Source: an uncultured SAR86 cluster bacterium (GTDB taxonomy: Bacteria; Pseudomonadota; Gammaproteobacteria; Magnimaribacterales; AG-339-G14). Taken from it: DNA of 64,000 bases. The position numbers and the translations under genes are program-made. The notes under the pieces were generated by a model, which had not been told where the DNA came from, made no database searches, and worked only from the letters and a program-made list of their open reading frames with translations. The DNA lies in assembly GCA_902536295.1 (NCBI GenBank), contig CACAWS010000001.1, positions 43,452-107,451 of the forward strand, given 5' to 3'. This document shows positions 1 to 64,000 of this stretch, piece after piece; positions within the stretch are counted from its first letter, which is position 1; each line of letters opens with the position of its first letter.

Positions 1-237
1 TTCAATAGTTTCTACAATTTGAAAGTTACTTAGCCCAATGCTTCCCGATAACGGAGAACTTTCTTGCATCTGAGTTGAAGCATCAAGCAATAGTATGGAG
101 TCCTGAGTATTAACTGTTTTACTCATAAAGGGGGTAATAATTAACAGTAAAAAGAATATTAATAAGAAAATAATAAATAACGTGTTTATAAATATTTTCC
201 TAACAAAATCTATTTTATCTAGTAAGTTTGTAAACAT
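1..237 (-). CDS. sppA: Signal peptide peptidase SppA-like protein, N-terminal fragment (gene runs off the window start)
   Basis: Not in the ORF track because no stop lies in the window. Manual minus-strand translation from the ATG at 237 gives MFTNLLDKIDFVRKIFINTLFIIFLLIFFLLLI...SILLLDASTQMQE...LSNFQIVETIE. A TM anchor is followed by 'FVR', 'LLLD' and 'F.IV.TI' blocks resembling the E. coli SppA N-terminus as I recall it. Confidence 0.45.
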   Translation of the reverse strand, partial: MFTNLLDKIDFVRKIFINTLFIIFLLIFFLLLIITPFMSKTVNTQDSILLLDASTQMQESSPLSGSIGLSNFQIVETIE

Positions 238-276
238 AACGATTATTAATGAGTTATTATAAAATTTAACAGATTT

Positions 277-714
277 ATGAGAATCTTTCTTACATCATTT
301 TTCTTATTTTTTTTATTGAGCTGTTCAAATTATGAATTGTCGTTTCATAATCAGAAAGGAAAAAATTTGAATGACTTAGAAGGAAAGTGGACCGTAATAA
401 ATTATTGGGCTGATTGGTGTCCTCCGTGTATAAAAGAAATTCCTGAATTGCATAATTTGGATAAAAATCATGAAGATATCCAAGTTTTTCTTTTTAATTT
501 TGATAGATTAGAAGGAGAAGAGCTCAATGAACAAATGGTAAGATTCAATATCACACTGCCAGCTTTGATAACAAATCCTCAAGATTTTTACGATATAGTG
601 ATACCAGAAGCTTTACCCGTTTCCTATCTAATAAATCCTAATCTTCAATTGGTTGAAACTTTAAATGGACCACAAACTGAAATGAGTTTTCTAGAAGTTA
701 TTAAAAATTATTGA
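277..714 (+). CDS. Thioredoxin-fold thiol:disulfide oxidoreductase, lipoprotein-like (TlpA/ResA family)
   Basis: Signal peptide with lipobox-like FLLSC. WCPPC redox motif in 'INYWADWCPPCIKEIPEL'. Confidence 0.8.
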   Translation: MRIFLTSFFLFFLLSCSNYELSFHNQKGKNLNDLEGKWTVINYWADWCPPCIKEIPELHNLDKNHEDIQVFLFNFDRLEGEELNEQMVRFNITLPALITNPQDFYDIVIPEALPVSYLINPNLQLVETLNGPQTEMSFLEVIKNY

Positions 715-1544
715 ATAAATAATTCTGGATTTAATTTTTTATTTAAAAAAATAACTTCAAAATGTAAATGAGGTCCAGTTACTCTTCCAGATTTACCTAC
801 CAAACCAATTAATTGGCCTTTTTTAACGATTTCATTTTCGGTTACAAACGATTCATTAAGGTGAGAGTATGAAGTTTTAAAATTATTGCCATGCCCTAAA
901 AGAACAAAATTTCCTTTGTAAAAAAATTCATCTGATAATAGAACAATTCCATCAGCTGAAGCATAAACAGGCTCTCCAATATTTGCTGCGATATCTAATC
1001 CAAGATGTGGATTTCTTTGAACATTATTAATGAACCTCTTTACTCCATATTCACTAGAAATAATTCCATTTGAGGGATTCAGCAAAGGAAACTCTAAATT
1101 TGCTGCTGAATATTCTCTTTCAAGAGCTCTAATATAAATATTTCTTTCTCTATCAATTCTTATTAAATCTTTTTCACTAATCTGATTGAATTTATTTTCT
1201 GTGATACTTATATATGAATTTCTAAATCTTTTATCCAGAATTTCTAGTCCCAAGGCTTTAAAAGCTTTCTTATCATAGTTGTAGGATATTGGGGCGATAA
1301 TCCTTTGTCTTTTTCCAACACCACATTCAATATAATCAATTGCCAAAATATCTACATCAATTTCGCTTTTATTTGAATTTACAATGCCTCCGGGTTCCAA
1401 TGATTGATCAGGAAAATTACAGTTAGAGCTAAATATTGGTATGGAACTGCAATTAATCAAAATTAAAGGCAAAAGGAAAAATAATTCAATTCTTAAGAAT
1501 TTTCGAATCAAACGTAGATTCTGAAACTTTAGTTGTAACAACAT
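708..1544 (-). CDS. M23 family metallopeptidase (lipoprotein-like)
   Basis: M23 motifs HxxxD ('HLGLDIAA'), 'SYSHL' and HxH ('TGPHLHFEV'). I moved the start to the internal ATG at 1544, which precedes the signal/lipobox 'LLPLILINC'. The track start at 1628 would overlap xseA by 143 nt. Confidence 0.75.
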   Translation of the reverse strand: MLLQLKFQNLRLIRKFLRIELFFLLPLILINCSSIPIFSSNCNFPDQSLEPGGIVNSNKSEIDVDILAIDYIECGVGKRQRIIAPISYNYDKKAFKALGLEILDKRFRNSYISITENKFNQISEKDLIRIDRERNIYIRALEREYSAANLEFPLLNPSNGIISSEYGVKRFINNVQRNPHLGLDIAANIGEPVYASADGIVLLSDEFFYKGNFVLLGHGNNFKTSYSHLNESFVTENEIVKKGQLIGLVGKSGRVTGPHLHFEVIFLNKKLNPELFIQ

Positions 1545-2838
1545 CACCAGGAGAGTAATCTTTTTTTGATCTAATAATTTTACCAGTTTTCTTATTTTTA
1601 GTAATTGAATACCCTCTAGAGAGAACATTTAAAGGACTAAGCGAATTCATTTCGCCAACAAGCCTAGAAAATTTTCCTTTTTTTAATTCAATAGAAGACT
1701 GGATATTTTTCTCTAACATACCTTGGTTTGATTTTATTTCTTGTTTAGAAATAAGAATTTTTTGAGCCGGATTATATTTTGATAATTCTGAATAAGTAAG
1801 AGATATATCACTTCGTAATTTATTTAAAATTTTCTTTGCAATGATAGAAAGTAAATTTTCAAAACTATCAAGCTTTTGATGTACTTGAAGTAGTTTAGTT
1901 CTGGGGTTAATTAAACTTTTATTTAGTATTTTTAAATTATTATTACTGTTGCTTATTTTATTTCTTAGAGTGTTAACTAAAGATTCGAAAGTTTCTTTTA
2001 AATTAGTTTGGGTTTCTAAATAACTCTCGCTAATAATTTCTGCTGCAGCTGAAGGTGTCGGAGCTCTTAGATCTGAAACAAAATCACAAATTGTAAAATC
2101 TGTTTCATGTCCTATTGCGCTGATAGTCGGAATTTTAAGATTATATATTTCGTTGGCTAGCTTCTCTGAATTAAAAGACCATAAATCCTCTAAAGAACCA
2201 CCACCTCTTGCAAAAATTATGGCATCTATATTGTTTATTACTTGAAGTTTTTTTATTTGCGAAAAAGTTTTCAAAATACTTTCTTCTGAGCCTTCGCCCT
2301 GCACTAGACACGGAATTAATGAAACATTAATTAGAGGAGCTCTTCTATTTAGTACATTTCTGATATCTTGAATCACTGCTCCATTTGGAGAGGTCACCAC
2401 AACAATATGTTGAGGAAGACTAGGCATACTTACTTTTTTTTCATCATCAAAATATCCTTCTGCTTGAAGTTTTCTTTTCAGAGCTTCAAAATTTTTGAGT
2501 AAAACACCTTCGCCTGCGTATTCTATTGAGTCCACCTGAAATTGATATGTGCCTTTAGCGACATACATAGATATCGAACCATTTAAGATGAGTTGATCTC
2601 CATCTAAGGGCTGCATATTTGCAGAATTATTTCTAAACCTAAACATTACGCATTGAATTTCCGAACTATCATCTTTTATTTTGAAATACCAATGCCCTGA
2701 ATCATAAGCTCTGAAGTTTGTAACTTCTCCCTGTATCCAAATTGATGAATAATTTTTTTCTAAAAGTCTTTTTGCTGAGTTATTTAAATCAGAAACAGAC
2801 AGGATTTTTAAATTATTATTTTGATTAGGTTCTCGCAT
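1486..2838 (-). CDS. xseA: Exodeoxyribonuclease VII large subunit
   Basis: 450 aa. N-terminal OB-fold block 'IWIQGEVTNFRAYDSGHWYF', catalytic block 'ARGGGSLEDLWSFN', 'GHETDFTI', long C-terminal coiled coil. Confidence 0.9.
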   Translation of the reverse strand: MREPNQNNNLKILSVSDLNNSAKRLLEKNYSSIWIQGEVTNFRAYDSGHWYFKIKDDSSEIQCVMFRFRNNSANMQPLDGDQLILNGSISMYVAKGTYQFQVDSIEYAGEGVLLKNFEALKRKLQAEGYFDDEKKVSMPSLPQHIVVVTSPNGAVIQDIRNVLNRRAPLINVSLIPCLVQGEGSEESILKTFSQIKKLQVINNIDAIIFARGGGSLEDLWSFNSEKLANEIYNLKIPTISAIGHETDFTICDFVSDLRAPTPSAAAEIISESYLETQTNLKETFESLVNTLRNKISNSNNNLKILNKSLINPRTKLLQVHQKLDSFENLLSIIAKKILNKLRSDISLTYSELSKYNPAQKILISKQEIKSNQGMLEKNIQSSIELKKGKFSRLVGEMNSLSPLNVLSRGYSITKNKKTGKIIRSKKDYSPGDVVTTKVSESTFDSKILKN

Positions 2839-2874
2839 TAATGCAGTATAAACAATTAAAAATCATATATTGAA

Positions 2875-3756
2875 ATGAATGAAAAAATTATTCCAATTTT
2901 AGCAACTTGCATAGGTGGTTGCTTGATAGGACTAGCGCCAATTTTCGTTAGAGTTAGCGAAGTAGGGCCATCTTTTACCGGTCTTTATAGATTTATATTT
3001 GCAACTCTTCTAATTTTTATATTTGGAGTAGTTTCAAAAAAACTTAAATTTTTTAAATACAAACAATTATATTTAGTTGCTATACCTGGTTTATTTTTCG
3101 GAGTGGACATAACTCTTTGGCATTCATCTATCACCATGACTTCAGTCGCGAACGCTACGTTATTTGTTAATACAGCTCCTTTATATGTTTGTCTTTTTGC
3201 TTATATTTTGTTTAAAGAAAAACTAAGTTTTCTTTTTACAATTGCTTTAATGCTCTGTTCTGCAGGAATTATCATTCTGACTACCACAAATTCTTCTTTT
3301 GACGGGAGCTTATATTCTTTCGGTAACACGTTAGCGCTGCTGGGAGCTTTTTTTTATGCAGGATATTTATTTTCTATCTATAAGTTATCAACTCAGTTTG
3401 ATACATTCAATTTAATTTTTTATTCATGTTTGTTTGCTTGCATACCCATAGGTATAGGAAGCCTCTTTGAGATAGATAATCCATTTCCAAATTCATATCT
3501 AGGATGGATTAATTTCCTTGGTCAAGCTGTTTTTGTTCAGATTATGGGTCAGGGATTAGTAATTTATGGCCTTAGTCGAATCAAACCTCAAATTTCGTCT
3601 CTTCTTTTATTATTTCAACCTGTTTCCGCGACTATTTTGGGTATTTATTTTTTTTCTGAGACTTTATTAATAGGTCAATTTATTGGTGTTATTATTCTTC
3701 TTGTAGGTATTTATTTCGCAGGTTTAAGCGAAAGACTAAATAGAGGAAATTCATGA
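2875..3756 (+). CDS. EamA/DMT-superfamily transporter
   Basis: 293 aa and about 10 hydrophobic helices arranged as two EamA-like halves. 4-nt overlap with the next gene. Confidence 0.75.
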   Translation: MNEKIIPILATCIGGCLIGLAPIFVRVSEVGPSFTGLYRFIFATLLIFIFGVVSKKLKFFKYKQLYLVAIPGLFFGVDITLWHSSITMTSVANATLFVNTAPLYVCLFAYILFKEKLSFLFTIALMLCSAGIIILTTTNSSFDGSLYSFGNTLALLGAFFYAGYLFSIYKLSTQFDTFNLIFYSCLFACIPIGIGSLFEIDNPFPNSYLGWINFLGQAVFVQIMGQGLVIYGLSRIKPQISSLLLLFQPVSATILGIYFFSETLLIGQFIGVIILLVGIYFAGLSERLNRGNS

Positions 3757-5525
3757 CGAAAGAAATGATTAGAATTGCAAATTGCAGTGGTTTTTATGGA
3801 GACAAATTGTCCGTTGCCAAAGATATGGTTGAAGGAGGACCAATAGATGTCCTTACAGGTGATTATCTTGCAGAACTCACCATGACAATTCTATATAACC
3901 AAAAAATAAAAAGGGGAGAAGATCATGGCTATGTTGGAACCTTTCTTAAACAGTTTAAAGATGTTGCAAAATCAACCCAAGAAAAAAATATTAAAATTGT
4001 ATCTAATGCTGGAGGATTGAATCCAAAGGCCATGGCTTTAGAAGTAGAAAAAATAATAGACGAATTAAATTTAAAATTGAAAGTAGCTTATATAGAAGGT
4101 GATGACTTAATCCCTGAATTCCAAAAGCTTTCTGAAGCTGGCGAAAAATTCAAAAATTTAGACAATGAGATTAACTTATCAGATTATCCAAAAAAACCGA
4201 TCACAGCCAATGCATATTTAGGAGCTTGGGGTATTAAAGAGGCCTTAGACAATGGCGCGGATGTTGTGATTTGTCCTAGAGTTACAGACGCTGCGGTCGT
4301 AATTGGACCTGCAGCATGGAAATTTAATTGGTCAAGAGATCAATATGATGAACTTGCAGGAGCTTTAGCAGCTGGACACATAATTGAGTGTGGAGCCCAA
4401 GCTACTGGAGGAAATTATTCGTTTTTTCAGGAAATACCAACTTTTGATAATATTGGCTATCCAATAGCTGAGATATATAAAGATGGTAGTTTTGTGATAA
4501 CAAAACATGACAATACCGGTGGACTTGTTTCAGTTGGAACTGTCACGGCTCAACTGCTTTATGAAATAGGATCTCCAGCATATTTGAATCCAGATGTTAT
4601 TAGTCATTTTGATACACTTAAAATTTCACAGGAGTCAGAAAATAGAGTACTAGTGGAAAATCCTAGAGGCAGCAGCCCAACAAAAACTCATAAGGTTTGC
4701 GTTAATTTAGTTGGTGGTTATAGAAACGGCATTGAATTATTACTGACCGGATTAGACATCGAAGAAAAAGCGGAATTAATTATTGATCAAATTTTCAAAT
4801 CTGTGGGTGGAAAAGAAATATTCGATAAAGTAGACGTCCAATTACACAGAACAGATAAATTAGATGCAAATTCAAACGAAGAAGCACAAGCTTTTCTGAG
4901 AATAGATGTTATGTCCTCAAACCCAGATCTGGTTGGGAGGCTTTTTAATGCAAAAATTGTAGAGCTGGCACTAGCAAACTTTCCTGGTTGGACTGGAAGG
5001 TCTGGAGTAGTGCCGAATGGAGCTTATATAGAATATTGGCCTACGTTAGTGGACAGTAAACACATCAAAGAGATAGTAAATATTGGCAACAAAAAGATTG
5101 AGGTTTTACCTACCAGTCAAATGAATCTTGAAGAAAAATATTATCAAAAAGAGCCCTTTGAGTTGAAAAAAATTGATCCATCTAATTTTGAAAAAATTTT
5201 CTTTGGGAGGTTATTTGGAACGCGTTCAGGAGATAAGGGAGGTTGCGCGAATTTAGGTGTTTGGGCTAAAAATGAAGAAAGTTATTCCTTTTTATTTGAT
5301 TTTCTTACAGTGGAAAAGTTAAAAGAATTATTACCTGATCTTGATCAATATAAAATAGATAGATATGAATTACCTAACATAAACTCGTTAAACTTTTACG
5401 TTCATGGAATATTACAAGAGGGTGTTTCGTCTTCGACAAGAATGGATGGACAAGCAAAATCCTTGGGTGAGTATTTAAGATCTAAGGAGATTCAAGTACC
5501 ATCACAATTAATAACTAACAAATAA
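3753..5525 (+). CDS. AtuA-family protein (DUF1446, acyclic terpene utilisation A-like)
   Basis: 590 aa. The N-terminus 'IRIANCSGFYGDKLSVAKDMVEGGPIDVLTGDYLAELTM' is the characteristic DUF1446 opening. Confidence 0.7.
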   Translation: MTKEMIRIANCSGFYGDKLSVAKDMVEGGPIDVLTGDYLAELTMTILYNQKIKRGEDHGYVGTFLKQFKDVAKSTQEKNIKIVSNAGGLNPKAMALEVEKIIDELNLKLKVAYIEGDDLIPEFQKLSEAGEKFKNLDNEINLSDYPKKPITANAYLGAWGIKEALDNGADVVICPRVTDAAVVIGPAAWKFNWSRDQYDELAGALAAGHIIECGAQATGGNYSFFQEIPTFDNIGYPIAEIYKDGSFVITKHDNTGGLVSVGTVTAQLLYEIGSPAYLNPDVISHFDTLKISQESENRVLVENPRGSSPTKTHKVCVNLVGGYRNGIELLLTGLDIEEKAELIIDQIFKSVGGKEIFDKVDVQLHRTDKLDANSNEEAQAFLRIDVMSSNPDLVGRLFNAKIVELALANFPGWTGRSGVVPNGAYIEYWPTLVDSKHIKEIVNIGNKKIEVLPTSQMNLEEKYYQKEPFELKKIDPSNFEKIFFGRLFGTRSGDKGGCANLGVWAKNEESYSFLFDFLTVEKLKELLPDLDQYKIDRYELPNINSLNFYVHGILQEGVSSSTRMDGQAKSLGEYLRSKEIQVPSQLITNK

Positions 5526-5526
5526 G

Positions 5527-6309
5527 ATGAAATTATCTTTGAAAGGTTTAAATTTTTTAGCAACTAAAATTGATGTTTCTGAAAATATTTTAACCATCAC
5601 TTTAAATCGTCCTGAGAAAAAAAATGCTCTTAACAATGTCATGATGAATGAAATTAACTATGCATTGGCTTATGCAAAGCAAGAAAAATCAATTAGGGTA
5701 ATTATTATAGCTGCTGAGGGCGATATCTTTTGTGCAGGAGCCGATCTTAGAAGAGAAGAGTCAGAATCGAATGTTCCAAAATTGAAAGATAATGATGATC
5801 TTAGTCTAGCCTTGAGGCATATATACAAACCAGTAATATGTAAGATTCAAGGTTCTGTTCTTGCCGGCGCTCTATTAATGGTTACAAATTCTTCACATGC
5901 TATAGCAGTTGAAGATGCTAAGTTTTCTGCTCCAGAAATCCACCGAGGCCTTTGGCCGCATATGGTGATGGCAGGATTATTTAGAGTTATGCCAAAAAGA
6001 GCTGGCTTAGATTTTGTAATGAGAGGAAAGCCAATTGATGCTATGGAAGCAGAAAGATTGGGTTTAATCAATAAATCAGTTTCAAAAAAAGATTTAGATC
6101 AAACAGTTTCAGATTTAGCAAAAGAACTTTCTAGTCTTGCTCCGGGAACTATGCAATTCGGTCTTGAAGCTTATGAAAAACAAGACTCTATGAGTTTTGA
6201 TGAAGCATTACCTTTTTTACAAAAACAAATTGCTAAAACATTTGAAGGGCCCGATGCAAAAGAGGGAATAGCAGCGTTTTTAGAAAAAAGAGATCCTAAT
6301 TGGGATTAA
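5527..6309 (+). CDS. Enoyl-CoA hydratase/isomerase (crotonase fold)
   Basis: 260 aa. 'LNRPEKKNAL' and 'FCAGADL' oxyanion-hole motifs, C-terminal 'EGIAAFLEKR'. Confidence 0.85.
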   Translation: MKLSLKGLNFLATKIDVSENILTITLNRPEKKNALNNVMMNEINYALAYAKQEKSIRVIIIAAEGDIFCAGADLRREESESNVPKLKDNDDLSLALRHIYKPVICKIQGSVLAGALLMVTNSSHAIAVEDAKFSAPEIHRGLWPHMVMAGLFRVMPKRAGLDFVMRGKPIDAMEAERLGLINKSVSKKDLDQTVSDLAKELSSLAPGTMQFGLEAYEKQDSMSFDEALPFLQKQIAKTFEGPDAKEGIAAFLEKRDPNWD

Positions 6310-6313
6310 TCAA

Positions 6314-7480
6314 ATGAAAATTTTAGCCTTAGGCGGTAGTGGGGGCATGGGAAGATTTGCAGTGAAGTCTTTATTAAATTTTCCTATCATTTCTAAAATT
6401 ATTGTCGCCGACTTAAACGAAAGCTCTGCCAAGCAATTTGCTGCTAACTTCAACGAAAAGGTTGAAGGAGTAGGACTTGATGTTACAGATCATAAAAAAT
6501 TATCTGAGGCGATGTCTGCAGTTCAAGTGGTAATAAATACTACGGGTCCATTCTATAAGTTTGCCGAACCCATTCTGAGAATAGCTATAGAAAACAAATG
6601 CAATTATTTGGATATTTGTGATGATTGGGAACCAACGGAAAAAATGCTTTCTTTAAATGAAACTGCAAAAAAAAATGGAATTACAGCAATTTTAGGTATA
6701 GGCGCAAGCCCAGGAATTACTAACGTTTTAGGTGCTTTAGCAATTAGAGAATTAGATTCAACAGAAAAGATTTATACCGGATGGGATATTTCATCGGCAA
6801 AACCTGCAAAAGAATCTTCTCAGGCAGGTGTTAATGCAGCGATGCTCCATGGAATTGAACAGATGATTGGAAGAATTAAAATTTTTAGAAATTATAACTA
6901 TGAATTAATTAGACCTCTTTCAAAGATTAATTTTATGTATCCTGAAATTGGATCTAAATCAGCATACGTTTTCGGTCATCCTGAAGCTATTACCTTTCCA
7001 TATCATTATCCTGATTTGAAAGAATCTATAAATCTTATGCATGGCGCGACTAATTTCTCAATTAAATTAATTAAAATAATAAGGACTTTTGTAGAGTTAA
7101 ATATACTCACAAAAAATTGGGCTGCTAAAATTTTAGAATCTTTAGAAACTAATCCTAATAAAAAAATTAAATTAAAATCTTTCTCTAATCTCCCAGGAGT
7201 TTATGCATATGCGGAAGGTATAAAAAATGGAAAACGCTGTAGGGTGGGAGTAAGTTTAGAAGGAGAAGACGACTTAAATAATTTATCAATGGGAGAGGCT
7301 ACTGGTTTCCCTTTGGCTTGTGGAGTAAAAATGCTTTTGAATGACGAAATTAAAGAAACAGGAGTGTTTGCGCCAGAATCACAAAACATTAATCCTGAGT
7401 TATTTTTTCAATATCTAGAAAAAGAAATAGGGGGGACTGCTAGGATTAAACCCATAATTAGTACCGAAAATATTTTTTAA
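6314..7480 (+). CDS. Saccharopine dehydrogenase-like NAD(P)-binding protein
   Basis: 388 aa. N-terminal Rossmann 'ILALGGSGGMG', 'YLDICDD', 'GASPGITN' blocks typical of the Sacchrp_dh family. Confidence 0.65.
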   Translation: MKILALGGSGGMGRFAVKSLLNFPIISKIIVADLNESSAKQFAANFNEKVEGVGLDVTDHKKLSEAMSAVQVVINTTGPFYKFAEPILRIAIENKCNYLDICDDWEPTEKMLSLNETAKKNGITAILGIGASPGITNVLGALAIRELDSTEKIYTGWDISSAKPAKESSQAGVNAAMLHGIEQMIGRIKIFRNYNYELIRPLSKINFMYPEIGSKSAYVFGHPEAITFPYHYPDLKESINLMHGATNFSIKLIKIIRTFVELNILTKNWAAKILESLETNPNKKIKLKSFSNLPGVYAYAEGIKNGKRCRVGVSLEGEDDLNNLSMGEATGFPLACGVKMLLNDEIKETGVFAPESQNINPELFFQYLEKEIGGTARIKPIISTENIF

Positions 7481-7481
7481 T

Positions 7482-9401
7482 TTAATCCAAAATAACCAAG
7501 GGCTCACCATTTTCGACTTGCTGATTTTTGGATACAAGAATATCTGAAACCTTTCCGTTATTTGGAGCTAGTACTTGGTGCTCCATCTTCATTGCCTCTA
7601 ATATCAATAAAGTATCTCCTTTCTTAATCTTCGACCCTTTTTTGATCTTTATTTCGACTACTTTACCAGGCATCGGAGCAGTTAAACTCCCTTCTGGAGC
7701 CTTTTCTTCTCTGACAGAAAATTTTGGTAAAATTTTAAATAACACATCGCCACTTTTAGTATTAATTAATATTAAGTCTTTTTCATAAGTAATTTTTGAT
7801 CTTAATCTTGAATTATCAATTTCTATATCTATGAAATTAGGAGCCCATGAGTGGATAATGGCTTTCTTTCCATCTGATATAGAAAAAGTATTGTCTCTAT
7901 TTCTTTTATATTTAATTAAAATTTTCTCGCCACTGTAATCAAAATTTACTTCTTGATTAGGTAAACGGGCATTGTTCCAGCCTGAAGCTAGATTTGACAA
8001 TACTTCTGAATCATTTCTATTTTTTCCTTGAACCCACATAGAAGCAGAAATTGCAGTCAATAATACTTCTTCCTTAGTTAAGTTGATTTCATCTTTGATG
8101 TTAGCCTGATTTAGGAAATCTGTAGTTGTGTTACCTTTTAAAAATTCTTCAGATCTTAAAATTGCTATAAGATAATCTCTATTAGTTTTTAGACCTCCAA
8201 AATGACTTTTTTCAAGTGCAAGAGCTAATTTATTTGCTGCTTCAATTCTATCCTCTCCATAGGAAATAATTTTTGCAAGCATGGGATCAAAATTAGGAGT
8301 AATTTCTGAACCGGATTCAACTCCAACGTCCCATCTCACTAAGGGTTCTTCACAGGGGTCAAAGGCAATTAATTTTCCTGTTACAGGCAAAAAATCATTT
8401 CCTGGATCTTCTGAATAAAGTCTTACTTCTATCGACGAACCTATAATTTCAACGTCATCTTGAGTAATACTCAGAGGGTCTCCGTTGGCAATTTTAAGTT
8501 GTTCTCGAACTAAATCAATTCCTGTCACTTCCTCAGTAACTGGGTGTTCAACCTGCAATCTCGTATTTACTTCAAGAAACCAAAATTCTTTTGTTTTTTC
8601 ATCAAACAGAAATTCAACAGTGCCAGCCGATTCATACTTTAGTAGTGAAGCCATTTTAATGGCAGCTTCTCCCATTTTGTTTCTTAAATCGTAATCAATG
8701 ATAGGGGAAGGAGATTCTTCAACAACCTTTTGATGACGTCGTTGAATGGAACATTCTCTCTCTCCTAAATGAATAATGTTTCCATGTGAATCTCCTAAAA
8801 TTTGAATCTCAATATGTCTTGATTTTGCTATATATCTCTCCAAAAAAACTCTTTTATCGCCAAATCCTCCCTCAGCTTCTCTTTCTGCAGAAGTAATTGC
8901 ATCTTTTAATTCTTTTTGTTTTCTAACAATTCTCATTCCTTTACCGCCGCCCCCAGCCGCAGCTTTTACTAAGATGGGGAAACCTATTTTGTCAGCATTT
9001 TTGGGATTATTAGTCATAGGTAAGGTGGGAACTCCAGCTTTTTCAGATAAAGTCTTCGCGATTAATTTATCTCCCATTTTTTTTATAGCATTAGCAGAAG
9101 GACCAACCCATTTTAAATTTGCTTTTTTTACTTGATTTGCAAAATTGTAATTCTCAGACAAGAATCCATATCCAGGATGAATTGCATCTACATTTGCCTT
9201 AGAAGCTATATTAAGAATTTCTTTTGAATCCAAATAAGAAGTCTCTAGTTTAAATGCTTCATTTGCTTGCCTGACATAAGGGGAGTTCGAATCAGGTTCA
9301 GTATATATAGCAACAGTAGCTATACCCATATCATGAGCTGAGCGAATAATTCTGCTTGCGATTTCGCCTCTATTTGCAATCAAAAGTTTTTTTATCGTCA
9401 T
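7482..9401 (-). CDS. Biotin-dependent acyl-CoA carboxylase alpha subunit (biotin carboxylase + BCCP; methylcrotonyl-/geranyl-CoA carboxylase type)
   Basis: 639 aa. 'LLIANRGEIA', ATP-grasp 'GGGGKGMR', 'EVNTRLQVEHPVTE', C-terminal biotinylation motif 'EAMKMEH'. Confidence 0.9.
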   Translation of the reverse strand: MTIKKLLIANRGEIASRIIRSAHDMGIATVAIYTEPDSNSPYVRQANEAFKLETSYLDSKEILNIASKANVDAIHPGYGFLSENYNFANQVKKANLKWVGPSANAIKKMGDKLIAKTLSEKAGVPTLPMTNNPKNADKIGFPILVKAAAGGGGKGMRIVRKQKELKDAITSAEREAEGGFGDKRVFLERYIAKSRHIEIQILGDSHGNIIHLGERECSIQRRHQKVVEESPSPIIDYDLRNKMGEAAIKMASLLKYESAGTVEFLFDEKTKEFWFLEVNTRLQVEHPVTEEVTGIDLVREQLKIANGDPLSITQDDVEIIGSSIEVRLYSEDPGNDFLPVTGKLIAFDPCEEPLVRWDVGVESGSEITPNFDPMLAKIISYGEDRIEAANKLALALEKSHFGGLKTNRDYLIAILRSEEFLKGNTTTDFLNQANIKDEINLTKEEVLLTAISASMWVQGKNRNDSEVLSNLASGWNNARLPNQEVNFDYSGEKILIKYKRNRDNTFSISDGKKAIIHSWAPNFIDIEIDNSRLRSKITYEKDLILINTKSGDVLFKILPKFSVREEKAPEGSLTAPMPGKVVEIKIKKGSKIKKGDTLLILEAMKMEHQVLAPNNGKVSDILVSKNQQVENGEPLVILD

Positions 9402-9459
9402 AATCTAAATACACCAAAACCTTTTTTATAGTCATAATCTAAATACACCAAAACCTTTT
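9397..9459. repeat. 34-bp tandem duplication (two 29-nt identical cores, 9397-9425 and 9431-9459) spanning the beta-stop/alpha-start junction
   Basis: 'gtcataatctaaatacaccaaaacctttt' occurs twice, 34 bp apart. The flanking 'ttttttat[c/a]' is also shared. Confidence 0.9.
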
Positions 9460-11063
9460 GAACCTTTAATTTCCTTGTTATTTACTACGGACAAGCATAT
9501 CCCCAAAACATCTCTGGTATCTCTTGGGTCAATAATTCCATCATCACTGAGGACGCTAGTTGCTTTTAAAGCTACTGAGCCTTTGTCATGTGCAATTTGT
9601 TGGTTTTTGACAATTTCTGCATCTTCTTTTTCATTGAATTTAACTCCTTTTCTTGCTGCTTGACCTCTTCTAACGATAGACATGACGCCAGCAATTACTT
9701 CTCCCCCCATCACAGCAATTTTTGCGGTTGGCCAGAGAAACGTAAAAGAGTTTCCAAATTCTCTTCCAGACATTGCGTAAGTTCCAGCTCCATAAGAATT
9801 TCCTACGATTACTGTTAAATGAGGAACTTCTGAATTTGAAACAGCATTCAACATCTGAGCGCCTTTTTTAATTGAACCATCTTGCTCGTAATCCTTTCCT
9901 ACCATAAAACCTGTAATGTTCTGTAAAAAAACTAAAGGTAAATTTCTTTTATTACACAACTGAATAAAATGTGCGGCTTTTTGCGAAGCGTCAGGAAATA
10001 ACATTCCATTATTGCCAAGCACTCCAACAGGGTAACCATGAATTGAAATAAATCCACATATAATAGTTGGACCAAAGAGAGGCTTAAATTCTTCAAATTT
10101 GGAACCGTCAGAAATCCTTCCTATTATTTCTCTTATGTCAAAAGGAGTTTTAAGACTAGGTTCTATTAAACCAAGGAGATCATCTTGATCGTATAAAGGC
10201 TCTTCTACAGAAAATCTAGGATTGGTGCCTTCTTTCTCCCAATTTAAATGAGACATTACTTCACGAGCAATTCTTATGCCATCTAAATCATCTTCAGCAA
10301 GATATTCTGCTAAGCCTGACTTCTCGGCGTGCATTTTTGCTCCCCCAATATCTTCTCTTGAAGATATTTCTCCAGTTGCCATTTGAACTAGAGGTGGTCC
10401 CGCAAGAGCAACATCGGCTTGATCCTTAACAAAAATATTATAATCAGACATACCAGGTTGGTAGGCCCCTCCAGCAGTAGCTGTTCCAAAAGTTACAGTC
10501 ACAGTAGGAATATTAAGTTTTGATAGTTCTGTTATTTCGTAGAATTGTCTTCCAGATTCTGCAAAATGAGTCGTACCTCCAACAACAGCATTACTCCTAG
10601 GTCTTAGATCTCCGCCTGCAGATTCAACAAACTGTATGAAGGGCAATCTACTATCTCTTGCAATTTGCATTGCTCGCATCCACTTTTTCACAGAATAGAA
10701 ATGCATAGCCCCAGCTAATACGGTAGGATCATTTGCAAAAATTATACATTCAATTCCTGAGCTTACTCCTATCCCAGCAATTGCTCCTCCTCCTACAGGA
10801 TAATCAGATTTAAATGCTGCCAGACCACTAATTTCAAGAAATGGACTATCAGGATCTAAAAAATGAAATACTCTTTCTCTTACTGGAAGTTTTCCTCTTT
10901 TAGCAAGTCTTTCTTTGTGATGTTCGCCTCCTCCAAGTTCTGCTTCATCTAACAACTCATCAATTTCTTCAAGCATAGATAGCATGGAAGATTTGTTTTT
11001 CTCAAATTGATCGCTTGATTTATTTAATTTAGATTTAAAAGGCTGTGATTCTAATTTAGGCAT
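9432..11063 (-). CDS. Acyl-CoA carboxylase beta subunit (carboxyltransferase; MccB/AtuC type)
   Basis: 543 aa. Two carboxyltransferase halves ('ANDPTVLAGA', 'VTFGTATAGGAY', 'GNSYGAGTYAM'). Sits directly upstream of the alpha subunit. Confidence 0.9.
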   Translation of the reverse strand: MPKLESQPFKSKLNKSSDQFEKNKSSMLSMLEEIDELLDEAELGGGEHHKERLAKRGKLPVRERVFHFLDPDSPFLEISGLAAFKSDYPVGGGAIAGIGVSSGIECIIFANDPTVLAGAMHFYSVKKWMRAMQIARDSRLPFIQFVESAGGDLRPRSNAVVGGTTHFAESGRQFYEITELSKLNIPTVTVTFGTATAGGAYQPGMSDYNIFVKDQADVALAGPPLVQMATGEISSREDIGGAKMHAEKSGLAEYLAEDDLDGIRIAREVMSHLNWEKEGTNPRFSVEEPLYDQDDLLGLIEPSLKTPFDIREIIGRISDGSKFEEFKPLFGPTIICGFISIHGYPVGVLGNNGMLFPDASQKAAHFIQLCNKRNLPLVFLQNITGFMVGKDYEQDGSIKKGAQMLNAVSNSEVPHLTVIVGNSYGAGTYAMSGREFGNSFTFLWPTAKIAVMGGEVIAGVMSIVRRGQAARKGVKFNEKEDAEIVKNQQIAHDKGSVALKATSVLSDDGIIDPRDTRDVLGICLSVVNNKEIKGSKGFGVFRL

Positions 11064-11152
11064 TTTTAATTAATTGACTGAAAAATATGCCTGAAAAAAC
11101 TATTTCTGTCCATTTAGATTTTGAGAAGTCTGGGTATAATACATCTCTCTTT

Positions 11153-11228
11153 GGGCGATTAACTCAATTGGTAGAGTGCCACCCTTACAAGGTGGAAGTT
11201 ACAGGTTCAAGTCCTGTATCGCCCACCA
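11153..11228 (+). tRNA. tRNA-Val (anticodon UAC)
   Basis: 76 nt cloverleaf folded by hand: acceptor GGGCGAT/ATCGCCC, anticodon loop CTTACAA, T-loop TTCAAGT, encoded CCA. Confidence 0.9.
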
Positions 11229-11311
11229 TTATATTTTTTAGTATTCGTATAAAGTGAGTACTTTTTGAAGTTACATTCTTTTTATACTATGTATAATTGG
11301 CTTTCTAAAAT

Positions 11312-11390
11312 GGACCGGTAGTTCAGTTCTGGTTAGAACGCCGCCCTGTCACGGCGGAGGTCGCGGGTTCGAGCCCCGTCCGGTCCGCCA
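11312..11390 (+). tRNA. tRNA-Asp (anticodon GUC)
   Basis: 79 nt: acceptor GGACCGG/CCGGTCC, anticodon loop CTGTCAC, T-arm GCGGG-TTCGAGC-CCCGT, encoded CCA. Close to E. coli tRNA-Asp. Confidence 0.9.
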
Positions 11391-11408
11391 TTATTTTAAA
11401 ATTCTATT

Positions 11409-12614
11409 TCAGATCCACTTGGGGAAGGGGTCTTCCAATTCAATCCAATAATCTCTTCCTTTAAGAACTTCTTCTTCTTTCAAAAGACAATCATTCAACG
11501 CTTTTATTATTTTATTTTTATCTAAGTTTTGACCTATAAAAACTAATTCTTGTCGCATGTCTCCAAAAGGCTCTACCCAGCTTTTTTTTATAGAATCTAA
11601 ATATACTTCTTCGGTAGGCCAGTCTTTTTCAGGGACTGCTTTCCAAAATAATCCAGCAAAACCATGACGAGCGATTCCTCCTGCTTGACTCCACTGACCA
11701 GCATATTGAGGTCTAGAAGCAAGCCAAAAATAGCCTTTCGAACGAATTAACTTACCAAATTGATTGGTATTATGAAGAAAACTGTGAAATTTAGCAGGAT
11801 GAAATGGTCGTCTAGCTTCATAACTAAAACTGCTGATACCATATTCTTCTGTTTCAGGAATATGTTCTCCTCTCATTTCTTTAAGCCATCCTGGAGATTG
11901 TTGAGCCTTTTCAAAATCAAATTTACCTGTATTTAACACTTCATTAACATCAACTTCACCATTAGAAATAGGAATTACTTTTGCATCTGTATTTAAAGTT
12001 TTGATAATTGCATTAAGCCTTGAAACTTCTTCGGATGAAACTAAATCAGTTTTACTTATCAAGATGACGTCAGCAAATTCAATTTGATCTACTAGTAAGT
12101 CAGCAACACTGCGCTCGTCTTCTTCCCCAAGTGATTCCCCTTTATCTGCTAAATACATTGCTTCATCGTAGTCCTTCAAAAAATTAACTGCATCTACAAC
12201 AGTAACCATTGTGTCTAAGTCAGCAACATCAGATAGAGAAGTACCATCTTCGTCCGCAAAAGTAAAAGTTTCTGCTACTGGTAAGGGTTCAGAAATCCCA
12301 GTTGATTCAATTACTAAGTAATCAAATCTCTTTTCTTGTGCAAGTTTTGTTACTTCAAGTAATAAATCTTCTCTTAAAGTGCAACAGATACAACCATTGC
12401 TCATTTCAACAAGTTTTTCTTCACTCCTATTTAAAGAAACTTCGTTTTGCACAATTGCAGAATCAATATTTATTTCACTCATATCATTAACAATGACAGC
12501 GACTTTTTTGTCTTGTCTATTATTTAATATGTGGCTTAAAACTGTTGTTTTACCAGCTCCAAGAAATCCAGATAATACGGTAACTGGCAGTTTTGAAATA
12601 ATAGTTTTCTGCAT
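11409..12614 (-). CDS. COG0523-family GTPase (CobW/YeiR/ZigA-type metallochaperone)
   Basis: 401 aa. Walker A 'GFLGAGKTT', metal-binding 'GCICCTL', 'ESTGISEP', CobW C-terminal domain. Confidence 0.85.
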
Positions 12615-12722
12615 AAAAATAATTTTATAAATAAGAACTTACAAAGATAAGTTTACTACAAATAAGAAAATAATAAATTTATAAAATTTATATTATCTAT
12701 ATAATAATTTTTACAATTTTTC

Positions 12723-13049
12723 ATGAAAACTATTCTTCTCAAATCTAAAATACACAGAGCAGTCGTTACACACACTCAACTAGAATACGATGGTTCTTGC
12801 GGAATAGATTCAAATTATTTGAAAGCCGTTGACATTAAGCCTTTTGAACAAATCCATATCTATAATCTAACCAACGGAGAAAGATTGATTACTTATGCAA
12901 TTGAGGCTGAAGCTGGATCAAAAACAATTTCCATGATGGGAGCTGCAGCACACAAAGCAAATGTTGGAGATTTAATCATTATTGCTGCATACGGAAGCTT
13001 TGAAGAAACAGAATTAGAAAAATTTGAACCAAAAATCTTAAGATTATAA
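12723..13049 (+). CDS. panD: Aspartate 1-decarboxylase (pyruvoyl-dependent)
   Basis: 108 aa. 'LKSKIHRAVVT', self-processing 'YDGSCGID', 'GERLITYAI'. Confidence 0.9.
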   Translation: MKTILLKSKIHRAVVTHTQLEYDGSCGIDSNYLKAVDIKPFEQIHIYNLTNGERLITYAIEAEAGSKTISMMGAAAHKANVGDLIIIAAYGSFEETELEKFEPKILRL

Positions 13050-13051
13050 AA

Positions 13052-14344
13052 ATGACAATATTAAAAGACAAATTAACGCTTCCTTGCGGAGCACAAATCA
13101 AAAATAGAATTTGTAAAGCTGCGATGACTGAGAGAATAGCTTTTTCTGATAATTATACAAATCAAAGACATCTTAATCTTTACAAAAAATGGGCTGAAGG
13201 AGATATTGGAATTTTACTCACCGGCAATGTTCAAGTAGATAAAAAGCATTTAGAAGGTCCAGCTAATGTTTGTATAGAAGAAGAGACGTATATCGAACAG
13301 CTTCCGCTTTTGAGAAAATGGGCTGAAGAGGGCACCAAAGACAACACTCATTTATGGATGCAAATCTCTCACGCAGGTAGACAAACACCTGGAGAAATTA
13401 ATTCATCCCCTAAAGCTCCTTCGTCTGTTCAATTGAAGATTCCAGGAAGAAATTATGGAATTCCCTCTGCATTAACGACAGAAGAAATACAGGAAATAAT
13501 TAAAAAGTTTACTTTTGTTGCCAAGATTGCAAGAGAAACAGGTTTTACAGGAATTCAGATTCATTCTGCTCATGGTTATTTGCTCTCAGAATTTTTATCT
13601 CCTGATATTAATTTAAGAGAGGATGAATGGGGTGGAACAGTTGAAAATAGATCTAGAATTCACGTCGAGATAATCAAAAATATAAGAAGGGAGGTTGGTG
13701 AAGATTTTCCTATTTCTGTAAAAATGAATTCTGCAGATTTCCAAAAAGGTGGCTTCTCTCCAGATGATTCCATCCAAGTAGCAAAAATCATTGAGGCAGC
13801 TGGAGTAGACAACATAGAAATTTCTGGTGGAACTTATGAACAACCACGTTTGTTAGGACTTGATAACGTGAGTATCAATCCTGATCGAAGCGAAGTTCGA
13901 AAAGAGAGTACGATTGCAAGAGAAGCATATTTTCTGGAATATGCAGAAAAAATTAAGAAAAATATTCAGATACCATTGATGGTAACCGGAGGATTTAGAA
14001 CTAAACAAGGAATGGAAAGTGCTGTTAAAAGTGGAGCTTGTGAAATTGTGGGTGTCGGTAGGCCGTTGTGTGCAAATCCATACGCGATTAAGGAAATGTT
14101 TGATGGAAAAATTGAACAGCTTCCTATTTACGAGAAAACTTTATCTTTAGGTCCTTGGATTCTCTCTCCATCAAGCCCCTTCAGATTGATTCAAGCTTTG
14201 AATGCTTTTGGAGCTCAAGCTTGGTTCTATCAGCAAATCAAAAGAATGGGAAATAATAAACTTCCAGATTTAAATTTAGGTTTGTTCTCGGCCTTTAGAA
14301 AAGATGCTAGTGAAGACAAAAAAGCTTTTAAAGACTTAAATTAA
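13052..14344 (+). CDS. NADH:flavin oxidoreductase (Old Yellow Enzyme / 2,4-dienoyl-CoA reductase N-domain family)
   Basis: 430 aa. 'KNRICKAAMTE', 'HSAHGYLLSEFLSP', 'NxRxDEWGG' block, 'VGVGRP'. Confidence 0.8.
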   Translation: MTILKDKLTLPCGAQIKNRICKAAMTERIAFSDNYTNQRHLNLYKKWAEGDIGILLTGNVQVDKKHLEGPANVCIEEETYIEQLPLLRKWAEEGTKDNTHLWMQISHAGRQTPGEINSSPKAPSSVQLKIPGRNYGIPSALTTEEIQEIIKKFTFVAKIARETGFTGIQIHSAHGYLLSEFLSPDINLREDEWGGTVENRSRIHVEIIKNIRREVGEDFPISVKMNSADFQKGGFSPDDSIQVAKIIEAAGVDNIEISGGTYEQPRLLGLDNVSINPDRSEVRKESTIAREAYFLEYAEKIKKNIQIPLMVTGGFRTKQGMESAVKSGACEIVGVGRPLCANPYAIKEMFDGKIEQLPIYEKTLSLGPWILSPSSPFRLIQALNAFGAQAWFYQQIKRMGNNKLPDLNLGLFSAFRKDASEDKKAFKDLN

Positions 14345-14364
14345 TATTTTTTAGGAGAAATAAA

Positions 14365-15165
14365 ATGAAAATAGATAAGTTATTCGATATCTCAGGAAAG
14401 GTCGCATTGGTTACAGGCGGCTCGAGAGGGATTGGAGAAATGATAGCAGCTGCTTTCTTAGCAAATGGAGTAAAAGTTTACATTTCAGCAAGGAAAGCCG
14501 ATCCATGCGATCAAAAAGCTGAAGAGCTTTCAAAAACCTTTGGTTCTGAATGTATTTCAATACCAGCAGACGTTGGTTCTATGGATGGAATAATTAAACT
14601 AACTGACGAAATTAAAGCAAGAGAAGATAATTTAGATTTTTTGATAAATAATGCTGGCGCAGCATGGGGCGAAAAAATTGACGATTTTTCTGAATCCGGC
14701 TGGGACAAGGTTATGGATTTAAATGTCAAAGGGATGTTTTTTACTACTCAAAAACTGTTGCCATTACTAAGACAAGCTGGATCTCTTGAAGTTCCATCAA
14801 AAGTAATTAATATTGGGTCTATTGATGGAATAAACACTCCCGCTTTTGAAAATTACGTTTACAGCGCTTCCAAAGCAGCTGTTCATCAATTGACTAGGCA
14901 TTTAGCTTCAAAGTTAGTAAGAGAAAATATTCTAGTGAATGCGATTGCTCCAGGCCCATTCCCAAGCAGAATGTTGGGGTCTGCAGTTGCCCATGATTTT
15001 AGTCCTCTTGAAGAGAGAAGTCCTGTGAAAAGGATTGGAACAATGGAAGATATTGGCGGTTTGGCTATTTATCTATGTTCTCGAGCTGGAAATTTTACAA
15101 TTGGAGAAACGATTACTTGTGACGGTGGGTTAACAGCTTGTTCAGGACATAATTTGTCAGTTTAA
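14365..15165 (+). CDS. Short-chain dehydrogenase/reductase (SDR)
   Basis: 266 aa. 'VTGGSRGIG' cofactor motif, 'NNAG', catalytic 'YSASKAA'. Confidence 0.85.
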   Translation: MKIDKLFDISGKVALVTGGSRGIGEMIAAAFLANGVKVYISARKADPCDQKAEELSKTFGSECISIPADVGSMDGIIKLTDEIKAREDNLDFLINNAGAAWGEKIDDFSESGWDKVMDLNVKGMFFTTQKLLPLLRQAGSLEVPSKVINIGSIDGINTPAFENYVYSASKAAVHQLTRHLASKLVRENILVNAIAPGPFPSRMLGSAVAHDFSPLEERSPVKRIGTMEDIGGLAIYLCSRAGNFTIGETITCDGGLTACSGHNLSV

Positions 15166-15194
15166 AAAAAATCCTGCCTCTATTGAGGCAGGAT
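15164..15194 (-). terminator. Intrinsic terminator; the U-tract is present only for the minus strand, though it could act bidirectionally
   Basis: Perfect 10-bp stem atcctgcctc/gaggcaggat (15171-15180 and 15185-15194) with a 4-nt loop. It is flanked at 15164-15170 by an A-run on the plus strand, which is a U-run after the hairpin on the minus strand. Confidence 0.7.
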
Positions 15195-15195
15195 T

Positions 15196-15370
15196 CCAAG
15201 ATAAAGTATCTCAACTTTTTTCTTTCTAAGAGCGGCCGAAGCGTCTCTTAGTCGGAATAGGGAAAACCCTAGTCAGGCGGTTCCCCCTGATATTCCTGTT
15301 AAATTGTTCGTATTAATTTTGGATCACCTCCTGTCAGGGATTGTTAAAATTAGCAACAATAGAGACCCTG
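15196..15370 (-). ncRNA. Unassigned GC-rich structured RNA candidate (orientation tentative)
   Basis: A chain of hand-folded hairpins in a locally GC-rich stretch between convergent genes. These are 15226-15251 (7-bp outer stem; apical cUUCGg when read on the minus strand), a three-way junction at 15254-15296, and 15335-15370 (CAGGG/CCCTG plus ATTGTT/AACAAT). It also contains 'ttggatcacctcct' at 15319-15332. Confidence 0.35.
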
Positions 15371-15434
15371 TTTTAAATTCTATCAATTGCGACTATTAAT
15401 AATATTCTACTACTTAAATGGATCCTTTCAATTA

Positions 15435-16874
15435 TCAAATTAACGTTGGAATAAAGAAATAAGCTAAAACAAATAAAAATACAATGCTTAATAAGTTAAT
15501 AATTATTCCAGCTTTCACCATTTTTTGAATCGGAATTAATCCTGATGCATAGACTATAGAATTTGGTGGAGTAGCAACTGGCAACATAAATGCACAGCTT
15601 GCTGACAAAGTAAGAGGTAATATTAATAACATCGGATCTATTCCTAAGTTGAGACCCACACTTGCCACAACAGGTAAAAAGGTAACTGTAGTTGTCAAAT
15701 TACTTGTTAATTCTGTTAAAAGAATCACCATTGTTATTACAATAAATAAAACAATAAAAAAATAAGTTTGAGAAGGTATGAGAGAAGCTAGCCATAAAGC
15801 TAATCCAGAGTCATTAACAACATAGGCTAAAGCCATCCCTCCGCCAAATAAAAATATTAGTCCCCAAGGAAAACCATTTTGAGCATCTTCCCAATTTAGA
15901 AGCTTCTCTTTCTTGTCCTTTCGATTTATAAAAAAAAGGGATAGACCACCTATCATTGCTATAACCGAATCATCTAGAAGAGATAACCCAGGTAAATCGT
16001 CTAATACTTGTCTAAAAATCCAACAAAATGCAGTGAAGGTAAATACTATTACTACTTTTTTTTCTTCATTTGTCATGGTTCCTAATTCGCTCAACATAGT
16101 TTCAAGCTCTGCTTTCGCATTAATTGAAGCTTCAAAATTCACAGGATATATAAATTTAGTTAGTAAATACCAAACTAAGGGACCCAAAATAATTGTTACT
16201 GGAAGCCCAAAAGCAATCCAATTTGCAAAACCAATGTCCTTGTTGAAGTTATCTCCAGCAAATTGAATGAGCACTCCATTTGGAGAGGTTCCAATTGGAG
16301 TAGCTATTCCTCCTAAAGAAGCGCTGTAGGCAATTCCTAGCAGTAAACACAATTGAAAATTATAAGATTGATTATCATCAATTTCTTTGACTGTATCTGT
16401 TATCACTTTAATCACGGAGATAGCGACTGGTAAAAGCATAATTGCAGTTGATGTATTCATTACCCACATGCTCAATAAAGCGCTGGCGAGCATGAATGAG
16501 GCAACTATACCATTAGCGTTCAATCCACTTAATCTTAAAATGTTTAAAGCGACTCTTTTATGAAGACCCCATTTTTGGATTGCAATAGCAATGATAAATC
16601 CGCCAGCAAATAAAAATTGAACTTTATTCATATACTCTTTACTGATAACACCAATTTCCACAACTCCTAATAAAGGGAAGAGTACTAATGGCATTAAAGC
16701 CGTGACCTGAAGTGGAAGAGCTTCAAAAGCCCACCAGATTCCCATTAAAGAAAATACAGCAAGAGTCAATCTTCCTTCTGTCGATAGACCAGTTGGGTTT
16801 TGAATAATCAAAATGAATATAAAGGAGATTAGACCTAACCAAAAACCTACAGACTTTATATTCCAAGAATTCAT
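15435..16874 (-). CDS. DASS/SLC13-family Na+-coupled anion (di/tricarboxylate or sulfate) symporter
   Basis: 479 aa polytopic membrane protein. Inverted-repeat architecture with 'SNxxTT' and 'ATPPN' hairpin-tip motifs ('LTSNLTTTV', 'PVATPPNSIV'). Confidence 0.8.
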   Translation of the reverse strand: MNSWNIKSVGFWLGLISFIFILIIQNPTGLSTEGRLTLAVFSLMGIWWAFEALPLQVTALMPLVLFPLLGVVEIGVISKEYMNKVQFLFAGGFIIAIAIQKWGLHKRVALNILRLSGLNANGIVASFMLASALLSMWVMNTSTAIMLLPVAISVIKVITDTVKEIDDNQSYNFQLCLLLGIAYSASLGGIATPIGTSPNGVLIQFAGDNFNKDIGFANWIAFGLPVTIILGPLVWYLLTKFIYPVNFEASINAKAELETMLSELGTMTNEEKKVVIVFTFTAFCWIFRQVLDDLPGLSLLDDSVIAMIGGLSLFFINRKDKKEKLLNWEDAQNGFPWGLIFLFGGGMALAYVVNDSGLALWLASLIPSQTYFFIVLFIVITMVILLTELTSNLTTTVTFLPVVASVGLNLGIDPMLLILPLTLSASCAFMLPVATPPNSIVYASGLIPIQKMVKAGIIINLLSIVFLFVLAYFFIPTLI

Positions 16875-16928
16875 AATTAATTTTAAGTTAAAATATATTT
16901 TTTTCCTTATTAAATAAAGATTATTTTT

Positions 16929-17927
16929 ATGACTTCTCGTTTTTCTATTTTAGGAGCAGGTTCTTGGGGAACGGTTTTGGCTAATTTACTGGCATGCAAT
17001 GGTAATGAATGTTTGTTGTATACCAGAAATCAAAAGGTTTTTGATTCAATATCTACTAAACAGATTAATGAGATCTATCACCCCAAAAGACTAATAGACA
17101 AAAATGTAAGCATCACAAAAAAATTAGAAGAGCTTAAAACCTACTCTGATATTTGGATAATAGCTATTCCTTCTAAAAAAATACCATTAGTATTATCTGA
17201 AGTAGATAAAAACTCGTTATGTAAAAAAGAATTTATTATTGCTTCAAAGGGAATAGATAAGTCTTTTTCTACAATATCTGAAGTTTTGGAAAAACAATTT
17301 GAGATTCCTTCCAATAAAATTTATGTTCTGTCCGGTCCAAATTTAGCTGGGGAAGTTTTTGAAGGGCAAACTTCTGCTTCTGTATTGGCAGGAGAAAAGT
17401 TAAATAGAGTAGAGCAATTGTCAAAGTATTTTAATAACCAATCTTTCAAGGTATTTATTTCTCAGGATAAAAAGGGTGTTGAGCTATCAGGGTCTCTAAA
17501 AAACATTTATGCAATTTCAGCTGGTCTTGCTGACGGAATGGGAAGCAAGTTTAATACTAAAGCAATGTTACTAACAAGAAGTCTTCATGAGATGTCAGAA
17601 TTATTTAAATCTTTAGGTGCAAATCCTGAAACTTTATTAGGTTTGGCTGGTGTTGGAGACTTAATTGCAACTTCAAGCTCCTCCGATAGTAGAAATTATT
17701 CATTTGGCTATTGTTTAGGAAAGGGTATGGATGTTGATACTTCACTTAAAAAGGTAAACCAGGTCGTGGAAGGAATAGGTGCTTTGGAAATGGTATTTGA
17801 GAAAAAAAATGAGTTAAAACTTATGATGCCGATCATAGACATCTTATATAAAATTGTGTTTAAAAATGAAAAGGCCGTAGATAGCTTTGCAGATATTTTA
17901 ATAGAGGGTGATAATATAGATAGTTGA
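16929..17927 (+). CDS. gpsA: NAD(P)H-dependent glycerol-3-phosphate dehydrogenase
   Basis: 332 aa. 'ILGAGSWGTVLA', 'LSGPNLAGEV', 'LKNIYAISAG', 'GDLIATSSS..SRNYSFG'. Confidence 0.9.
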   Translation: MTSRFSILGAGSWGTVLANLLACNGNECLLYTRNQKVFDSISTKQINEIYHPKRLIDKNVSITKKLEELKTYSDIWIIAIPSKKIPLVLSEVDKNSLCKKEFIIASKGIDKSFSTISEVLEKQFEIPSNKIYVLSGPNLAGEVFEGQTSASVLAGEKLNRVEQLSKYFNNQSFKVFISQDKKGVELSGSLKNIYAISAGLADGMGSKFNTKAMLLTRSLHEMSELFKSLGANPETLLGLAGVGDLIATSSSSDSRNYSFGYCLGKGMDVDTSLKKVNQVVEGIGALEMVFEKKNELKLMMPIIDILYKIVFKNEKAVDSFADILIEGDNIDS

Positions 17928-17929
17928 TT

Positions 17930-18253
17930 ATGAGCGAAAAAGAAAATAGTAACAACGAGCAAGACCAGATGATTTCAGTTAATCCTGAGGCTGTAGTTGA
18001 GAATATAAAAGAAACATCAATCTGGTTAAGATTAGTTTTGGTTTTAATCTTTTTATTTGTATTTACTTTTACAGATATAATTTTATGGTTGATCGCTGGC
18101 ATCCAATTTCTGTTTACCATTTTTACAAAAAAGCCGAATGACAATTTACTAAGTTTATCTATTAAAATTAGAAAGTATTTAAGTCAAATTATTGATTTCG
18201 TAACTTATAGTTCTAATCTAAAACCTTTTCCTTTCAGTCCATTTCCAGACTAA
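17930..18253 (+). CDS. Small two-TM membrane protein of unknown function
   Basis: ATG at 17930 lies just after the gpsA stop; the track's TTG at 17924 overlaps gpsA. Acidic N-terminus, hydrophobic core '[31 protein letters not shown]', C-terminal '[10 protein letters not shown]'. Confidence 0.45.
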
Positions 18254-18329
18254 TAAATGCTTATACCTTAATAAGAATTATCTAAAAATAAGAAAAAACT
18301 TTTACAATCTGTATAATCAAATCATTATT

Positions 18330-18929
18330 ATGAAAAAAAGTGAAAAAATAATTAATTTTAGACCTTCTAGAGAACAAGCCATGGAAGCTGTAAAAACTTT
18401 GTTAGCTTATACGGGCGATGATCCATCTAGAGAAGGTCTCATAGACACTCCAAAAAGAGTAATTAAAGCTTACGACGAATTTTTTGCTGGATACAATGAA
18501 GATCCAGAAGAAGTTCTTTCTAGAACTTTTGAGCAAGTTGAAGGTTATGATGAAATGGTTATTGTCAAAGGCATAAGAGTAGAATCTCATTGTGAACATC
18601 ACATGGTTCCTATTATTGGTGTTGCACACGTAGGCTATATCCCTAACAAAAAAGTTGTAGGTATTAGCAAGTTAGCAAGAATGGTTGATTTGTTTGGAAA
18701 AAGATTGCAAACCCAAGAAACCATGACAGCTCAGATTGCTGATACGATTGAAAAAGTTTTAAATCCAAAAGGTGTCGCGGTAGTAATTGATGCGGCTCAC
18801 ATGTGTATGACTACTAGAGGAATTCACAAAACCGAAACAAGTACAGTTACTAGCAGGATGCTTGGCACCTTTAGGAAAAATGCTAATACTCGAGCAGAGT
18901 TTATGAACTTAATTAGTTCAGATAACTAA
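18330..18929 (+). CDS. folE: GTP cyclohydrolase I (type IA)
   Basis: 199 aa. '[11 protein letters not shown]', zinc site '[11 protein letters not shown]', 'RLQTQE'. Confidence 0.92.
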
Positions 18930-18930
18930 T

Positions 18931-19533
18931 TTGTCTTCAGATCAAATTTTAGTTAAAAAGCCATTAATTTTCGCTACCGGCTCTGAAATCAGAAAAGATA
19001 TTGCAGAGTCTCATGGCATAAGTTGTGAATTTATAAAATCAGAAGTTGACGAAGAACTTATTAAGTTAAATTTCCATGGAAATGACTTTGATAAGCTTGC
19101 AATACAATTAGCAACCGAAAAAGCTTTAGCTGTAAGCGATAAAAATAAAGATTATTTTGTTGTTGGAGTTGATCAAGTTTGTAGCTTAGATAAAGAAATA
19201 CTTAACAAACCAGGAAATAAAGATAACGCAATAGTTTCTCTACAAAAACTGTCTGGGAAAACTCATTTTCAAAACTGCGGAATGGCAATTTGCAAGGACG
19301 GAAAAATTATTTGGCAGTCCTCTGCTATTGCGGAGTTAACTATGAAAGATTTAACTTTAGATGAAATTGAAAGATATTTAGATCTTGATGAACCTTTTAG
19401 TTGCAGTGGAAGTTATAAGTTTGAGGCAAATGGAAAAGATTTATTTTTAAATGTTATTGGTTCTGAATATACTATTCAAGGTATGGATATTGACCAATTA
19501 ATAGAAGCTTTTTACCGAGAGGGTATAATTTGA
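18931..19533 (+). CDS. Maf-like nucleoside-triphosphate pyrophosphatase
   Basis: 200 aa with a TTG start directly after the folE stop. 'LIFATGSEIR' (a variant of LASxSPRR), 'GVDQV', C-terminal 'GSYKFEANG...IGSEYTIQGM'. Confidence 0.7.
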   Translation: MSSDQILVKKPLIFATGSEIRKDIAESHGISCEFIKSEVDEELIKLNFHGNDFDKLAIQLATEKALAVSDKNKDYFVVGVDQVCSLDKEILNKPGNKDNAIVSLQKLSGKTHFQNCGMAICKDGKIIWQSSAIAELTMKDLTLDEIERYLDLDEPFSCSGSYKFEANGKDLFLNVIGSEYTIQGMDIDQLIEAFYREGII

Positions 19534-19536
19534 TTT

Positions 19537-20439
19537 ATGAAGGATTTTAAAAATAAAGTTGCTGTTATCACTGGTGCTGGATCAGGAATGGGAAGAGAGC
19601 TAGCCATAGAGCTCGCTAAATCAGGAGCAAATATCGCTTTGGCAGAGATCGATGAAACAACTCTCGATGAAACTGCGGAGTTATTAAAGAAATATAATGT
19701 TGGCGTTTCAAAACATATTTTAGATGTTGGAAATAAAGAAGAAGTATATAACTTACCTGACAAAGTCATTGAAGAACATGGATCAGTAGATATGGTATTC
19801 AATAATGCTGGAGTTGGCCTTGCTTCTTCAGTTGAAGATTCAACTGATGAAGATTGGGAATGGGGCTTAGGCATCTTACTTCACGGAGTCATAAATGGTA
19901 CACGAGCTTTTTTACCGCATCTGAAAAAAAGACCAGAAGCAGCTATTGTAAATACTTCATCAATTTTCGGATTGTTGAGTGTGCCAAATCAATCTATCTA
20001 CCATGTTGGTAAATACGGTGTTAGAGGATTTACTGAAAGCTTAGCTTTAGAAATGAAAATGGAAAAATCTAATGTTGAGGTTTATTCAGTTCATCCAGGA
20101 CATATTGGGACCAATATTGCCAATATCGGAGCGAGAAATGGAAAATTTGAATTTGATCCTGAAAAACAAGATGATGGGCCAAATATTTTTGGATCAAAAG
20201 CAAAAACTGTTGAAGAAGCAGGACAACTTTTTAAAGATAAAGCACCTATAAATGCAAATACAGCTGCAAAAATTATTTTAAAAAATATTAAGAAAAAAAA
20301 TAAAAGAATTCTTGTTGGTTCAGATGCATATGCTTACGATCTTATTCAAAGAATTTTTCCTAAGTGGTATATATATCTTCTTCCTTTTGTCTTTTTAATA
20401 AGAAGATTATTTCCAAAAGACAAACCCCTAAACCGTTAA
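19537..20439 (+). CDS. Short-chain dehydrogenase/reductase (SDR) with C-terminal extension
   Basis: 300 aa. 'ITGAGSGMG', 'NNAG', catalytic 'YHVGKYG'. Confidence 0.8.
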   Translation: MKDFKNKVAVITGAGSGMGRELAIELAKSGANIALAEIDETTLDETAELLKKYNVGVSKHILDVGNKEEVYNLPDKVIEEHGSVDMVFNNAGVGLASSVEDSTDEDWEWGLGILLHGVINGTRAFLPHLKKRPEAAIVNTSSIFGLLSVPNQSIYHVGKYGVRGFTESLALEMKMEKSNVEVYSVHPGHIGTNIANIGARNGKFEFDPEKQDDGPNIFGSKAKTVEEAGQLFKDKAPINANTAAKIILKNIKKKNKRILVGSDAYAYDLIQRIFPKWYIYLLPFVFLIRRLFPKDKPLNR

Positions 20440-22095
20440 CTAAATTTCAATATCTGGATAATCTTTTAGTTTTATTGAGTCTTGGTTTATTTCAAGGTCT
20501 TCATCGGGATTTAGTAATTCTTCGTTAGCTCGATAGAGCAGATTGAACTCACCAGATAAACATTTCTCATTGTAATCGAACTTCTTTTTTTTGGTATTCT
20601 CTAAAGATTTTTCATAAGAATTAATTTCTTTTTTGGTAAAAATTTCAGGCAATAATTTTTTTACAAAATTAGGATTGTAAATGCTCGTGGTCGCATTGTT
20701 GCCACCAAATCCTTTTGCATTTAAGAAAAAAGCATCTAAGTCATCAACATTGATCTCTTCATTTGTCATACAAAAATTTAAATTTTCTTTCACTACATCA
20801 TCAGCCAATATTGGAGTTGAATTTAGACCAGGAATAATTCCTTGGTTAAAAATTCCTAAACTACATGCAAGTTGATCTCCGCCCGCAGGCCCCATTGTGT
20901 GACCAAGGTAACCTTTGAGACCTGTTACTTTGAGATTTTTAATATCTAGTGAAGTTGCACACTTACTTAAAACATCTGATTCAGTACTTCTATTTTGAAA
21001 AGTTCCTGTTCCATGGGCGATCACACAAGTTTGTTTTTTATTATCAAAATCTTTAATGTAATTTGAAAATGCTTGAGCCATGGTTATGTAATTTCCTATG
21101 CCAGGAGAGCTTATGGATTTTTTAATACCATCCGAATTAATGAAAACATGTGGAACAGCGCATAAAATCTCTGCTCCAATTTTTATTGCAAATTCTAGAG
21201 AAGTAACAACAGCAAATTGTGAAGATTCTCCCAAAACTAAGCCACAGTTATCACCAAAAGGTCTACAAGCCTTTGAAAAATCAATATCTTCAATACTTTC
21301 TCCATGTCGCTCTTGCATGGCAATAATTTTTTTGTCATCTGCAATACCAGTAGTAGCAAAAAAACCGTCAGTTACTTCTGGGTTAATGGGCGCCTCAGCA
21401 GAACCAATAACCGCATAATCAATTTCGTCAGATTTTATTAATGTAGATGCGGCATTTAAATTATAAAAAAAAGTTGCACATGCTCCAGCCACTTGACCAC
21501 TTTTTCCTACTGAGCCTAATATATAGGCATTAATAAAGTCGGCGGACATTTCAATTAAGGACATAGATAAATGTTTTGAGCTAGCTCTTTTATTCTGTAA
21601 TCTCGATTGCATTAAGCCACCTAGTCCCTTTTCATCGAGTTGACCTATCGCTGGTCCTGCAAATACAGCAACTCTGTTTGGGTCTAAAAGCGGTTGAATT
21701 TCATCCTGCCAATCAATTCCCATATTATTTAGTGCATCATTTACACCAAAAACAGTCATTTTAATGCCCCTAGGGTGTTGTCTAGAATTATATAAGTTAT
21801 CTATTTCATAAAAATCAGGTAGTTTAGCTCCTGCATTCACCCCCATTTGTTCAGTCATAAATCCAAATGGGTCGAGGGCTTTATCAATTTGTCTTATAAG
21901 CGTACCTGACAATATTTCTTGATCAGTTTTATTTTCTTTAGACAAAGACATTAAGTCTTTTAGGACATCTTTTTTGTCTTGGCCTGATAGGTTTTGAAAA
22001 ATTAATCTCTTGTAAGCCATGTTACCAGATGTTCTTCCAGCTGAATTTAAACCGCCCATTGAACATATAACCGGAAGTTTTTTTAGATTTTTCAT
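20440..22095 (-). CDS. fabY: FabY-type beta-ketoacyl-ACP synthase (KAS I/II-domain initiating condensing enzyme)
   Basis: 551 aa. Active-site Cys 'GACATFFYNL', 'HGTGT', 'KGYLGHT', 'NAKGFGGNNA'. The N-terminal 'MGGLNSAGRTS' and 'LYNSRQHPRG...GGLMQSRL...DFINAYILGSVG' blocks match my recollection of P. aeruginosa PA5174 (FabY), not FabB/F/H. Confidence 0.65.
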   Translation of the reverse strand: MKNLKKLPVICSMGGLNSAGRTSGNMAYKRLIFQNLSGQDKKDVLKDLMSLSKENKTDQEILSGTLIRQIDKALDPFGFMTEQMGVNAGAKLPDFYEIDNLYNSRQHPRGIKMTVFGVNDALNNMGIDWQDEIQPLLDPNRVAVFAGPAIGQLDEKGLGGLMQSRLQNKRASSKHLSMSLIEMSADFINAYILGSVGKSGQVAGACATFFYNLNAASTLIKSDEIDYAVIGSAEAPINPEVTDGFFATTGIADDKKIIAMQERHGESIEDIDFSKACRPFGDNCGLVLGESSQFAVVTSLEFAIKIGAEILCAVPHVFINSDGIKKSISSPGIGNYITMAQAFSNYIKDFDNKKQTCVIAHGTGTFQNRSTESDVLSKCATSLDIKNLKVTGLKGYLGHTMGPAGGDQLACSLGIFNQGIIPGLNSTPILADDVVKENLNFCMTNEEINVDDLDAFFLNAKGFGGNNATTSIYNPNFVKKLLPEIFTKKEINSYEKSLENTKKKKFDYNEKCLSGEFNLLYRANEELLNPDEDLEINQDSIKLKDYPDIEI

Positions 22096-22147
22096 TGTTA
22101 TTTTTAATCAGATAGTATTAATATTTTATATCAATTAAGGAGAAATA

Positions 22148-23689
22148 ATGCACCCAGGAGTAAATGGACCCAAATACAAGGATAAACCGGCAATTATCAT
22201 GGCTGGTAGTGGTGAAGTTGTAACACATCAAGAGCTTAATGAAACTTCCAATCAATTGGCTCATCTTTTTAGATCTTTAGGATTGAATCCAGGCGATAGT
22301 ATGGCGTTTATGATGGAAAATCATAAATATTTTTTTCCAATAGCTGCAGCAGCTTATAGAAGCGGGTTGCGTTACACTGCAATAAGCTGGCGCTTACAAC
22401 CAGAAGAAGTTGAATATATCGTTAAAGACTGTGGTGCCAAAGTCTTCATAACATCAAAATTTTTAGAGGAAAATGCAAATCTTCTGACACCTTTATTAAC
22501 TGAAGTTAATAAATACATGGTTGATGGAGAAACAGAAGATTACTTATCTTTAGAAAAAACTATCGAACAATTTCCCAAAAGTGCTATTGAAGATGAATGT
22601 CAAGGATCAACAATGTTATATTCTTCTGGAACAACTGGAAAACCCAAAGGAGTAAGCAGAGAAATTACCTTAAGCCCTTTACCTTATACAGCTGAAGAAG
22701 AAGACCTTGGTTTAACAAGGGTCGTAGAGGGTATGTATGGAGCGAGTCCAGATTCAATATATTTATCCCCAGCGCCTTTGTATCACTCTGCGCCAATGGC
22801 ATTTAATACCGGATTTCAAGCTTTAGGAGGCACTTCTATAGTAATGGAAAAATTTGATCCTGAAGAGGCATTACGTTTAATAGAAAAATACAAAATAACC
22901 CATTCACAATGGGTTCCAACCATGTTCGTTAGGTTTTTAAAAAGTGATCCATCAATTTTTAATAAGTATGACTTAAGTTCTCATCAAGTAGCTATTCATG
23001 CAGCCGCACCTTGCCCTGTTGAAGTTAAAGAGAAAATGATTGATTGGTGGGGACCAATTATTCATGAATATTATGCAGGAACTGAATTCAATGGCTTTGT
23101 TGCTTGCAATTCTGAAGAATGGCTTCAACACAAAGGGACGGTGGGAAAATCTTTATTAGGTCCTATTCATATTCTTGATGATGATGGTAATGAACTTCCA
23201 AAAGGCGAAGAGGGCACCATTTATTTTGAAGGACCGACTTCTCAAAGTTTTGAATATCATAACGATCCAGAAAAAACTAAAGGCTCTAGATCGAAAGAGG
23301 GATATTCAACATTGGGAGATGTTGGATACCTGGATGAAGATGATTATTTATACTTAACTGATCGTAAAGCTTTCATGATTATTTCTGGTGGAGTTAATAT
23401 CTATCCTAAAGAAACTGAAGATGTCTTAGTTATGCATCCGAAAGTTGCTGACGTGGCTGTTTTTGGAGTTCCAAACGAAGAGATGGGCGAAGAAGTTAAA
23501 GCAGTTGTTCAACCAGTAGAAATGAAAGAAATTGAAAATAATTTAGAGCAAGAACTAATGGCTTATTGTCGTGAAAAAATTTCTCATGTTAAGTGTCCAA
23601 AGTCTATAGACTTTAGACCAGAGCTACCAAGACATCCAACGGGAAAACTCTATAAAAGGCTTTTAAAAAACGAATACTGGGATAAATAA
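22148..23689 (+). CDS. Acyl-CoA synthetase / AMP-dependent ligase
   Basis: 513 aa. AMP-binding 'MLYSSGTTGKPKGV', 'YYAGTE', 'GDVGYLDEDDYLYLTDRK', C-terminal 'PTGKLYKR'. Confidence 0.85.
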   Translation: MHPGVNGPKYKDKPAIIMAGSGEVVTHQELNETSNQLAHLFRSLGLNPGDSMAFMMENHKYFFPIAAAAYRSGLRYTAISWRLQPEEVEYIVKDCGAKVFITSKFLEENANLLTPLLTEVNKYMVDGETEDYLSLEKTIEQFPKSAIEDECQGSTMLYSSGTTGKPKGVSREITLSPLPYTAEEEDLGLTRVVEGMYGASPDSIYLSPAPLYHSAPMAFNTGFQALGGTSIVMEKFDPEEALRLIEKYKITHSQWVPTMFVRFLKSDPSIFNKYDLSSHQVAIHAAAPCPVEVKEKMIDWWGPIIHEYYAGTEFNGFVACNSEEWLQHKGTVGKSLLGPIHILDDDGNELPKGEEGTIYFEGPTSQSFEYHNDPEKTKGSRSKEGYSTLGDVGYLDEDDYLYLTDRKAFMIISGGVNIYPKETEDVLVMHPKVADVAVFGVPNEEMGEEVKAVVQPVEMKEIENNLEQELMAYCREKISHVKCPKSIDFRPELPRHPTGKLYKRLLKNEYWDK

Positions 23690-23691
23690 GA

Positions 23692-24531
23692 TTATTTTAA
23701 GCTAGCCTCGCAACTCTCAATCGTTTGCAGGATTAAAGTATTAATTGTCATTGGGCCTACTCCACCCGGTACGGGAGTATAGGCCATAGATCTGTCAGCT
23801 ACATTTTCTAATTCTATATCTCCACATTTTTCGGGATGATAACCAGCATCGATAACAATTGAATTATCTCTAATCCAATTACCCTTAATAAATTTGGGAA
23901 TACCAACCGCACCAACAATAATATCTGCTTCTTTGATGATGTTTTCCAGTTCTTTAGTTTTAGAATGACAAATTATTACCGTACAATTTCTATTGAGTAA
24001 CATCATGGCCATTGGCTTTCCAAGGATAGGGCTTCTTCCAACTACGACAGCTAACTTTCCCTCTAATTCAACTTCATATTCATCTAATAATCTCATGATT
24101 CCATAGGGTGTACAGGAACCAAAAGCTTTTTCTTGCATACTCATTTTTCCAAATCCAGAAGTAGTTACTCCATCAACGTCTTTATTAATATCAATTTCAT
24201 CAAAACACTTTCTCTCATCTATATGATTGGGAACTGGATGTTGCAGCAAGATGCCATGAACATTTTTATTGATGTTAAGTTTTTTTATTTCTTCTATAAG
24301 CTCATTTGTTGATGTATTTTCTGAAAGTTCTATCTTTAATGATTCCATGCCAATTCGGTTACATGCATTACCTTTCATTTTTACGTATGTCGCAGAAGCT
24401 GGGTTATCTCCAACTAAAATTGTCGCGAGTATTGGAGTTACCCCAGTTTTTTCTTTGATTTTAGAAACCCTAAGTTTTAACTCTTCTTCAGATTTTTCAG
24501 ATAATTTTTTTCCGTCAAGTACAATAGCCAT
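23692..24531 (-). CDS. folD: Bifunctional 5,10-methylene-THF dehydrogenase/cyclohydrolase
   Basis: Start moved to 'MAIVLDGKK' (ATG at 24531). '[18 protein letters not shown]', 'GILLQHPVP', '[13 protein letters not shown]', '[10 protein letters not shown]'. Confidence 0.9.
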
Positions 24532-24567
24532 TATTATGTATGATAACATTCCTCAAATTTTTTTTAA

Positions 24568-24644
24568 CGGGGTGTAGCGCAGTCTGGTAGCGCGCCTGCT
24601 TTGGGAGCAGGATGTCGGGGGTTCAAATCCCTCCACCCCGACCA
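24568..24644 (+). tRNA. tRNA-Pro (anticodon UGG)
   Basis: 77 nt: acceptor CGGGGTG/CACCCCG, anticodon loop TTTGGGA, T-loop TTCAAAT, encoded CCA. Confidence 0.9.
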
Positions 24645-24700
24645 AAAAAATGTTTTCAAGACTAATTCAAGCCTTTTGGTTAGAATACTTTCTAATTATT

Positions 24701-24777
24701 CTCTCGGTAGCTCAGCTGGATAGAGCATCTGCCTTCTAAGCAGAGGGTCGCAGGTTCGAATCCTGCCCGGGAGGCCA
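24701..24777 (+). tRNA. tRNA-Arg (anticodon UCU)
   Basis: 77 nt: acceptor CTCTCGG/CCGGGAG (one G-U pair), anticodon loop CTTCTAA, T-loop TTCGAAT, encoded CCA. Confidence 0.9.
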
Positions 24778-24783
24778 TAATAT

Positions 24784-24860
24784 GGTGGGCGTAGCTCAGT
24801 TGGTAGAGCGCTGGTTTGTGGTACCGGTTGTCGTGGGTTCGAGCCCCATCGTCCACCCCA
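24784..24860 (+). tRNA. tRNA-His (anticodon GUG)
   Basis: 77 nt including the His-specific extra 5' G(-1). Anticodon loop TTGTGGT, T-loop TTCGAGC, ends CCCCA as in E. coli tRNA-His. Confidence 0.9.
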
Positions 24861-24872
24861 ATTGGAGATAAA

Positions 24873-26168
24873 ATGTTTGGATTTGGAAAGAAAGAAAAAG
24901 TCAAAAAGCTTAAATTTAAAATTCTATCGAGTTTAATGACTGAGGAGTATCAAAAAAAACTATCTCAAGAACAAGCTTCTTCTGACTTGAAAGGTTATAG
25001 AAAAGGAAAAGCTCCTTTAGATGTTATTGAGAAGTTTTACGGTGAACAACTCAGAGCAAGAGTAATCTATGAAACAATGACTAACGAATTTTATAAAATC
25101 GTAACAGAAAAAAAGATATCTGTTGTTGGTCAGCCTGCACTAAACCCTTTATCTATGGATATCAGTAAAGATATAAATGTAGAAGCTTCATATGAAATTT
25201 ACCCTGAATTTGAGTTAAAGAAATTTTCAACATTGAAAATAAAGAAACCTATATGCGATTTAATGGATGAAGATATCAATAATACAGTTGAAAAAATGCA
25301 AACAAGGTTTGGAAAGCTTGACAAAGTAGAAAAAGAAATTGAAGAGGGTAATTTTGCAAAAATTAACTTTGAAGGGTTTTTGGATAATGAAAAATTCGAA
25401 GGTGGTACTGCTCAAGATTATCTTATAGAAATTGGGTCTAAGAATATGATTCCGGGTTTCGAGGAGGGTTTAATTGGATTAAAAAGTGGAGATAAAAAAG
25501 ACCTTAATTTAAATTTTCCAGATGACTATCATGCTGAAAATCTTAAGGGGAAAGAAACTTTATTTAAAATAGAAGTTATTGAGGTTTTAGAAACTAAACC
25601 TGCCGAGTTAAATGAAGATTTTTTTAATCAAGCAGGTATTCCATCAAAAACAGAAGAGGAATTTAAAAATAACCTGAAAGCTCAATTAGAAAGAGATCTT
25701 GAAATTACTGGGAAAAGGAAATTAAAAGAAAGAATATTTGATGCAATTGAACAACAAAATTCCTTTGAAATCCCCTCAGCAATGGTTTTGGCGGAAGCTA
25801 AAAATTTAAGAAACTCTTCAGCCCAACAAATGGGAATGGACCCAGCAAAACTCAAAGATGATGAATTTCCTTTAGAAACATTTGAAGAAAATGCTACGAA
25901 AAGAGTAAAACTTGGCGTTATTCTAAATAAAATAATTGAAGAGAGAAAAATTGAAAAAAATGATGACCTTATAAAGGAACTTATAGAAGAAAGAGCAACT
26001 GGATTTAAAGATCCTGAACAATACAAGCAGTGGATTTTTGGAAATCAAGAGCAGTTAAAAAACATTGAATCCATAGCCTTAGAAGAACAAGTGACTGAAC
26101 TCATTTCATCTGAAGCTAAATGCGAAATTGAGAAACTAAGTTTTGAAGAAATGATGTCAATGAGTTAA
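24873..26168 (+). CDS. tig: Trigger factor
   Basis: Start set at the ATG at 24873 (MFGFGKKEK...), downstream of tRNA-His. 'GYRKGKAP', FKBP-type block 'GGTAQDYLIEIGSKNMIPGFEEGLIGLKSGD', 'YHAENLKGKE'. Conserved position upstream of clpP-clpX-lon. Confidence 0.88.
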   Translation: MFGFGKKEKVKKLKFKILSSLMTEEYQKKLSQEQASSDLKGYRKGKAPLDVIEKFYGEQLRARVIYETMTNEFYKIVTEKKISVVGQPALNPLSMDISKDINVEASYEIYPEFELKKFSTLKIKKPICDLMDEDINNTVEKMQTRFGKLDKVEKEIEEGNFAKINFEGFLDNEKFEGGTAQDYLIEIGSKNMIPGFEEGLIGLKSGDKKDLNLNFPDDYHAENLKGKETLFKIEVIEVLETKPAELNEDFFNQAGIPSKTEEEFKNNLKAQLERDLEITGKRKLKERIFDAIEQQNSFEIPSAMVLAEAKNLRNSSAQQMGMDPAKLKDDEFPLETFEENATKRVKLGVILNKIIEERKIEKNDDLIKELIEERATGFKDPEQYKQWIFGNQEQLKNIESIALEEQVTELISSEAKCEIEKLSFEEMMSMS

Positions 26169-26177
26169 ATTAAATCC

Positions 26178-26780
26178 ATGGATTTTAAAAATCAACTTGT
26201 ACCAATGGTGGTTGAACAAACACCTAGAGGGGAAAGAGCATTTGACATATATTCAAGGCTTTTGAAAGAAAGAGTTATTTTCATTACTGGAACGGTTGAA
26301 GATCACATGGCTAATTTAATTGTAGCTCAGTTACTTTTTCTAGAAGCTGAAAATCCAGAAAAAGATATCAATCTCTATATTAATTCACCAGGTGGGTCAG
26401 TTACTGCTGGTCTTTCGATTTATGACACAATGACATATATAAAACCTGATATTAGCACTCTTTGTATTGGGCAAGCCTGCAGCATGGGAGCAGTATTACT
26501 CGCTGGAGGCTCTAAGGATAAAAGATTTGCTTTGCCAAATTCTAGAATAATGATTCATCAGCCAATGGGGGGCTTTCAAGGACAAGCTACTGATATTGAA
26601 ATTCATGCAAAAGAAATGCTAAAAATTAGAACCAAGCTAAATGAAATATTGTCTAAACATTGTGAGCAATCTCTAGAAAAAATTACAGAAGATACTGAAA
26701 GAGACAATTTTATGTCTGGGGAAGAAGCCTGTGAATATGGTTTAATTGATAAAGTTTTATCAGAAAGAATAGAAAAATGA
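26178..26780 (+). CDS. clpP: ATP-dependent Clp protease proteolytic subunit
   Basis: 200 aa. '[17 protein letters not shown]', catalytic Ser in 'GQACSMGA', His in 'IMIHQP'. Confidence 0.95.
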
Positions 26781-28042
26781 CAGATAAAGACAACAAAGAA
26801 AAACAATTGTTCTGCTCATTTTGTGGCAAGAATCAAAGTGAAGTAAAAAAATTGATTGCAGGTCCTTCGGTTTATATTTGTGATGAATGTGTTGCTTTAT
26901 GTAATGACATTATCAAAGAAGATTCTTCTGGAGAAGCTAAAGACGATCAAAAAGATAATTTACCTATACCAGCTGAAATCAACGAAATTCTTGATCAATA
27001 TGTAATAGGTCAAAATGATGCGAAAAAAATTCTTTCTGTTGCCGTATACAATCATTATAAGAGACTAAGAAACACTAATCTTTCTGATGATGTTGAACTA
27101 GGAAAAAGTAACATCTTATTACTAGGTCCTACAGGTAGTGGAAAAACTCTCTTAGCGCAAACGTTAGCAAGATTACTAGATGTTCCATTCACAATAGCTG
27201 ATGCAACAACTTTAACTGAAGCTGGATATGTTGGAGAAGACGTTGAAAACATCATTCAAAAACTACTTCAAAAATGTGATTATGATGTAGAGAAAGCTCA
27301 ATTAGGAATAGTCTATATTGATGAAATAGACAAGATTGCAAGAAAATCTGACAACCCATCAATTACTAGAGATGTTTCTGGAGAAGGAGTTCAACAAGCT
27401 TTGTTGAAGTTAATTGAAGGAACCACTGCTTCAGTTCCTCCTCAAGGCGGAAGAAAGCATCCTCAACAAGAATTTCTTCAAGTTGACACCTCCAATATCC
27501 TTTTCATATGTGGCGGAGCATTTTCAGGTCTAGATGAAATAATTAGAAGTAGATCTGAAGAAAAAGGAATTGGTTTTGAAGCTACTGTTACCAAAAATTT
27601 CGAATCAAAAAATGTAGCTGAAACTATTAAAAAGGTTAAACCAGAAGATTTAATTAAATATGGTTTGATTCCAGAATTTATTGGTCGGTTACCTGTAATT
27701 GCTTCTTTAGAAGAGTTAGATCAGGAGGCTCTCATAACAATCTTGACTCAACCTAAAAATTCATTGACTAAACAATTCATGAAACTTTTCGAAATGGAAA
27801 ATGTTGAACTTGATATTCGTGAAGACGCATTAAAAGAAATTGCTAAGAAAGCAATCAGTATGAAAACAGGTGCTAGAGGTCTTCGCTCAATTATTGAAAA
27901 TATCTTGCTAGATACAATGTATCAAGTCCCTTCTGAAATTGAACTTGAAAAAGTCGTTGTTGATTCTGCTTGTGTCAAAGGCGAATCTAAACCTTTATAC
28001 GTTTATAGAAACGATAATAAAACTCAAGAAGAAAATAATTAA
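26777..28042 (+). CDS. clpX: ATP-dependent Clp protease ATP-binding subunit ClpX
   Basis: 421 aa. Zinc ribbon 'CSFCGK...CDECV', Walker A 'GPTGSGKT', Walker B 'IVYIDEIDK', 'GARGLRSI'. ATGA overlap with clpP. Confidence 0.95.
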
Positions 28043-28095
28043 GCTCTTGTTTTTTTTGATATAGGCACTATTAAAGATATATATAAGAGATATTT

Positions 28096-30480
28096 ATGTT
28101 ATTACCTTTAGTTCCATTAAGAGACGTTGTTATATTCCCCGGAGTAGTAACCCCATTATTTGTTGGCAGAGATAAATCAATCAATGCTTTACAAAAAGCT
28201 ATGGCTGACGACAAGTCAGTTATGTTGATAGCCCAAAGAAACGCAGATGATGAAGATCCAACATTGGAAGATCTTTATAAAATCGGAACCGTTTCTACAA
28301 TTTTACAATTAATCAAATTGCCGGATGGAACTTTTAAAGTTTTAGTAGAGGGGATTAAAAGAGCAAGTTTAGAAAATATTAAAGATAAAAAAGATTATTT
28401 AGAGTCTGAAGTGGAAATCTTAAATACTTCTTCTATGGACGACGATTTGCAACAAAGTTACTTAAACACTTTAAAAGCTCAATTTAAGGATCTTTCTAAA
28501 GCATCTTCCAAAATTAGACCAGAAATTATAAGTCAAGCAAGATCTATAGAAAGATTGGATAAGCTTATTGATACTTTAGTAGGCCATTTATCTTTATCTC
28601 TTGAAGATCGTCAAATTCTATTAGAAGAAACGGATCTTGAAGAAAGATCAAAGAATCTAGTTTCACTTTTAGAAAATCAACTGGACCTAACTCAAATGGA
28701 GAAAAAAATACGAGATAGAGTTAAAAAACAAATGGAAAAAAGCCAAAAAGAATATTATCTGAGTGAACAGATGAAAGCTCTTAAAAAAGAGATGGGTGAA
28801 GGTGAAGACATAGATGATGAGATAGAAGCTATTGAGAAAAAAATTAAGGATTCAGGTATGCCCAAAGAGGCTACGGAAAAAGTTAATACGGAATTAAATA
28901 AATTTAAATTAATGCCGCCAATGTCTGCTGAAGCTTCTGTCGTGAGGGGATATATTGATTGGATGATAAGTATCCCTTGGAAGAAGAAATCTAAAATTCA
29001 AAAGAATATCTCTAAGGCCTCAGAAATCCTTGAAAACGATCATCACGGTTTAGAAGAAGTAAAAGAAAGAATTCTTGAATTTTTATCTGTGCAAAAAAGA
29101 GTTAGTAAAATTAAAGGGCCAGTTCTTTGCTTAGTTGGACCCCCTGGAGTAGGTAAAACCTCTTTAGGAGAATCCATTGCTAGAGCCACGGGTAGGGAAT
29201 TTGTAAGAGTTGCACTGGGCGGAGTAAGAGACGAAGCTGAAATTAGAGGGCATAGAAGAACATACATAGGATCTATGCCAGGTAAGATTCTTCAAAAGAT
29301 GTCAAAAGTTGGGGTTAAGAATCCTCTATTTCTTTTAGATGAAATTGACAAAATTGGCGCTGATTATAGAGGTGATCCTTCATCTGCCTTGCTTGAGGTT
29401 TTAGATCCAGAACAAAATCATACTTTTAATGATCATTATTTAGAAGTTGACTATGATCTTTCTGACGTAATGTTTGTTTGCACAGCCAACTCCTTAGATA
29501 TTCCTGGTCCATTGCTTGATAGGATGGAAATAATCAGGCTTCCAGGTTATACAGAAGATGAAAAATTAAGTATTGCAAAAAATTATTTAGTACCAAAACA
29601 ACTTAAAAATAATGGGCTTGCTGATAGCGAAATTATCTTTGAAGACTCTGGTATTCTCGATGCAATTAGATACTTTACTAGGGAGGCTGGAGTTAGAGCC
29701 TTAGAAAGAGAGATAGCTAAAATTTGTCGAAAAACTATAAAAAAAATTGCTGATTTAAAAAGAAAAACTAAACAAAAGATCTCTTCTAAAAATATTGAAG
29801 ATTTTCTCGGGGTTAAGAAATTTGATTTTGGTGAAGCCAAAGAAAAAGATCGTATCGGACAGGTGACTGGCTTGGCTTGGACGCAAGTTGGGGGTGAACT
29901 TCTTACCATCGAAGCATCTGCTTTCAAAGGAAAAGGAAAAATAATCAAGACTGGTAAACTTGGTGACGTAATGCAAGAGTCTATTCAAGCAGCCATATCT
30001 GTAGTTAGATCTAGATCTGAAGGGCTTGGAATAAATCCTGATTTTTATGAGCTTAATGATATTCATATCCACGTTCCTGAAGGTGCGACTCCAAAAGATG
30101 GTCCCAGTGCAGGAATTGGTATGGTCACTGCTGTCACTTCAGTTTTAGCTAACCTGCCTGTTAGAGCTGATGTAGCTATGACCGGTGAAATTACTCTTAG
30201 AGGTGAAGTCTTAAAAATTGGTGGACTTAAGGAAAAACTATTAGCGGCTCGTAGAGGAGGCATAAAAACAGTTTTGATACCTGACGGTAACGTTGGTGAT
30301 TTAAAAGAAATACCTGAGAAAATTACAAAGGATTTACAGATCAAACCTGTTAAATGGATTGATGAAGTATTTAAAGTGGTTTTTACTGAAGAACCCAAAC
30401 CTTGGGTGGCAGAGAAGATAGTTGAACCGAAAACTCGAAAAACTTTGAAAAATAAGAAAAATAAACTTGAAACTCATTAA
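28096..30480 (+). CDS. lon: Lon protease
   Basis: 794 aa. 'VPLRDVVIFPG', Walker A 'GPPGVGKTS', 'LLDEIDK', catalytic Ser 'KDGPSAGI', 'GGLKEKLLAA'. Confidence 0.95.
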   Translation: MLLPLVPLRDVVIFPGVVTPLFVGRDKSINALQKAMADDKSVMLIAQRNADDEDPTLEDLYKIGTVSTILQLIKLPDGTFKVLVEGIKRASLENIKDKKDYLESEVEILNTSSMDDDLQQSYLNTLKAQFKDLSKASSKIRPEIISQARSIERLDKLIDTLVGHLSLSLEDRQILLEETDLEERSKNLVSLLENQLDLTQMEKKIRDRVKKQMEKSQKEYYLSEQMKALKKEMGEGEDIDDEIEAIEKKIKDSGMPKEATEKVNTELNKFKLMPPMSAEASVVRGYIDWMISIPWKKKSKIQKNISKASEILENDHHGLEEVKERILEFLSVQKRVSKIKGPVLCLVGPPGVGKTSLGESIARATGREFVRVALGGVRDEAEIRGHRRTYIGSMPGKILQKMSKVGVKNPLFLLDEIDKIGADYRGDPSSALLEVLDPEQNHTFNDHYLEVDYDLSDVMFVCTANSLDIPGPLLDRMEIIRLPGYTEDEKLSIAKNYLVPKQLKNNGLADSEIIFEDSGILDAIRYFTREAGVRALEREIAKICRKTIKKIADLKRKTKQKISSKNIEDFLGVKKFDFGEAKEKDRIGQVTGLAWTQVGGELLTIEASAFKGKGKIIKTGKLGDVMQESIQAAISVVRSRSEGLGINPDFYELNDIHIHVPEGATPKDGPSAGIGMVTAVTSVLANLPVRADVAMTGEITLRGEVLKIGGLKEKLLAARRGGIKTVLIPDGNVGDLKEIPEKITKDLQIKPVKWIDEVFKVVFTEEPKPWVAEKIVEPKTRKTLKNKKNKLETH

Positions 30481-30510
30481 AAATTTATTTAAGCATTACC
30501 TCATATCTGC

Positions 30511-30539
30511 TTGACATCTATATAACTTAGGAATTAAAT
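30511..30539 (+). promoter_or_regulatory. Sigma-70-type promoter candidate for hupB
   Basis: TTGACA (30511-30516), a 17-nt spacer, then TTAAAT (30534-30539), about 64 nt upstream of the hupB ATG. Confidence 0.4.
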
Positions 30540-30602
30540 GACCAGAGTTATTAACGAATAGTTAATAACTTTTATTTTATTTAAATTTAAACAGAGAGAG
30601 TT

Positions 30603-30872
30603 ATGAATAAAGCAGAATTAATTGATTCAGTAGCATCAGCAACGGACATGTCCAAAGCTGAGGCGGGGAGAGCTTTGGATGCTGTTCTTGATGGAATAGC
30701 TGGAGCATTAAGTAGTGGAGACCAAGTTGCATTAGTTGGTTTCGGTACTTTCTTAGTAAGAGAAAGAGCGGCAAGAATGGGAAGAAACCCACAAACTGGC
30801 GAGACTATTCAAATAGCTGCATCTAAAGGTGTTGGTTTTAAACCGGGTAAAGCCCTTAAAGATAGTTTATAA
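30603..30872 (+). CDS. hupB: DNA-binding protein HU
   Basis: 89 aa. 'MNKAELID', '[23 protein letters not shown]' arm motif. Conserved position after lon. Confidence 0.92.
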
Positions 30873-30884
30873 AATATATATAAT

Positions 30885-30916
30885 AAAAAACGCGTCGTAA
30901 TGGCGCGTTTTTTTTT
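30885..30916 (+). terminator. Intrinsic terminator after hupB
   Basis: aaaaaacgcg (9-nt loop) cgcgtttttt followed by a T-run ending at 30916. The ppiD start codon follows only 7 nt later. Confidence 0.7.
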
Positions 30917-30922
30917 GGAAAT

Positions 30923-32731
30923 ATGTCGGCAATATCAAATATAAGAAAAAATTTAAGTTCGACGGGTTCAACAATAATTGTTGGATTTATCGTATTTGTA
31001 TTGGTTGCAACTTTTGGAGGCTTTATTGGTAATACTAATTTAGGAAATAATCAAGCATTTTCAGTAAATGGAGAAGATATACACATCGGTGAATATAATT
31101 TAGAAGCTAATAGAATTTCATCTAATTTTAATTCTGGAGATATTTCTGATGATGATCTAGAAGCTTTCACAAGAAGTTCGATCATTTTTAAAGAATTATT
31201 TTCTCAAAAGGCAGACGACTTAGGCCTTGATATATCTGAAGATAAAATAAACGATATTATAAAAAAGGATATTAGTTTTTATGTAGATGGTAGATTTGAT
31301 GTAAATATTTTCCGAGGGCTTTTGTCTAGGCTAGGGATGACTACTGAAGATTTTAGGGCACTTACCAAGTCAAAATACAATGCTCTGGAATTGATAAATT
31401 TTTTTAACAACTCGGTTTTTGTAACCAATGAGGATGCAAAAAGTTTTATAACAACTTCAAAGCAAAAAAGAAATATTAGATTTAAAAAAATAAATTTAAA
31501 AGATGTTGCTGAGCTTCAAACCGTTTCAGAAAAAGAGATAATTGATTTTTATGAAAATAACCAGTCAAATTTTCTTACATTAAAAAAAATAGATTTAAAT
31601 ACGATTAGTATTTCTAAGGATGACTTTAAAAAGGGATTGGAAGTATCTAATGATGAAATTAAAGAAGAAAAAGAAGCTTTATCTATGAGTAGTCAAAACT
31701 CCGGACAGTCTAGGATCAGTCACATTCAGTTATCTTATGATTCAAATAACAAAGATGAACAGCTTTACCTTGCAAATGAGATTGTTTCAAAAATAATTGA
31801 TTCGTCGGAAACTTTTAATGATTTGGTTTTGGCTTTTTCTGACGACGTTGGATCCAAAGATAATTTTGGTGATCTAGGATTTACCGATGGAACTATTTTT
31901 CCAGATAAATTTGAAAATGCTATTTCTAATCTCAATATCAATGAGATTTCCGATGTTATCGATCTTGATGGTTCTTTTCATATTTTAAAATTAACGGAAA
32001 AAAACGAATTTACTATTTCTGATGATGAAATTATAGAAAGACTTATTTCAATGAAAGCTGAAGATGAGCTTCAAGATGTTTTAAACGAAATTGACGAGAA
32101 CATAGATAATCTATCAGTTACTGAAATTTCTGAAATATATAATATCTTTTCCAGCTCTATCAACGGGATGTCCGTTACGGACTTAATTACTTCCTATGGG
32201 GAAGTAGATTTAATTGAAGACTTTGAACGTGGAAATGTATTTCTTAATGAAATTTATGGGCCATATGAATCAGATCAAGGATACGTTATTTTGGAACCAA
32301 CAGACTATTTTCCTAGTACGTTAAAACCATTGGAAGAAGTTAAGGATGAAATTGTTAACGAATTAAAAATTTCCTCAGCAAAAATATTATTACCTTCTTT
32401 GATAAATGACTCTTTGGTAGATATTAGAAGTGAAAATAATCTAGAGAGCTTCACAACATACTCAGAGGTAGATAGAGATACTAGTTTATTTCCTCAAGAG
32501 GTTGTAAGCGCTATTTTCTCTATTTCTGACTCGAATGGAGAAGATTCAATTATATCTAAGGTTTATTTAGATGACGCCTATGTAATCCAGCTCACAGATG
32601 TCGAAGATTTCAAAGGCGTCATTACATTAGAAGAAATACAAGAAACTAAAGATTTTATTAGCCAGGCATTAGGTGAAATTGAAAGAGATAGCTTGTATGA
32701 AGATTTAAGAGCTTCGGCAAAAATTTACTAA
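30923..32731 (+). CDS. ppiD: Periplasmic chaperone / peptidyl-prolyl isomerase PpiD
   Basis: 602 aa. N-terminal membrane anchor, SurA-N-like region and a degenerate parvulin block ('SRISHIQL...GDLGFTDG...SFHILKL'). Conserved position after hupB. Confidence 0.75.
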
Positions 32732-33522
32732 TCCGCTTCAGATAAATCACCCATAGCAGTAATGTTGAAACCTGCATCAACATATAAAATTTCTCCAGTT
32801 ATTCCACTGGCTAAGTCAGAGCACAAAAAAGCTCCCGCATTTCCAACTTCTTCAACAGTGATGTTTCTCCCTAAAGGACTCCTAGACGCATTATAAGAAA
32901 GCATTTTTCTGAAGCTTTTAATTCCAGACGCAGCTAAAGTTTTTATAGGTCCTGCAGAGATGGCATTTACTCTAATATTGTCTTTGCCGAGACTATTAGC
33001 TAAATACCTTGTAGTAGATTCCAATCCTGCTTTGGCAACACCCATGACATTATAATTTGGTAAGGTCCTTACAGCGCCTAAATAGGAGAGTGTCAACAAA
33101 GATGCATTTCTATTTTTCATAAGATTTTTTGATGCTTGAGCTAATGCAGTGAAACTGTATACGCTTATGTCATGAGCTATCTTAAACCCTTCTCGAGTAG
33201 CAACTTCAGTAAAATCTCCCTCTAATTCATTTGCTGGAGCAAATCCAACAGCATGAACTAGTCCGTCCAAATAGCCCCATTTACTTTCTACTTTTTTTAC
33301 CAAGTTTTTAATAGAATCATCATCTGAAACATCACACTCAATGTAAGTATCACAATTTAGTTCTTGTCCAACTTGCATGACTTTGCTTTTAAGTCGTTCT
33401 GATTGATAAGATAAGATTATTTCTGCTCCTTGGTTACGCATAGCTCTAGCTATTCCTGCAGCAATTGAAAATTTATTTGCTACACCAACAATTAAGAATT
33501 TTTTTTTGTTTAAAAAAGACAT
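32728..33522 (-). CDS. fabI: Enoyl-ACP reductase (NADH), FabI
   Basis: 264 aa. '[12 protein letters not shown]', '[12 protein letters not shown]' (Tyr/Lys), '[12 protein letters not shown]'. Confidence 0.92.
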
Positions 33523-33558
33523 ATCAAAATTTTATCACGTTGAGTATAATCATTCCTC

Positions 33559-33825
33559 GTGAAATTCAAGATCTATTTTATTTTATCCTGCTTATCCCTA
33601 TTTTCCTTAACAGGTCATTCATATTTTCATGAAGAACATTTAGATCTTGATCATGAAGAAGAAACCGAATTTTGTACTTTTTGTCATTTTACCGAAGTTA
33701 ATTTTTCAGACGATCTTTCAATTGAAATTTATAATAAGTATTCAACAAATTACTTTTTTTCTTCTCAAAACAACTTATTTAATTTATCTAATTCAAATTT
33801 TTTCATTCGAGCTCCGCCTAATTAA
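33559..33825 (+). CDS. Small secreted His/Glu/Cys-rich protein (possibly DUF2946-like metal-binding partner of the downstream receptor)
   Basis: 88 aa with a GTG start. Signal peptide 'MKFKIYFILSCLSLFSLTG', then 'HSYFHEEHLDLDHEEETEFCTFCH', and a C-terminal 'RAPPN'. Sits directly upstream of a His/Asp-rich TonB-dependent receptor. Confidence 0.5.
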   Translation: MKFKIYFILSCLSLFSLTGHSYFHEEHLDLDHEEETEFCTFCHFTEVNFSDDLSIEIYNKYSTNYFFSSQNNLFNLSNSNFFIRAPPN

Positions 33826-33872
33826 TTTAAAGAGTTTATTTTTTTAATTAATTACAAAAAACAGGAGTTTTT

Positions 33873-35999
33873 ATGAAAAATTTTTATATTTTTTTTGCTG
33901 CTTTATTTGTAGCAACAGGATTATTAATTGCTCAGGAAGATATTGAAGAACTTACAGTTACTTCAGCTTTTCTAGATAGTGATGCAAGTAGTATTAATAA
34001 TCCTATACATGTCATTCAATATTCAGACTTTTCCAAAAAAGGAGTCTCAACATTAGCTGAGTCAATTGATTCATTATTGGGTGTTTCAAATCAAGATTAT
34101 GGCGCTTCGGTTGGCCAACCAATTATCAGAGGTATGTCTGGTAACAGAGTTAAAGTTTTGAATAATGGGTTGGTCGTAAGAGACGTAGCCTTTATGGGCG
34201 CCGATCATCCTATAGATGTTGATATTGGCGGTGTTGAACAAATTGAAATAATCAAAGGACCTTCATCTATTCTTTATTCAAATGGTGCGATTGGGGGAAT
34301 AGTAAATATCGTTGATAATACAATTTCAAAAAAAGACTTTCTAGAGAATGTTATAAACATTGGTTTTGAATCTCAATCAGTCAACGATGGAGATAATTTC
34401 AATTTTAACTATTCAGGAAATGTTGAAGGAATTAATTTATTCTTTTCTCATACTCACAAAAACCTAGATAATTTTGATATTCCAGATGAAGCAGTAATTC
34501 ATGATGACGATGATGACGATCATGATGAGTCATCTTTCCTTGCAAATTCTGATTCAAAGATGTCTGCAACAAGATTTGGTATTTCAAAAACAGGAGATTG
34601 GGGTTACTACGGTATTTCCGCATTGAATATAGATCAATTTAACGGAGTGCCGTTTCACGGTGAAGAGCACGAAGACCCTGTTGATCCAGGCGACCCAGAA
34701 CCAGAACATGAAGATGAAAGGATTTTTGCTTTTACTGATTCTAGCGTGATAAATTTCGCAGGAGAATACCAATTGAATGGTCCAATTAATTCGATTGCTT
34801 ATTCGCTTCGTGAAACAGATTCTTTTCTAACTGAACAGCATGAAGAAGAAGACCATGATGATGACCACGCTAATGAAGGCGGCGATGGAGATGATGGAGG
34901 TGACGGTGGAGACGATCACGAAGAACACGGAGCTACTACTTTCACTAATGATTCGGAAGAAATTCAGTTGATTTTAGATATATCTAAAGAAAACGAGCAA
35001 AAAATTGTTTTCAACATGGCTAATTCTGATTCTTCAGTAATTAAAGAAGAAGGAACACCTTCGATGAGACCAGCTGATACATCTGAAGAAACTATTGGTT
35101 ATTATTTAGGAACAAATTTTAATGATTTACATTTAGATTTCGGAATTAGATATGATCAAATTAGTATTGGTGGTTCCATTTCTGATGCTACCGACCCTAA
35201 CAACGTAGTGATAACTAATCACAATTTAGACTTCGATAACTTGAGTTATTCTTTATCTCTTAATACGCCTCTCGGGGATAATATTGAAGCAACGTTGGGA
35301 TATTCAAATGTTGAAAGAGCACCTTCTTCAACTGAGATATTCATGAATGGTAAGCATATGGCAATTCAAAGATATGAAATCGGAAGTGTTGCCTTAAATA
35401 CAGAAGAATCTAAAAACATTGATTTAGAATTTTCTTACCAATTAAATAATATTCAGTTTAATTTACTTTATTTTGAAAATGATGTTGATAACTATATTTA
35501 TCTTCTAGATGATCCTAATGGTACAGAGCTTGAAGAAGTGCTTATCGCAAGACACTCTCAACAAGATGCTGAATTCGACGGATATGAGTTTAGTGTGAAA
35601 ACAGATTTTGATTTATTCAATGGTAATTTATCTGTGCTGCTTGGAAAAGATTCAGTAGATGGTAAATTTTTAGATGGGTCAAACATTCCAAGAATTACTC
35701 CATCGAGAGATATTTATTCTTTTGTATACACTCAGGATGGTTTAACTTTTGATTTATCGTTGAAAAACGTTAAATCTCAACATGATGTTGCAGCTGGCGA
35801 ATCAATAACTGATGGATTTGACATGATAGATTTAATGGTTTCTAAATCCTTTAATCTTTATTCAGAGGATGATTTGACTTTAAGCTTTTTTGGTTCAAAT
35901 TTAACCGATGAAGTTGCGAGAAATCATTCTTCTTACGTAAAAAATGAAGTTCCTTTAGCAGGACGAAATTTGGGATTGAGATTTGATTTAAGTTTATAG
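33873..35999 (+). CDS. TonB-dependent receptor with His/Asp/Glu-rich loops (ZnuD-like metal receptor candidate)
   Basis: 708 aa. Signal peptide, plug 'GQPIIRGMSGNRVKVLNNG...GADHPIDVD...IEIIKGPSSILYSNGAIGGIVN', C-terminal beta-barrel ending 'LGLRFDLSL'. Three insertions: 'HDDDDDDHDE', 'HGEEHEDPVDPGDPEPEHEDE', 'EQHEEEDHDDDHANEGGDGDDGGDGGDDHEEHG'. Confidence 0.85.
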   Translation: MKNFYIFFAALFVATGLLIAQEDIEELTVTSAFLDSDASSINNPIHVIQYSDFSKKGVSTLAESIDSLLGVSNQDYGASVGQPIIRGMSGNRVKVLNNGLVVRDVAFMGADHPIDVDIGGVEQIEIIKGPSSILYSNGAIGGIVNIVDNTISKKDFLENVINIGFESQSVNDGDNFNFNYSGNVEGINLFFSHTHKNLDNFDIPDEAVIHDDDDDDHDESSFLANSDSKMSATRFGISKTGDWGYYGISALNIDQFNGVPFHGEEHEDPVDPGDPEPEHEDERIFAFTDSSVINFAGEYQLNGPINSIAYSLRETDSFLTEQHEEEDHDDDHANEGGDGDDGGDGGDDHEEHGATTFTNDSEEIQLILDISKENEQKIVFNMANSDSSVIKEEGTPSMRPADTSEETIGYYLGTNFNDLHLDFGIRYDQISIGGSISDATDPNNVVITNHNLDFDNLSYSLSLNTPLGDNIEATLGYSNVERAPSSTEIFMNGKHMAIQRYEIGSVALNTEESKNIDLEFSYQLNNIQFNLLYFENDVDNYIYLLDDPNGTELEEVLIARHSQQDAEFDGYEFSVKTDFDLFNGNLSVLLGKDSVDGKFLDGSNIPRITPSRDIYSFVYTQDGLTFDLSLKNVKSQHDVAAGESITDGFDMIDLMVSKSFNLYSEDDLTLSFFGSNLTDEVARNHSSYVKNEVPLAGRNLGLRFDLSL

Positions 36000-36065
36000 A
36001 TCTTTCATATCGAATATCTTTTACAAAACATATAGAATGAAGGAGTTAATTACTCCTTCATTCTT

Positions 36066-38885
36066 ATGGTAAAAATATATTTTTTATATTTATCGTTTTT
36101 TTTAATTTCCTTAGTAGTTCATTCACAAAATGATGAATTAACTGAGCAATTGGTAGTAACTGGATCATTATTAAAATCTAGCAACGAAAGAGTTGTAAAT
36201 CCTTTTTTTAGAATTGATAAAGAAGACTTAGAAAAAAACGGCTCTTTTAGAATTGAAGATTATTTATTTACTTTACCTCAAATTAACCCAAGTAATACTG
36301 CTTTACAATCAGGCTTCTCAAACGGCATTGCGTCCATAAGCTTAAGAGCCTTAGGAAGTGATAGAACCTTGATCTTGGTCGACGGAAAACGTCTTTCTCC
36401 TGGAACTCCATTTGACGGTCATTCTCAGGCAGATATAAATCAGATCCCTGATTCATTAGTTAAAAGAATAGATATAGTTACTGGTGGTAAATCGACTATT
36501 TATGGATCTGATGCGATAGGTGGAGTAGTAAATTTTATTTTAGATAGAACTTTTGAGGGATTAAAAATAGATCTTCAAGGCGGATTTTATAATCATGACA
36601 ATAATAATCATCATTTAAGAGAAATACATCTAGCAAAACCTTATCCCTTAGCGCCAGAGTCTGTAAGTGATGGCAACCAAGAAACTTATTCAATTACATT
36701 TGGAAAAAAATTTAATAAAAACTTACATTTAATTTCATATTTAAATTATAGAAAGGTTGATTTTGTCAGGTGGTCTGAGAGAGATATAAGTAATTGCGCT
36801 CTCTCAAGTAACTCTGTTTGCAGAGGCTCGTCTGCATCAAAAGAAGGTTTTTTTAAGATCGGAGCTGATACAACTTATCATGTTCAAGGTACGAACTTTA
36901 TACCTGGCAGTACTGTTTACAATTTTGCTTCTTTTAACTTTTTGCAACGACCTGATGAAAAATTAAATTTTGGTTTATTAATTGATTATCAAATAAATAA
37001 TAATCATCAAATTAAAACAAGTTATTTTCGAATGAATGATGAGACCACAGCGGGACTGGATTACTCTCTTTTATTTAGAGAGACAGTGTCAATTCCCTGT
37101 GCTAATCCTTTTTTATCCACCCAACAAATTGAAAAATTGTGTACCGATTTTGGTTTAATCAACTCAGATTCTCAGTCAGTCATTTTGAGCAGAAGAAATT
37201 TTGAAGGTTCACCTAGAGAGCAATTTTTTGATTTAACAAATGAACGTTTCGTTTTCGATTTGAATGGAAATCTAAGAAATAATTGGAAATATAATTTTTT
37301 TATTCAGAGATCTATCACAGATTTAAACTATATTTATTTTAATGATATTTCAAAATCCAAAACAGCAAATGCTCTTAATATATCAGGAACAGTATCAAAC
37401 CCAGTATGTATTAGTAATGACCCAGATTGTGTTCCTTGGAACATTTTTATAAACAACGGAAATCAGGTTGTTTCAAATCCATCTTTAGGAGTAACTCAAG
37501 AATTATTGGATTATATTAATTTAGACTTATCTATTTTTGGATCAAGTAATGAATCTCAATATTTTATTAGTTTTATGAACTCAATTCCTTATGAAAGTCA
37601 ATTGCTCTTAAATCCCTCATTTGCTTTTGGATATGAAAAAAGAAAAACGGAGCTAGTTAAACTACCTGATGAAAACTTTCAAGGCGACGACGGTGCTGGG
37701 CAGCAAGTAGAACAACGTGTTTTGATTGGAGAAATAAATGTAGATGAATTCTTTGTTGAATTTCTTTTACCATTCAAAAATTCTCTAGATATTTCAAGTA
37801 GCTATAGATTTTCAGATTATTCTCTTTCGCAAAAAGCCGAAACTTTTGATTTAGGTTTTACTTATTTTCTAAATGATAACTTAATTTTAAAAGCTTCAAT
37901 TCAAAAAGCGATTAGAGCTCCAGCTATTCATGAATTATTTGAACAGACTCATTCAAAATTTGTTGCCCTTAGTTCTGATCCTTGCTCCGGAAATATTCCT
38001 TCAAGATCTTTAAACGATTGTGCTAATACAGGAGTTACAGTCAATCTTTATGGTGACATTGAGGCGCCTGCAAGTTCTATTGCAACTACATTGGGAGGAA
38101 ACTTGAATTTGTCTCCTGAGAAAGCTATTACTTCAAGTATTGGATTAATTTTCAACAATCAAAGAGACTATTTAGAAGTAGATTTTTATCATATTGACTT
38201 AGAGGACCAAATTGGCTCCTCAAATGCAGATACAATTTTATCGCAATGTTTAGATACTGGATTAAGTAAATGGTGCAGTTTAATTGATAGGGATCCTGTC
38301 ACAGGGACTTTTCACGAAGGAACTGGAAAAATCAACACGCCATTATTAAATTTTGTGAGTAACGTCACATCGGGTTTAGATATTTTTTATGAGAGAATCT
38401 TTGAATCAAAAATTGGAACCATTAAAGTAAATAATTTCTCCAATTTTCTTTTGAAAAGAGATATTCAGCAAGCTTCGAGTAATATCCCTCTTGAGTGCTT
38501 AGGAAAATATGAGAATGCATGTGGATTGCCATCACCAAAGATTCAGAATATTTTAACCTTAGATTTGATTACTTCTGTTAACAAAACTCCTATCGATATA
38601 TCAGTTAGAGTTAGATACTTAGGTTCTGTAGATGATATTAATATTGACGATCCAAGTACGACATATAGTGAAAATATTCCCTTTAAAAGTTTTACTTATG
38701 TTGATCCTTCCATCAAATTTTCATTTGATAAACTGAATCTAAGATTTGGTGTCCAGAATTTATTTGATCAAGACCCGCCTGTTAATGGACAAATAGGTTA
38801 TGTGCCAGGTAATGGAAATTTTTACTCCTCTTTTTACGATTCTTTAGGTAGATTCATTTACTTAAGACTTTCAACTCAATTTTAA
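36066..38885 (+). CDS. TonB-dependent receptor (large, substrate unknown)
   Basis: 939 aa. Signal peptide, plug 'ISLRALGSDRTLILVDGKR...IDIVTGGKSTIYGSDAIGGVVNF', multiple Cys pairs in loops, terminal aromatic '...LRLSTQF'. Confidence 0.85.
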   Translation: MVKIYFLYLSFFLISLVVHSQNDELTEQLVVTGSLLKSSNERVVNPFFRIDKEDLEKNGSFRIEDYLFTLPQINPSNTALQSGFSNGIASISLRALGSDRTLILVDGKRLSPGTPFDGHSQADINQIPDSLVKRIDIVTGGKSTIYGSDAIGGVVNFILDRTFEGLKIDLQGGFYNHDNNNHHLREIHLAKPYPLAPESVSDGNQETYSITFGKKFNKNLHLISYLNYRKVDFVRWSERDISNCALSSNSVCRGSSASKEGFFKIGADTTYHVQGTNFIPGSTVYNFASFNFLQRPDEKLNFGLLIDYQINNNHQIKTSYFRMNDETTAGLDYSLLFRETVSIPCANPFLSTQQIEKLCTDFGLINSDSQSVILSRRNFEGSPREQFFDLTNERFVFDLNGNLRNNWKYNFFIQRSITDLNYIYFNDISKSKTANALNISGTVSNPVCISNDPDCVPWNIFINNGNQVVSNPSLGVTQELLDYINLDLSIFGSSNESQYFISFMNSIPYESQLLLNPSFAFGYEKRKTELVKLPDENFQGDDGAGQQVEQRVLIGEINVDEFFVEFLLPFKNSLDISSSYRFSDYSLSQKAETFDLGFTYFLNDNLILKASIQKAIRAPAIHELFEQTHSKFVALSSDPCSGNIPSRSLNDCANTGVTVNLYGDIEAPASSIATTLGGNLNLSPEKAITSSIGLIFNNQRDYLEVDFYHIDLEDQIGSSNADTILSQCLDTGLSKWCSLIDRDPVTGTFHEGTGKINTPLLNFVSNVTSGLDIFYERIFESKIGTIKVNNFSNFLLKRDIQQASSNIPLECLGKYENACGLPSPKIQNILTLDLITSVNKTPIDISVRVRYLGSVDDINIDDPSTTYSENIPFKSFTYVDPSIKFSFDKLNLRFGVQNLFDQDPPVNGQIGYVPGNGNFYSSFYDSLGRFIYLRLSTQF

Positions 38886-38898
38886 AGGTAATACATAT

Positions 38899-39825
38899 AT
38901 GGAGAGTTCTCTTCTAGTAGATATAGGTGGTACTAATTTTAGATACGCTATAGCTGATAATAAGAGTAAATTAATTTCTAAGATTGAAAAGATAAAATTA
39001 AAAAACTCCGAATCCATAGACTCGTTAATAGATCAAATTTTAAAAACAACTCCAGTTGAATTAAATAACATAGTTCTTTCTGTTGCCGGGCCTAAATTAT
39101 ATGACTCAATTGAAATGACAAATAGAAATTTAAAAATTGATCGAGAGGATATTAAAGCAAAATATAAACTTTCCCAATGTTACATTTTGAATGATTGGGA
39201 GGCCGTCGCTTACAGTCATCTTAATGTCAAAGAGGAAAATTTATTCAATGTAATCAATAAGAATAAACAACCTTATAATAATTGTATTTTGTGTGTTGGA
39301 CCCGGAACTGGATTAGGAGTTTCACTTCTATTTGACCATAAGGTTGCGCACGCAACTGAAATAGGAAATATAAATTTTGGTATAAAAGATCTTGTAGATG
39401 ATGATTTTTATTCTTTTAGTAAATTTAGAAAGATCGAAGATGTTTTATCAGGATCCGCAATTTCAAAGTTTTATATGTATTTGACTAAAAAAAATCTAAC
39501 TCCTGAGGAGGTAATTAGGCTTGCAGAAGAAAAAGAGATAGAGGCTCTTGAAGTTGTAAGTGATTTTCTCAAAAAATTAGCATATTTTTTGGCACAATTA
39601 TCTTTAATTTATTTACCAGGCAAAGGTATTTATCTTTCTGGAAGCTTAGTAAGATCATTGAGGTATTTTTTAGAAACTACAGATTTTAAAAAGAATTACT
39701 TTCTTTCAAACAAAAATTCACCACAATTTAAGATATTAGAAAATACGGTAATTAATATAGTAGATCAAGAACACTTAGCCCTTTATGGTTGTTTAAATTA
39801 TATTAATTTAGTTCAGAAAGCTTGA
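38899..39825 (+). CDS. glk: Glucokinase
   Basis: 308 aa. 'LLVDIGGTNFRYAIAD' ATP-binding start, 'LNDWEAVAY', 'VGPGTGLGV', 'ATEIGN'. Confidence 0.75.
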   Translation: MESSLLVDIGGTNFRYAIADNKSKLISKIEKIKLKNSESIDSLIDQILKTTPVELNNIVLSVAGPKLYDSIEMTNRNLKIDREDIKAKYKLSQCYILNDWEAVAYSHLNVKEENLFNVINKNKQPYNNCILCVGPGTGLGVSLLFDHKVAHATEIGNINFGIKDLVDDDFYSFSKFRKIEDVLSGSAISKFYMYLTKKNLTPEEVIRLAEEKEIEALEVVSDFLKKLAYFLAQLSLIYLPGKGIYLSGSLVRSLRYFLETTDFKKNYFLSNKNSPQFKILENTVINIVDQEHLALYGCLNYINLVQKA

Positions 39826-41209
39826 GATTAAGAATGTCTCCTGGATAGATTAAGCTTTCGTCTTCAATTTTATTCCATTTTAAGATCCAATCCTTTGTAA
39901 TTCCAAACTTTAAAGATATTTTGTTTATGGTGTCTCCTGATTTAACTGGATACGCAATATCATTTCTATTAATTTTGGGAACCGGTCTAGGTTTTAAATA
40001 TTTTGGATAGATTAAAATCTTAGTTCCTGTGATGAGGAAATTAGACGGATTTAAATCATTCCATATGGAAAGGTCTCTAATTGTCACTTCAAACTTTTTA
40101 GCAATTGACCATAAACTATCACCACTTTGTACGTAATAAACATCTGGTCGGTTAAGATAATCTTTTATCCAACTTGGACCTCTTGGCACTATTAATTCTT
40201 CTGATTCATAAATAATATCGTCCTTAAGTCCGTTTATTTCTTTCAATAGTTCAAAATCAATAAGATACTTTTCTGCGATTGAACTTAATGTATCGCCGCG
40301 TGATACCAAATATTTATCCCATTGGACCAGCTCATTAGGATCAATGTCTTCTAAGATAATCTGAAATCTATCTGCAATTCCAACTGGCAATAAGATATGA
40401 AACGGACCATTTGGATCAGTTGCCCATTGATTAAAACCTGGATTAAGCTCATAGATCAATTCTAAGTTCACTCCAGATAAATTAGAGACCTGCATTAAAT
40501 CTACTTGAGAGGGTAGTTCAATAATTCTGAAATAAGGTCTATTTGGTAAAAAGGGAAGTTGAATATTGAAATCATTAGGGTTTCGAATTAACTCAACTAT
40601 TGCTAATATTTTAGGAACATATGCTTTGGTTTCTCTGGGAAGATTTAACGACCAGAAATCCGTTGGGAGGCCATTTTTTTTATTTTTTTCTATTTCTTTT
40701 TTTATTCTAGAAGGACCAGCATTATAGGCGGCAATTGCTATTAACCAATCTCCATATCTTTCGTATAGTTTTGATAAAAAACCATATGCAGCTTCGGTAG
40801 AAGCAACAATATCTCTTCGACCGTCATACCACCAATTTTTTTTTAAACCATTTTCTCTTGCAGTACTCGGGATAAATTGCCAAATCCCAGAAGCGCCAGT
40901 TGCTGATCTTGCGTATGGATCGAATTGACTTTCTACAAAAGGTATTAAACTCAATTCAACTGGCAAACCCTTTCTTAAGCCCTCTTTAACAGTATAGTAG
41001 AGATATCTTTGTCCATTTTTGGAAAGTCTGTTTATTAAATATTGATTACTAATGTACTTATCAGATGCATTGATGATTTCTGTTCTTTTAGAATCATATT
41101 TCAAATTACTATTTGATTTAATTAGATCCCATAAAGATTCAGAGGATCTTACATTTTGACCATAAAGGTTATTGGTGATTATTAAAAATATAATAAAGAG
41201 ATATTTCAT
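39803..41209 (-). CDS. mltD: Membrane-bound lytic murein transglycosylase D (SLT domain + LysM repeats)
   Basis: 468 aa. SLT catalytic block 'PFVESQFDPYARSATGASGIWQFIPSTA', 'AAYNAGPSR', three LysM-like repeats ('RGDTLSSIAEKY', 'SGDSLWSIAKKF', 'SGDTINKISLKF'). Confidence 0.85.
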   Translation of the reverse strand: MKYLFIIFLIITNNLYGQNVRSSESLWDLIKSNSNLKYDSKRTEIINASDKYISNQYLINRLSKNGQRYLYYTVKEGLRKGLPVELSLIPFVESQFDPYARSATGASGIWQFIPSTARENGLKKNWWYDGRRDIVASTEAAYGFLSKLYERYGDWLIAIAAYNAGPSRIKKEIEKNKKNGLPTDFWSLNLPRETKAYVPKILAIVELIRNPNDFNIQLPFLPNRPYFRIIELPSQVDLMQVSNLSGVNLELIYELNPGFNQWATDPNGPFHILLPVGIADRFQIILEDIDPNELVQWDKYLVSRGDTLSSIAEKYLIDFELLKEINGLKDDIIYESEELIVPRGPSWIKDYLNRPDVYYVQSGDSLWSIAKKFEVTIRDLSIWNDLNPSNFLITGTKILIYPKYLKPRPVPKINRNDIAYPVKSGDTINKISLKFGITKDWILKWNKIEDESLIYPGDILNLKLSELN

Positions 41210-41976
41210 TAAAAACTATCTTTCCATTCTCGCACGGCTTTGAGAGTATCAACTTCTTTAGTAAGTTTTGAAGAGTTAAAATTACTAGCATTAGTAATTA
41301 TATTTTCATCGCTAAGCCTTAAAAAAGGATTTATTCTTAATTCTTTTTCTATAGTCGAAGGCAAGGTAATTTCGTCATTTTTTCTTTTATCCTTTACCTC
41401 TGAATGATATTTTTTGAGAAATTCATTTTCATCATTAACTACCACAGCAAAATTCAAATTACTTTCAGTGTATTCGTGAGTGCAATAAACTAAAGTTTCA
41501 GGAGATAGATTTTTAAGTTTAGTCAGTGAGTCATACATTTGCGACGGAGTGCCTTCAAATAGTCTTCCACAGCCGCCAGAAAAAAGTGTATCGCCGCAAA
41601 ATAATAATTTTTGATCTTTCTCTGAATAATAAGCAATATGATCAAGAGTATGCCCAGGAACCTCAAAAACTTTAAAATTTTGACCAAAGATTTGGATTGA
41701 ATCATTCTCTTTCAATTCTACAGATATGCCCTCAATATTACTTCCAGAAGGACCGAAAACTGGAACATTAAATTTATCAACTAAAGTTTTTATTCCCCCA
41801 GTATGGTCAAAATGGTGATGCGTAATTAATATACCTTCTAAAATGAAGTCATTTTCTTCAAGAAATGATAAAACTGGACTTGGATCACCTGGATCAACAA
41901 CATAAACTGATTCTTTACTAACCAAAGCCCAGATATAATTATCAGTAAATGCTTTTATGGGAATAACTTCAATCAC
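41209..41976 (-). CDS. gloB: Hydroxyacylglutathione hydrolase (glyoxalase II)
   Basis: 255 aa. 'DNYIWAL', 'THHHFDHTGG', 'VPGHTLDHIAY', 'CGDTLFSGGCGR', 'CTHEYT'. Confidence 0.9.
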   Translation of the reverse strand: MIEVIPIKAFTDNYIWALVSKESVYVVDPGDPSPVLSFLEENDFILEGILITHHHFDHTGGIKTLVDKFNVPVFGPSGSNIEGISVELKENDSIQIFGQNFKVFEVPGHTLDHIAYYSEKDQKLLFCGDTLFSGGCGRLFEGTPSQMYDSLTKLKNLSPETLVYCTHEYTESNLNFAVVVNDENEFLKKYHSEVKDKRKNDEITLPSTIEKELRINPFLRLSDENIITNASNFNSSKLTKEVDTLKAVREWKDSF

Positions 41977-42021
41977 AAGTTAATTTTATCATTAGGAGAT
42001 GCAATTGTTTAACAGCAAAAA

Positions 42022-42459
42022 ATGAAAAAGATTAGAATTTATACAGATGGAGCTTGTAAAGGAAATCCAGGTATTGGGGGATGGGGTGTATTAATTTTAT
42101 TGGAAAATGAACAAATTGAACTTAGCGGCGGTTCTAAAGAAACAACAAATAATCAAATGGAATTAACTGCTGTAATTAAAGCATTGAATTTCTTTGATAA
42201 AAAAATTGATCTGGATTTATACACGGATTCAAAATATGTAATGGATGGCATTACTGACTATATTAAAAAGTGGAAAATCAATGGGTGGCGAACTGCAAAT
42301 AAAAAACCTGTAAAGAACATAAGTTTATGGAAAGCATTAGACGAATTAAATAATTTTCATGAAATAAAATGGAATTGGGTAAGGGGCCATAGTGGCAATC
42401 CTGAAAACGAAAAAGCCGATGCTTTGGCAAATTTAGGTATTGAGAATTTAGATAAATGA
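42022..42459 (+). CDS. rnhA: Ribonuclease HI
   Basis: 145 aa. 'IYTDGACKGNPG.GGWG', 'TTNNQMELTA', 'TDSKYV', 'W.WVRGHSGNPENEKADALA'. Confidence 0.92.
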   Translation: MKKIRIYTDGACKGNPGIGGWGVLILLENEQIELSGGSKETTNNQMELTAVIKALNFFDKKIDLDLYTDSKYVMDGITDYIKKWKINGWRTANKKPVKNISLWKALDELNNFHEIKWNWVRGHSGNPENEKADALANLGIENLDK

Positions 42460-43130
42460 AGCAAATTTTTTTAGATACTGAAACTACAGGATTGGATTAT
42501 AAATCTGGACACAAGTTAATTGAGATTGCTTGCGTGGAAATTGAAAATAGAAAATTTACTGGAAGAGAATATCAGTCATACTTAAATCCAAATAGAGCAA
42601 TTGATCCTGGTGCAGTTAAAGTTCATGGACTTTCTCAAGAATTCCTTTCAGACAAACCTAAATTTATTGATGTCTATTCAGAACTTCTTGAATTTATAAA
42701 AGGAGCAGAACTCTTAATCCATAATGCAGAATTTGATATAGGATTCATTAATAACGAATTAGCATTGAATAATATTTCAGAAAGAATAGAGGATTATGCA
42801 GCCAAAATAACAGATACTTTATTGATGGCGCGTCAAATACATCCTGGACAGAGAAATAGTCTAGAAGTGTTGACGGAAAGATATAATGTTCAGGGCTATG
42901 ATCGTTCTTATCACGGAGCTTTAGTTGATTCAAAAATCTTAGGTGAGGTGTATCTTTCGATGACCGGGGGCCAAACTGACTTAAAATTAGCACCGTCGCA
43001 AATAAATTCTACTAATGCTAGAACTATTAAAGTTGACGGTTCAATACCTCTTCTAAGAGTTAAAGCAACTTCCGAAGAAAATAAACTTCACGAAAAATAT
43101 TTATTATCTTTATCAAAAAATGAAAACTAG
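42456..43130 (+). CDS. dnaQ: DNA polymerase III epsilon subunit (3'-5' exonuclease)
   Basis: 224 aa. Exo I 'IFLDTETTGL', Exo II 'LIHNAEFDIGF', Exo III 'YHGALVDSKILGEVY'. ATGA overlap with rnhA. Confidence 0.9.
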   Translation: MKQIFLDTETTGLDYKSGHKLIEIACVEIENRKFTGREYQSYLNPNRAIDPGAVKVHGLSQEFLSDKPKFIDVYSELLEFIKGAELLIHNAEFDIGFINNELALNNISERIEDYAAKITDTLLMARQIHPGQRNSLEVLTERYNVQGYDRSYHGALVDSKILGEVYLSMTGGQTDLKLAPSQINSTNARTIKVDGSIPLLRVKATSEENKLHEKYLLSLSKNEN

Positions 43131-44487
43131 ATTTGCCCCAAGCCCAACAGGCCACTTACATATAGGCGGCGCTAGAACAGCAATTTTTGCTTGGCTTCAA
43201 GCCAAGGCTAATAATGGGAAGTTCTTGTTGAGGTTTGAAGACACGGATAAAGAAAGATCAAAAAAAGAATACGTTGATTCCATAATCAATAGTTTGAAAT
43301 GGCTTGGCATCGAGCCTGATGAAAAGCCATTATTTCAAAGTGATCGTATTAATAGACATAAAGAAATTGCTTTAGACTTGCATAAAAAAGGATTGGCTTA
43401 TTCATGTAATGTTTCCTCAGAAAGATTAGAAGAAGTCAGGAAAATTCAACAGCAGAATAAACAGCAACCCAGATACGACGGTTTTAGTAGAGATTTAAAT
43501 CTACCTCATGAGGAAGGAAATGTCTTACGTTTTAAAATGCCACTTGATGGCATTACTTCGTTTGAAGACAAAATATTAAAGAAAATATCTATTAATAATA
43601 AGGAACTTGATGATTTTATTATTTTAAGATCAGATGGCTCTCCTACATATAATTTTTGTGCTGCAATTGATGATTTGGATATGCAAATTACCAACGTCAT
43701 TAGGGGTGATGATCATCTCACCAATACCTTAAAACAAATTAATATATTAAAAGCTATGAATTCAGAATTGCCAGAGTATGCCCACTTACCTATGGTTTTA
43801 TCTTCGTCAGGAAAAAGATTGTCTAAAAGAGAAGGAGCATTGGATATTTTAGAATATAAAAAAATGGGTTATCTAAAAGAGGCCATGGTTAATTATCTAA
43901 TTAAATTAGGCTGGTCATTTAAGGAGCAAGAAATATTTTCAGAAAGTGATCTGATTGAACACTTTGATATAAAGAATGTGAATTCTTCTGCTGCAAAATT
44001 TTCTCAAGAATTGTTAGATTTTTACAATAATCATTATCTTAAGGAATCAAATTTAGAAGAGCTTTTCGTTTACATCAATGGTAATTTTTCTCTATCAGAA
44101 AAATTTATGAGAAATGATAAAAAATTTGAAATTGTCGATTTGATGCGAGAAGGCTCAAAAAATATTTCCAATCTTGTTGATGAGTTAACTTTTTTTTATG
44201 AAGACCCAGATATTTCCGATGAGTTGATGAAGAACATTCAAATTGATAAAAGTTTACTAGATTCATTTAAAGAGGAACTAAAGGAAGTAGATTTTAAGGA
44301 TAAATTATTAATTGGTGTATTTATAGATAGTTTCTTGACTAAAAATAATATGAAATTTCCTTTATTGGGAAAACCATTAAGATTAATATTAACCGGTAAA
44401 TCTAATGCGCCTTCAATTTCAGACTTGCTTTATTTAATTGGCAAAGAAAGTTGTATTAACCGTATAGATAATTATTTGAATAGTTAA
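43120..44487 (+). CDS. gltX: Glutamyl-tRNA synthetase
   Basis: 455 aa. 'RFAPSPTGHLHIGGART' (HIGH) and 'GKRLSKR' (KMSKS-type). Confidence 0.92.
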   Translation: MKTRFAPSPTGHLHIGGARTAIFAWLQAKANNGKFLLRFEDTDKERSKKEYVDSIINSLKWLGIEPDEKPLFQSDRINRHKEIALDLHKKGLAYSCNVSSERLEEVRKIQQQNKQQPRYDGFSRDLNLPHEEGNVLRFKMPLDGITSFEDKILKKISINNKELDDFIILRSDGSPTYNFCAAIDDLDMQITNVIRGDDHLTNTLKQINILKAMNSELPEYAHLPMVLSSSGKRLSKREGALDILEYKKMGYLKEAMVNYLIKLGWSFKEQEIFSESDLIEHFDIKNVNSSAAKFSQELLDFYNNHYLKESNLEELFVYINGNFSLSEKFMRNDKKFEIVDLMREGSKNISNLVDELTFFYEDPDISDELMKNIQIDKSLLDSFKEELKEVDFKDKLLIGVFIDSFLTKNNMKFPLLGKPLRLILTGKSNAPSISDLLYLIGKESCINRIDNYLNS

Positions 44488-44497
44488 AGACTGATAA

Positions 44498-44683
44498 ATG
44501 ATAGATAAAAAATTGTTAGATGTTCTAGTATGCCCTAAATCAAAAAAGAAGTTGATTTTGATTGGGCAAGAATTATTTTGTATTGAAAGTAAATTAGCCT
44601 ATCCGATAAATGATGGAATTCCGATCCTTTTGGTCAAAGAAGCTAGAGAATTGACTTCAGAAGAAATTTCCAATATTAATTAA
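44498..44683 (+). CDS. Trm112/YcaR-family small protein
   Basis: 61 aa. 'LLDVLVCPKSKKKL...YPINDGIPILL' is the Trm112 zinc-ribbon-like signature. Confidence 0.75.
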   Translation: MIDKKLLDVLVCPKSKKKLILIGQELFCIESKLAYPINDGIPILLVKEARELTSEEISNIN

Positions 44684-45969
44684 TCAGTCTCTGCTAAATC
44701 TCGTTTATTTTGACCGCTAGCTAAACTCGCATGATTGAGTATGTTTCTAGCCATTGAAGATTCCTGCTTAGAAGAAAAATTACTGTAAATAATTTTTCTA
44801 GCTTCATGTATTTTTTCGTTTGTTTCATCAGCATAAAAAGCAGTTTCAATAAGATGCGCCGCTAGCTTATCATTTCCATCATAACTAAGATTTAAGGCTT
44901 TCTTAACAATCACTTCTACACCTCCAGATAATTCAACCCAAACCTTAGATTCATCTGATCTTGGGGCAGGTAGTAATCGATCATATTCACCATCCCACCA
45001 TCCGCCATATCTTCTCCAAACCATTCGAATTAAAAATTCTGGATCGTCGTAAACCGGTCTTAACCAAGGTAGTTTTAACAAATCATCTGAAATTTTAACT
45101 GAATGAATTATTTCGTTTAATCTCTTGCCTTTATTCATCATTTTAACTGTTTGGGTTTCGATTGAATTAAGAAGGCTTGAAGTTGTAGAAAGTGCTTCTT
45201 TAATTCTTTCTTTACCAAAGATGGGAAACCCATGACCTGGTAATAAAATTTCAGGCTCTAACGCAATCATCTGGTTTAATGAATTCGCCCAATCGGATAT
45301 ATATCTCTGAACCTTTTGGGGATTGCCACCATTTGGCACTGCCCATATAAATAAATCTCCAGGCGCAATGATATTTTCTTCAGGTATATGAACCCAAGTG
45401 TGATCATCAGTTTCACCTCTACCATGATATAGATTGAAAGTTAATTTTCCTTGTTTGAATGATGTTTTAGATTTAAAAGTTTTATCTGGATACCTGTATT
45501 CGGTAGGCCATTGAAATTTGTCTACATCAATAGCAAACTGTCTTCGGTTTATTGCAGTATTCCAGCCATTTGTTAACTTATATCTGTCAAAATGATTTGG
45601 AGTAAGTTCATGAGAATAAACTGTAGGAAGCGGTTTATTATTTGCTTTGCATTCTTCATCAAACTTTTTTACCGCAAAAATGTGATCAACATGATGATGA
45701 GTAAAAATTGCCGCTTTTAAAAATTCCTTAGGTCTCCATTTTTTAATTTCTTTGTAACCGGTTTCTATATCTAATTGGCTACCAGCGTCAATCATAACTA
45801 ATCCATCTCCAGTATCTAATGCAAAAAAACCTCCAATCCCCTTCATTGCTAATAAATTGGATTTAATTTCTGTCGATCCTTCATAAAAAGAATGTACAGG
45901 GTGATGTTCAAATTTAGTATCTAGCAAACCTTTCCAGGCTAATTCTGATAATTCTTTTAAATCACTCAT
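44680..45969 (-). CDS. MBL-fold alkyl/aryl-sulfatase-like hydrolase (SdsA1/Bds1-type N-terminal and dimerisation domains, no SCP2 tail)
   Basis: 429 aa. 'THHHVDH' metallo-beta-lactamase motif, 'GETDDHTWV', 'PGHG', 'RRYGGWWDGE' dimerisation-domain block. Confidence 0.65.
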   Translation of the reverse strand: MSDLKELSELAWKGLLDTKFEHHPVHSFYEGSTEIKSNLLAMKGIGGFFALDTGDGLVMIDAGSQLDIETGYKEIKKWRPKEFLKAAIFTHHHVDHIFAVKKFDEECKANNKPLPTVYSHELTPNHFDRYKLTNGWNTAINRRQFAIDVDKFQWPTEYRYPDKTFKSKTSFKQGKLTFNLYHGRGETDDHTWVHIPEENIIAPGDLFIWAVPNGGNPQKVQRYISDWANSLNQMIALEPEILLPGHGFPIFGKERIKEALSTTSSLLNSIETQTVKMMNKGKRLNEIIHSVKISDDLLKLPWLRPVYDDPEFLIRMVWRRYGGWWDGEYDRLLPAPRSDESKVWVELSGGVEVIVKKALNLSYDGNDKLAAHLIETAFYADETNEKIHEARKIIYSNFSSKQESSMARNILNHASLASGQNKRDLAETD

Positions 45970-46038
45970 AACTCCCTCATTGAATTAGTGTTAAAGACAA
46001 AGTATCTTTTAATTATAAATTAGTATTGGGGAGAGAAA

Positions 46039-47175
46039 ATGAAAAATAGCAAACCTTTAGATGGTATAAAAATTGTTGAAATTTCAACAATCATTACAGC
46101 TTCTCTGGCAACAATGATGTTAGCAGATCAAGGTGCCGAAGTTATAAAAATTGAACAATCGGGTATTGGTGATCCCATGAGATATCTTGGAACTCAGAAA
46201 GGGGGAATATCTGCTTTATTTGCTAATTGCAATAGAGGTAAAAAATCTATTGATTTAGATTTAAAAAATAGTGAATGCTTAAATATTGCAAAGCAATTAA
46301 TATCAGAAGCCGATGTATTAATAAATAACTTTAGGCCTGGCATCATGGATAAATTGGGTCTTGGCGAAAAGGAATGCAAAGAAATTAATAAAAACTTAAT
46401 TTATGCCTCGATAAATGGTTTTGGTAATCAGGGACCTTTTGCATCATCTCCGGCCTATGATCATGTTGTCCAAGCAATGTCGGGAGCAACTGATATTCAA
46501 TCCGATGCTGGACAGCCTCAATACATCAAAACTTTACTTTGCGACAAAATAACTGCTTACACAGTCACCCAATCAATAAGTTCAGCTTTATTGAAGAGAG
46601 AAAGAACTGGAATTGCAGATAGAATAGATTTATCAATGATTGATTCTGCTGTTTTTTTTCTTTGGCCAGATGGCATGATGAATCACACTTTATTAGATGA
46701 TGACGTTCAAACATTAGCACCTTTAACAAAGTCATATAACTTGTACAAATGCAAAGATGGTTTCATTTCGATTGCCGCTTTGAACGATCTTCAGTGGTTC
46801 GGTATTTTTAGAGCATTGGGCAAACCTGAGTATATTGAAGATGAGAAATTTAATTCAACTGCAGCAAGAAGTGAAAATTTAGAAGAAGTTATGAGTTTAT
46901 TATCAAAATTTGAAAGTCTTACAACCGATGAAGCTTTAACAAAATTAAGAAATGAAGATGTTCCTTGTGCAGCCACTACAACACTAGATGAATTGGTGTC
47001 GCATCCACAAATTGAAGCTAATGGTTTAATTAGAGAAATTGCTAGTAATAATCAAGGGCGAACGAGAGCACTACGTTATCCTGCAAAATTTAATAACCAA
47101 GAATTAATGAATCATAATCCAGCACCATCTTTAGGAGAGCATAAAGAAGAAATAATTAATTCTTTAAAAAGTTAA
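46039..47175 (+). CDS. Family III CoA-transferase (CaiB/BaiF type)
   Basis: 378 aa. 'LDGIKIVEIST.ITASLATMMLADQGAEVIKIE', 'NRGKKSI.LDLK', 'DVLINNFRPG', 'GFG..GP'. Confidence 0.85.
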   Translation: MKNSKPLDGIKIVEISTIITASLATMMLADQGAEVIKIEQSGIGDPMRYLGTQKGGISALFANCNRGKKSIDLDLKNSECLNIAKQLISEADVLINNFRPGIMDKLGLGEKECKEINKNLIYASINGFGNQGPFASSPAYDHVVQAMSGATDIQSDAGQPQYIKTLLCDKITAYTVTQSISSALLKRERTGIADRIDLSMIDSAVFFLWPDGMMNHTLLDDDVQTLAPLTKSYNLYKCKDGFISIAALNDLQWFGIFRALGKPEYIEDEKFNSTAARSENLEEVMSLLSKFESLTTDEALTKLRNEDVPCAATTTLDELVSHPQIEANGLIREIASNNQGRTRALRYPAKFNNQELMNHNPAPSLGEHKEEIINSLKS

Positions 47176-48011
47176 GATTTTCTAAGCACAGCATACATAC
47201 TGTCACTAAGAGGTTGTCTATCTAATAATTTCATAGAAAATTTCGAAAAACCTGAGCGAAGTGCGGTTTCTCTTAGAGTAGTGGGGGTGAAGTAATTTAC
47301 ATGGTCTGGATGTCGGAACCCGCACCATTTTTCTTTACGAATGTGCCTATTCCAACTTGCAAAATTTGGAACCTTTATTATTACACATCCATGATCTTTC
47401 AATTTTACAAAAATATTTTTTAAAAGTTGAAGCGGTTCGATTTCATGTTCTAAAAAAGATGAAAGAATTACTACATCAAAGTAGTTATCATCGAATTCTA
47501 ACATACCATCTAAAGCGTTGTTATGAACCCATTTACCGCGGTTTGCTTTATCTTTAGCAATTTTTGCTAACGCTGCTGATATTTCAATGCCATTTGGCAA
47601 GCATTTACTATGGTAAATTAAAGGTAATTCAGAAATAATTTTTTCCAAAGCGCCACCATCAGCGCAACCTACATCTAATAATTCAATAGAATCAGTATTA
47701 TTGATTTTTAAAATTTCTTTCTTGGCAATTTCTTTAATCTTGTTTCTTTTTAATACTTTTAATCTGAAGGCTTTCAAAAGGGAACTAATCTTGTAACGAA
47801 TTGGTTCATCAGTTTTTCTTTTTTTAACCTCAGATTCATAAGTTTTTTCCCAAGCATAATCTTCTTTTAAAGCTTCGTAACCTGGTGGATTTTCTAGAAA
47901 AACAATACCAGTTTCACAACATTTAAGAATTTTCCATGGATCTGGAGCAAGATTTAGATTTATAGTTTTTGAGTGTTTTTCAAGCAATGGGCTTACTCTT
48001 TTCAAAGTCAT
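47172..48011 (-). CDS. Class I SAM-dependent methyltransferase
   Basis: 279 aa. SAM motif I 'LLDVGCADGG', 'FDVVILSSFLEH', 'GCVIIKVPN'. Confidence 0.7.
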   Translation of the reverse strand: MTLKRVSPLLEKHSKTINLNLAPDPWKILKCCETGIVFLENPPGYEALKEDYAWEKTYESEVKKRKTDEPIRYKISSLLKAFRLKVLKRNKIKEIAKKEILKINNTDSIELLDVGCADGGALEKIISELPLIYHSKCLPNGIEISAALAKIAKDKANRGKWVHNNALDGMLEFDDNYFDVVILSSFLEHEIEPLQLLKNIFVKLKDHGCVIIKVPNFASWNRHIRKEKWCGFRHPDHVNYFTPTTLRETALRSGFSKFSMKLLDRQPLSDSMYAVLRKS

Positions 48012-48040
48012 AGTAAATAAAAGCTGTTATTATTCATTTA

Positions 48041-48892
48041 ATGTTACAGCAAATTGAGACTAAATATAAAGACTCTAGTTCCTCGTTAGGTGTTGAAATT
48101 ACAGATGTTAATTTAAATGAAAAATTAACTTTTGTAACAATCCAAAAAATTAGGTCTGTTTGGTTAGATAAGGGCGTAGCAATTTTTCCTAATCAAGATC
48201 TTACTCATGATGAATTTCAAAATTTTTCTTTAGAATTTGGAAATTTTGGCGATGATCCTTTCTTAGGCGGCTTGGATGAAAAACCAAACATTGTTGAGGT
48301 AAAGAGACTTGCGTCTGAAAAATCATCACCTTTTGGAGGCGGATGGCACTCGGACTGGTCATTTCAGGAGAATCCACCAGCCGCTACCTTTCTGCTGTCT
48401 AAAATTATTCCTCCAATTGGCGGAGATACTCTGTTTGCAAATACACAAATTGCTTATGAAGATTTAGATGCTGAAATGAAATCGAAAATAGATAATTTAA
48501 AAGTTGTGCATAGCGCTAAGCTGCCATATGCAGACGATGGATTTTATGCAACTGAAAAAGAACAAAGATCAATGAATATTATTACCTCTAAAGAAGCAAA
48601 AAAGGAACAGATACATCCTTTAGTGAAAGTTCATCCAGAAACTCAAAAAAAGGGATTATTCATTAATCCTGTTTATACTTCTCATATTTGTGGTTTTAAT
48701 GAAGAAGAATCATTTTTATTGTTATCAAAACTTTATGAACACATGACACAAGAAAAGTATATTTATCGCCACAAGTGGAATGAAAATATGCTTTTAATGT
48801 GGGATAACAGGACAGTTATGCATATGGCTGAAGGTGGTTACGATGGATATGACCGATTATTACACCGTATCACTATTGCCAACTCCTTTTAA
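48041..48892 (+). CDS. TauD/TfdA-family Fe(II)/2-oxoglutarate dioxygenase
   Basis: 283 aa. 'GGGWHSDWSF' (HxD facial triad), 'GGDTLFAN', 'MWDNRTVMH', 'RLLHR'. Confidence 0.8.
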   Translation: MLQQIETKYKDSSSSLGVEITDVNLNEKLTFVTIQKIRSVWLDKGVAIFPNQDLTHDEFQNFSLEFGNFGDDPFLGGLDEKPNIVEVKRLASEKSSPFGGGWHSDWSFQENPPAATFLLSKIIPPIGGDTLFANTQIAYEDLDAEMKSKIDNLKVVHSAKLPYADDGFYATEKEQRSMNIITSKEAKKEQIHPLVKVHPETQKKGLFINPVYTSHICGFNEEESFLLLSKLYEHMTQEKYIYRHKWNENMLLMWDNRTVMHMAEGGYDGYDRLLHRITIANSF

Positions 48893-50781
48893 TGAGTTTT
48901 TAGCCCCAGAAGTTTGTTATTTTTACGCCAATCTTTTAGCAGCTTGAAGTATTCTAAAGCCCCACCTCCATATGTATTATTTGCAGGATTTGTATTTGGC
49001 TTGCCTTCGTTATTGTAATATCCAGGCGTACAAGATTCTTGGAAACTTTGCATATTTCTAGCTTTTGAAACGATTGTATCTATCCAACCTTTTTCAGCTT
49101 CATCGGAAGCTTCTACATATTTTAAATTTTTACTATCAAGCTGTTTAAGGATATATGCTACGTGCGCACTTTGTTCGTCTAGAGAATGCGTGAAGTTTGC
49201 GGTCATCGGACCTTGACCAGGACCGTAAAAGAATGAGTTTGGAAAACCCTTCGAATGAATTCCGTGAAATGTAGCCAATCCATCTTTCCATTTTTCACTC
49301 AATGTGATTCCGCCAATCCCACTCACTTGATAACCACATCTTCTTGAGTAATCCGTTCCAACTTCAAAGCCGGAAGCAAAGATAATACAATCAACTTTAA
49401 ACTCTTGACCATTATGAATAATTCCTTCAGCGCTTATCTCTTTGACACCCTGACCATCTGTGTCAATTAATTCTACATTGTCATTATTGAATGCTTGCAA
49501 ATACTCATCGTGAAAACAAGGCCTTTTGCAGAGCTGCCTATAATATGGTTTTAAAGATTCTGCTGTATTTGGATCGTTAACTAATGCATCTGCTCTAGCT
49601 CGGACTTTTTCCATTTTTTGGAAGTCAACAATTTCGACTTTTCTATTTATGTCTTCACGCGAAACATATTTCATGAATTTATTTCTAATAAAGGTTCTTA
49701 GGCCATCTTCATAGAAATTTCTATTTAAAGGAGCTGATAAAACCCAACCTAGTAATACTAATTTAGAAGGTCCATTTTTCATCAACCCTCCAAGGATAGT
49801 TCTAAATATCTCAGTCCATCCATCATTTACTAAGTCTTTATTTGTAAAATTACCTGTCAAAAAGCCTTCAAAGTTTTCTCTACGCTCATCTTGCCACCCG
49901 GATTTTTGAGACTTGAACCACTCAATGTTAGTCTCAGTATTATTTCGTTCATCAATAGAAGAGGGCGTTCTTTGAAAGACATACAATTTTTGTGCACTTG
50001 CTGCCAAATGAGGAACACACTGTACAGCAGTTGCGCCTGTTCCAATAATCGCAACTTTTTTATCTTTCAAATTATCTAAGTTTCCGTATGAATCTCCCCC
50101 TGTATAGTCATAATCCCAGCGACTGGTATGGAATGTATGACCCTGATAATCATTGATCCCTTTCATTGCTGGCAGTTTTGGTCTATTTAAAAAGCCATTG
50201 GCATGAATAACATATCTCGCTTTAATAGAATCTTGACGATTAGTTTTAATGAGCCATAATTTTTCGTTCGCTAGCCATTTGACTTCATTGACTTCAGTTT
50301 GAAATAAAGCATTATTCCTAAGTGAAAACTTATCCGATAATATTTTGAAATAATCTAACGTTTCTGCAGCGTCGGTGTATTTGCGTTTAGGGACGAAATT
50401 AGTCTCTTCCAGAAGAGGGAAATAGATGTAAGATTCAATATCGCAAGATGCGCCTGGATATCTATTCCAGTACCAAGTGCCTCCAAAATCACCACCTTTT
50501 TCAATTATTCTAAAATCATTTAAACCTTGCTCTCTGAGTCTTGCACCGCTTAAAACTCCGCCAAACCCGCCGCCAATAATCACAGTATGATAAGTATTAG
50601 TATTAGGTTCTCTTGTAATTTTCTCTTCGATGTAAGGATCCTCGACAAAATATGAAAAGTCTCCTTTAACTTCAATGTACTGATCATTCCCCTCTACTTT
50701 TAATCTTTTGTCTCTTTCTAAACGATATTTAGATCTTAGAGCATCAGGGTCAAATGAAATATGTTGTTCTTGTAATGTCAT
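48889..50781 (-). CDS. Baeyer-Villiger-type flavin monooxygenase (type I BVMO)
   Basis: 630 aa. FAD 'GGGFGG'. 'GGTWYWNRYPGASCD' matches [A/G]GxWxxxx[F/Y]P[G/M]xxxD. 'YQGHTFHTSRWD' is a variant of the BVMO fingerprint FxGxxxHxxxW[P/D]. Second Rossmann 'IGTGATA'. Confidence 0.85.
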   Translation of the reverse strand: MTLQEQHISFDPDALRSKYRLERDKRLKVEGNDQYIEVKGDFSYFVEDPYIEEKITREPNTNTYHTVIIGGGFGGVLSGARLREQGLNDFRIIEKGGDFGGTWYWNRYPGASCDIESYIYFPLLEETNFVPKRKYTDAAETLDYFKILSDKFSLRNNALFQTEVNEVKWLANEKLWLIKTNRQDSIKARYVIHANGFLNRPKLPAMKGINDYQGHTFHTSRWDYDYTGGDSYGNLDNLKDKKVAIIGTGATAVQCVPHLAASAQKLYVFQRTPSSIDERNNTETNIEWFKSQKSGWQDERRENFEGFLTGNFTNKDLVNDGWTEIFRTILGGLMKNGPSKLVLLGWVLSAPLNRNFYEDGLRTFIRNKFMKYVSREDINRKVEIVDFQKMEKVRARADALVNDPNTAESLKPYYRQLCKRPCFHDEYLQAFNNDNVELIDTDGQGVKEISAEGIIHNGQEFKVDCIIFASGFEVGTDYSRRCGYQVSGIGGITLSEKWKDGLATFHGIHSKGFPNSFFYGPGQGPMTANFTHSLDEQSAHVAYILKQLDSKNLKYVEASDEAEKGWIDTIVSKARNMQSFQESCTPGYYNNEGKPNTNPANNTYGGGALEYFKLLKDWRKNNKLLGLKTH

Positions 50782-50832
50782 AAAAAAATAAAAAAAATTA
50801 ACAAAAAAAAATTAGTAGATTATTATAACAAA

Positions 50833-53800
50833 ATGAGGAATCTTTCATTTCTCTTTTTAATTTTTTTAGGTTCATGTGGCGGTGGCGGTGGCGGTGGAAG
50901 CTCATCAGGTCCTGAACCAATAGACGTGACATTACAAGGGAAGGTATTTACAGATAACTACATCTCTGGTGCAACAGTTTTTTTAGACGAAAATAATAAT
51001 CTCACTTTGGATTCAGACGAAACTTCTGTCATTACTGATTCTTCTGGAAATTTTTCAATAACTTTTCTTAACAATAAAAACGGTAATTTGGTGGCAACAG
51101 GAGGACAAAATTTAAGTTCGTCACTAACACTTGATGTTATGATTCACAGACTCACAGATTTAATTCCCACAAATACGAAAATTATCAGTCCCGTCACTAC
51201 TCTAGAGTGGACTTATCATGGAAATTTAGGCCACTTACAGGAAAGCATCTCAGCTGTAAGCGAAATTTTAGAATTAGATTCAGGTTTTCCGATTAGAGAT
51301 CCAATCAATCAAACAGGATACTTAAATGAAAATTTAGTTGAAAAAGGAGCGCAATTAGCAGTTTTATATCGTTCGTATGAGACTATTTCTGAAACCTTTG
51401 GCTTAGATAATTCCATGATTAGTTTTTTCTATACGCTGAGCGGAATAATTCATAATTTCAGATTAAATAATCCTTACATTAAATACAACTTAGAAAGTAT
51501 TGAATTAGACGGAATTCTTTCACAAGCTGGTGTAGCAGACCAAAGTTTACGAACAAATTTAGAAACATTTATAGGAGTTGTTCTTTCTCTAATGGAAATA
51601 AAAGATTCAGAAAATAAAGAAGTTCAAAATTCACTATTTTCATGGACAATTGATGGATTTCAATCAGAACTAGTAAGTTTAGCTTCTGGTGCTTTAAATG
51701 AAGCAGAAATTAATTCATTCTTAACTAATCCTATAAATTATGTCGCACTTAAGACTGGATTAAACACAATTGATGTGACACCTACTTTAAGTGTTAATCA
51801 AGATATTGTTCAACTTGATGAAGATGGATCAACTACTTTTAATATTCTTGATAATGATACTTATATACCTCAATTAATAGATCACTCGGTGTCTATTTCT
51901 GACCCCTCTAATGGAGAGGTTTCAGTTGTTAATCAATCGACAATAACTTATACCCCTAATCCAGATTTCTTTGGAATCGATAATATGAGTTACAACCTTA
52001 CTCAAAATGGAACAACTGTATCAGGTGAAATCAATATAACAGTTGTGGGTATAAATGATGCCCCAACAATTGATTATGCTTTACCAATCTCAGTTAACGA
52101 AAACCAAATTTCAGTTAGACAATTTAATCTCACAGATGTTGATAATGACGTCAATTTATCTGCTTCTTTATCTTTAGGAGGAATTGATGCAAATTATTTT
52201 TATCTAACTAAAGACTGCTCCGCTGGAGGGTGTCTTGCTGTTTTAAACTTTAAAAATACTCAAGATTATGAAACTAAAAACGCTTTTTCAGTTAATGTTA
52301 TTACTACCGATGGGATTACATCAAAAACAACACCCGTCACTGTCAACTTAAATAATTTAAACGATAATGCGCCATCAATTAGTCAAACGATTTTTTCTGT
52401 TCAAGAAAATCAGCTAGATATTAGTAATTCTTTTTTTACCGATCCAGATTGCCCTTTAGTTTTTAACGATACCTGTCCAGCTTCTTTCGAAGGAGGAAAT
52501 CCCTATATTTATAGTTTTACTGGTCTTGATGCCGAATGCATTGAATCCTCAAATACAGCAATACCTGGAAGAATAACTTTTAAAGATTCTTGCATGCCTA
52601 ATTTTGAAGCAAAAAATACTTATACATTTACATTGGCAATTTCAGATGGAGTTTATGTTGATACAGAAAATATTACCGTCAATATCTTAGATGTGAATGA
52701 TCCAGCAGTTTTATCCATTACTAGTCTTGATTTAGAAATTATGCCAATTAATGCCACTTCAAAAGTTTTTTCACTAAACCCTCAAGATGAGGACGGCGAC
52801 ACCGTATCTACAACAATCATAGTTAATTCATCTAGAGGAACGGCAAGTTTGAATGGCAATAATTTAACATTTGTAACAAATCCTGCATTACATGATCCAG
52901 AGTTATCTGAGTCTTATGCTGATTCCGTCACGTTAAGATTAAATGATGGCACGGAAAATAATGACTTTAATGTTTCTATAAATTTTAAATCGGATCCTTA
53001 TTATCAACATCAATGGCATTTGAATAATAGAAGCCAAAATAACTTTGCTACAAATAGTGGTAATGTTTCAGCTGATTTAAATGTTGATTCTGTCATTGCT
53101 TCAGGTTACGACGGTGACGGGGTTACTATCGCAATCATTGATTCAGGGACTGAAATAGCTCACGAAGATTTGGCAGCAAATATTTTGGTAAATCAATCTT
53201 ACGATTTTGGCGACGGAGACAATGACCCCACGCCACAATTTAATAGCGGAGATCATGCACATGGAACTGCTGTTGCGGGACTAGCGGCTGCAAGAGGATG
53301 GAATGATATAGGCGGCAGGGGAGTTGCTCCAAGAGCAAATCTAGTAGCTTACAATCTTTTAGGCGGAGAGAACCTTGTAGAGTATCAATCTTTTACAAAT
53401 TATATCGATGCTCTTGGCGGCTCCGACGGAGGAGCTAATACTTCGGTAGTAGACATTTTCAATATGAGTTTTGGAGGAATGGGTGGAAGTGCTTTTGATA
53501 CTTTTGGGCTCCCAGAAAGTATTTTGAGTGCTTATGAAAATGGAACTCAAGTTTTAAGATCAGGCAAAGGGGCTTTATATGTGAAGTCATCTGGTAATGG
53601 TTGGGGTCCCGGCTCAAGCTCAGAGGGCTATTGTTATTCAGGAGGAGTTGCATTTACAGAAAGCGCCCGAGATGAAAATTTTTCATGCACGATAGCAAGT
53701 TTTGACTCTGATAATACGGAGCCATATTTAATTACTACTGCTTCGCTAAACGCAAATGACGAAAGATCAAGCTACTCAACACCTGGAACTTCGGTATGGA

Positions 53801-54600
53801 TTTCTGGGTATGGTGGAGAATTTGGTGTAGTAGATCCAGCGATGTTAACAACCGATCTTGAAGGATGTAATAAAGGAATATCGACTAGTTCAGTTATCAC
53901 AAATGATACAAATTGTAATTACACTCATAGAATGAATGGTACCTCTTCAGCCGCTCCAATTTTATCTGGAGCAATTGCTTTAATTTTAGAAGCCAACCCC
54001 AATTTAACTTGGCGAGATGTGAAACACATCTTAGCTTCTACAGCAACTAAGATTGATGATGGATTTGAAAAAAATTTCCTAGGTCTTAATATTTATCAGT
54101 GGACTCAAAACGCAGCAGGATTTGAACATCATCCTTCTTATGGATTTGGTAAAGTAAATATTGCCAGTGCAATAGATAGCGCAGTTAACTATAGTTTGGG
54201 AAGTTTAGGAACAATGGCGAGTACTACTGGTAACCAAACTTCATTAAATGCACCATTTAATAGTTACACAGAAACTATTATGTCAGGAGCAACCATATCC
54301 ATAATTGCTCCAAATGGTAAAAGTAAGATAGATTTTGTAAAACTCAGTGTTGGATTCAATCATCCTGATCCTGAGCACGTGATGATAGAGCTTCTTTCTC
54401 CAGATGGCACAAGAATCACAGTTCTTCCTCCTTTCACTATTAAAACAACTAATCCTTCTGGTAATAGTTTTGACATTGGTATTAATTCTTTTTATAAAGA
54501 AAATATTCAAGGAGATTGGACCATAATAATGAGTGATCTCACAGATGATAATGTAGGCGGAACTTTAAATAACTGGAGCTTAAAAATATATGGGCATTAA
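50833..54600 (+). CDS. Large lipoprotein: cadherin-like repeat region + subtilisin/kexin-like S8 protease + C-terminal P (proprotein-convertase) domain
   Basis: 1255 aa. Lipobox 'FLGSC' followed by a Gly7-Ser3 linker. Repeated 'V.D.NDAP/NDNAP/NDPA' domain boundaries. S8 triad motifs 'AIIDSGTEIAHEDL', 'HGTAVAG', 'GTSSAAP'. Kexin-type entry 'DPYYQHQWHLNN'. P-domain 'LLSPDGTRITVL...GDWTIIMSD...GTLNNWSLKIYG'. Confidence 0.85.
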   Translation: MRNLSFLFLIFLGSCGGGGGGGSSSGPEPIDVTLQGKVFTDNYISGATVFLDENNNLTLDSDETSVITDSSGNFSITFLNNKNGNLVATGGQNLSSSLTLDVMIHRLTDLIPTNTKIISPVTTLEWTYHGNLGHLQESISAVSEILELDSGFPIRDPINQTGYLNENLVEKGAQLAVLYRSYETISETFGLDNSMISFFYTLSGIIHNFRLNNPYIKYNLESIELDGILSQAGVADQSLRTNLETFIGVVLSLMEIKDSENKEVQNSLFSWTIDGFQSELVSLASGALNEAEINSFLTNPINYVALKTGLNTIDVTPTLSVNQDIVQLDEDGSTTFNILDNDTYIPQLIDHSVSISDPSNGEVSVVNQSTITYTPNPDFFGIDNMSYNLTQNGTTVSGEINITVVGINDAPTIDYALPISVNENQISVRQFNLTDVDNDVNLSASLSLGGIDANYFYLTKDCSAGGCLAVLNFKNTQDYETKNAFSVNVITTDGITSKTTPVTVNLNNLNDNAPSISQTIFSVQENQLDISNSFFTDPDCPLVFNDTCPASFEGGNPYIYSFTGLDAECIESSNTAIPGRITFKDSCMPNFEAKNTYTFTLAISDGVYVDTENITVNILDVNDPAVLSITSLDLEIMPINATSKVFSLNPQDEDGDTVSTTIIVNSSRGTASLNGNNLTFVTNPALHDPELSESYADSVTLRLNDGTENNDFNVSINFKSDPYYQHQWHLNNRSQNNFATNSGNVSADLNVDSVIASGYDGDGVTIAIIDSGTEIAHEDLAANILVNQSYDFGDGDNDPTPQFNSGDHAHGTAVAGLAAARGWNDIGGRGVAPRANLVAYNLLGGENLVEYQSFTNYIDALGGSDGGANTSVVDIFNMSFGGMGGSAFDTFGLPESILSAYENGTQVLRSGKGALYVKSSGNGWGPGSSSEGYCYSGGVAFTESARDENFSCTIASFDSDNTEPYLITTASLNANDERSSYSTPGTSVWISGYGGEFGVVDPAMLTTDLEGCNKGISTSSVITNDTNCNYTHRMNGTSSAAPILSGAIALILEANPNLTWRDVKHILASTATKIDDGFEKNFLGLNIYQWTQNAAGFEHHPSYGFGKVNIASAIDSAVNYSLGSLGTMASTTGNQTSLNAPFNSYTETIMSGATISIIAPNGKSKIDFVKLSVGFNHPDPEHVMIELLSPDGTRITVLPPFTIKTTNPSGNSFDIGINSFYKENIQGDWTIIMSDLTDDNVGGTLNNWSLKIYGH

Positions 54601-55135
54601 ACACATTAATTTTCTTTTTCTATGTTTGTTTTCCTTGGAATTCTTTTCTTTAATGAAGGTAGATTTAACTGACGTTCCTAAATCTGAAGAGGAAGAAGTG
54701 ATCGGTAAAGCAAAAATCTTAAAAGATTCCATTGTTTTTATTGATAAAGAAAATGAGTTTAATTTTTCTGGTTTTAAACAAAAAGGAGTTTTTAAATTTG
54801 TCGAAGATATTAATGACTTAGATTCAAATAATTTATTTTTTCAAAATTTTTCATTCGATCCTGATGGAACTGATCAAAATTATAAAGTAGTTCAGTTTCC
54901 TGATAATAGTTATGGAATAACAGATGGAGCCTTAATAATTTTTTTTCAAGACAACGTTGATAGGGTAATATTCGCTTCGAATTATGAGCTCATTTTAATT
55001 GATAATTATTCTTTTGGAGCATCTTTTAAGTCCAATAATTATAGTGAAATTGAATCTTTGATCGAGGAAATTGAAAATGATGTGAGGGTAAAAAAAGTTG
55101 AATTTAATTTAATGTTGGATAATAAAATTAATTAA
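54590..55135 (+). CDS. Secreted hypothetical protein, translationally coupled to the S8 protease gene
   Basis: 181 aa. 11-nt overlap with the upstream stop. N-terminal signal-like 'INFLFLCLFSLEFFSL'. The C-terminal 'SFGASFKSNNYSEIESLIEEIENDVRVKKVEFNL' recalls the end of subtilisin I9 propeptides (weak, by eye). Confidence 0.5.
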   Translation: MGIKHINFLFLCLFSLEFFSLMKVDLTDVPKSEEEEVIGKAKILKDSIVFIDKENEFNFSGFKQKGVFKFVEDINDLDSNNLFFQNFSFDPDGTDQNYKVVQFPDNSYGITDGALIIFFQDNVDRVIFASNYELILIDNYSFGASFKSNNYSEIESLIEEIENDVRVKKVEFNLMLDNKIN

Positions 55136-55146
55136 TAAAAATGTAT

Positions 55147-55222
<76 letters not shown>

Positions 55223-55268
55223 ATACAAGTCAATAAACATAAGGGTATCAGGATATTCAGTTTTTCTG

Positions 55269-55286
55269 CTTATTTTTAAAAATAAG
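55269..55286. repeat. Perfect 18-bp AT-rich palindrome cttattttt/aaaaataag
   Basis: Read directly, 47 nt downstream of tRNA-Ala. It could be a weak hairpin or a binding site. Confidence 0.6.
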
Positions 55287-55287
55287 A

Positions 55288-55312
55288 TTGGTCACAACTT
55301 TGGTCACAACTT
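55288..55312. repeat. Tandem direct repeat, 2 x 12 bp (tggtcacaactt)
   Basis: 'ttggtcacaactttggtcacaactt' read directly. Two exact head-to-tail copies. Confidence 0.85.
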
Positions 55313-55384
55313 AATCCTAAGATTCCTGAAAACCTAGAATGTTTAATAATATATGCAAAAATGGGGTTTTTTTGGAGAGAAAAA

Positions 55385-55489
55385 ATGTTTGATCCTGATA
55401 CATATGATTTTATTCTTGCATTTCAATTTGCAACTGTTTTGGGAATATTTTGTGGTCTTATACTTATATTCGATTCAAAGTCAGAATAA
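55385..55489 (+). CDS. Possible 34-aa hydrophobic peptide (MFDPDTYDFILAFQFATVLGIFCGLILIFDSKSE)
   Basis: Below the ORF-track size cut-off. GGAGAG lies 5 nt upstream of the ATG. One predicted TM helix. The same frame stays open after the TAA into a second TM-like segment ending at 55651. Confidence 0.3.
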   Translation: MFDPDTYDFILAFQFATVLGIFCGLILIFDSKSE

Positions 55490-55682
55490 ATTAAAAATGT
55501 TTTTAGTTCAAAAATAGGATTTAAAGAAACATTTCAAAATATATTTGAAATTTTAACAGAATTTACAGTATTTACTGTTATCGGTTTTGTTATGTGGCTT
55601 GGAATAGGTTTTGGGTACTTATTATTGGAATTTATTATATTTTCGATTTTCTAGGCGTGATAGGGTCAGACACAAAGAGAAA

Positions 55683-55790
55683 CTAACCCTATCTAATCTG
55701 TCTAATCTACCTAATCTACCTAATCTATCTAATCTATCTAATCTACCTAATCTACCTAATCTATCTAATCTATCTAATCTATCTAATCTC
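55683..55790. repeat. 9-bp tandem repeat array (CTAATCTAY, 11 regular copies plus one degenerate) with 36-bp higher-order periodicity
   Basis: 'ctaatct' recurs every 9 bp from 55693 to 55789. The variable dinucleotide follows the pattern ac,ac,at,at,ac,ac,at,at,at. Confidence 0.9.
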
Positions 55791-55802
55791 CCAAACCACT
55801 GC

Positions 55803-55831
55803 TTGCATACTAAAAAATACGTAGCTAAAGT
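55803..55831 (+). promoter_or_regulatory. Promoter candidate for the 55862 cassette
   Basis: TTGCAT (55803-55808), a 17-nt spacer, then TAAAGT (55826-55831). A strong SD (AGGAGA, 55853-55858) precedes the ATG at 55862. The repeat array ends 13 bp upstream of the -35. Confidence 0.3.
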
Positions 55832-55861
55832 GCACACCGCTTTAATGAATTCAGGAGAAAT

Positions 55862-56569
55862 ATGGAGAAAGAAATGATATCAAGGTTGGCTAATATTTAT
55901 AGCCAAACAAAAAATTATTTTAATGAAAATAAGGGTGAGGATCCTGACATTTTTTTAAGAGTCGGTAGCAAAGAAGAGATAGGGTTTTCAATTCTTTATA
56001 CTCCTCCCATTTACAATCCCAAAATTTTAATTTGCGGTCAAAATCCAGGCAACTTTGGTTTTTCATGGGATGATGAATTCAATGATGAGATGTTGAAAGG
56101 AGAGGTGCCATCAGTTAATACTTATACAGCAGGAAGAGATAATCATTCTTATCCATTTGCTTTTGCAAAATTCATCAGATCTCAATTTGACTCAACTTCA
56201 GAAAGAAAAGAGATTTTAAATAATAATACAGTTGGAATGAATATTTGGCCTTGCCAATATCATGGAACACCCAAATTTAGCTCAAAAGAAAGAAAGGAGT
56301 ATTTAAAAACCTTCCATAGATTCAGCATACAAGTAATAAGAGCCATAAATCCTGAGAATATTATCTGCATAAGCGTGAAGGCTTTTGATGTTCTGAATAA
56401 AAAAAAAGCAACACAAATAAAAAAACATGAACATGGCGGCAGATATTCTGGTAGAGGTTTTTTTGGAGAGATACCTGTATATCTTGTTGGGCACCCTGCG
56501 AGCTATACTCCAAAAGAACTCCTTTATGAAGCATTAGATGATGCAATAGGGGAAATAGAGTCAAAGTGA
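55862..56569 (+). CDS. Uracil-DNA glycosylase superfamily-like protein (MUG/SMUG-like GxNPG motif)
   Basis: 235 aa. 'PKILICGQNPGNFG' at about aa 53-66 resembles UDG motif A (G[IM]NPG in families 2 and 3). 'VYLVGHPASY' at about aa 205-214 resembles motif B (HPS/HPA). The motif spacing of about 150 aa fits the UDG fold. By-eye assignment only. Confidence 0.5.
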   Translation: MEKEMISRLANIYSQTKNYFNENKGEDPDIFLRVGSKEEIGFSILYTPPIYNPKILICGQNPGNFGFSWDDEFNDEMLKGEVPSVNTYTAGRDNHSYPFAFAKFIRSQFDSTSERKEILNNNTVGMNIWPCQYHGTPKFSSKERKEYLKTFHRFSIQVIRAINPENIICISVKAFDVLNKKKATQIKKHEHGGRYSGRGFFGEIPVYLVGHPASYTPKELLYEALDDAIGEIESK

Positions 56570-56808
56570 GTAAAGTAAATAATCCTTCGCACTATAAAAT
56601 TTCTCATCAAATGGCAGAGGTTATTTGGAAGTCATTGTATGAGTTGAGAGATAAAGAAAATGCCAAAGCTCTTTCTAAGTTAATGATTAATCAAGGATGT
56701 CAGGAAATAGAAGTTGAGGATATGTCTCTCATATTGGCTTTTTGGAAAGACTATATGGAAGATCATAATCTTTTATTTCTCAGTCTTGAAGAAATGGATT
56801 TTCATTAA
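56566..56808 (+). CDS. Small acidic hypothetical protein (80 aa), GTGA-coupled to the UDG-like gene
   Basis: GTG start overlapping the upstream TGA. The N-terminal 'VNNPSHYK' is reminiscent of the phage DUF3310 'HPSHY' opening (weak). The C-terminal half is strongly acidic ('QEIEVEDMS...YMEDHNLLFLSLEEMDFH'). Confidence 0.4.
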   Translation: MSKVNNPSHYKISHQMAEVIWKSLYELRDKENAKALSKLMINQGCQEIEVEDMSLILAFWKDYMEDHNLLFLSLEEMDFH

Positions 56809-56910
56809 TTTATATAAAAGTATAAAAGTAACTTTTGAAGTAAAGAGGCATATGAAGAGAGAATTAAGAAAAATTTTGGATCCCTACTTTAAAAACCAGT
56901 AGGTAAATTA

Positions 56911-57351
56911 ATGAAAGATAAGTTAGAACAAATGAAAACCTTTAAATACCAGAATCCAGAAGAACTTCGTGTATTTGAATTTGGCGATGAAGAATATGCG
57001 GAATGTCTAAAAACAAAAAAAGAATCCGAAGATAAATTGGAAGAAGAGCAAAAACATTTGAGCGAATGGGAAAGTTTGACCTTAAGAACATCGGTCTCAA
57101 CTATTCAATCCTGGGAATTAAAAGAAATAGCAGTCGAATTAGATTCTAAATTTAAATTTCAAGTAAATTCCACCATGCTAGAAACAAATGAACTTCGAGA
57201 AAGTTGTAACGATGCTCGAAAAGAGTCGATGTCATTTATTCAAAGTCACCTGAAGATAATTGAAGCATGCGATGAAAATTTAAAACTAATGGATGAATGG
57301 AATAGATTTCTAGATCATTGGATTAAAAAAGAAGACTTCGATGAAGCATAA
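56911..57351 (+). CDS. Acidic, predicted helical/coiled-coil hypothetical protein
   Basis: 146 aa, Glu/Lys-rich heptad-like sequence. No recognisable catalytic motif. Confidence 0.45.
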   Translation: MKDKLEQMKTFKYQNPEELRVFEFGDEEYAECLKTKKESEDKLEEEQKHLSEWESLTLRTSVSTIQSWELKEIAVELDSKFKFQVNSTMLETNELRESCNDARKESMSFIQSHLKIIEACDENLKLMDEWNRFLDHWIKKEDFDEA

Positions 57352-57416
57352 TTAGACATGTAAGTTCCTAAGATAGAGAGTTGCTAAATTTTGAAACGAT
57401 ATGGGACAATAATTTT

Positions 57417-57854
57417 ATGAAATATTTATTAATTATTTTAGTTTTGTTCTCAGGTTTTAGTTTTTCTATTTCTAAGGATGAATTAAGAGAAAGATATAAA
57501 AACGTAAATGAAGAAGATATTTTATTAGTTTGCGATACTAGTCAAACAAATCCAGATTTAAAATTACGAATTCTTTTTACTATAAGTGAAAAATCTGATT
57601 GGGTTAATTTAGAAATGTTTAATGATGATGATGTTTATCAATTAGCTAATATATTCAAGATGAAAGAAACTACACGTGAATTTAAAATAGATATAGGGAC
57701 TGATTTTGACATTTTGATAGATAGATTCACTCTAGAAATGAAATATGACAGAAGTAAAATGCAATGCAGAAAGGTTGATAGATTCAGTTATTTAATTGCA
57801 AGAGCAGAAGTACAAATAATGGCAGAAGAAATTCGAGCTAAACGTAAAATTTAA
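57417..57854 (+). CDS. Secreted hypothetical protein
   Basis: Start moved to the ATG at 57417, giving the signal peptide 'MKYLLIILVLFSGFSFS'. Two Cys residues. No family recognised. Confidence 0.5.
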   Translation: MKYLLIILVLFSGFSFSISKDELRERYKNVNEEDILLVCDTSQTNPDLKLRILFTISEKSDWVNLEMFNDDDVYQLANIFKMKETTREFKIDIGTDFDILIDRFTLEMKYDRSKMQCRKVDRFSYLIARAEVQIMAEEIRAKRKI

Positions 57855-57892
57855 CCAATTAATATAAGGGTTCATAAAAAGAAGGGGGAGAT

Positions 57893-58267
57893 ATGAATAA
57901 TTTATCAATTTTAAAAATTACATTAAGGATATTCGGTGTAGCATTCATTTTAATAATGCCGATGATGAAATTGGATCCACTTGGAGGATGGGCTTGGAGT
58001 CCAGGACAATGGGAATATGAAATGATGATTCAAGGGGTGTATATGACCCTAGGAGTAATGATGCTAATTGCTGCGAATGATCCTTTAAAAAATCCTTTAT
58101 TTGTTTGGTTTGTAGTGTGGAGTAGTTTGGTACACGGCGGGATTATGGCCTATCAGGCGATAATTGATACTCATGAAATGGGACACTTCCTTGGCGATAT
58201 CCCAGCTTTATTTATCCTTGCAATAATTGCTGGCTATAATTTAAGAAAATTACAAACGAGTTCATAA
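57893..58267 (+). CDS. Small integral membrane protein (about 4 TM), unknown function
   Basis: 124 aa. Strong SD (AAGGGGGAG) upstream. Hydrophobic segments with conserved-looking 'AANDP' and 'HGGIMAYQA'. Confidence 0.55.
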   Translation: MNNLSILKITLRIFGVAFILIMPMMKLDPLGGWAWSPGQWEYEMMIQGVYMTLGVMMLIAANDPLKNPLFVWFVVWSSLVHGGIMAYQAIIDTHEMGHFLGDIPALFILAIIAGYNLRKLQTSS

Positions 58268-58272
58268 GTACA

Positions 58273-58665
58273 ATGGAAAAAAAACTTTTTAGAAATGGTC
58301 CATATGCAGATTTTTTTTCGCAAGGCGTGCAAACGGGAAATATTCTTACTTTGGCTGGTCAATTAGGAGACGATTTAGAAGGTAACGTTCCAAACGATCT
58401 GCAAGGTCAGATGGAAAATTGCTACAAAAATATTGAAAATGTTTTGAAAGAATTTAATGCAACACTAGACAATATTATTGACGAAACATGGTTTGTTACA
58501 GACATAGAAGAATGCATGACAAACGTAAGTGATATTTTTGATTCAAGAGAGAAAATTTTTAATTGTAAACCAGAAGTCTCTCAAACATTAATTGGAGTAT
58601 CTTCCTTAGTGGACCCTAAATATAAAATAGAAATTAAATGTATTGCTTACTTAGCAAAAGTTTAA
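58273..58665 (+). CDS. RidA/YjgF/TdcF-family protein (reactive-intermediate deaminase fold)
   Basis: 130 aa. 'GNILTLAGQLG', 'QMENCYKNIENVLKEFNATLDNIIDETWFV', C-terminal 'IEIKCIA'. Confidence 0.75.
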   Translation: MEKKLFRNGPYADFFSQGVQTGNILTLAGQLGDDLEGNVPNDLQGQMENCYKNIENVLKEFNATLDNIIDETWFVTDIEECMTNVSDIFDSREKIFNCKPEVSQTLIGVSSLVDPKYKIEIKCIAYLAKV

Positions 58666-59079
58666 ATGAATAGTAAATCGAAAAATTTGCCTTTAAATCA
58701 AGCTTTATATACATGGTGGTTTGGAATTATTCTTTTTTCCTTGATCTGGCCAATGTTTATTGGTCCTTACATAGCATTGACTAATCCATCTTTTTTTGGA
58801 GGGCCTGAGGTGACAAACATAACCTTAAGCAGTTCTCTGTATGCGGCAAGAAATCTAGCTGTAGGGGTTGCCTTTCTTTTAGCTATTTATTTAAGAAATG
58901 CATCAATGTTATTTATTTTAATAGTGGTCAGATTGATAACAGATTTAATTGACGCACCATTATTTTATATTTTTAGAGAACCGAATTTAATAGGCCAAAT
59001 TATTATTTTTACTTTTTTATGTTATTTGCCAGCAATATTTGGATTACGTTATCTGTGGCAAAAAATTAATTACAAATAG
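58666..59079 (+). CDS. Small integral membrane protein (4 TM), unknown function
   Basis: 137 aa. The start abuts the RidA stop. Four hydrophobic helices. Confidence 0.55.
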   Translation: MNSKSKNLPLNQALYTWWFGIILFSLIWPMFIGPYIALTNPSFFGGPEVTNITLSSSLYAARNLAVGVAFLLAIYLRNASMLFILIVVRLITDLIDAPLFYIFREPNLIGQIIIFTFLCYLPAIFGLRYLWQKINYK

Positions 59080-59089
59080 ATAATTATTG

Positions 59090-60139
59090 ATGATCAATCA
59101 CCCAAATGAGTTGTCTACAAAATTTCTTGAAAATTTATTTGAAACCCATCAATCAAATTTAATAGATTTCAAATTTGAATCTGTCGGTTCAGGACAAGTA
59201 GGAGATTGCTATAGAATTTTTTTAAATTGGAAAATTAAAGATAGCTTGCCTGAAACCTTTATTGCAAAGTGCCCAGCAAATGACCAAGCAAGTAGAGAAA
59301 CAGCAAGAAATCTTAATTTGTATGAAATTGAGACTTCGTTTTATAAACATTTATCCAGTAGATGCTCCGCAAGAGTTCCAGATGTCTTTTATTCTGAATA
59401 TGATTCGGTCATAAAGGATGGAACAATATTTTTAGAAGATATGCATCCTGCCAAACAAATACCTCAAATGAATGGTTGTTCAGAATTTGAAGTAAAAAAA
59501 ATTCTTAAAGAGGCAGCTGCATTACATAAAAGTTTCTGGAACGATGAAGAATTATTAACCTATCCTTGGCTAACTTATAGTGTTAGTGAAGATAGAAAAA
59601 AGTTTGTAGCTGATCTGCTACCTGTCGTTTACCCAGAATGGAAGCAAAGATATAAGGGAAGGATCAATGAAGAAATTTTCGATATGGGTGATGAATTAAT
59701 TGCTAATTATAAAAAGTATTCTGAGGCCAATGCAGGTCCAATGACTTTAGTCCAAGGTGACTTAAGATTAGATAATATTTTATTTGATGATGAAAGCAAC
59801 GCTGCTATTTTGTTAGATTGGCAAACAGCTTCGATTGGACTGCCTTTGAATGACATTGCGTATTGTATTTCAACTAGTTTTGCTGATCCTCAAGAAAGAG
59901 CAATGTCTGAAGAAAGTTTATTGAGAGAATACTATGATTTACTTGAAGTTGAAGCCAACTATTCTTTTGAAGAAGCCTGGGATGATTACTGTCGTGGATC
60001 GTTTGTGGGTTTTTTAATGGCTGTAATGTCGTCTATGATAGTTGAAAGAACCGAAAGAGGTGATGAAATGTTTGCAGTAATGGCTGAAAGGTCAGGCTGG
60101 CAAGCCTTAGATTTAGATGCTTTATCTTTTTTAAAATAG
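59090..60139 (+). CDS. Phosphotransferase-family kinase (APH/CHK/EcKL-like)
   Basis: About 349 aa from the ATG at 59090. 'GSGQVGDCYR' nucleotide loop, 'FIAKCP' Lys, catalytic loop 'LVQGDLRLDNILF', 'LLDWQ' metal-binding Asp. Confidence 0.75.
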   Translation: MINHPNELSTKFLENLFETHQSNLIDFKFESVGSGQVGDCYRIFLNWKIKDSLPETFIAKCPANDQASRETARNLNLYEIETSFYKHLSSRCSARVPDVFYSEYDSVIKDGTIFLEDMHPAKQIPQMNGCSEFEVKKILKEAAALHKSFWNDEELLTYPWLTYSVSEDRKKFVADLLPVVYPEWKQRYKGRINEEIFDMGDELIANYKKYSEANAGPMTLVQGDLRLDNILFDDESNAAILLDWQTASIGLPLNDIAYCISTSFADPQERAMSEESLLREYYDLLEVEANYSFEEAWDDYCRGSFVGFLMAVMSSMIVERTERGDEMFAVMAERSGWQALDLDALSFLK

Positions 60140-60140
60140 T

Positions 60141-60842
60141 ATGACTAAAGAAAGAAACATTATTGCAATTGGAGGTGGGGGTTTTGGTCGTAATCCTGGA
60201 GAAGGGATAATAGAAGAATACATCTTGAAGCAAACTAGAAAGAAAAAACCTAATATCTGTTTTATACCAACTGCTACAGGAGACCATGATTCTTATAAAG
60301 TTAATTATTATGAGACTTTTTCAAAATTAAATTGTAATCCAGTTCATTTGGATTTATTTAAAAGAACACCAGATCTAAAACAATTAATCTCTGAACAAGA
60401 TGCAATTTTTGTAGGGGGAGGCAATACAAAAAGTATGTTGGCTGTTTGGAAAGAATGGCAATTAGATAAATTTCTTAAACAAGCTTATCAGGCTGGCACA
60501 ATAATGAGTGGCGTAAGCGCTGGAGCAATTTGCTGGTTTCAAAATGGAATTACTGATTCCTGGAGTTCCAGCTTAAAAGTTATGCCGTGTTTAAATTTTA
60601 TTAAAGGAACATGTTGTCCTCATTACGATGAAGAACCTGAAAGAAAGCCTATGGTAAAAAAACTATTAATCGCAAATAAATATAAAAATATTTTTGCAAT
60701 TGATGGAGGAGCTGCTTTGCATATCAAAAACGAAAACGTTTTTAAATCTGTTAGTTTTAAAATTGATAAAAACGCTCACACAGTGAGAATTGATAACAAA
60801 AATATAATTGAAAAAAGTTTTAGAAAGGTCATACTGACTTAA
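60141..60842 (+). CDS. Peptidase S51 (dipeptidase E-like) / class-I glutamine amidotransferase-like
   Basis: 233 aa. 'ICFIPTAT', 'IFVGGGNT', nucleophile elbow 'SGVSAGA', 'PHYDEE'. Confidence 0.78.
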   Translation: MTKERNIIAIGGGGFGRNPGEGIIEEYILKQTRKKKPNICFIPTATGDHDSYKVNYYETFSKLNCNPVHLDLFKRTPDLKQLISEQDAIFVGGGNTKSMLAVWKEWQLDKFLKQAYQAGTIMSGVSAGAICWFQNGITDSWSSSLKVMPCLNFIKGTCCPHYDEEPERKPMVKKLLIANKYKNIFAIDGGAALHIKNENVFKSVSFKIDKNAHTVRIDNKNIIEKSFRKVILT

Positions 60843-60871
60843 GTCAAACAATTTGTCTTATTACCAATTAA

Positions 60872-61117
60872 ATGGATTTTATTACATCAATTTATTCTTC
60901 TTTTTCAACAACACTTCTTTTTGGTTATGTGATTGGGAGTCTATTTATTATCACGCCACTTTATTTGTACACAAGATTTTATGAGTGGTTCTCAAATAAG
61001 ACTTCTTATTTTAATAAACGCGGAAACTTATTTGAAAAATTAGTTTGGATCCTTTTCTTAATTTATTTTGTGTGTTTTTTTATTTATTCAATATTTTACG
61101 TATTTATAATTAGATAA
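60872..61117 (+). CDS. Small two-TM hypothetical membrane protein
   Basis: 81 aa, two hydrophobic helices. No motif recognised. Confidence 0.35.
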   Translation: MDFITSIYSSFSTTLLFGYVIGSLFIITPLYLYTRFYEWFSNKTSYFNKRGNLFEKLVWILFLIYFVCFFIYSIFYVFIIR

Positions 61118-61122
61118 ATTTT

Positions 61123-62421
61123 TTAAAGAAAAATAAACTTCGAAATAAATATCAAAGTAAGAAACCAGGCCCCTGATGATATTTTATATATTTCGCCAGA
61201 CCCAATTTTTAAAACAACATAAGACAAAAATCCAAGAGCAATTCCATCGGCAATAGAAAAGGTTAAAGGAATCATTACGATAATTATCAAGGCAGGTAAT
61301 AAATCAATCATATTTGACCAATTCAATTTTTCCATACTACTTAGCATCAAGATTGATACATAAATTAATGCACCAGCTGTTGCTGCAGCAGGAACCATAA
61401 GCGCTATTGGAGATAAAAATGTGGTCAATATAAAAAATAGACCAATAAAAATTGCAGTCAAGCCTGTTCTACCTCCTGCTTCCACGCCAGCCGAACTTTC
61501 AACATAACTAGTTACCGGAGAACATCCAAAAAAAGTTCCGATAAAGCTAACACTGCTATCAGCTTTAAGAGCTTTATCAAGATTTTTTGCATTACCGTCA
61601 GCATCAACCAAATTAGCTCTGTTAGCAACTCCAAGCAAGGTACCAGTGGTATCAAAAAGATTTACAAATAAAAATGACATGATCACTGTAATCATTGATA
61701 TATTCAAAGCACCTAAAATATCAAGTTTTAGAAAAACAGGTGCTAGCGATGGCGGATAAGATATTATGCCGTTGTATTGAGTAAAACCTAATCCTAAAGA
61801 TATTAAAGTTGTTAATATGACTCCAATGAGTATAGCTCCAGGAATTTTTCTAACCGATAAAACTGAAATAATCAAAAATCCAATTGCTGCTACAAGGGTT
61901 TCTTGATTTGAAAGATCGCCAAGTTTTAAAAAAGTTGCATCATTACTAACAATTATTCCACCACTTTTTAGCCCTATAAAACCTATAAATAAGCCAACTC
62001 CCGCACCCATAGCTATTCTTAAATTAAGAGGAATGCTATCTATCATCCAACTTCTAAGTTGTGTAACACTCATTAGAAAAAATAAAATACCAGCTAAAAA
62101 GACAGCGCCTAGAGCAACTTCCCATGAATAACCCATTTCACCTACTACAGTAAAGGTAAAGAACGCATTCAACCCCATACCAGGAGCCAAACCTACTGGC
62201 CAATTAGCAAAAAGTCCCATCAACAAGCAGGCCAATGCTGCCGCCAAACAGGTTCCAACAAAAACCGCCCCTTGATCCATTCCAGTAAGAGACATGATTT
62301 GAGGATTAACAAAAACTATGTAGGCCATCGTTACAAAAGTCGTGAAACCTGCAAGTAATTCCTTTTGAATACTGGAGTTGTATTCTTTAAGTTTGAATAA
62401 ATCTTCTACAAGTTGCTTCAT
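61123..62421 (-). CDS. NCS2/AzgA-family purine (adenine/guanine/hypoxanthine) permease
   Basis: 432 aa. 'ELLAGFTTFVTMAYIVFVNP', 'GLAPGMGLNAFF', 'TSYVESSAGV..GGRTGLTA'. Confidence 0.88.
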   Translation of the reverse strand: MKQLVEDLFKLKEYNSSIQKELLAGFTTFVTMAYIVFVNPQIMSLTGMDQGAVFVGTCLAAALACLLMGLFANWPVGLAPGMGLNAFFTFTVVGEMGYSWEVALGAVFLAGILFFLMSVTQLRSWMIDSIPLNLRIAMGAGVGLFIGFIGLKSGGIIVSNDATFLKLGDLSNQETLVAAIGFLIISVLSVRKIPGAILIGVILTTLISLGLGFTQYNGIISYPPSLAPVFLKLDILGALNISMITVIMSFLFVNLFDTTGTLLGVANRANLVDADGNAKNLDKALKADSSVSFIGTFFGCSPVTSYVESSAGVEAGGRTGLTAIFIGLFFILTTFLSPIALMVPAAATAGALIYVSILMLSSMEKLNWSNMIDLLPALIIIVMIPLTFSIADGIALGFLSYVVLKIGSGEIYKISSGAWFLTLIFISKFIFL

Positions 62422-62607
62422 AACGAATAAGTTGATTATAAAGTATACCTATATCTAGTAGATTTAAATTTAAATGTTAAGAATGTACTAACTTTGTCTT
62501 TTTTAGAACATCGTAAATCAATTTTTTGAAATAAATCAGTGCATTTAATTAATCAAAGTCAAAAATAATAAAATTTTTTGTTACTTTTTTTTATTAGATA
62601 ATTAAAT

Positions 62608-64000
62608 ATGGAAAAGAAAAATTATTTAAAACACTCTCTTATTTTAATATTAACTGTTTTTTTTAGCGGATACTCCGCCTCTCAAGCTTTTTTAGAAGAA
62701 GTTATTGTCACTACTGAAAAAAGAACTGAGAGCGTCCAAGATGTATCTCAAGCTGTCACAGCAATTACGTCCTCTGAGATTGAAACTAAGAATATAAATT
62801 CTATGGTTGATTTAAGTGCGATCGTACCTGGCGTAACTGTTGCTAAAAACGAGGGTTATAAAACTATTATTTCAATTCGTGGAATTGGTAATGAAACTAA
62901 CCAAAATGCGATTGCTGCACCTTCTGTTGCCTTTCATCTAGACGGAGTATTTATTGCTTCGCCATTTTCTTTATTAACCGATTTTGTTGATATAGATAGA
63001 ATAGAAGTTATTAGAGGACCTCAAGGTACTTTATTTGGTCAAAATTCTACAGCAGGAGCAATTAATGTCGTTACTTCTGCGCCCTCTTTAGATGAAGAAT
63101 CAAGTATATTGAAGATGTCTCTTGGTAATTACAACATGAAAAAATTGGCAACTTCATTTAATGTGCCAATTTCTGATTCTGTAGCAACTAGTTTTTCATT
63201 TTCTGGTCACAAACGCGATGGGTATGCTTTTAACAATACTTTGCAACAAGAACTAGACGATGCTAACGACTTTAGTATGAGGAATGATTGGTATTTTCAA
63301 TTGTCTGATACATCTTCTTTAAGATTTTTTGCTCAATATTACGACATGGACCGAAATGGTTCCGCCATGAAAGGTATTGATGATCTAACACCACATCCAA
63401 GAGAGCTCGATCAAGACGCTCCATCCATGCAGGTTTTAACTTCTTCAATTTATGCTGCAATATTTGAACAAGATTTAGGCTTCGCAAATTTAAAAATGCT
63501 CGCTAGCTCTCAAAGAGATGATATAACTGTAAGAAGAGATAACGACAGACATTCTTATGGAACCGCTGCAACGTCTATTCCTCCCTTACCTCCCGCAAAT
63601 GTAGGAATTTACGTTTCATCAGAATATAGATATGAATCTTCTTTAGTAGAAACTACAACTTTTGAAGTCAACTTAGTATCAAATGAGCCACTTATGAACG
63701 GAAAATTAGATTGGACTATTGGTGCTTTTTATATGGAACATGAAATTCAAAATAAGATTAGAGAGTATATAAGTGGTGATGACAACATTATTGAATACGA
63801 TTGTAATGAGCCTTTTGCTGATACTACCGTTCCAGGTACTGTTGCAACAAACAGTGAAACTGTTTTACCTTTTGCTAACCCGAATAATGTAGTGGGTGAT
63901 GGCACAGCAACTTGTTTTGTGGTTGGTGGAGAAGTTCCCACTTTCCAGGCTGAGCTTGGTTTTGTAACTGATGCTTTCCCATCTAGAGAATCATTATCTT
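62608..64000 (+). CDS. TonB-dependent receptor, N-terminal about 464 aa (runs off the window end)
   Basis: Not in the ORF track because it has no stop. I translated the whole frame by hand and found no stops. Signal peptide 'LILILTVFFSGYSASQA', TonB-box-like 'EEVIVTTEKR', plug 'ISIRGIGNE...FHLDGVF...IEVIRGPQGTLFGQNSTAGAINVV'. Confidence 0.8.
   Translation, partial: MEKKNYLKHSLILILTVFFSGYSASQAFLEEVIVTTEKRTESVQDVSQAVTAITSSEIETKNINSMVDLSAIVPGVTVAKNEGYKTIISIRGIGNETNQNAIAAPSVAFHLDGVFIASPFSLLTDFVDIDRIEVIRGPQGTLFGQNSTAGAINVVTSAPSLDEESSILKMSLGNYNMKKLATSFNVPISDSVATSFSFSGHKRDGYAFNNTLQQELDDANDFSMRNDWYFQLSDTSSLRFFAQYYDMDRNGSAMKGIDDLTPHPRELDQDAPSMQVLTSSIYAAIFEQDLGFANLKMLASSQRDDITVRRDNDRHSYGTAATSIPPLPPANVGIYVSSEYRYESSLVETTTFEVNLVSNEPLMNGKLDWTIGAFYMEHEIQNKIREYISGDDNIIEYDCNEPFADTTVPGTVATNSETVLPFANPNNVVGDGTATCFVVGGEVPTFQAELGFVTDAFPSRESLS

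Follow-up and report, generated by a model that had tools for sequence, protein, structure and literature searches.

The window, the whole 64-kb stretch of DNA that was analysed, derives from a SAR86 (Gammaproteobacteria) genome. SAR86 bacteria are among the most abundant uncultured bacteria of the surface ocean and have a small genome with few known regulators. A gap of 269 bp (15166-15434) separates the SDR gene on the plus strand (14365-15165) from the DASS transporter gene on the minus strand (15435-16874), and it contains a single gene on the minus strand, for which a conserved sigma-70 promoter is predicted and which ends in an intrinsic terminator. The DASS gene lies directly upstream of this RNA element on the same strand, and the SDR gene is its convergent neighbor; panD and a gene for an OYE-family oxidoreductase also belong to the neighborhood. 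The sequence features that a first-pass annotation had listed for the gap were all found at their positions. Its description of the gap as much more GC-rich than its surroundings is right in direction but overstated, since the enrichment is modest (0.42-0.46, the mean of the window being 0.33) and equal values are reached in parts of the coding sequence. Both strands fold better than shuffled sequences (z = -4.4 for the minus strand and -3.8 for the plus strand). Judged from the sequences compared, the RNA encoded here is a previously undescribed, strongly conserved SAR86 small RNA gene of ~230 bases on the minus strand. From 5' to 3', it comprises a hairpin that probably forms a pseudoknot, an 11-nt Shine-Dalgarno (SD) sequence, a spacer of 3-4 nt, an AUU frame, a three-way junction, two covarying hairpins, and the terminator.

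The predicted promoter was located by a consensus scan at 15404-15431 (minus strand), with a -35 element TTGAAA (15431-15426), a 16-nt spacer, and a -10 element TAGAAT (15409-15404). It overlaps the end of the DASS gene, namely its last codons and stop codon, and its 3' flank. Across 37 homologous loci, TAnnAT of the -10 element does not vary, nor does ATTG in the -35 region, while the flanks do. We infer the transcription start site of the small RNA from the sequence. The intrinsic terminator (15164-15195, minus strand) is seen directly: 15195-15185 pairs with 15180-15170, eight U residues follow at 15171-15164, and the terminator adjoins the convergent SDR gene at its stop codon. The list made by the pattern scan that gave the promoter does not contain this hairpin. 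At the equivalent place, all relatives have a hairpin rich in GC and a run of 6-9 U (mostly 7-8), with differing stem sequences.

The strand follows from several features. The 8-base run beside the terminator hairpin (15170-15195) reads as U on the minus strand only, and G·U cells number 78 on the minus strand vs 10 on the plus strand. Together with the predicted and positionally conserved promoter, this agrees with the earlier suggestion of a discrete small RNA for which the minus strand is favored, and the minus-strand U-tract terminator proposed there is borne out. That description had missed the promoter and a conserved hairpin at 15224-15198. It had also offered a plus-strand copy of the 16S tail acting as an anti-SD mimic; this is rejected because the G·U pairs, the promoter, and the U-tract all fix the minus strand.

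With its own predicted promoter and terminator, and conserved as a unit, the element appears to be an independent small RNA gene. We give hardly any credence to a role in cis, either as a shared terminator or 3'UTR of the DASS gene or as a leader-peptide attenuator. The succession of a 14-codon frame, hairpins, and a terminator does bear a superficial likeness to the trpL type, and Rfam gives weak matches to leader families, through the terminator only. However, a conserved promoter belongs to the element itself, and in the main clades the element is followed by a convergent gene, with no regulated operon downstream on the same strand; in other clades it stands behind unrelated genes. A run of regulatory codons was not seen in the frame, nor was a conserved antiterminator pairing found by inspection, and the terminator stems differ between clades.

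Distribution and secondary structure

The element is present once in each of the 36 sampled SAR86 genomes, and it was also found in ~41 marine metagenome contigs, with covariance-model scores of 100-154 bits for its copies. It lies downstream of three different genes, that is, in three genomic contexts, and on the same strand as the upstream gene in each. Its core is better conserved than the neighboring transporter gene, the nucleotide identities being 93 vs 78%, 75 vs 63%, and 71 vs 66%. With the covariance model, neither the 64-kb window nor 657 kb of loci gave a second copy, and no repeat family of the REP or MITE type in these sequences includes the element. An origin in low-GC Firmicutes and repeat families such as bcr and STAR were rejected, since the organism is SAR86 and the element is single-copy. 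In viral contigs, three pattern matches were obtained, with spans (76 and 81 nt) equal to those of unrelated matches.

A search of the whole window against Rfam 15 returned only six tRNAs above the thresholds. Permissive scans of three copies, two of them divergent, gave terminator-driven matches of at most 29 bits, against thresholds of 35-115, and these matches differed between copies. 6S, SRP, tmRNA, riboswitches, CsrB/Rsm, IMES, and ribosomal-protein leaders are without Rfam support in the three copies and were discarded, consistent with the first-pass failure to match the element to SRP, 6S, hammerhead, or common riboswitch consensus.

The 5' end is formed by a conserved GUC (15393-15391) and hairpin P0, which together occupy 15353-15393 (minus strand); in P0, 15390-15379 pairs with 15363-15353. 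Its position is constant in 27 of 27 distinct 5' domains despite their differing sequences, for example GCAAUUUAAGA/UCUUAAAUUGC, GUAUUUGUGAA/UUCAUAAAUAC, and GCACUUAGG/CCUA..AGUGC. The apical loop of P0 carries CAGGG (15370-15366), which can pair with CCCUG (15339-15335) in a probable pseudoknot stem (15335-15370, minus strand) that ends 2 nt ahead of the SD sequence. Both pentamers are conserved, and a C-G pair is replaced by A-U in loci L048/L073 and by G·U in L052/L085. This is a single compensatory event, and the pseudoknot is therefore put forward as probable. Alternatively, the same bases may form the nested hairpin at 15335-15370 that was described earlier. The CAGGG/CCCUG pairing on which that hairpin is built more probably belongs to a 5' domain whose main helix, 15390-15379/15363-15353, had been overlooked.

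The three-way junction (15254-15296, minus strand) is closed by P1, in which GGAAU (15296-15292) pairs with AUUCC (15258-15254), and encloses two hairpins. P1 is invariant across copies and therefore provides no covariation evidence either way. P2 (15290-15273, minus strand), which contains codons 10-14 and the stop codon of the frame discussed below, varies only between G-C and G·U, and P3 (15270-15259, minus strand) changes from A-U to C-G between clades. Two hairpins follow on the minus strand. H4 (15226-15251) has a UUCG loop with a cUUCGg apex, both-side changes in 9 of 10 pairs, and an internal C·C mismatch conserved in the main clades. H5 (15198-15224) has the conserved loop UGA(G/A)AU and both-side changes in 8 of 10 pairs, its stem passing, for example, from AAGA/UCUU to AGAGGA/UCCUCU and UGAGAAG/CUUCUCA.

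In the structure-independent MAFFT alignment, paired cells amount to 91.5%, compared with 40-53% in slid controls. Double changes occur in 18 pairs, and none of 500 shuffles reached the covariation score. Covariation is claimed from this alignment because the model-fitted one includes six chance matches. The element thus shows the compensatory changes of a structured RNA, in the 18 double-change pairs and in the 27 variants of P0; covariation of the helices in homologous loci was the check suggested at first sight.

The extended Shine-Dalgarno sequence and the AUU frame

The SD sequence AGGAGGUGAUC (15322-15332, minus strand) extends in this genome to 15319, giving a 14-mer (15319-15332; motif TTGGATCACCTCCT). 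The window contains this 14-mer a single time, 100 shuffles did not contain it at all, and no longer anti-SD complement exists on either strand of the 64 kb. AGGAGGTG[A/G]TC was found in 36 of 36 SAR86 loci. These loci were collected through the neighboring protein and are the only unbiased set for the SD sequence, because the search pattern required it in the metagenome copies and so imposed its invariance there. The conserved part is exactly AGGAGGUG(A/G)UC, 11 nt, and its sole substitution, A to G, retains a G·U pair with the 16S tail. Conservation ceases where helix 45 begins; the conserved part is the exact complement of the single-stranded 16S tail, which we take to be E. coli positions 1530-1540. 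The match presupposes a SAR86 16S 3' end of GAUCACCUCCU; the tail sequence was confirmed for E. coli, and the SAR86 sequences compared contain no 16S gene. For the duplex with the tail GAUCACCUCCUUA, energies of -19.6 to -22.6 kcal/mol are predicted in all six sequence types. The corresponding energies for 51 gene start regions in the window have a median of -2.4 and reach -12.2 kcal/mol at best; the window is SD-poor, with an SD of at least 5 nt in only 8 of 52 genes.

The maximal 16S-tail complement recognized in the first-pass annotation indeed sits in one long stretch without a covariation-supported helix. This stretch of ~40 nt lies between the 5' hairpin/pseudoknot and the 3' three-way junction and holds the 11-13 bp tail complement, the 3-4 nt spacer, AUU, and 21 A/U-rich bases. 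In the minimum-energy folds of 6 of 10 representatives, the SD sequence pairs with the C-rich 3' strand of P2, and its predicted unpaired probability is 0.01-0.47. Exposure of the SD sequence may therefore be conditional. Extra complementarity of the unpaired stretch to E. coli 16S, 23S, and 5S rRNA does not go beyond -7 to -17 kcal/mol, and the sites involved change from clade to clade. A likeness of GGGGAACC to the loop of 16S helix 45 was dropped, being restricted to the window's own clade.

A conserved unpaired region of this kind could also serve as the seed (AGGAGGUGAUC...AAAUUARUAUUAAC..UUANCAGGAAU) of a trans-acting base-pairing small RNA, the likeness to an SD sequence and start site being incidental or RNA-stabilizing. 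We regard this as distinctly unlikely. The region is conserved at the nucleotide level with no codon periodicity, and the gene lies directly downstream of a same-strand gene in three contexts, like many 3'UTR-type small RNAs. Its strong terminator with 6-9 U resembles those of Hfq-type small RNAs, which characteristically end in a strong terminator with a U run. On the other hand, a target would need to resemble the 16S tail over 11 nt, and both the conservation boundary and the G·U-compatible substitution fit that tail exactly. A search of the window's 51 start regions gave no convincing mRNA target; its best match depends on a GGAUCC palindrome ahead of an ORF without a Pfam match.

The SD sequence can also be read as a protein-binding motif. 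The CsrB repeat is CAGGA(U/C/A)G, and the RNA has two conserved CAGGA motifs, CAGGAGG and CAGGAAU, ~37 nt apart, which might titrate a CsrA-like regulator through CAGGA(N)G motifs, as in a protein sponge of the CsrB/Rsm type. This is highly improbable. Only these two GGA motifs are conserved, far from a many-GGA array, and the second is paired in the invariant P1; CsrA binding leaves the conserved GUGAUC extension unexplained, and Rfam gives no match to CsrB, CsrC, or RsmX/Y/Z. A tblastn search for CsrA, Hfq, ProQ, and IF3 found none in ~715 kb, which is mostly one locus and not whole genomes.

Downstream of the SD sequence, a mini-frame (15273-15317, minus strand) runs from AUU (15317-15315) through 14 codons (INTNNLTGISGGTA) to UGA (15275-15273), which is followed by C. 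The AUU lies 8-9 nt past GGAGG and 3-4 nt after AGGAGGUG(A/G)UC in every copy, and no lineage has AUG in its place. ATTA, the 45-nt length, and TGAC are invariant in the six sequence types. Among 18 distinct versions of the frame, there is no indel and no internal stop; indels are confined to the A-run ahead of AUU and to positions just past UGA. The frame is thus conserved in length and phase, as in a dual-function RNA or a micro-protein gene, and the AUU of all copies has the arrangement of infC-type sites, a conserved AUU/AUA/AUC placed 5-10 nt from an extended SD. Initiation sites that combine an extended SD with a conserved AUU or AUA have been documented (PMC13009471). The frame had earlier been treated as irrelevant by implication, a view contradicted by the invariance of AUU, spacing, 14 codons, and UGA-C across six sequence types.

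A coding signature was not detected, although 14 codons give low power. Variable sites are distributed 7:6:8 over the codon positions, an RNAcode-like score shows no frame preference (0.50, 0.51, and 0.31 for frames 0, 1, and 2, respectively), and purifying selection at the peptide level was not seen. Several codons keep the same third position in lineages whose neighboring protein is only 61-66% identical. These invariant positions point to a constraint at the RNA level that ribosome channel contacts do not explain. The frame is intact without codon periodicity or peptide selection, and the constraint is on the RNA. Frame integrity could stem from structure, as the 3' half lies in P1/P2, together with a length-constrained linker.

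Several readings of the UGA region were discarded. Against an RF2-type +1 frameshift at CAGGGGG...UGA-C, which resembles an SD, stand the non-slippery final sense codons (GCC, AUC, UCU, UUC) and a +1 frame that runs into a stop immediately. Selenocysteine insertion or read-through past UGA does not fit, as the spacing between UGA and AUUCCG varies by 1-2 nt between clades, and the downstream phase is therefore not conserved. A double-glycine leader peptide (..ELAGISGG..) would be too short, with a variable position 12 and no peptide selection.

It is very unlikely that the RNA is primarily a micro-protein gene, that is, that the 14-residue peptide (consensus I-[NS]-[IT]-N-x-L-[AST]-G-I-[SAT]-G-x-[AT]-x) is functional and the RNA structure tunes its expression. 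Small RNAs with functional peptides of 14-15 residues exist, all 18 versions keep the frame intact, and several replacements are conservative (T/S/A, I/M, N/S). Conversely, there is no synonymous excess and no frame preference, positions 5, 12, and 14 accept chemically unrelated residues, and AUU never becomes AUG. H4 and H5, past the stop codon, are conserved by covariation, which a peptide gene would not need. The peptide itself is probably not the point.

Possible mode of action and related systems

We tentatively favor a ribosome-engaging small RNA with an IF3-sensitive initiation site made of the extended SD and AUU, a reading in which our confidence falls somewhat short of even. Since the RNA combines a near-perfect ribosome landing site with an AUU frame, ribosome binding itself is probably part of how it works. 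We propose that a 30S subunit would dock at the exposed SD sequence through 11-13 bp with the free 16S 3' tail, and that initiation at AUU would be inefficient and IF3-sensitive. Translation of the 14 codons would then unwind the three-way junction, which shares codons 8-14 and the stop with the frame. Seen in this way, the RNA would be a translated regulatory RNA, with its activity or stability set by ribosome occupancy, and a regulatory output may follow downstream.

A possible but rather unlikely alternative is that the RNA is not translated and acts as a sponge, which binds the 16S tail, fills the mRNA channel, and initiates rarely or never. It might sequester 30S subunits, shift translation from SD-led to SD-less mRNAs, or substitute for a hibernation factor. 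As a dedicated anti-SD sponge, it would mimic an mRNA start on the 16S tail and in the 30S mRNA channel, with the weak AUU stalling initiation; we think this version, too, has only a minor chance of being correct. The same limited likelihood applies to the idea that it sets the balance of SD-led and SD-less translation, or parks idle ribosomes, in a streamlined oligotroph. The SD duplex of about -20 kcal/mol, far stronger than that of any gene in an SD-poor genome, would suit such a function, as would a weak codon at the start position that is never AUG in any lineage, and peptide-level selection was not seen. The helix-free segment, held between two stable domains, is also about as long as the mRNA footprint of a 30S subunit. 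However, an extended SD with a conserved AUU at ideal spacing has the look of real non-canonical initiation sites, and a pure sponge would not need the frame and UGA stop that are kept intact. A literature search gave no precedent for such an RNA, and we know of none for an RNA sponge of the 30S subunit or its anti-SD.

The significance of the element lies in a single-copy RNA gene that is conserved better than its protein-coding neighbors. Its combination of the strongest possible ribosome-binding sequence with a start codon that is deliberately weak suggests regulation at the ribosome itself. If translated, the RNA would offer an unusually compact and well-conserved extended-SD/AUU site outside a protein gene, and a natural tool for studying IF3-dependent start selection in an organism with few SD sequences. 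An untranslated RNA, in turn, would be the first that we know to target the anti-SD tail in trans. Either way, studies of 30S binding, toeprinting, and structure gain a defined construct of 230 nt, and the annotation of marine metagenomes and metatranscriptomes gains a new family.

The closest parallels for the initiation site that we favor are infC, cvfC1, and ccpN of S. aureus, in which conserved AUU/AUA starts are combined with strong extended SDs (PMC13009471). These starts give ~10% of the expression obtained with AUG and are linked to IF3 (PMC13009471). As in these genes, a weak start and an extended SD at proper spacing are conserved together in the SAR86 RNA, and low, IF3-sensitive initiation would be expected. 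In contrast, the S. aureus sites head protein genes of at least 61 residues, whereas the SAR86 site heads 14 codons without a coding signature. It also sits inside a structured small RNA, in a genome of mostly SD-less genes. Spot 42/SpfP (15 aa, UGA stop) and rnTrpL/peTrpL (14 aa) share with the SAR86 RNA a short terminated transcript and an SD with a frame of ~14-15 codons overlapping RNA structure. The SAR86 RNA differs from them in having AUU instead of AUG and an SD of 11-13 nt, in lacking any sequence or Rfam relation to them, and in showing no known pairing target and no sign of peptide selection.

Other systems share single aspects. STAB-SD sequences of the cryIIIA type in Bacillus are SD-like 5' stabilizers of long mRNAs, and they resemble the SAR86 RNA in that the main role of the SD may be binding of the 16S tail and not protein making. 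STAB-SDs, however, stand at the 5' end of a long mRNA that they protect, whereas the SAR86 RNA has no downstream message and carries a start-like codon and frame at ideal spacing. CsrB, RsmY, and RsmZ are likewise independent terminated small RNAs showing GGA motifs that resemble ribosome-binding sites; the SAR86 RNA has two GGA motifs, one of them paired, and a 16S-tail complement that extends well beyond GGA. With 6S RNA the analogy is one of concept: 6S holds RNA polymerase, and, if the RNA were a sponge, it would hold the 30S subunit by mimicking an mRNA start and so be a ribosomal counterpart of 6S, to which it has no structural or sequence similarity. Finally, Dupont et al. (2012; PMC3358033) described an abundant SAR86 non-coding RNA from the metatranscriptomes of Shi et al. 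(2009). Compared by locus alone, the two RNAs are not identical, that RNA lying in a glycolysis/pentose-phosphate locus and the present one behind the DASS transporter gene. Both come from the same group, in which abundant small RNAs are expressed.

Locus, strand and distribution

The intergenic gap at 15166–15434 separates the convergent SDR and DASS transporter genes. The surrounding plus-strand genes are panD, one for an OYE-type flavin oxidoreductase and the SDR gene; the transporter gene is on the minus strand, followed by gpsA. The transporter shares 84–89% identity with proteins encoded in SAR86 single-cell and metagenome-assembled genomes, dropping to 61–67% in more distant SAR86 lineages. 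All sequence features listed in the first-pass annotation were found at their positions; its description of the gap as GC-rich must be softened, since the G+C enrichment is moderate, at 0.42–0.46 (33% for the window). A predicted −35/−10 pair, TTGAAA-16-TAGAAT, lies on the minus strand at 15431–15404. The fixed positions of TAnnAT show no change in any of 37 loci, amid variable surroundings, and conservation picks up again at GUCGC, 11–12 nt downstream. Every copy is closed by a GC-rich hairpin of varying sequence followed by 6–9 U. Reading the proposed helices as minus strand gives 78 G·U cells, with 91.5% of cells paired; the plus-strand reading gives 10 G·U cells, with 85.9% paired. Promoter match, terminal hairpin with U-run and G·U asymmetry together point to a minus-strand RNA of about 230 nt, from a putative start near 15397 to 15164, in agreement with the orientation favoured earlier. 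The plus-strand SDR gene lacks its own U-tract terminator and ends with its stop codon directly against the terminator hairpin of the small RNA (15163–15195), which may serve that gene too, and thus both directions.

By blastn, the element immediately follows the DASS gene in 36 of 36 SAR86 loci that were retrieved by way of the transporter protein, and is absent from both non-SAR86 loci recovered in the same way. In each comparison its core has diverged less than the transporter gene beside it (nucleotide identity 93 vs 78%, 75 vs 63% and 71 vs 66%). A pattern scan of metagenomes yielded about 41 further copies, in which the invariance of the Shine-Dalgarno (SD) sequence, CAGGAAU and AUUCCG is imposed by the search pattern. 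Among them are two divergent types (contigs L048/L073/L097 and L052/L085), where the gene ahead of the element is not DASS but encodes a beta-lactamase-like protein or a TonB-dependent receptor. With a covariance model of the core, each locus had exactly one strong match (100–154 bits), and the search of the window brought up no further copy.

The pattern also caught a different conserved element, rejected as a copy of the small RNA, in three unrelated AT-rich loci, L053 (~3138–3218), L058 (769–849) and L084 (261–341). These share AGGAGGTGATC...CTTGAC...GCAGGAATAG, followed by CTATAAA repeats, ATTCCG and a terminator-like hairpin; L098 has the same span length. Elsewhere in the window, about 15 tandem copies of the 9-nt CTA(T/C)CTAAT (repeat family D1) occupy 55680–55814, downstream of the tRNA at 55147–55219, and where two minus-strand genes meet, 9381–9448 holds a direct tandem duplication of 34 nt with 91% identity (family D12).

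Secondary structure

Both strands of the element fold better than shuffled sequence (z = −4.4 and −3.8). Five helices, read from the sequences themselves, were tested on 34 distinct cores aligned with MAFFT independently of any structure. In these helices 91.5% of cells are paired, versus 40–53% with partners slid. The homologous loci also carry the covariation that the first-pass annotation had proposed to look for: 18 pairs changed on both sides, with a score reached by 0 of 500 shuffles. Most compensatory changes fall in the 3' hairpins H4 (15251–15226) and H5 (15224–15198, both minus strand). Within the three-way junction, P3 shows A-U to C-G changes and variation in P2 is limited to G-C versus G·U; P1 (GGAAU/AUUCC) is invariant, so that covariation neither supports nor contradicts it.

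The hairpin originally drawn at 15335–15370 needs revision. A 5' helix, P0 (15390–15379 with 15363–15353, minus strand), recurs in each of the 27 distinct 5' domains, whose sequences are quite different. Its loop holds CAGGG, which can pair with CCCUG just upstream of the SD; the stem shows a single compensation, C-G replaced by A-U, and a single G·U, and an H-type pseudoknot is probable, though not proven. No Rfam family reached threshold within the window, and permissive scans of the present copy and two divergent copies returned only weak, terminator-driven matches that disagreed with one another.

Predicted ribosome-binding site and mini-frame

About 40 nt between the 5' domain and the junction are occupied by no covariation-supported helix. 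The 14-mer AGGAGGTGATCCAA, singled out in the first-pass annotation, has a single occurrence in the window, against none in 100 shuffles, and neither strand of the 64 kb holds a longer complement to the 16S tail. The conserved SD, AGGAGGUG(A/G)UC, complements 16S positions 1530–1540 in E. coli numbering, where the tail is single-stranded. The tail sequence was confirmed on the E. coli 16S reference, which may differ from SAR86's own 3' end. The A/G substitution retains a G·U pair with U1532, and the neighbouring base, which would need helix 45 invasion to pair, varies freely (C or A). Predicted SD–tail duplexes reach −19.6 to −22.6 kcal/mol across all six sequence types; the 51 gene start regions of the window have a median of −2.4 and a best value of −12.2 kcal/mol. 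SAR86 appears to be an SD-poor gammaproteobacterium: among 52 window genes (ORFs of at least 100 aa), only 8 have an SD of at least 5 nt. Most genes lack one, with no match above 3 nt for 25 of the 52. In minimum-energy folds of 6 of 10 representatives, the SD is paired with the C-rich 3' strand of P2; whether it is exposed may thus depend on conditions, or the RNA may act as a switch.

For a 450-aa ORF (24816–26168), the mechanically assigned TTG start overlaps a tRNA gene (24785–24857), so its real start must be further downstream. It precedes ORFs of 200, 421 and 794 aa; as a guess from these sizes, the series is probably trigger factor, clpP, clpX and lon.

An AUU follows GGAGG at 8–9 nt. 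This codon, the 14-codon length and UGA-C are invariant, and the 18 distinct frame versions contain no indels or internal stops; indels flank the frame on both sides, in the run of A upstream of AUU and in P3 immediately downstream of UGA. Translation through codons 8–14 and the stop, which fall within P1 and P2, would require the ribosome to unwind the junction. No coding signature was found by codon-position variation (variable sites 7:6:8) or by an RNAcode-like score of observed versus expected replacements (0.50, 0.51 and 0.31 in frames 0, 1 and 2), 14 codons giving little power. Several third positions are invariant across lineages whose neighbouring protein is down to 61–66% identity. 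We read the dominant constraint as being on the RNA. Despite its low power, the coding test argues against a peptide as the main product, and a micro-protein gene, which fits less well, is improbable.

Proposed function and comparison with known systems

These comparisons indicate a real conserved RNA family, apparently undescribed, with an unusual and well-defined predicted ribosome-binding core. A non-translated 30S sponge would suit so extreme an SD, a start position that avoids AUG and the missing coding signal but leaves the intact frame unexplained; we regard it as possible, though unlikely. A base-pairing small RNA, somewhat less likely than the sponge, agrees with the nucleotide-level conservation, but its target would need to mimic the 16S tail. 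One complement to the RNA's GGAUCCAAAAUU, namely AAUUUUGGAUCC, lies in a 340-nt gap at 56570–56910, unusually long for this genome, between two Pfam-less ORFs; since GGAUCC is palindromic, the match probably arose by chance. A CsrA-type sponge also fits less well and is highly improbable, and a cis element, another poorer fit, has a slighter chance still.

Extended SDs accompany the conserved AUU/AUA starts of infC, cvfC1 and ccpN in S. aureus, where they help weak-codon recognition, at about 10% of AUG output and with a link to IF3 (PMC13009471). Small RNAs with 14–15-codon frames are likewise on record (rnTrpL/peTrpL and Spot 42/SpfP). We therefore favour, tentatively and at somewhat under even chances, a ribosome-engaging small RNA with a real SD/AUU site. 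The ribosome would engage this site and, in translating the frame, would unwind the three-way junction; occupancy, rather than the peptide, would carry the function. Another abundant non-coding RNA of SAR86, known from metatranscriptomes, belongs to a glycolysis/pentose-phosphate locus (PMC3358033, Dupont et al. 2012) and is distinguished from the present family by its locus. The small RNA with an embedded mini-frame and the extended-SD/AUU site are of known kind; their combination is new.

Follow-up and report, generated by a model that had tools for sequence, protein, structure and literature searches.

Four genes downstream of tRNA-Ala

We analysed a 64,000-nucleotide stretch of DNA from an uncultured SAR86 cluster bacterium, referred to below as the window, in which a tRNA-Ala gene marks the upstream side of a variable island. 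Downstream of the tRNA gene lie a tandem repeat array, a promoter-like element, a ribosome-binding site and four genes (Table 1). The original prediction had placed four open reading frames on a single strand here. All four were confirmed on that strand at the predicted coordinates and are real genes. The longest open reading frame of gene 4 starts further upstream than the start given in Table 1, at a TTG codon at 57381, and its product has an N-terminal signal-like segment. The dN/dS values are 0.05-0.21 for the gene of the 235-aa protein, 0.09-0.29 for the gene of the 80-aa protein and 0.11 for the gene of the 146-aa protein; the first two genes are under purifying selection. Searches of the four proteins against PHROGs, NCBIfam and PADLOC returned nothing above threshold.

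Table 1. Features of the locus, with positions in the window
Feature	Position	Strand	Basis
tRNA-Ala, anticodon GGC	55147..55222	+	ARAGORN, blastn
Segment 97-99% identical to L028 (GCA_902524135.1)	55650..58050		blastn, sliding identity
Tandem array, 11 copies of the 9-bp unit CTAYCTAAT	55689..55789		TRF and repeat search
Promoter-like element, TTGCAT-17 nt-TAAAGT	55803..55831	+	Sequence, upstream-region comparison
AGGAG ribosome-binding site, ahead of the 235-aa gene	55853-55857
Gene 1, 235-aa divergent UDG-superfamily glycosylase-like protein	55862..56569	+	AF2, Foldseek, family alignments
Gene 2, 80-aa helical, mildly acidic partner	56566..56808	+	Conservation, dN/dS, predicted structure
Gene 3, 146-aa acidic helical protein	56911..57351	+	tblastn, pairwise comparisons
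Gene 4, ~145-aa signal-peptide protein, passenger gene	57420..57854	+	tblastn, blastn

The 235-aa protein is a very divergent member of the UDG superfamily

Gene 1 had been singled out by two short stretches resembling the motifs A and B of uracil-DNA glycosylases (UDGs), namely 'ILICGQNPG' (residues 55-63) and 'LVGHPASY' (residues 208-215), which are separated by about 150 aa. In the AF2 model of the protein (pLDDT 75, pTM 0.80) strands are formed by residues 55-58, 123-126, 166-170 and 204-209, and strands 1, 2 and 4 each carry a conserved motif at their C-terminal end: motif A (G59-Q-N61-P62-G) follows beta1, N127 follows beta2 and motif B (H211-P-A-S) follows beta4. When the model was compared with the PDB using Foldseek, each of the best 50 matches was a MUG, UdgX, family-4 UDG or TDG structure, with E-values from 4.7e-5 to 1e-3 and a probability of mostly 1.00. 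In a structural search of a viral library UDG domains were the sole matches. Moreover, G59, N61, P62, N127 and H211 are each kept in at least 90% of a 40-sequence family alignment, the members of which share 19-74% identity with the window protein. Both the fold and the conservation of the motif residues that had been anticipated for this protein are thus borne out.

At the level of sequence the relationship is more distant. The window protein matches the Pfam family PF03167 with an E-value of 0.0068 and 16.9 bits, which is below the gathering cut-off of 24.3, and it has no match above threshold to any curated family. Of the 40 family members, 15 match PF03167 at E<=0.01, the best with an E-value of 9.2e-9. 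Sequence searches of the PDB with the single protein or with a profile of its close clade yielded nothing useful, and solved structures were reached solely by the wider 40-sequence profile. These are structures of family-4 UDGs (4zbx, E=5.7e-5; also 1l9g, 1vk2 and 1ui0), and on 4zbx GQNPG of the profile aligns with GEAPG and HPT with HPA. The 235-aa protein is a genuine, very divergent member of the UDG superfamily, and judged by its model and motifs it is predicted to have glycosylase activity.

The family comprises 129 representative clusters at E<=1e-3. Close homologues of the window protein are rare: 11 were found among 5.8 billion clustered proteins, and a scan of 185,579 species-representative genomes with close-clade patterns detected none. 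A pattern scan of viral contigs for the enzyme family was likewise empty. In tblastn searches the window protein had no match in 72,556 plasmids or 50,697 phage genomes, nor did the plasmids contain a match to either of two more distant members of the family.

Gene 2 encodes a small partner that is coupled to the enzyme in close relatives

The GTG start codon of gene 2 overlaps the TGA stop codon of gene 1 as GTGA, which in relatives reads ATGA. This 4-nt overlap is found in most lineages, including the window. Gene 2 lies directly 3' of the enzyme gene in every relative of at least 65% identity for which enough downstream DNA is available, which confirms the tight coupling to the gene of a small acidic protein that had been proposed. 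In contrast, enzyme homologues of at most 53% identity (L007, L008/L025, L027 and L029-L037) occur without the partner, often as solitary genes. The partner also evolves faster than the enzyme, since in L001 it has retained 53% identity compared to 75% for the enzyme.

The 80-aa protein has a pI of 5.0 and a net charge of -6, and its C-terminal half contains 10 D+E versus 1 K+R. It is therefore acidic, but not extremely so; its predicted net acidity, especially in the C-terminal half, holds, although it is mild. Its predicted structure consists of three helices (pLDDT 66) and has only chance-level helical matches in Foldseek, the best of them with an E-value of 1.8. In Pfam there are sub-threshold matches to DUF4359 only (E=0.005-0.011). 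The N-terminal 'NNPSHY' had been thought reminiscent of DUF3310 (PF11753), a resemblance that we reject, since neither the window protein nor 11 homologues match this family even at E<=10. A possible fusion clue was discarded as well: longer family members (P0019) have a C-terminal extension, but it is unrelated to the 80-aa protein.

Genes 3 and 4 are not part of the conserved unit

By tblastn the 146-aa gene was found only in the nearest relatives, L009 and L028. In other lineages the third slot holds proteins of 119-203 aa that are likewise helical and acidic but unrelated. We considered that these might be a single fast-evolving family, but they share only short, weak similarities around an 'SEW' motif, whose E-values of 0.001-0.01 are pairwise values within a set of five sequences and do not establish a family. 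Gene 4 is a precise indel bounded by its own start codon and that of the gene that follows, and L009, which is otherwise 98.6% identical, lacks it. Thus, the four-gene cassette of the original prediction does not stand: only genes 1 and 2 are co-inherited, gene 3 being lineage-specific and gene 4 an indel.

A repeat array and a promoter-like element precede the enzyme gene

The array of 9-bp units sits directly 5' of the promoter-like element, and a search with the repeat pattern gave 10 matches compared to 0.43 expected. A comparison of upstream regions shows that relatives have arrays at the same place but with different units, namely CTCCCRAT, CTTTATAAT and CTCTAAAT. The promoter-like element is conserved in position in the relatives, with TAGAGT, TATAGT and TACTAT as variants of the -10 hexamer. 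A consensus promoter scan did not call the element at 55803..55831, and it is from this conservation that we infer its role.

The pair occupies variable, often mobile surroundings

The segment of the window that includes the repeat array, the four genes and the start of a DUF6632 gene matches L028 at 97-99% identity, but identity is only 70-76% in the syntenic genes that flank it. This step in identity is a sign that the whole stretch has recently been exchanged horizontally or recombined. Both the genomic position of the pair and the flanking tRNA gene vary between lineages. The pair is preceded by a tRNA-Ala gene in L015/L016 and L028 and by a tRNA-Ile(GAT) gene in L010/L011, and in L001 it adjoins ychF-pth-rplY. 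In L015 a large serine recombinase gene reads into tRNA-Ala and is followed by the pair and then by PDC-S41, a defence candidate of PADLOC (E=1e-272). The proposed acquisition next to a tRNA gene agrees with the identity step and with this recombinase abutting tRNA-Ala, and judged from these comparisons the unit of the 235-aa and 80-aa genes looks horizontally exchanged.

More distant homologues of the enzyme are found in diverse surroundings. L029 has a tyrosine integrase gene immediately upstream, and in L037 such a gene lies at a distance of 2.4 kb on the upstream side. Other neighbours include a relaxase (L027), TraG/VirD4, a T4SS coupling protein, together with the plasmid partition protein StbA (L030), an rve transposase (L031), a helicase-nuclease and an HSDR_N protein (L025), and a GIY-YIG nuclease gene that overlaps the start of the homologue (L034). 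The homologues of L032, L033 and L035 lie in ordinary chromosomal surroundings. The window itself contains no integrase, and no defence gene was recognised beside the cassette. A search of the window for an attR copy of the 3' end of tRNA-Ala found none, nor did a search of L015 for repeats that might bound the island. Transfer and replication genes are absent from the window segment.

A possible mobile defence glycosylase with a lineage-specific accessory

The explanation we favour, if tentatively, is that genes 1 and 2 form a self-promoted two-gene cassette that encodes a mobile defence glycosylase resembling the Brig enzymes, together with an accessory specific to the lineage. The functional unit would be these two genes under their own promoter, located 3' of tRNA genes in an island that is hypervariable, and moving between genomes. 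The product of gene 1 would be a monofunctional DNA glycosylase belonging to an uncharacterised UDG-superfamily clade that is very divergent. The catalytic water would be held in place by the Asn of its motif A (GQNPG), the flipped base would be recognised by N127, which follows beta2, and the leaving group would be stabilised by the His of motif B (HPAS); this set of residues comes closest to that of SMUG1-type enzymes. By analogy with Brig1, Brig2 and Brig3, the enzyme may defend the host or the element by excising non-canonical pyrimidines, either uracil-derived or 5-substituted, from invading phage DNA, and the resulting abasic sites would block phage replication. The three-helix product of gene 2, held in fixed stoichiometry by the stop/start overlap, would be a lineage-specific accessory that modulates or regulates the enzyme or sets its specificity.

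Alternatively, the glycosylase might serve the mobile element itself, in repair or counter-defence, protecting the DNA of the element with the small protein as a helper. It could, for example, initiate the repair of uracil that arises from host deaminases or in transferred single strands. The relaxase in L027 and the coupling protein and partition gene in L030, all near distant homologues, are in line with this, as is the chemistry of the Asn and His motifs, which is that of glycosylases for uracil or 5-substituted uracil. Phages, moreover, commonly encode UDG domains, which accounted for all viral structural matches. However, the tblastn searches of the 50,697 phage genomes and 72,556 plasmids, those of the plasmids with the two distant members and the pattern scan of viral contigs were all without a match, the window segment has no genes for transfer or replication, and the neighbour of the pair in L015 is a candidate for defence rather than for anti-defence. 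We therefore regard a role in the service of the element as rather unlikely.

The original prediction had suggested that a glycosylase might be kept in check by the coupled acidic protein, in the manner of inhibitors that mimic DNA. In this reading the enzyme would damage the DNA of its own cell, and the co-translated 80-aa acidic protein would be its inhibitor or antitoxin, binding and silencing it as a DNA mimic or as an active-site plug. Abortive infection or addiction would result once the enzyme is released, either upon infection or when the element is lost. The stop/start overlap, the strict co-occurrence within the marine clade, the faster evolution of the partner (53% versus 75% in L001), its acidic C-terminal half (10 D+E versus 1 K+R) and the location of the pair on a mobile segment would all fit. 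On the other hand, distant homologues of at most 53% identity do without the partner and are often alone, which indicates that the enzyme does not intrinsically need an antidote and argues against an obligatory one. The active-site residues, too, are those of ordinary damage- or modification-specific UDGs rather than those of variants known to attack normal bases. The folds of the inhibitors Ugi, SAUGI and p56 contain beta-sheet, whereas the partner is predicted to be all-helical, has no structural match and is only mildly acidic with its pI of 5.0. We thus found no positive evidence for a DNA mimic and no resemblance to the Ugi/SAUGI/p56 type, and we consider inhibition by the 80-aa protein unlikely. 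A bolder version is more doubtful still: the partner might be a new regulator, with a helical inhibitor fold not seen before, that keeps a self-damaging or broad glycosylase off until phage infection or loss of the element. The pair would then be a module for abortive infection or addiction based on a glycosylase, and the hypervariable repeat array ahead of the promoter would tune or switch expression.

Finally, the enzyme might be a chromosomal uracil or mismatch glycosylase of the ordinary kind, a back-up in the base-excision repair of the host that is located in a variable region by chance, with the 80-aa gene as an unrelated neighbour. This would agree with the UDG fold, the conserved catalytic-type residues and the unremarkable chromosomal contexts of some homologues, but is made improbable by the very patchy distribution (11 close homologues in 5.8 billion clustered proteins, none in 185,579 genomes by close-clade patterns), the segment identity of 97-99% compared to 70-76% in the flanks, the positions and flanking tRNA genes that differ by lineage, the recombinases that adjoin the gene in several relatives and the consistent coupling of the 80-aa gene.

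Base-excising defence enzymes, the Brig1-3 and Dag families, are known only from 2024 onwards, and their sources to date are soil libraries, integrons and cultured bacteria. Should the mobile defence role be true, the locus would carry the principle over to uncultured marine bacteria of an abundant, low-GC type. The UDG clade goes unrecognised by current family libraries and travels with a dedicated small partner. As there are many unexplored DNA modifications in marine phages, such an enzyme may help to show which modified bases are important in the ocean and might become a new reagent for detecting them. If the partner were an inhibitor after all, this would be the first UDG-fold enzyme co-encoded with its own protein regulator.

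Comparison with known systems

Among the characterised glycosylases, SMUG1 (family 3) and MUG/TDG (family 2) share with the 235-aa protein an Asn instead of an Asp in motif A (G-x-N-P-G). SMUG1 also shares its His-Pro motif B, and the MUG structure 1mtl is the top Foldseek match of the model (E=4.7e-5). However, neither the single protein nor the profiles match SMUG, MUG or TDG chains at the sequence level, and the TM-scores are only 0.35-0.59. In addition, the 235-aa protein differs from these enzymes by a helical N-terminal extension of about 50 residues, by a long insert that separates motif A from beta2 and by a Gln preceding the Asn, as in GQDPY of family 1. It does not belong to family 1 (UNG), since it has GQNPGN and HPASYT instead of GQDPYH and HPSPLS, and it matches Ung neither in the PDB nor in NCBIfam.

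Family-4 UDGs (UDGa of Thermus, Thermotoga and Sulfolobus) are the sole solved structures that the profile reaches at the sequence level. The match spans the C-terminal half with motif B, motif A falling on GEAPG, so that the 235-aa protein has Asn where family 4 has Ala. The conserved four-cysteine Fe-S signature of family 4 is absent from the 40-sequence alignment, and the scores against TIGR00758 and NF040953 (15.7 and 16.8 bits) are below the cut-offs of 125 and 250. We therefore rejected membership in family 4 and regard the profile match as one at the level of the superfamily.

With Ugi, SAUGI and p56 the 80-aa protein has in common that it is small, net acidic and genetically tied to a protein with the UDG fold. 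Those inhibitors, in contrast, are phage or SCCmec proteins directed against the family-1 Ung of the host, and they are not encoded alongside their target.

The closest parallels in function may be the anti-phage glycosylases of the UDG superfamily Brig1 (PMC11078745) and Brig2 (bioRxiv 10.1101/2025.10.29.685425), and the anti-phage glycosylase Brig3 with its operon partner BapA (bioRxiv 10.64898/2026.02.25.707755), all of which have only weak similarity to canonical UDGs. The Brig1 family was defined by its authors via PSI-BLAST (PMC11078745). An hhalign comparison of Brig1 with the 40-sequence alignment reached a probability of 24.7% over the C-terminal 100 columns only, and we rejected membership in that family; the two nonetheless share an x-N-P-G motif A, which in Brig1 is GLNPG. 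No Brig entry occurs among the PDB matches, and the likeness to Brig2 and Brig3 is one of description only. It concerns the genetic setting: Brig1, Brig2 and Brig3 are encoded on mobile or defence-island DNA, and Brig3 works with BapA, a small operon partner that is an ASCH-like beta-barrel hydrolase, where the enzyme described here is coupled to a helical protein of 80 aa.

Layout of the locus and selection on its genes

Most of the original observation holds. All four open reading frames that the original prediction had grouped into one cassette are present. Across genes 1–3 dN/dS lies between 0.05 and 0.29 (0.05–0.21 for gene 1, 0.09–0.29 for gene 2 and 0.11 for gene 3), and these three genes are therefore under purifying selection. 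The G+C content is ~32% across the whole window, and the cassette region is not set apart by composition.

Features of the locus, in window positions
Feature	Position	Product	Remarks
tRNA-Ala(GGC)	55147–55222		
Tandem array	55689–55789		Eleven 9-bp units, CTAYCTAAT
Gene 1	55862–56569	235 aa	UDG-superfamily-like; AGGAG five bases 5' of ATG
Gene 2	56566–56808	80 aa	GTG start overlaps gene 1 TGA as GTGA
Gene 3	56911–57351	146 aa	
Gene 4	57420–57854	~145 aa	Hydrophobic N-terminal signal-like segment

Genes 1 and 2 as the conserved unit

Some 30 related loci, obtained by a metagenome scan and exact look-ups, were compared by tblastn with all proteins of the window. Gene 2 directly follows the gene 1 homologue in every locus that is at least 65% identical and has enough downstream DNA, and in most lineages, the window included, the two genes share a 4-nt stop/start overlap. 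Gene 2 diverges faster than gene 1 (51–79% versus 65–89% identity), and is absent beside gene 1 homologues of 53% identity or less. Among the same loci, L009 and L028 (GCA_902524135.1), the closest relatives, are the only ones with the gene 3 protein. The third position is occupied in other lineages by unrelated helical acidic proteins of 119–203 aa, which show no significant similarity to each other between lineages. Finally, gene 4 is missing from L009, which is otherwise 98.6% identical over genes 1–3. The indel (57420–57891 in the window versus ~1667–1685 in L009) begins precisely at the start codon of gene 4 and ends at that of the DUF6632 gene directly 3' of it, and its junction spans a similar stretch of ~19 nt (ATGAAWWATTTATYAATT). 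Thus, the idea of a four-gene cassette finds no support: only genes 1 and 2 are conserved together, and the conserved unit is very likely a mobile two-gene pair. In L009, what lies upstream of gene 4 elsewhere now stands in front of the DUF6632 gene.

Gene 1 is almost certainly a divergent UDG-superfamily protein

Gene 1 alone stays below the cut-offs of the Pfam UDG model (PF03167; E=0.0068, 16.9 bits, cut-off 24.3) and of the NCBIfam family-4 models (16–17 bits, cut-offs 125–250), and the protein gave no match in a PDB sequence search. A word-indexed search of 5.8 billion proteins recovered only 11 homologues, all from marine metagenomes. The AF2 model built on these homologues (pLDDT 75, pTM 0.80) has strands at residues 55–58, 123–126, 166–170 and 204–209. 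The two motifs initially picked out lie at residues 55–63 and 208–215; in the model GQNPG follows strand 1, N127 strand 2 and HPAS strand 4, and this predicted order is that of the catalytic loops of the UDG fold. In Foldseek searches against the PDB, the top 50 matches of the model are exclusively UDG-superfamily structures, led by MUG (1mtl, E=4.7e-5) and followed by UdgX, family-4 UDGs and TDG, with modest TM-scores of 0.35–0.59. A viral structure library returned only phage UDGs and polymerase-fused UDG domains.

When 1.84 billion representatives were searched exhaustively with a profile, 129 family clusters were recovered at E≤1e-3, 34 of them at E≤1e-10. In an alignment of 40 members, 19–74% identical to the window protein, G59, N61, P62, N127 and H211 are each kept in at least 90% of the sequences. 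PF03167 is matched by 15 of the 40 (best E=9e-9), and the family profile reaches family-4 UDG structures (E=5.7e-5), aligning motif A to GEAPG and motif B to HPA. Since a UDG fold is predicted and the motif residues are conserved, this part of the original prediction stands, and we are almost certain that gene 1 encodes a real, if very divergent, UDG-superfamily protein. It shares the Asn of motif A with MUG and SMUG1, and the His of motif B with SMUG1 and families 1 and 4; its motif chemistry is thus closest to that of SMUG1-type enzymes. Membership of UDG families 1–4 could not be demonstrated at the family level.

Gene 2 as a probable lineage-specific accessory

The gene 2 protein has a pI of 5.0 and a net charge of −6, its acidity residing mostly in the C-terminal half. 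Its homologues form only six clusters among 5.8 billion proteins, with NP..Y, IW, MI.QGCQ, SL..FWK.Y and a terminal H strongly conserved. A domain search gave no signal for DUF3310. The predicted structure consists of three helices at moderate confidence (pLDDT 66), and a structural search with this model found no match (best E=1.8). Gene 2 had been proposed to inhibit the glycosylase, an idea that finds no support here. The inhibitors Ugi, SAUGI and p56 contain beta-sheet and target host Ung, whereas gene 2 is predicted to be helical, and nothing ties it to any of the three. Moreover, only one clade of the enzyme family has gene 2, which speaks against an obligatory antidote. A lineage-specific accessory is the more probable role.

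Mobility of the pair

The segment 55650–58050 is 97–99% identical to L028 (5790–8190), identity is down to 83% by 58500–58950, and the syntenic flanks (47454–50738 and 60872–63770) are only 70–74% identical. The sharp drop in identity, to 70–76% outside the segment, indicates a recent horizontal exchange of ~2.5–3 kb between two otherwise divergent genomes, and the gradual decay on the right side is as expected for homologous recombination. Both genomes carry the upstream tRNA-Ala, and the insertions around it differ. Two insertions are present in the window but not in L028. The one upstream of the tRNA (50833–55135) encodes a secreted subtilase-like protein of 1255 aa, which has cadherin-like repeats, and holds a 181-aa ORF; the one downstream (59087–60842) encodes a kinase of the EcKL/APH type and an S51 peptidase. 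L028 in turn carries additional genes between tRNA and cassette. Neither an integrase nor a duplicated tRNA end was found in the window, where the cassette seems to occupy a site of frequent recombination and not to belong to an intact element. Gene gain and loss are frequent all around tRNA-Ala. A perfect 12-bp direct repeat (TTGGTCACAACT, 2.1 copies) at 55288–55312, 66 bp after tRNA-Ala, sits in a stretch still ~76% conserved with L028.

Elsewhere, the pair lies 280–370 bp downstream of tRNA-Ile(GAT) (L010, L011), adjoins ychF-pth-rplY (L001), or directly follows a large serine recombinase gene that enters tRNA-Ala with its 3' end (L015/L016) and precedes a protein of 659 aa that matches PDC-S41, a PADLOC candidate system (E=1e-272). 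In L015 the recombinase ORF (62–1633) overlaps the 3' part of tRNA-Ala (51–126) in antisense orientation, which would fit an element that inserted into the tRNA gene and restores the end of that gene; the 10.8 kb available contained no second att copy. Distant family members adjoin tyrosine integrases (L029, L037), a relaxase (L027), TraG/VirD4 and StbA (L030), an rve transposase (L031), a helicase-nuclease with HSDR_N (L025) or a GIY-YIG nuclease (L034); the homologues in L032, L033 and L035 have unremarkable chromosomal surroundings.

Some of these neighbourhoods show further features. In L025 (148–1651, identical with L008, 132–1643) two UDG-like genes stand in tandem. The product of the first, 224 aa long, has the motifs SLNPG and PHLS and aligns with the family from end to end (hhalign E=2e-4); the second encodes the 242-aa GQNPG homologue. 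Behind them come a 1122-aa RNase_H_2 and AAA_11/AAA_12 helicase (MkoA-like C-terminus, PADLOC) and the HSDR_N protein. This cluster looks like a candidate multi-gene DNA-targeting system. In L034, from an Eremiobacteraceae MAG (2717–4212), the gene for a LEM-3-like GIY-YIG nuclease extends ~12 nt into the start of the UDG-like homologue, which suggests a glycosylase-plus-nuclease operon; a Ro60/TROVE gene is close by. In L029 (15–1951) a family member of 35% identity is flanked directly by the tyrosine integrase (Phage_integrase, E=2e-15) on one side and, on the other, by a protein of 147 aa that has an OGFr_N domain (E=3e-7). In L007 the UDG-like homologue is followed by a 147-aa gene and an RNase_T exonuclease.

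Repeat arrays upstream of the pair

In every close relative, a short-period tandem repeat array directly precedes the conserved promoter-like element from which the cassette would be expressed. We compared the window array with the equivalent positions in L028, L010, L011, L001, L013/L014 and L025. The unit differs by lineage: CTAYCTAAT (eleven copies in the window; ten, with a different Y pattern, in L028), CTCCCRAT in L010, CTATCYAAT plus CTTTATAAT in L011, and CTCTAAAT in L025. All arrays have an ATCT core at 8–9 bp spacing. Such an array might act as a phase-variable (contingency) promoter or as a series of binding sites, or it might be a hot spot of recombination.

Comparison with the Brig enzymes

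Some glycosylases of the UDG superfamily protect against phages by removing modified bases: Brig1, which excises alpha-glucosyl-hmC (PMC11078745), Brig2, which acts on 5-aminoethyl-dU and related bases (bioRxiv 10.1101/2025.10.29.685425), and Brig3, which acts on 5-hmC with BapA, a protein that widens its range (bioRxiv 10.64898/2026.02.25.707755). Like gene 1, the Brig enzymes resemble canonical UDGs weakly and are found in mobile or defence-island DNA, and Brig1 shares the x-N-P-G motif A of the gene 1 family. Gene 1 is not a member of the Brig1 family (hhalign probability 25%). By analogy, we propose that gene 1 may work like a Brig enzyme. The mobile two-gene cassette of the gene 1 glycosylase and its coupled small accessory would then be directed against DNA with non-canonical pyrimidines. 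Our reading as a whole, a mobile cassette of an uncharacterised UDG-clade glycosylase and a small accessory, most probably serving defence against such DNA, is tentative, and we rate it at slightly less than an even chance. For a helper protein in such a setting there is one described precedent, BapA of Brig3, the fold of which differs from that of gene 2.
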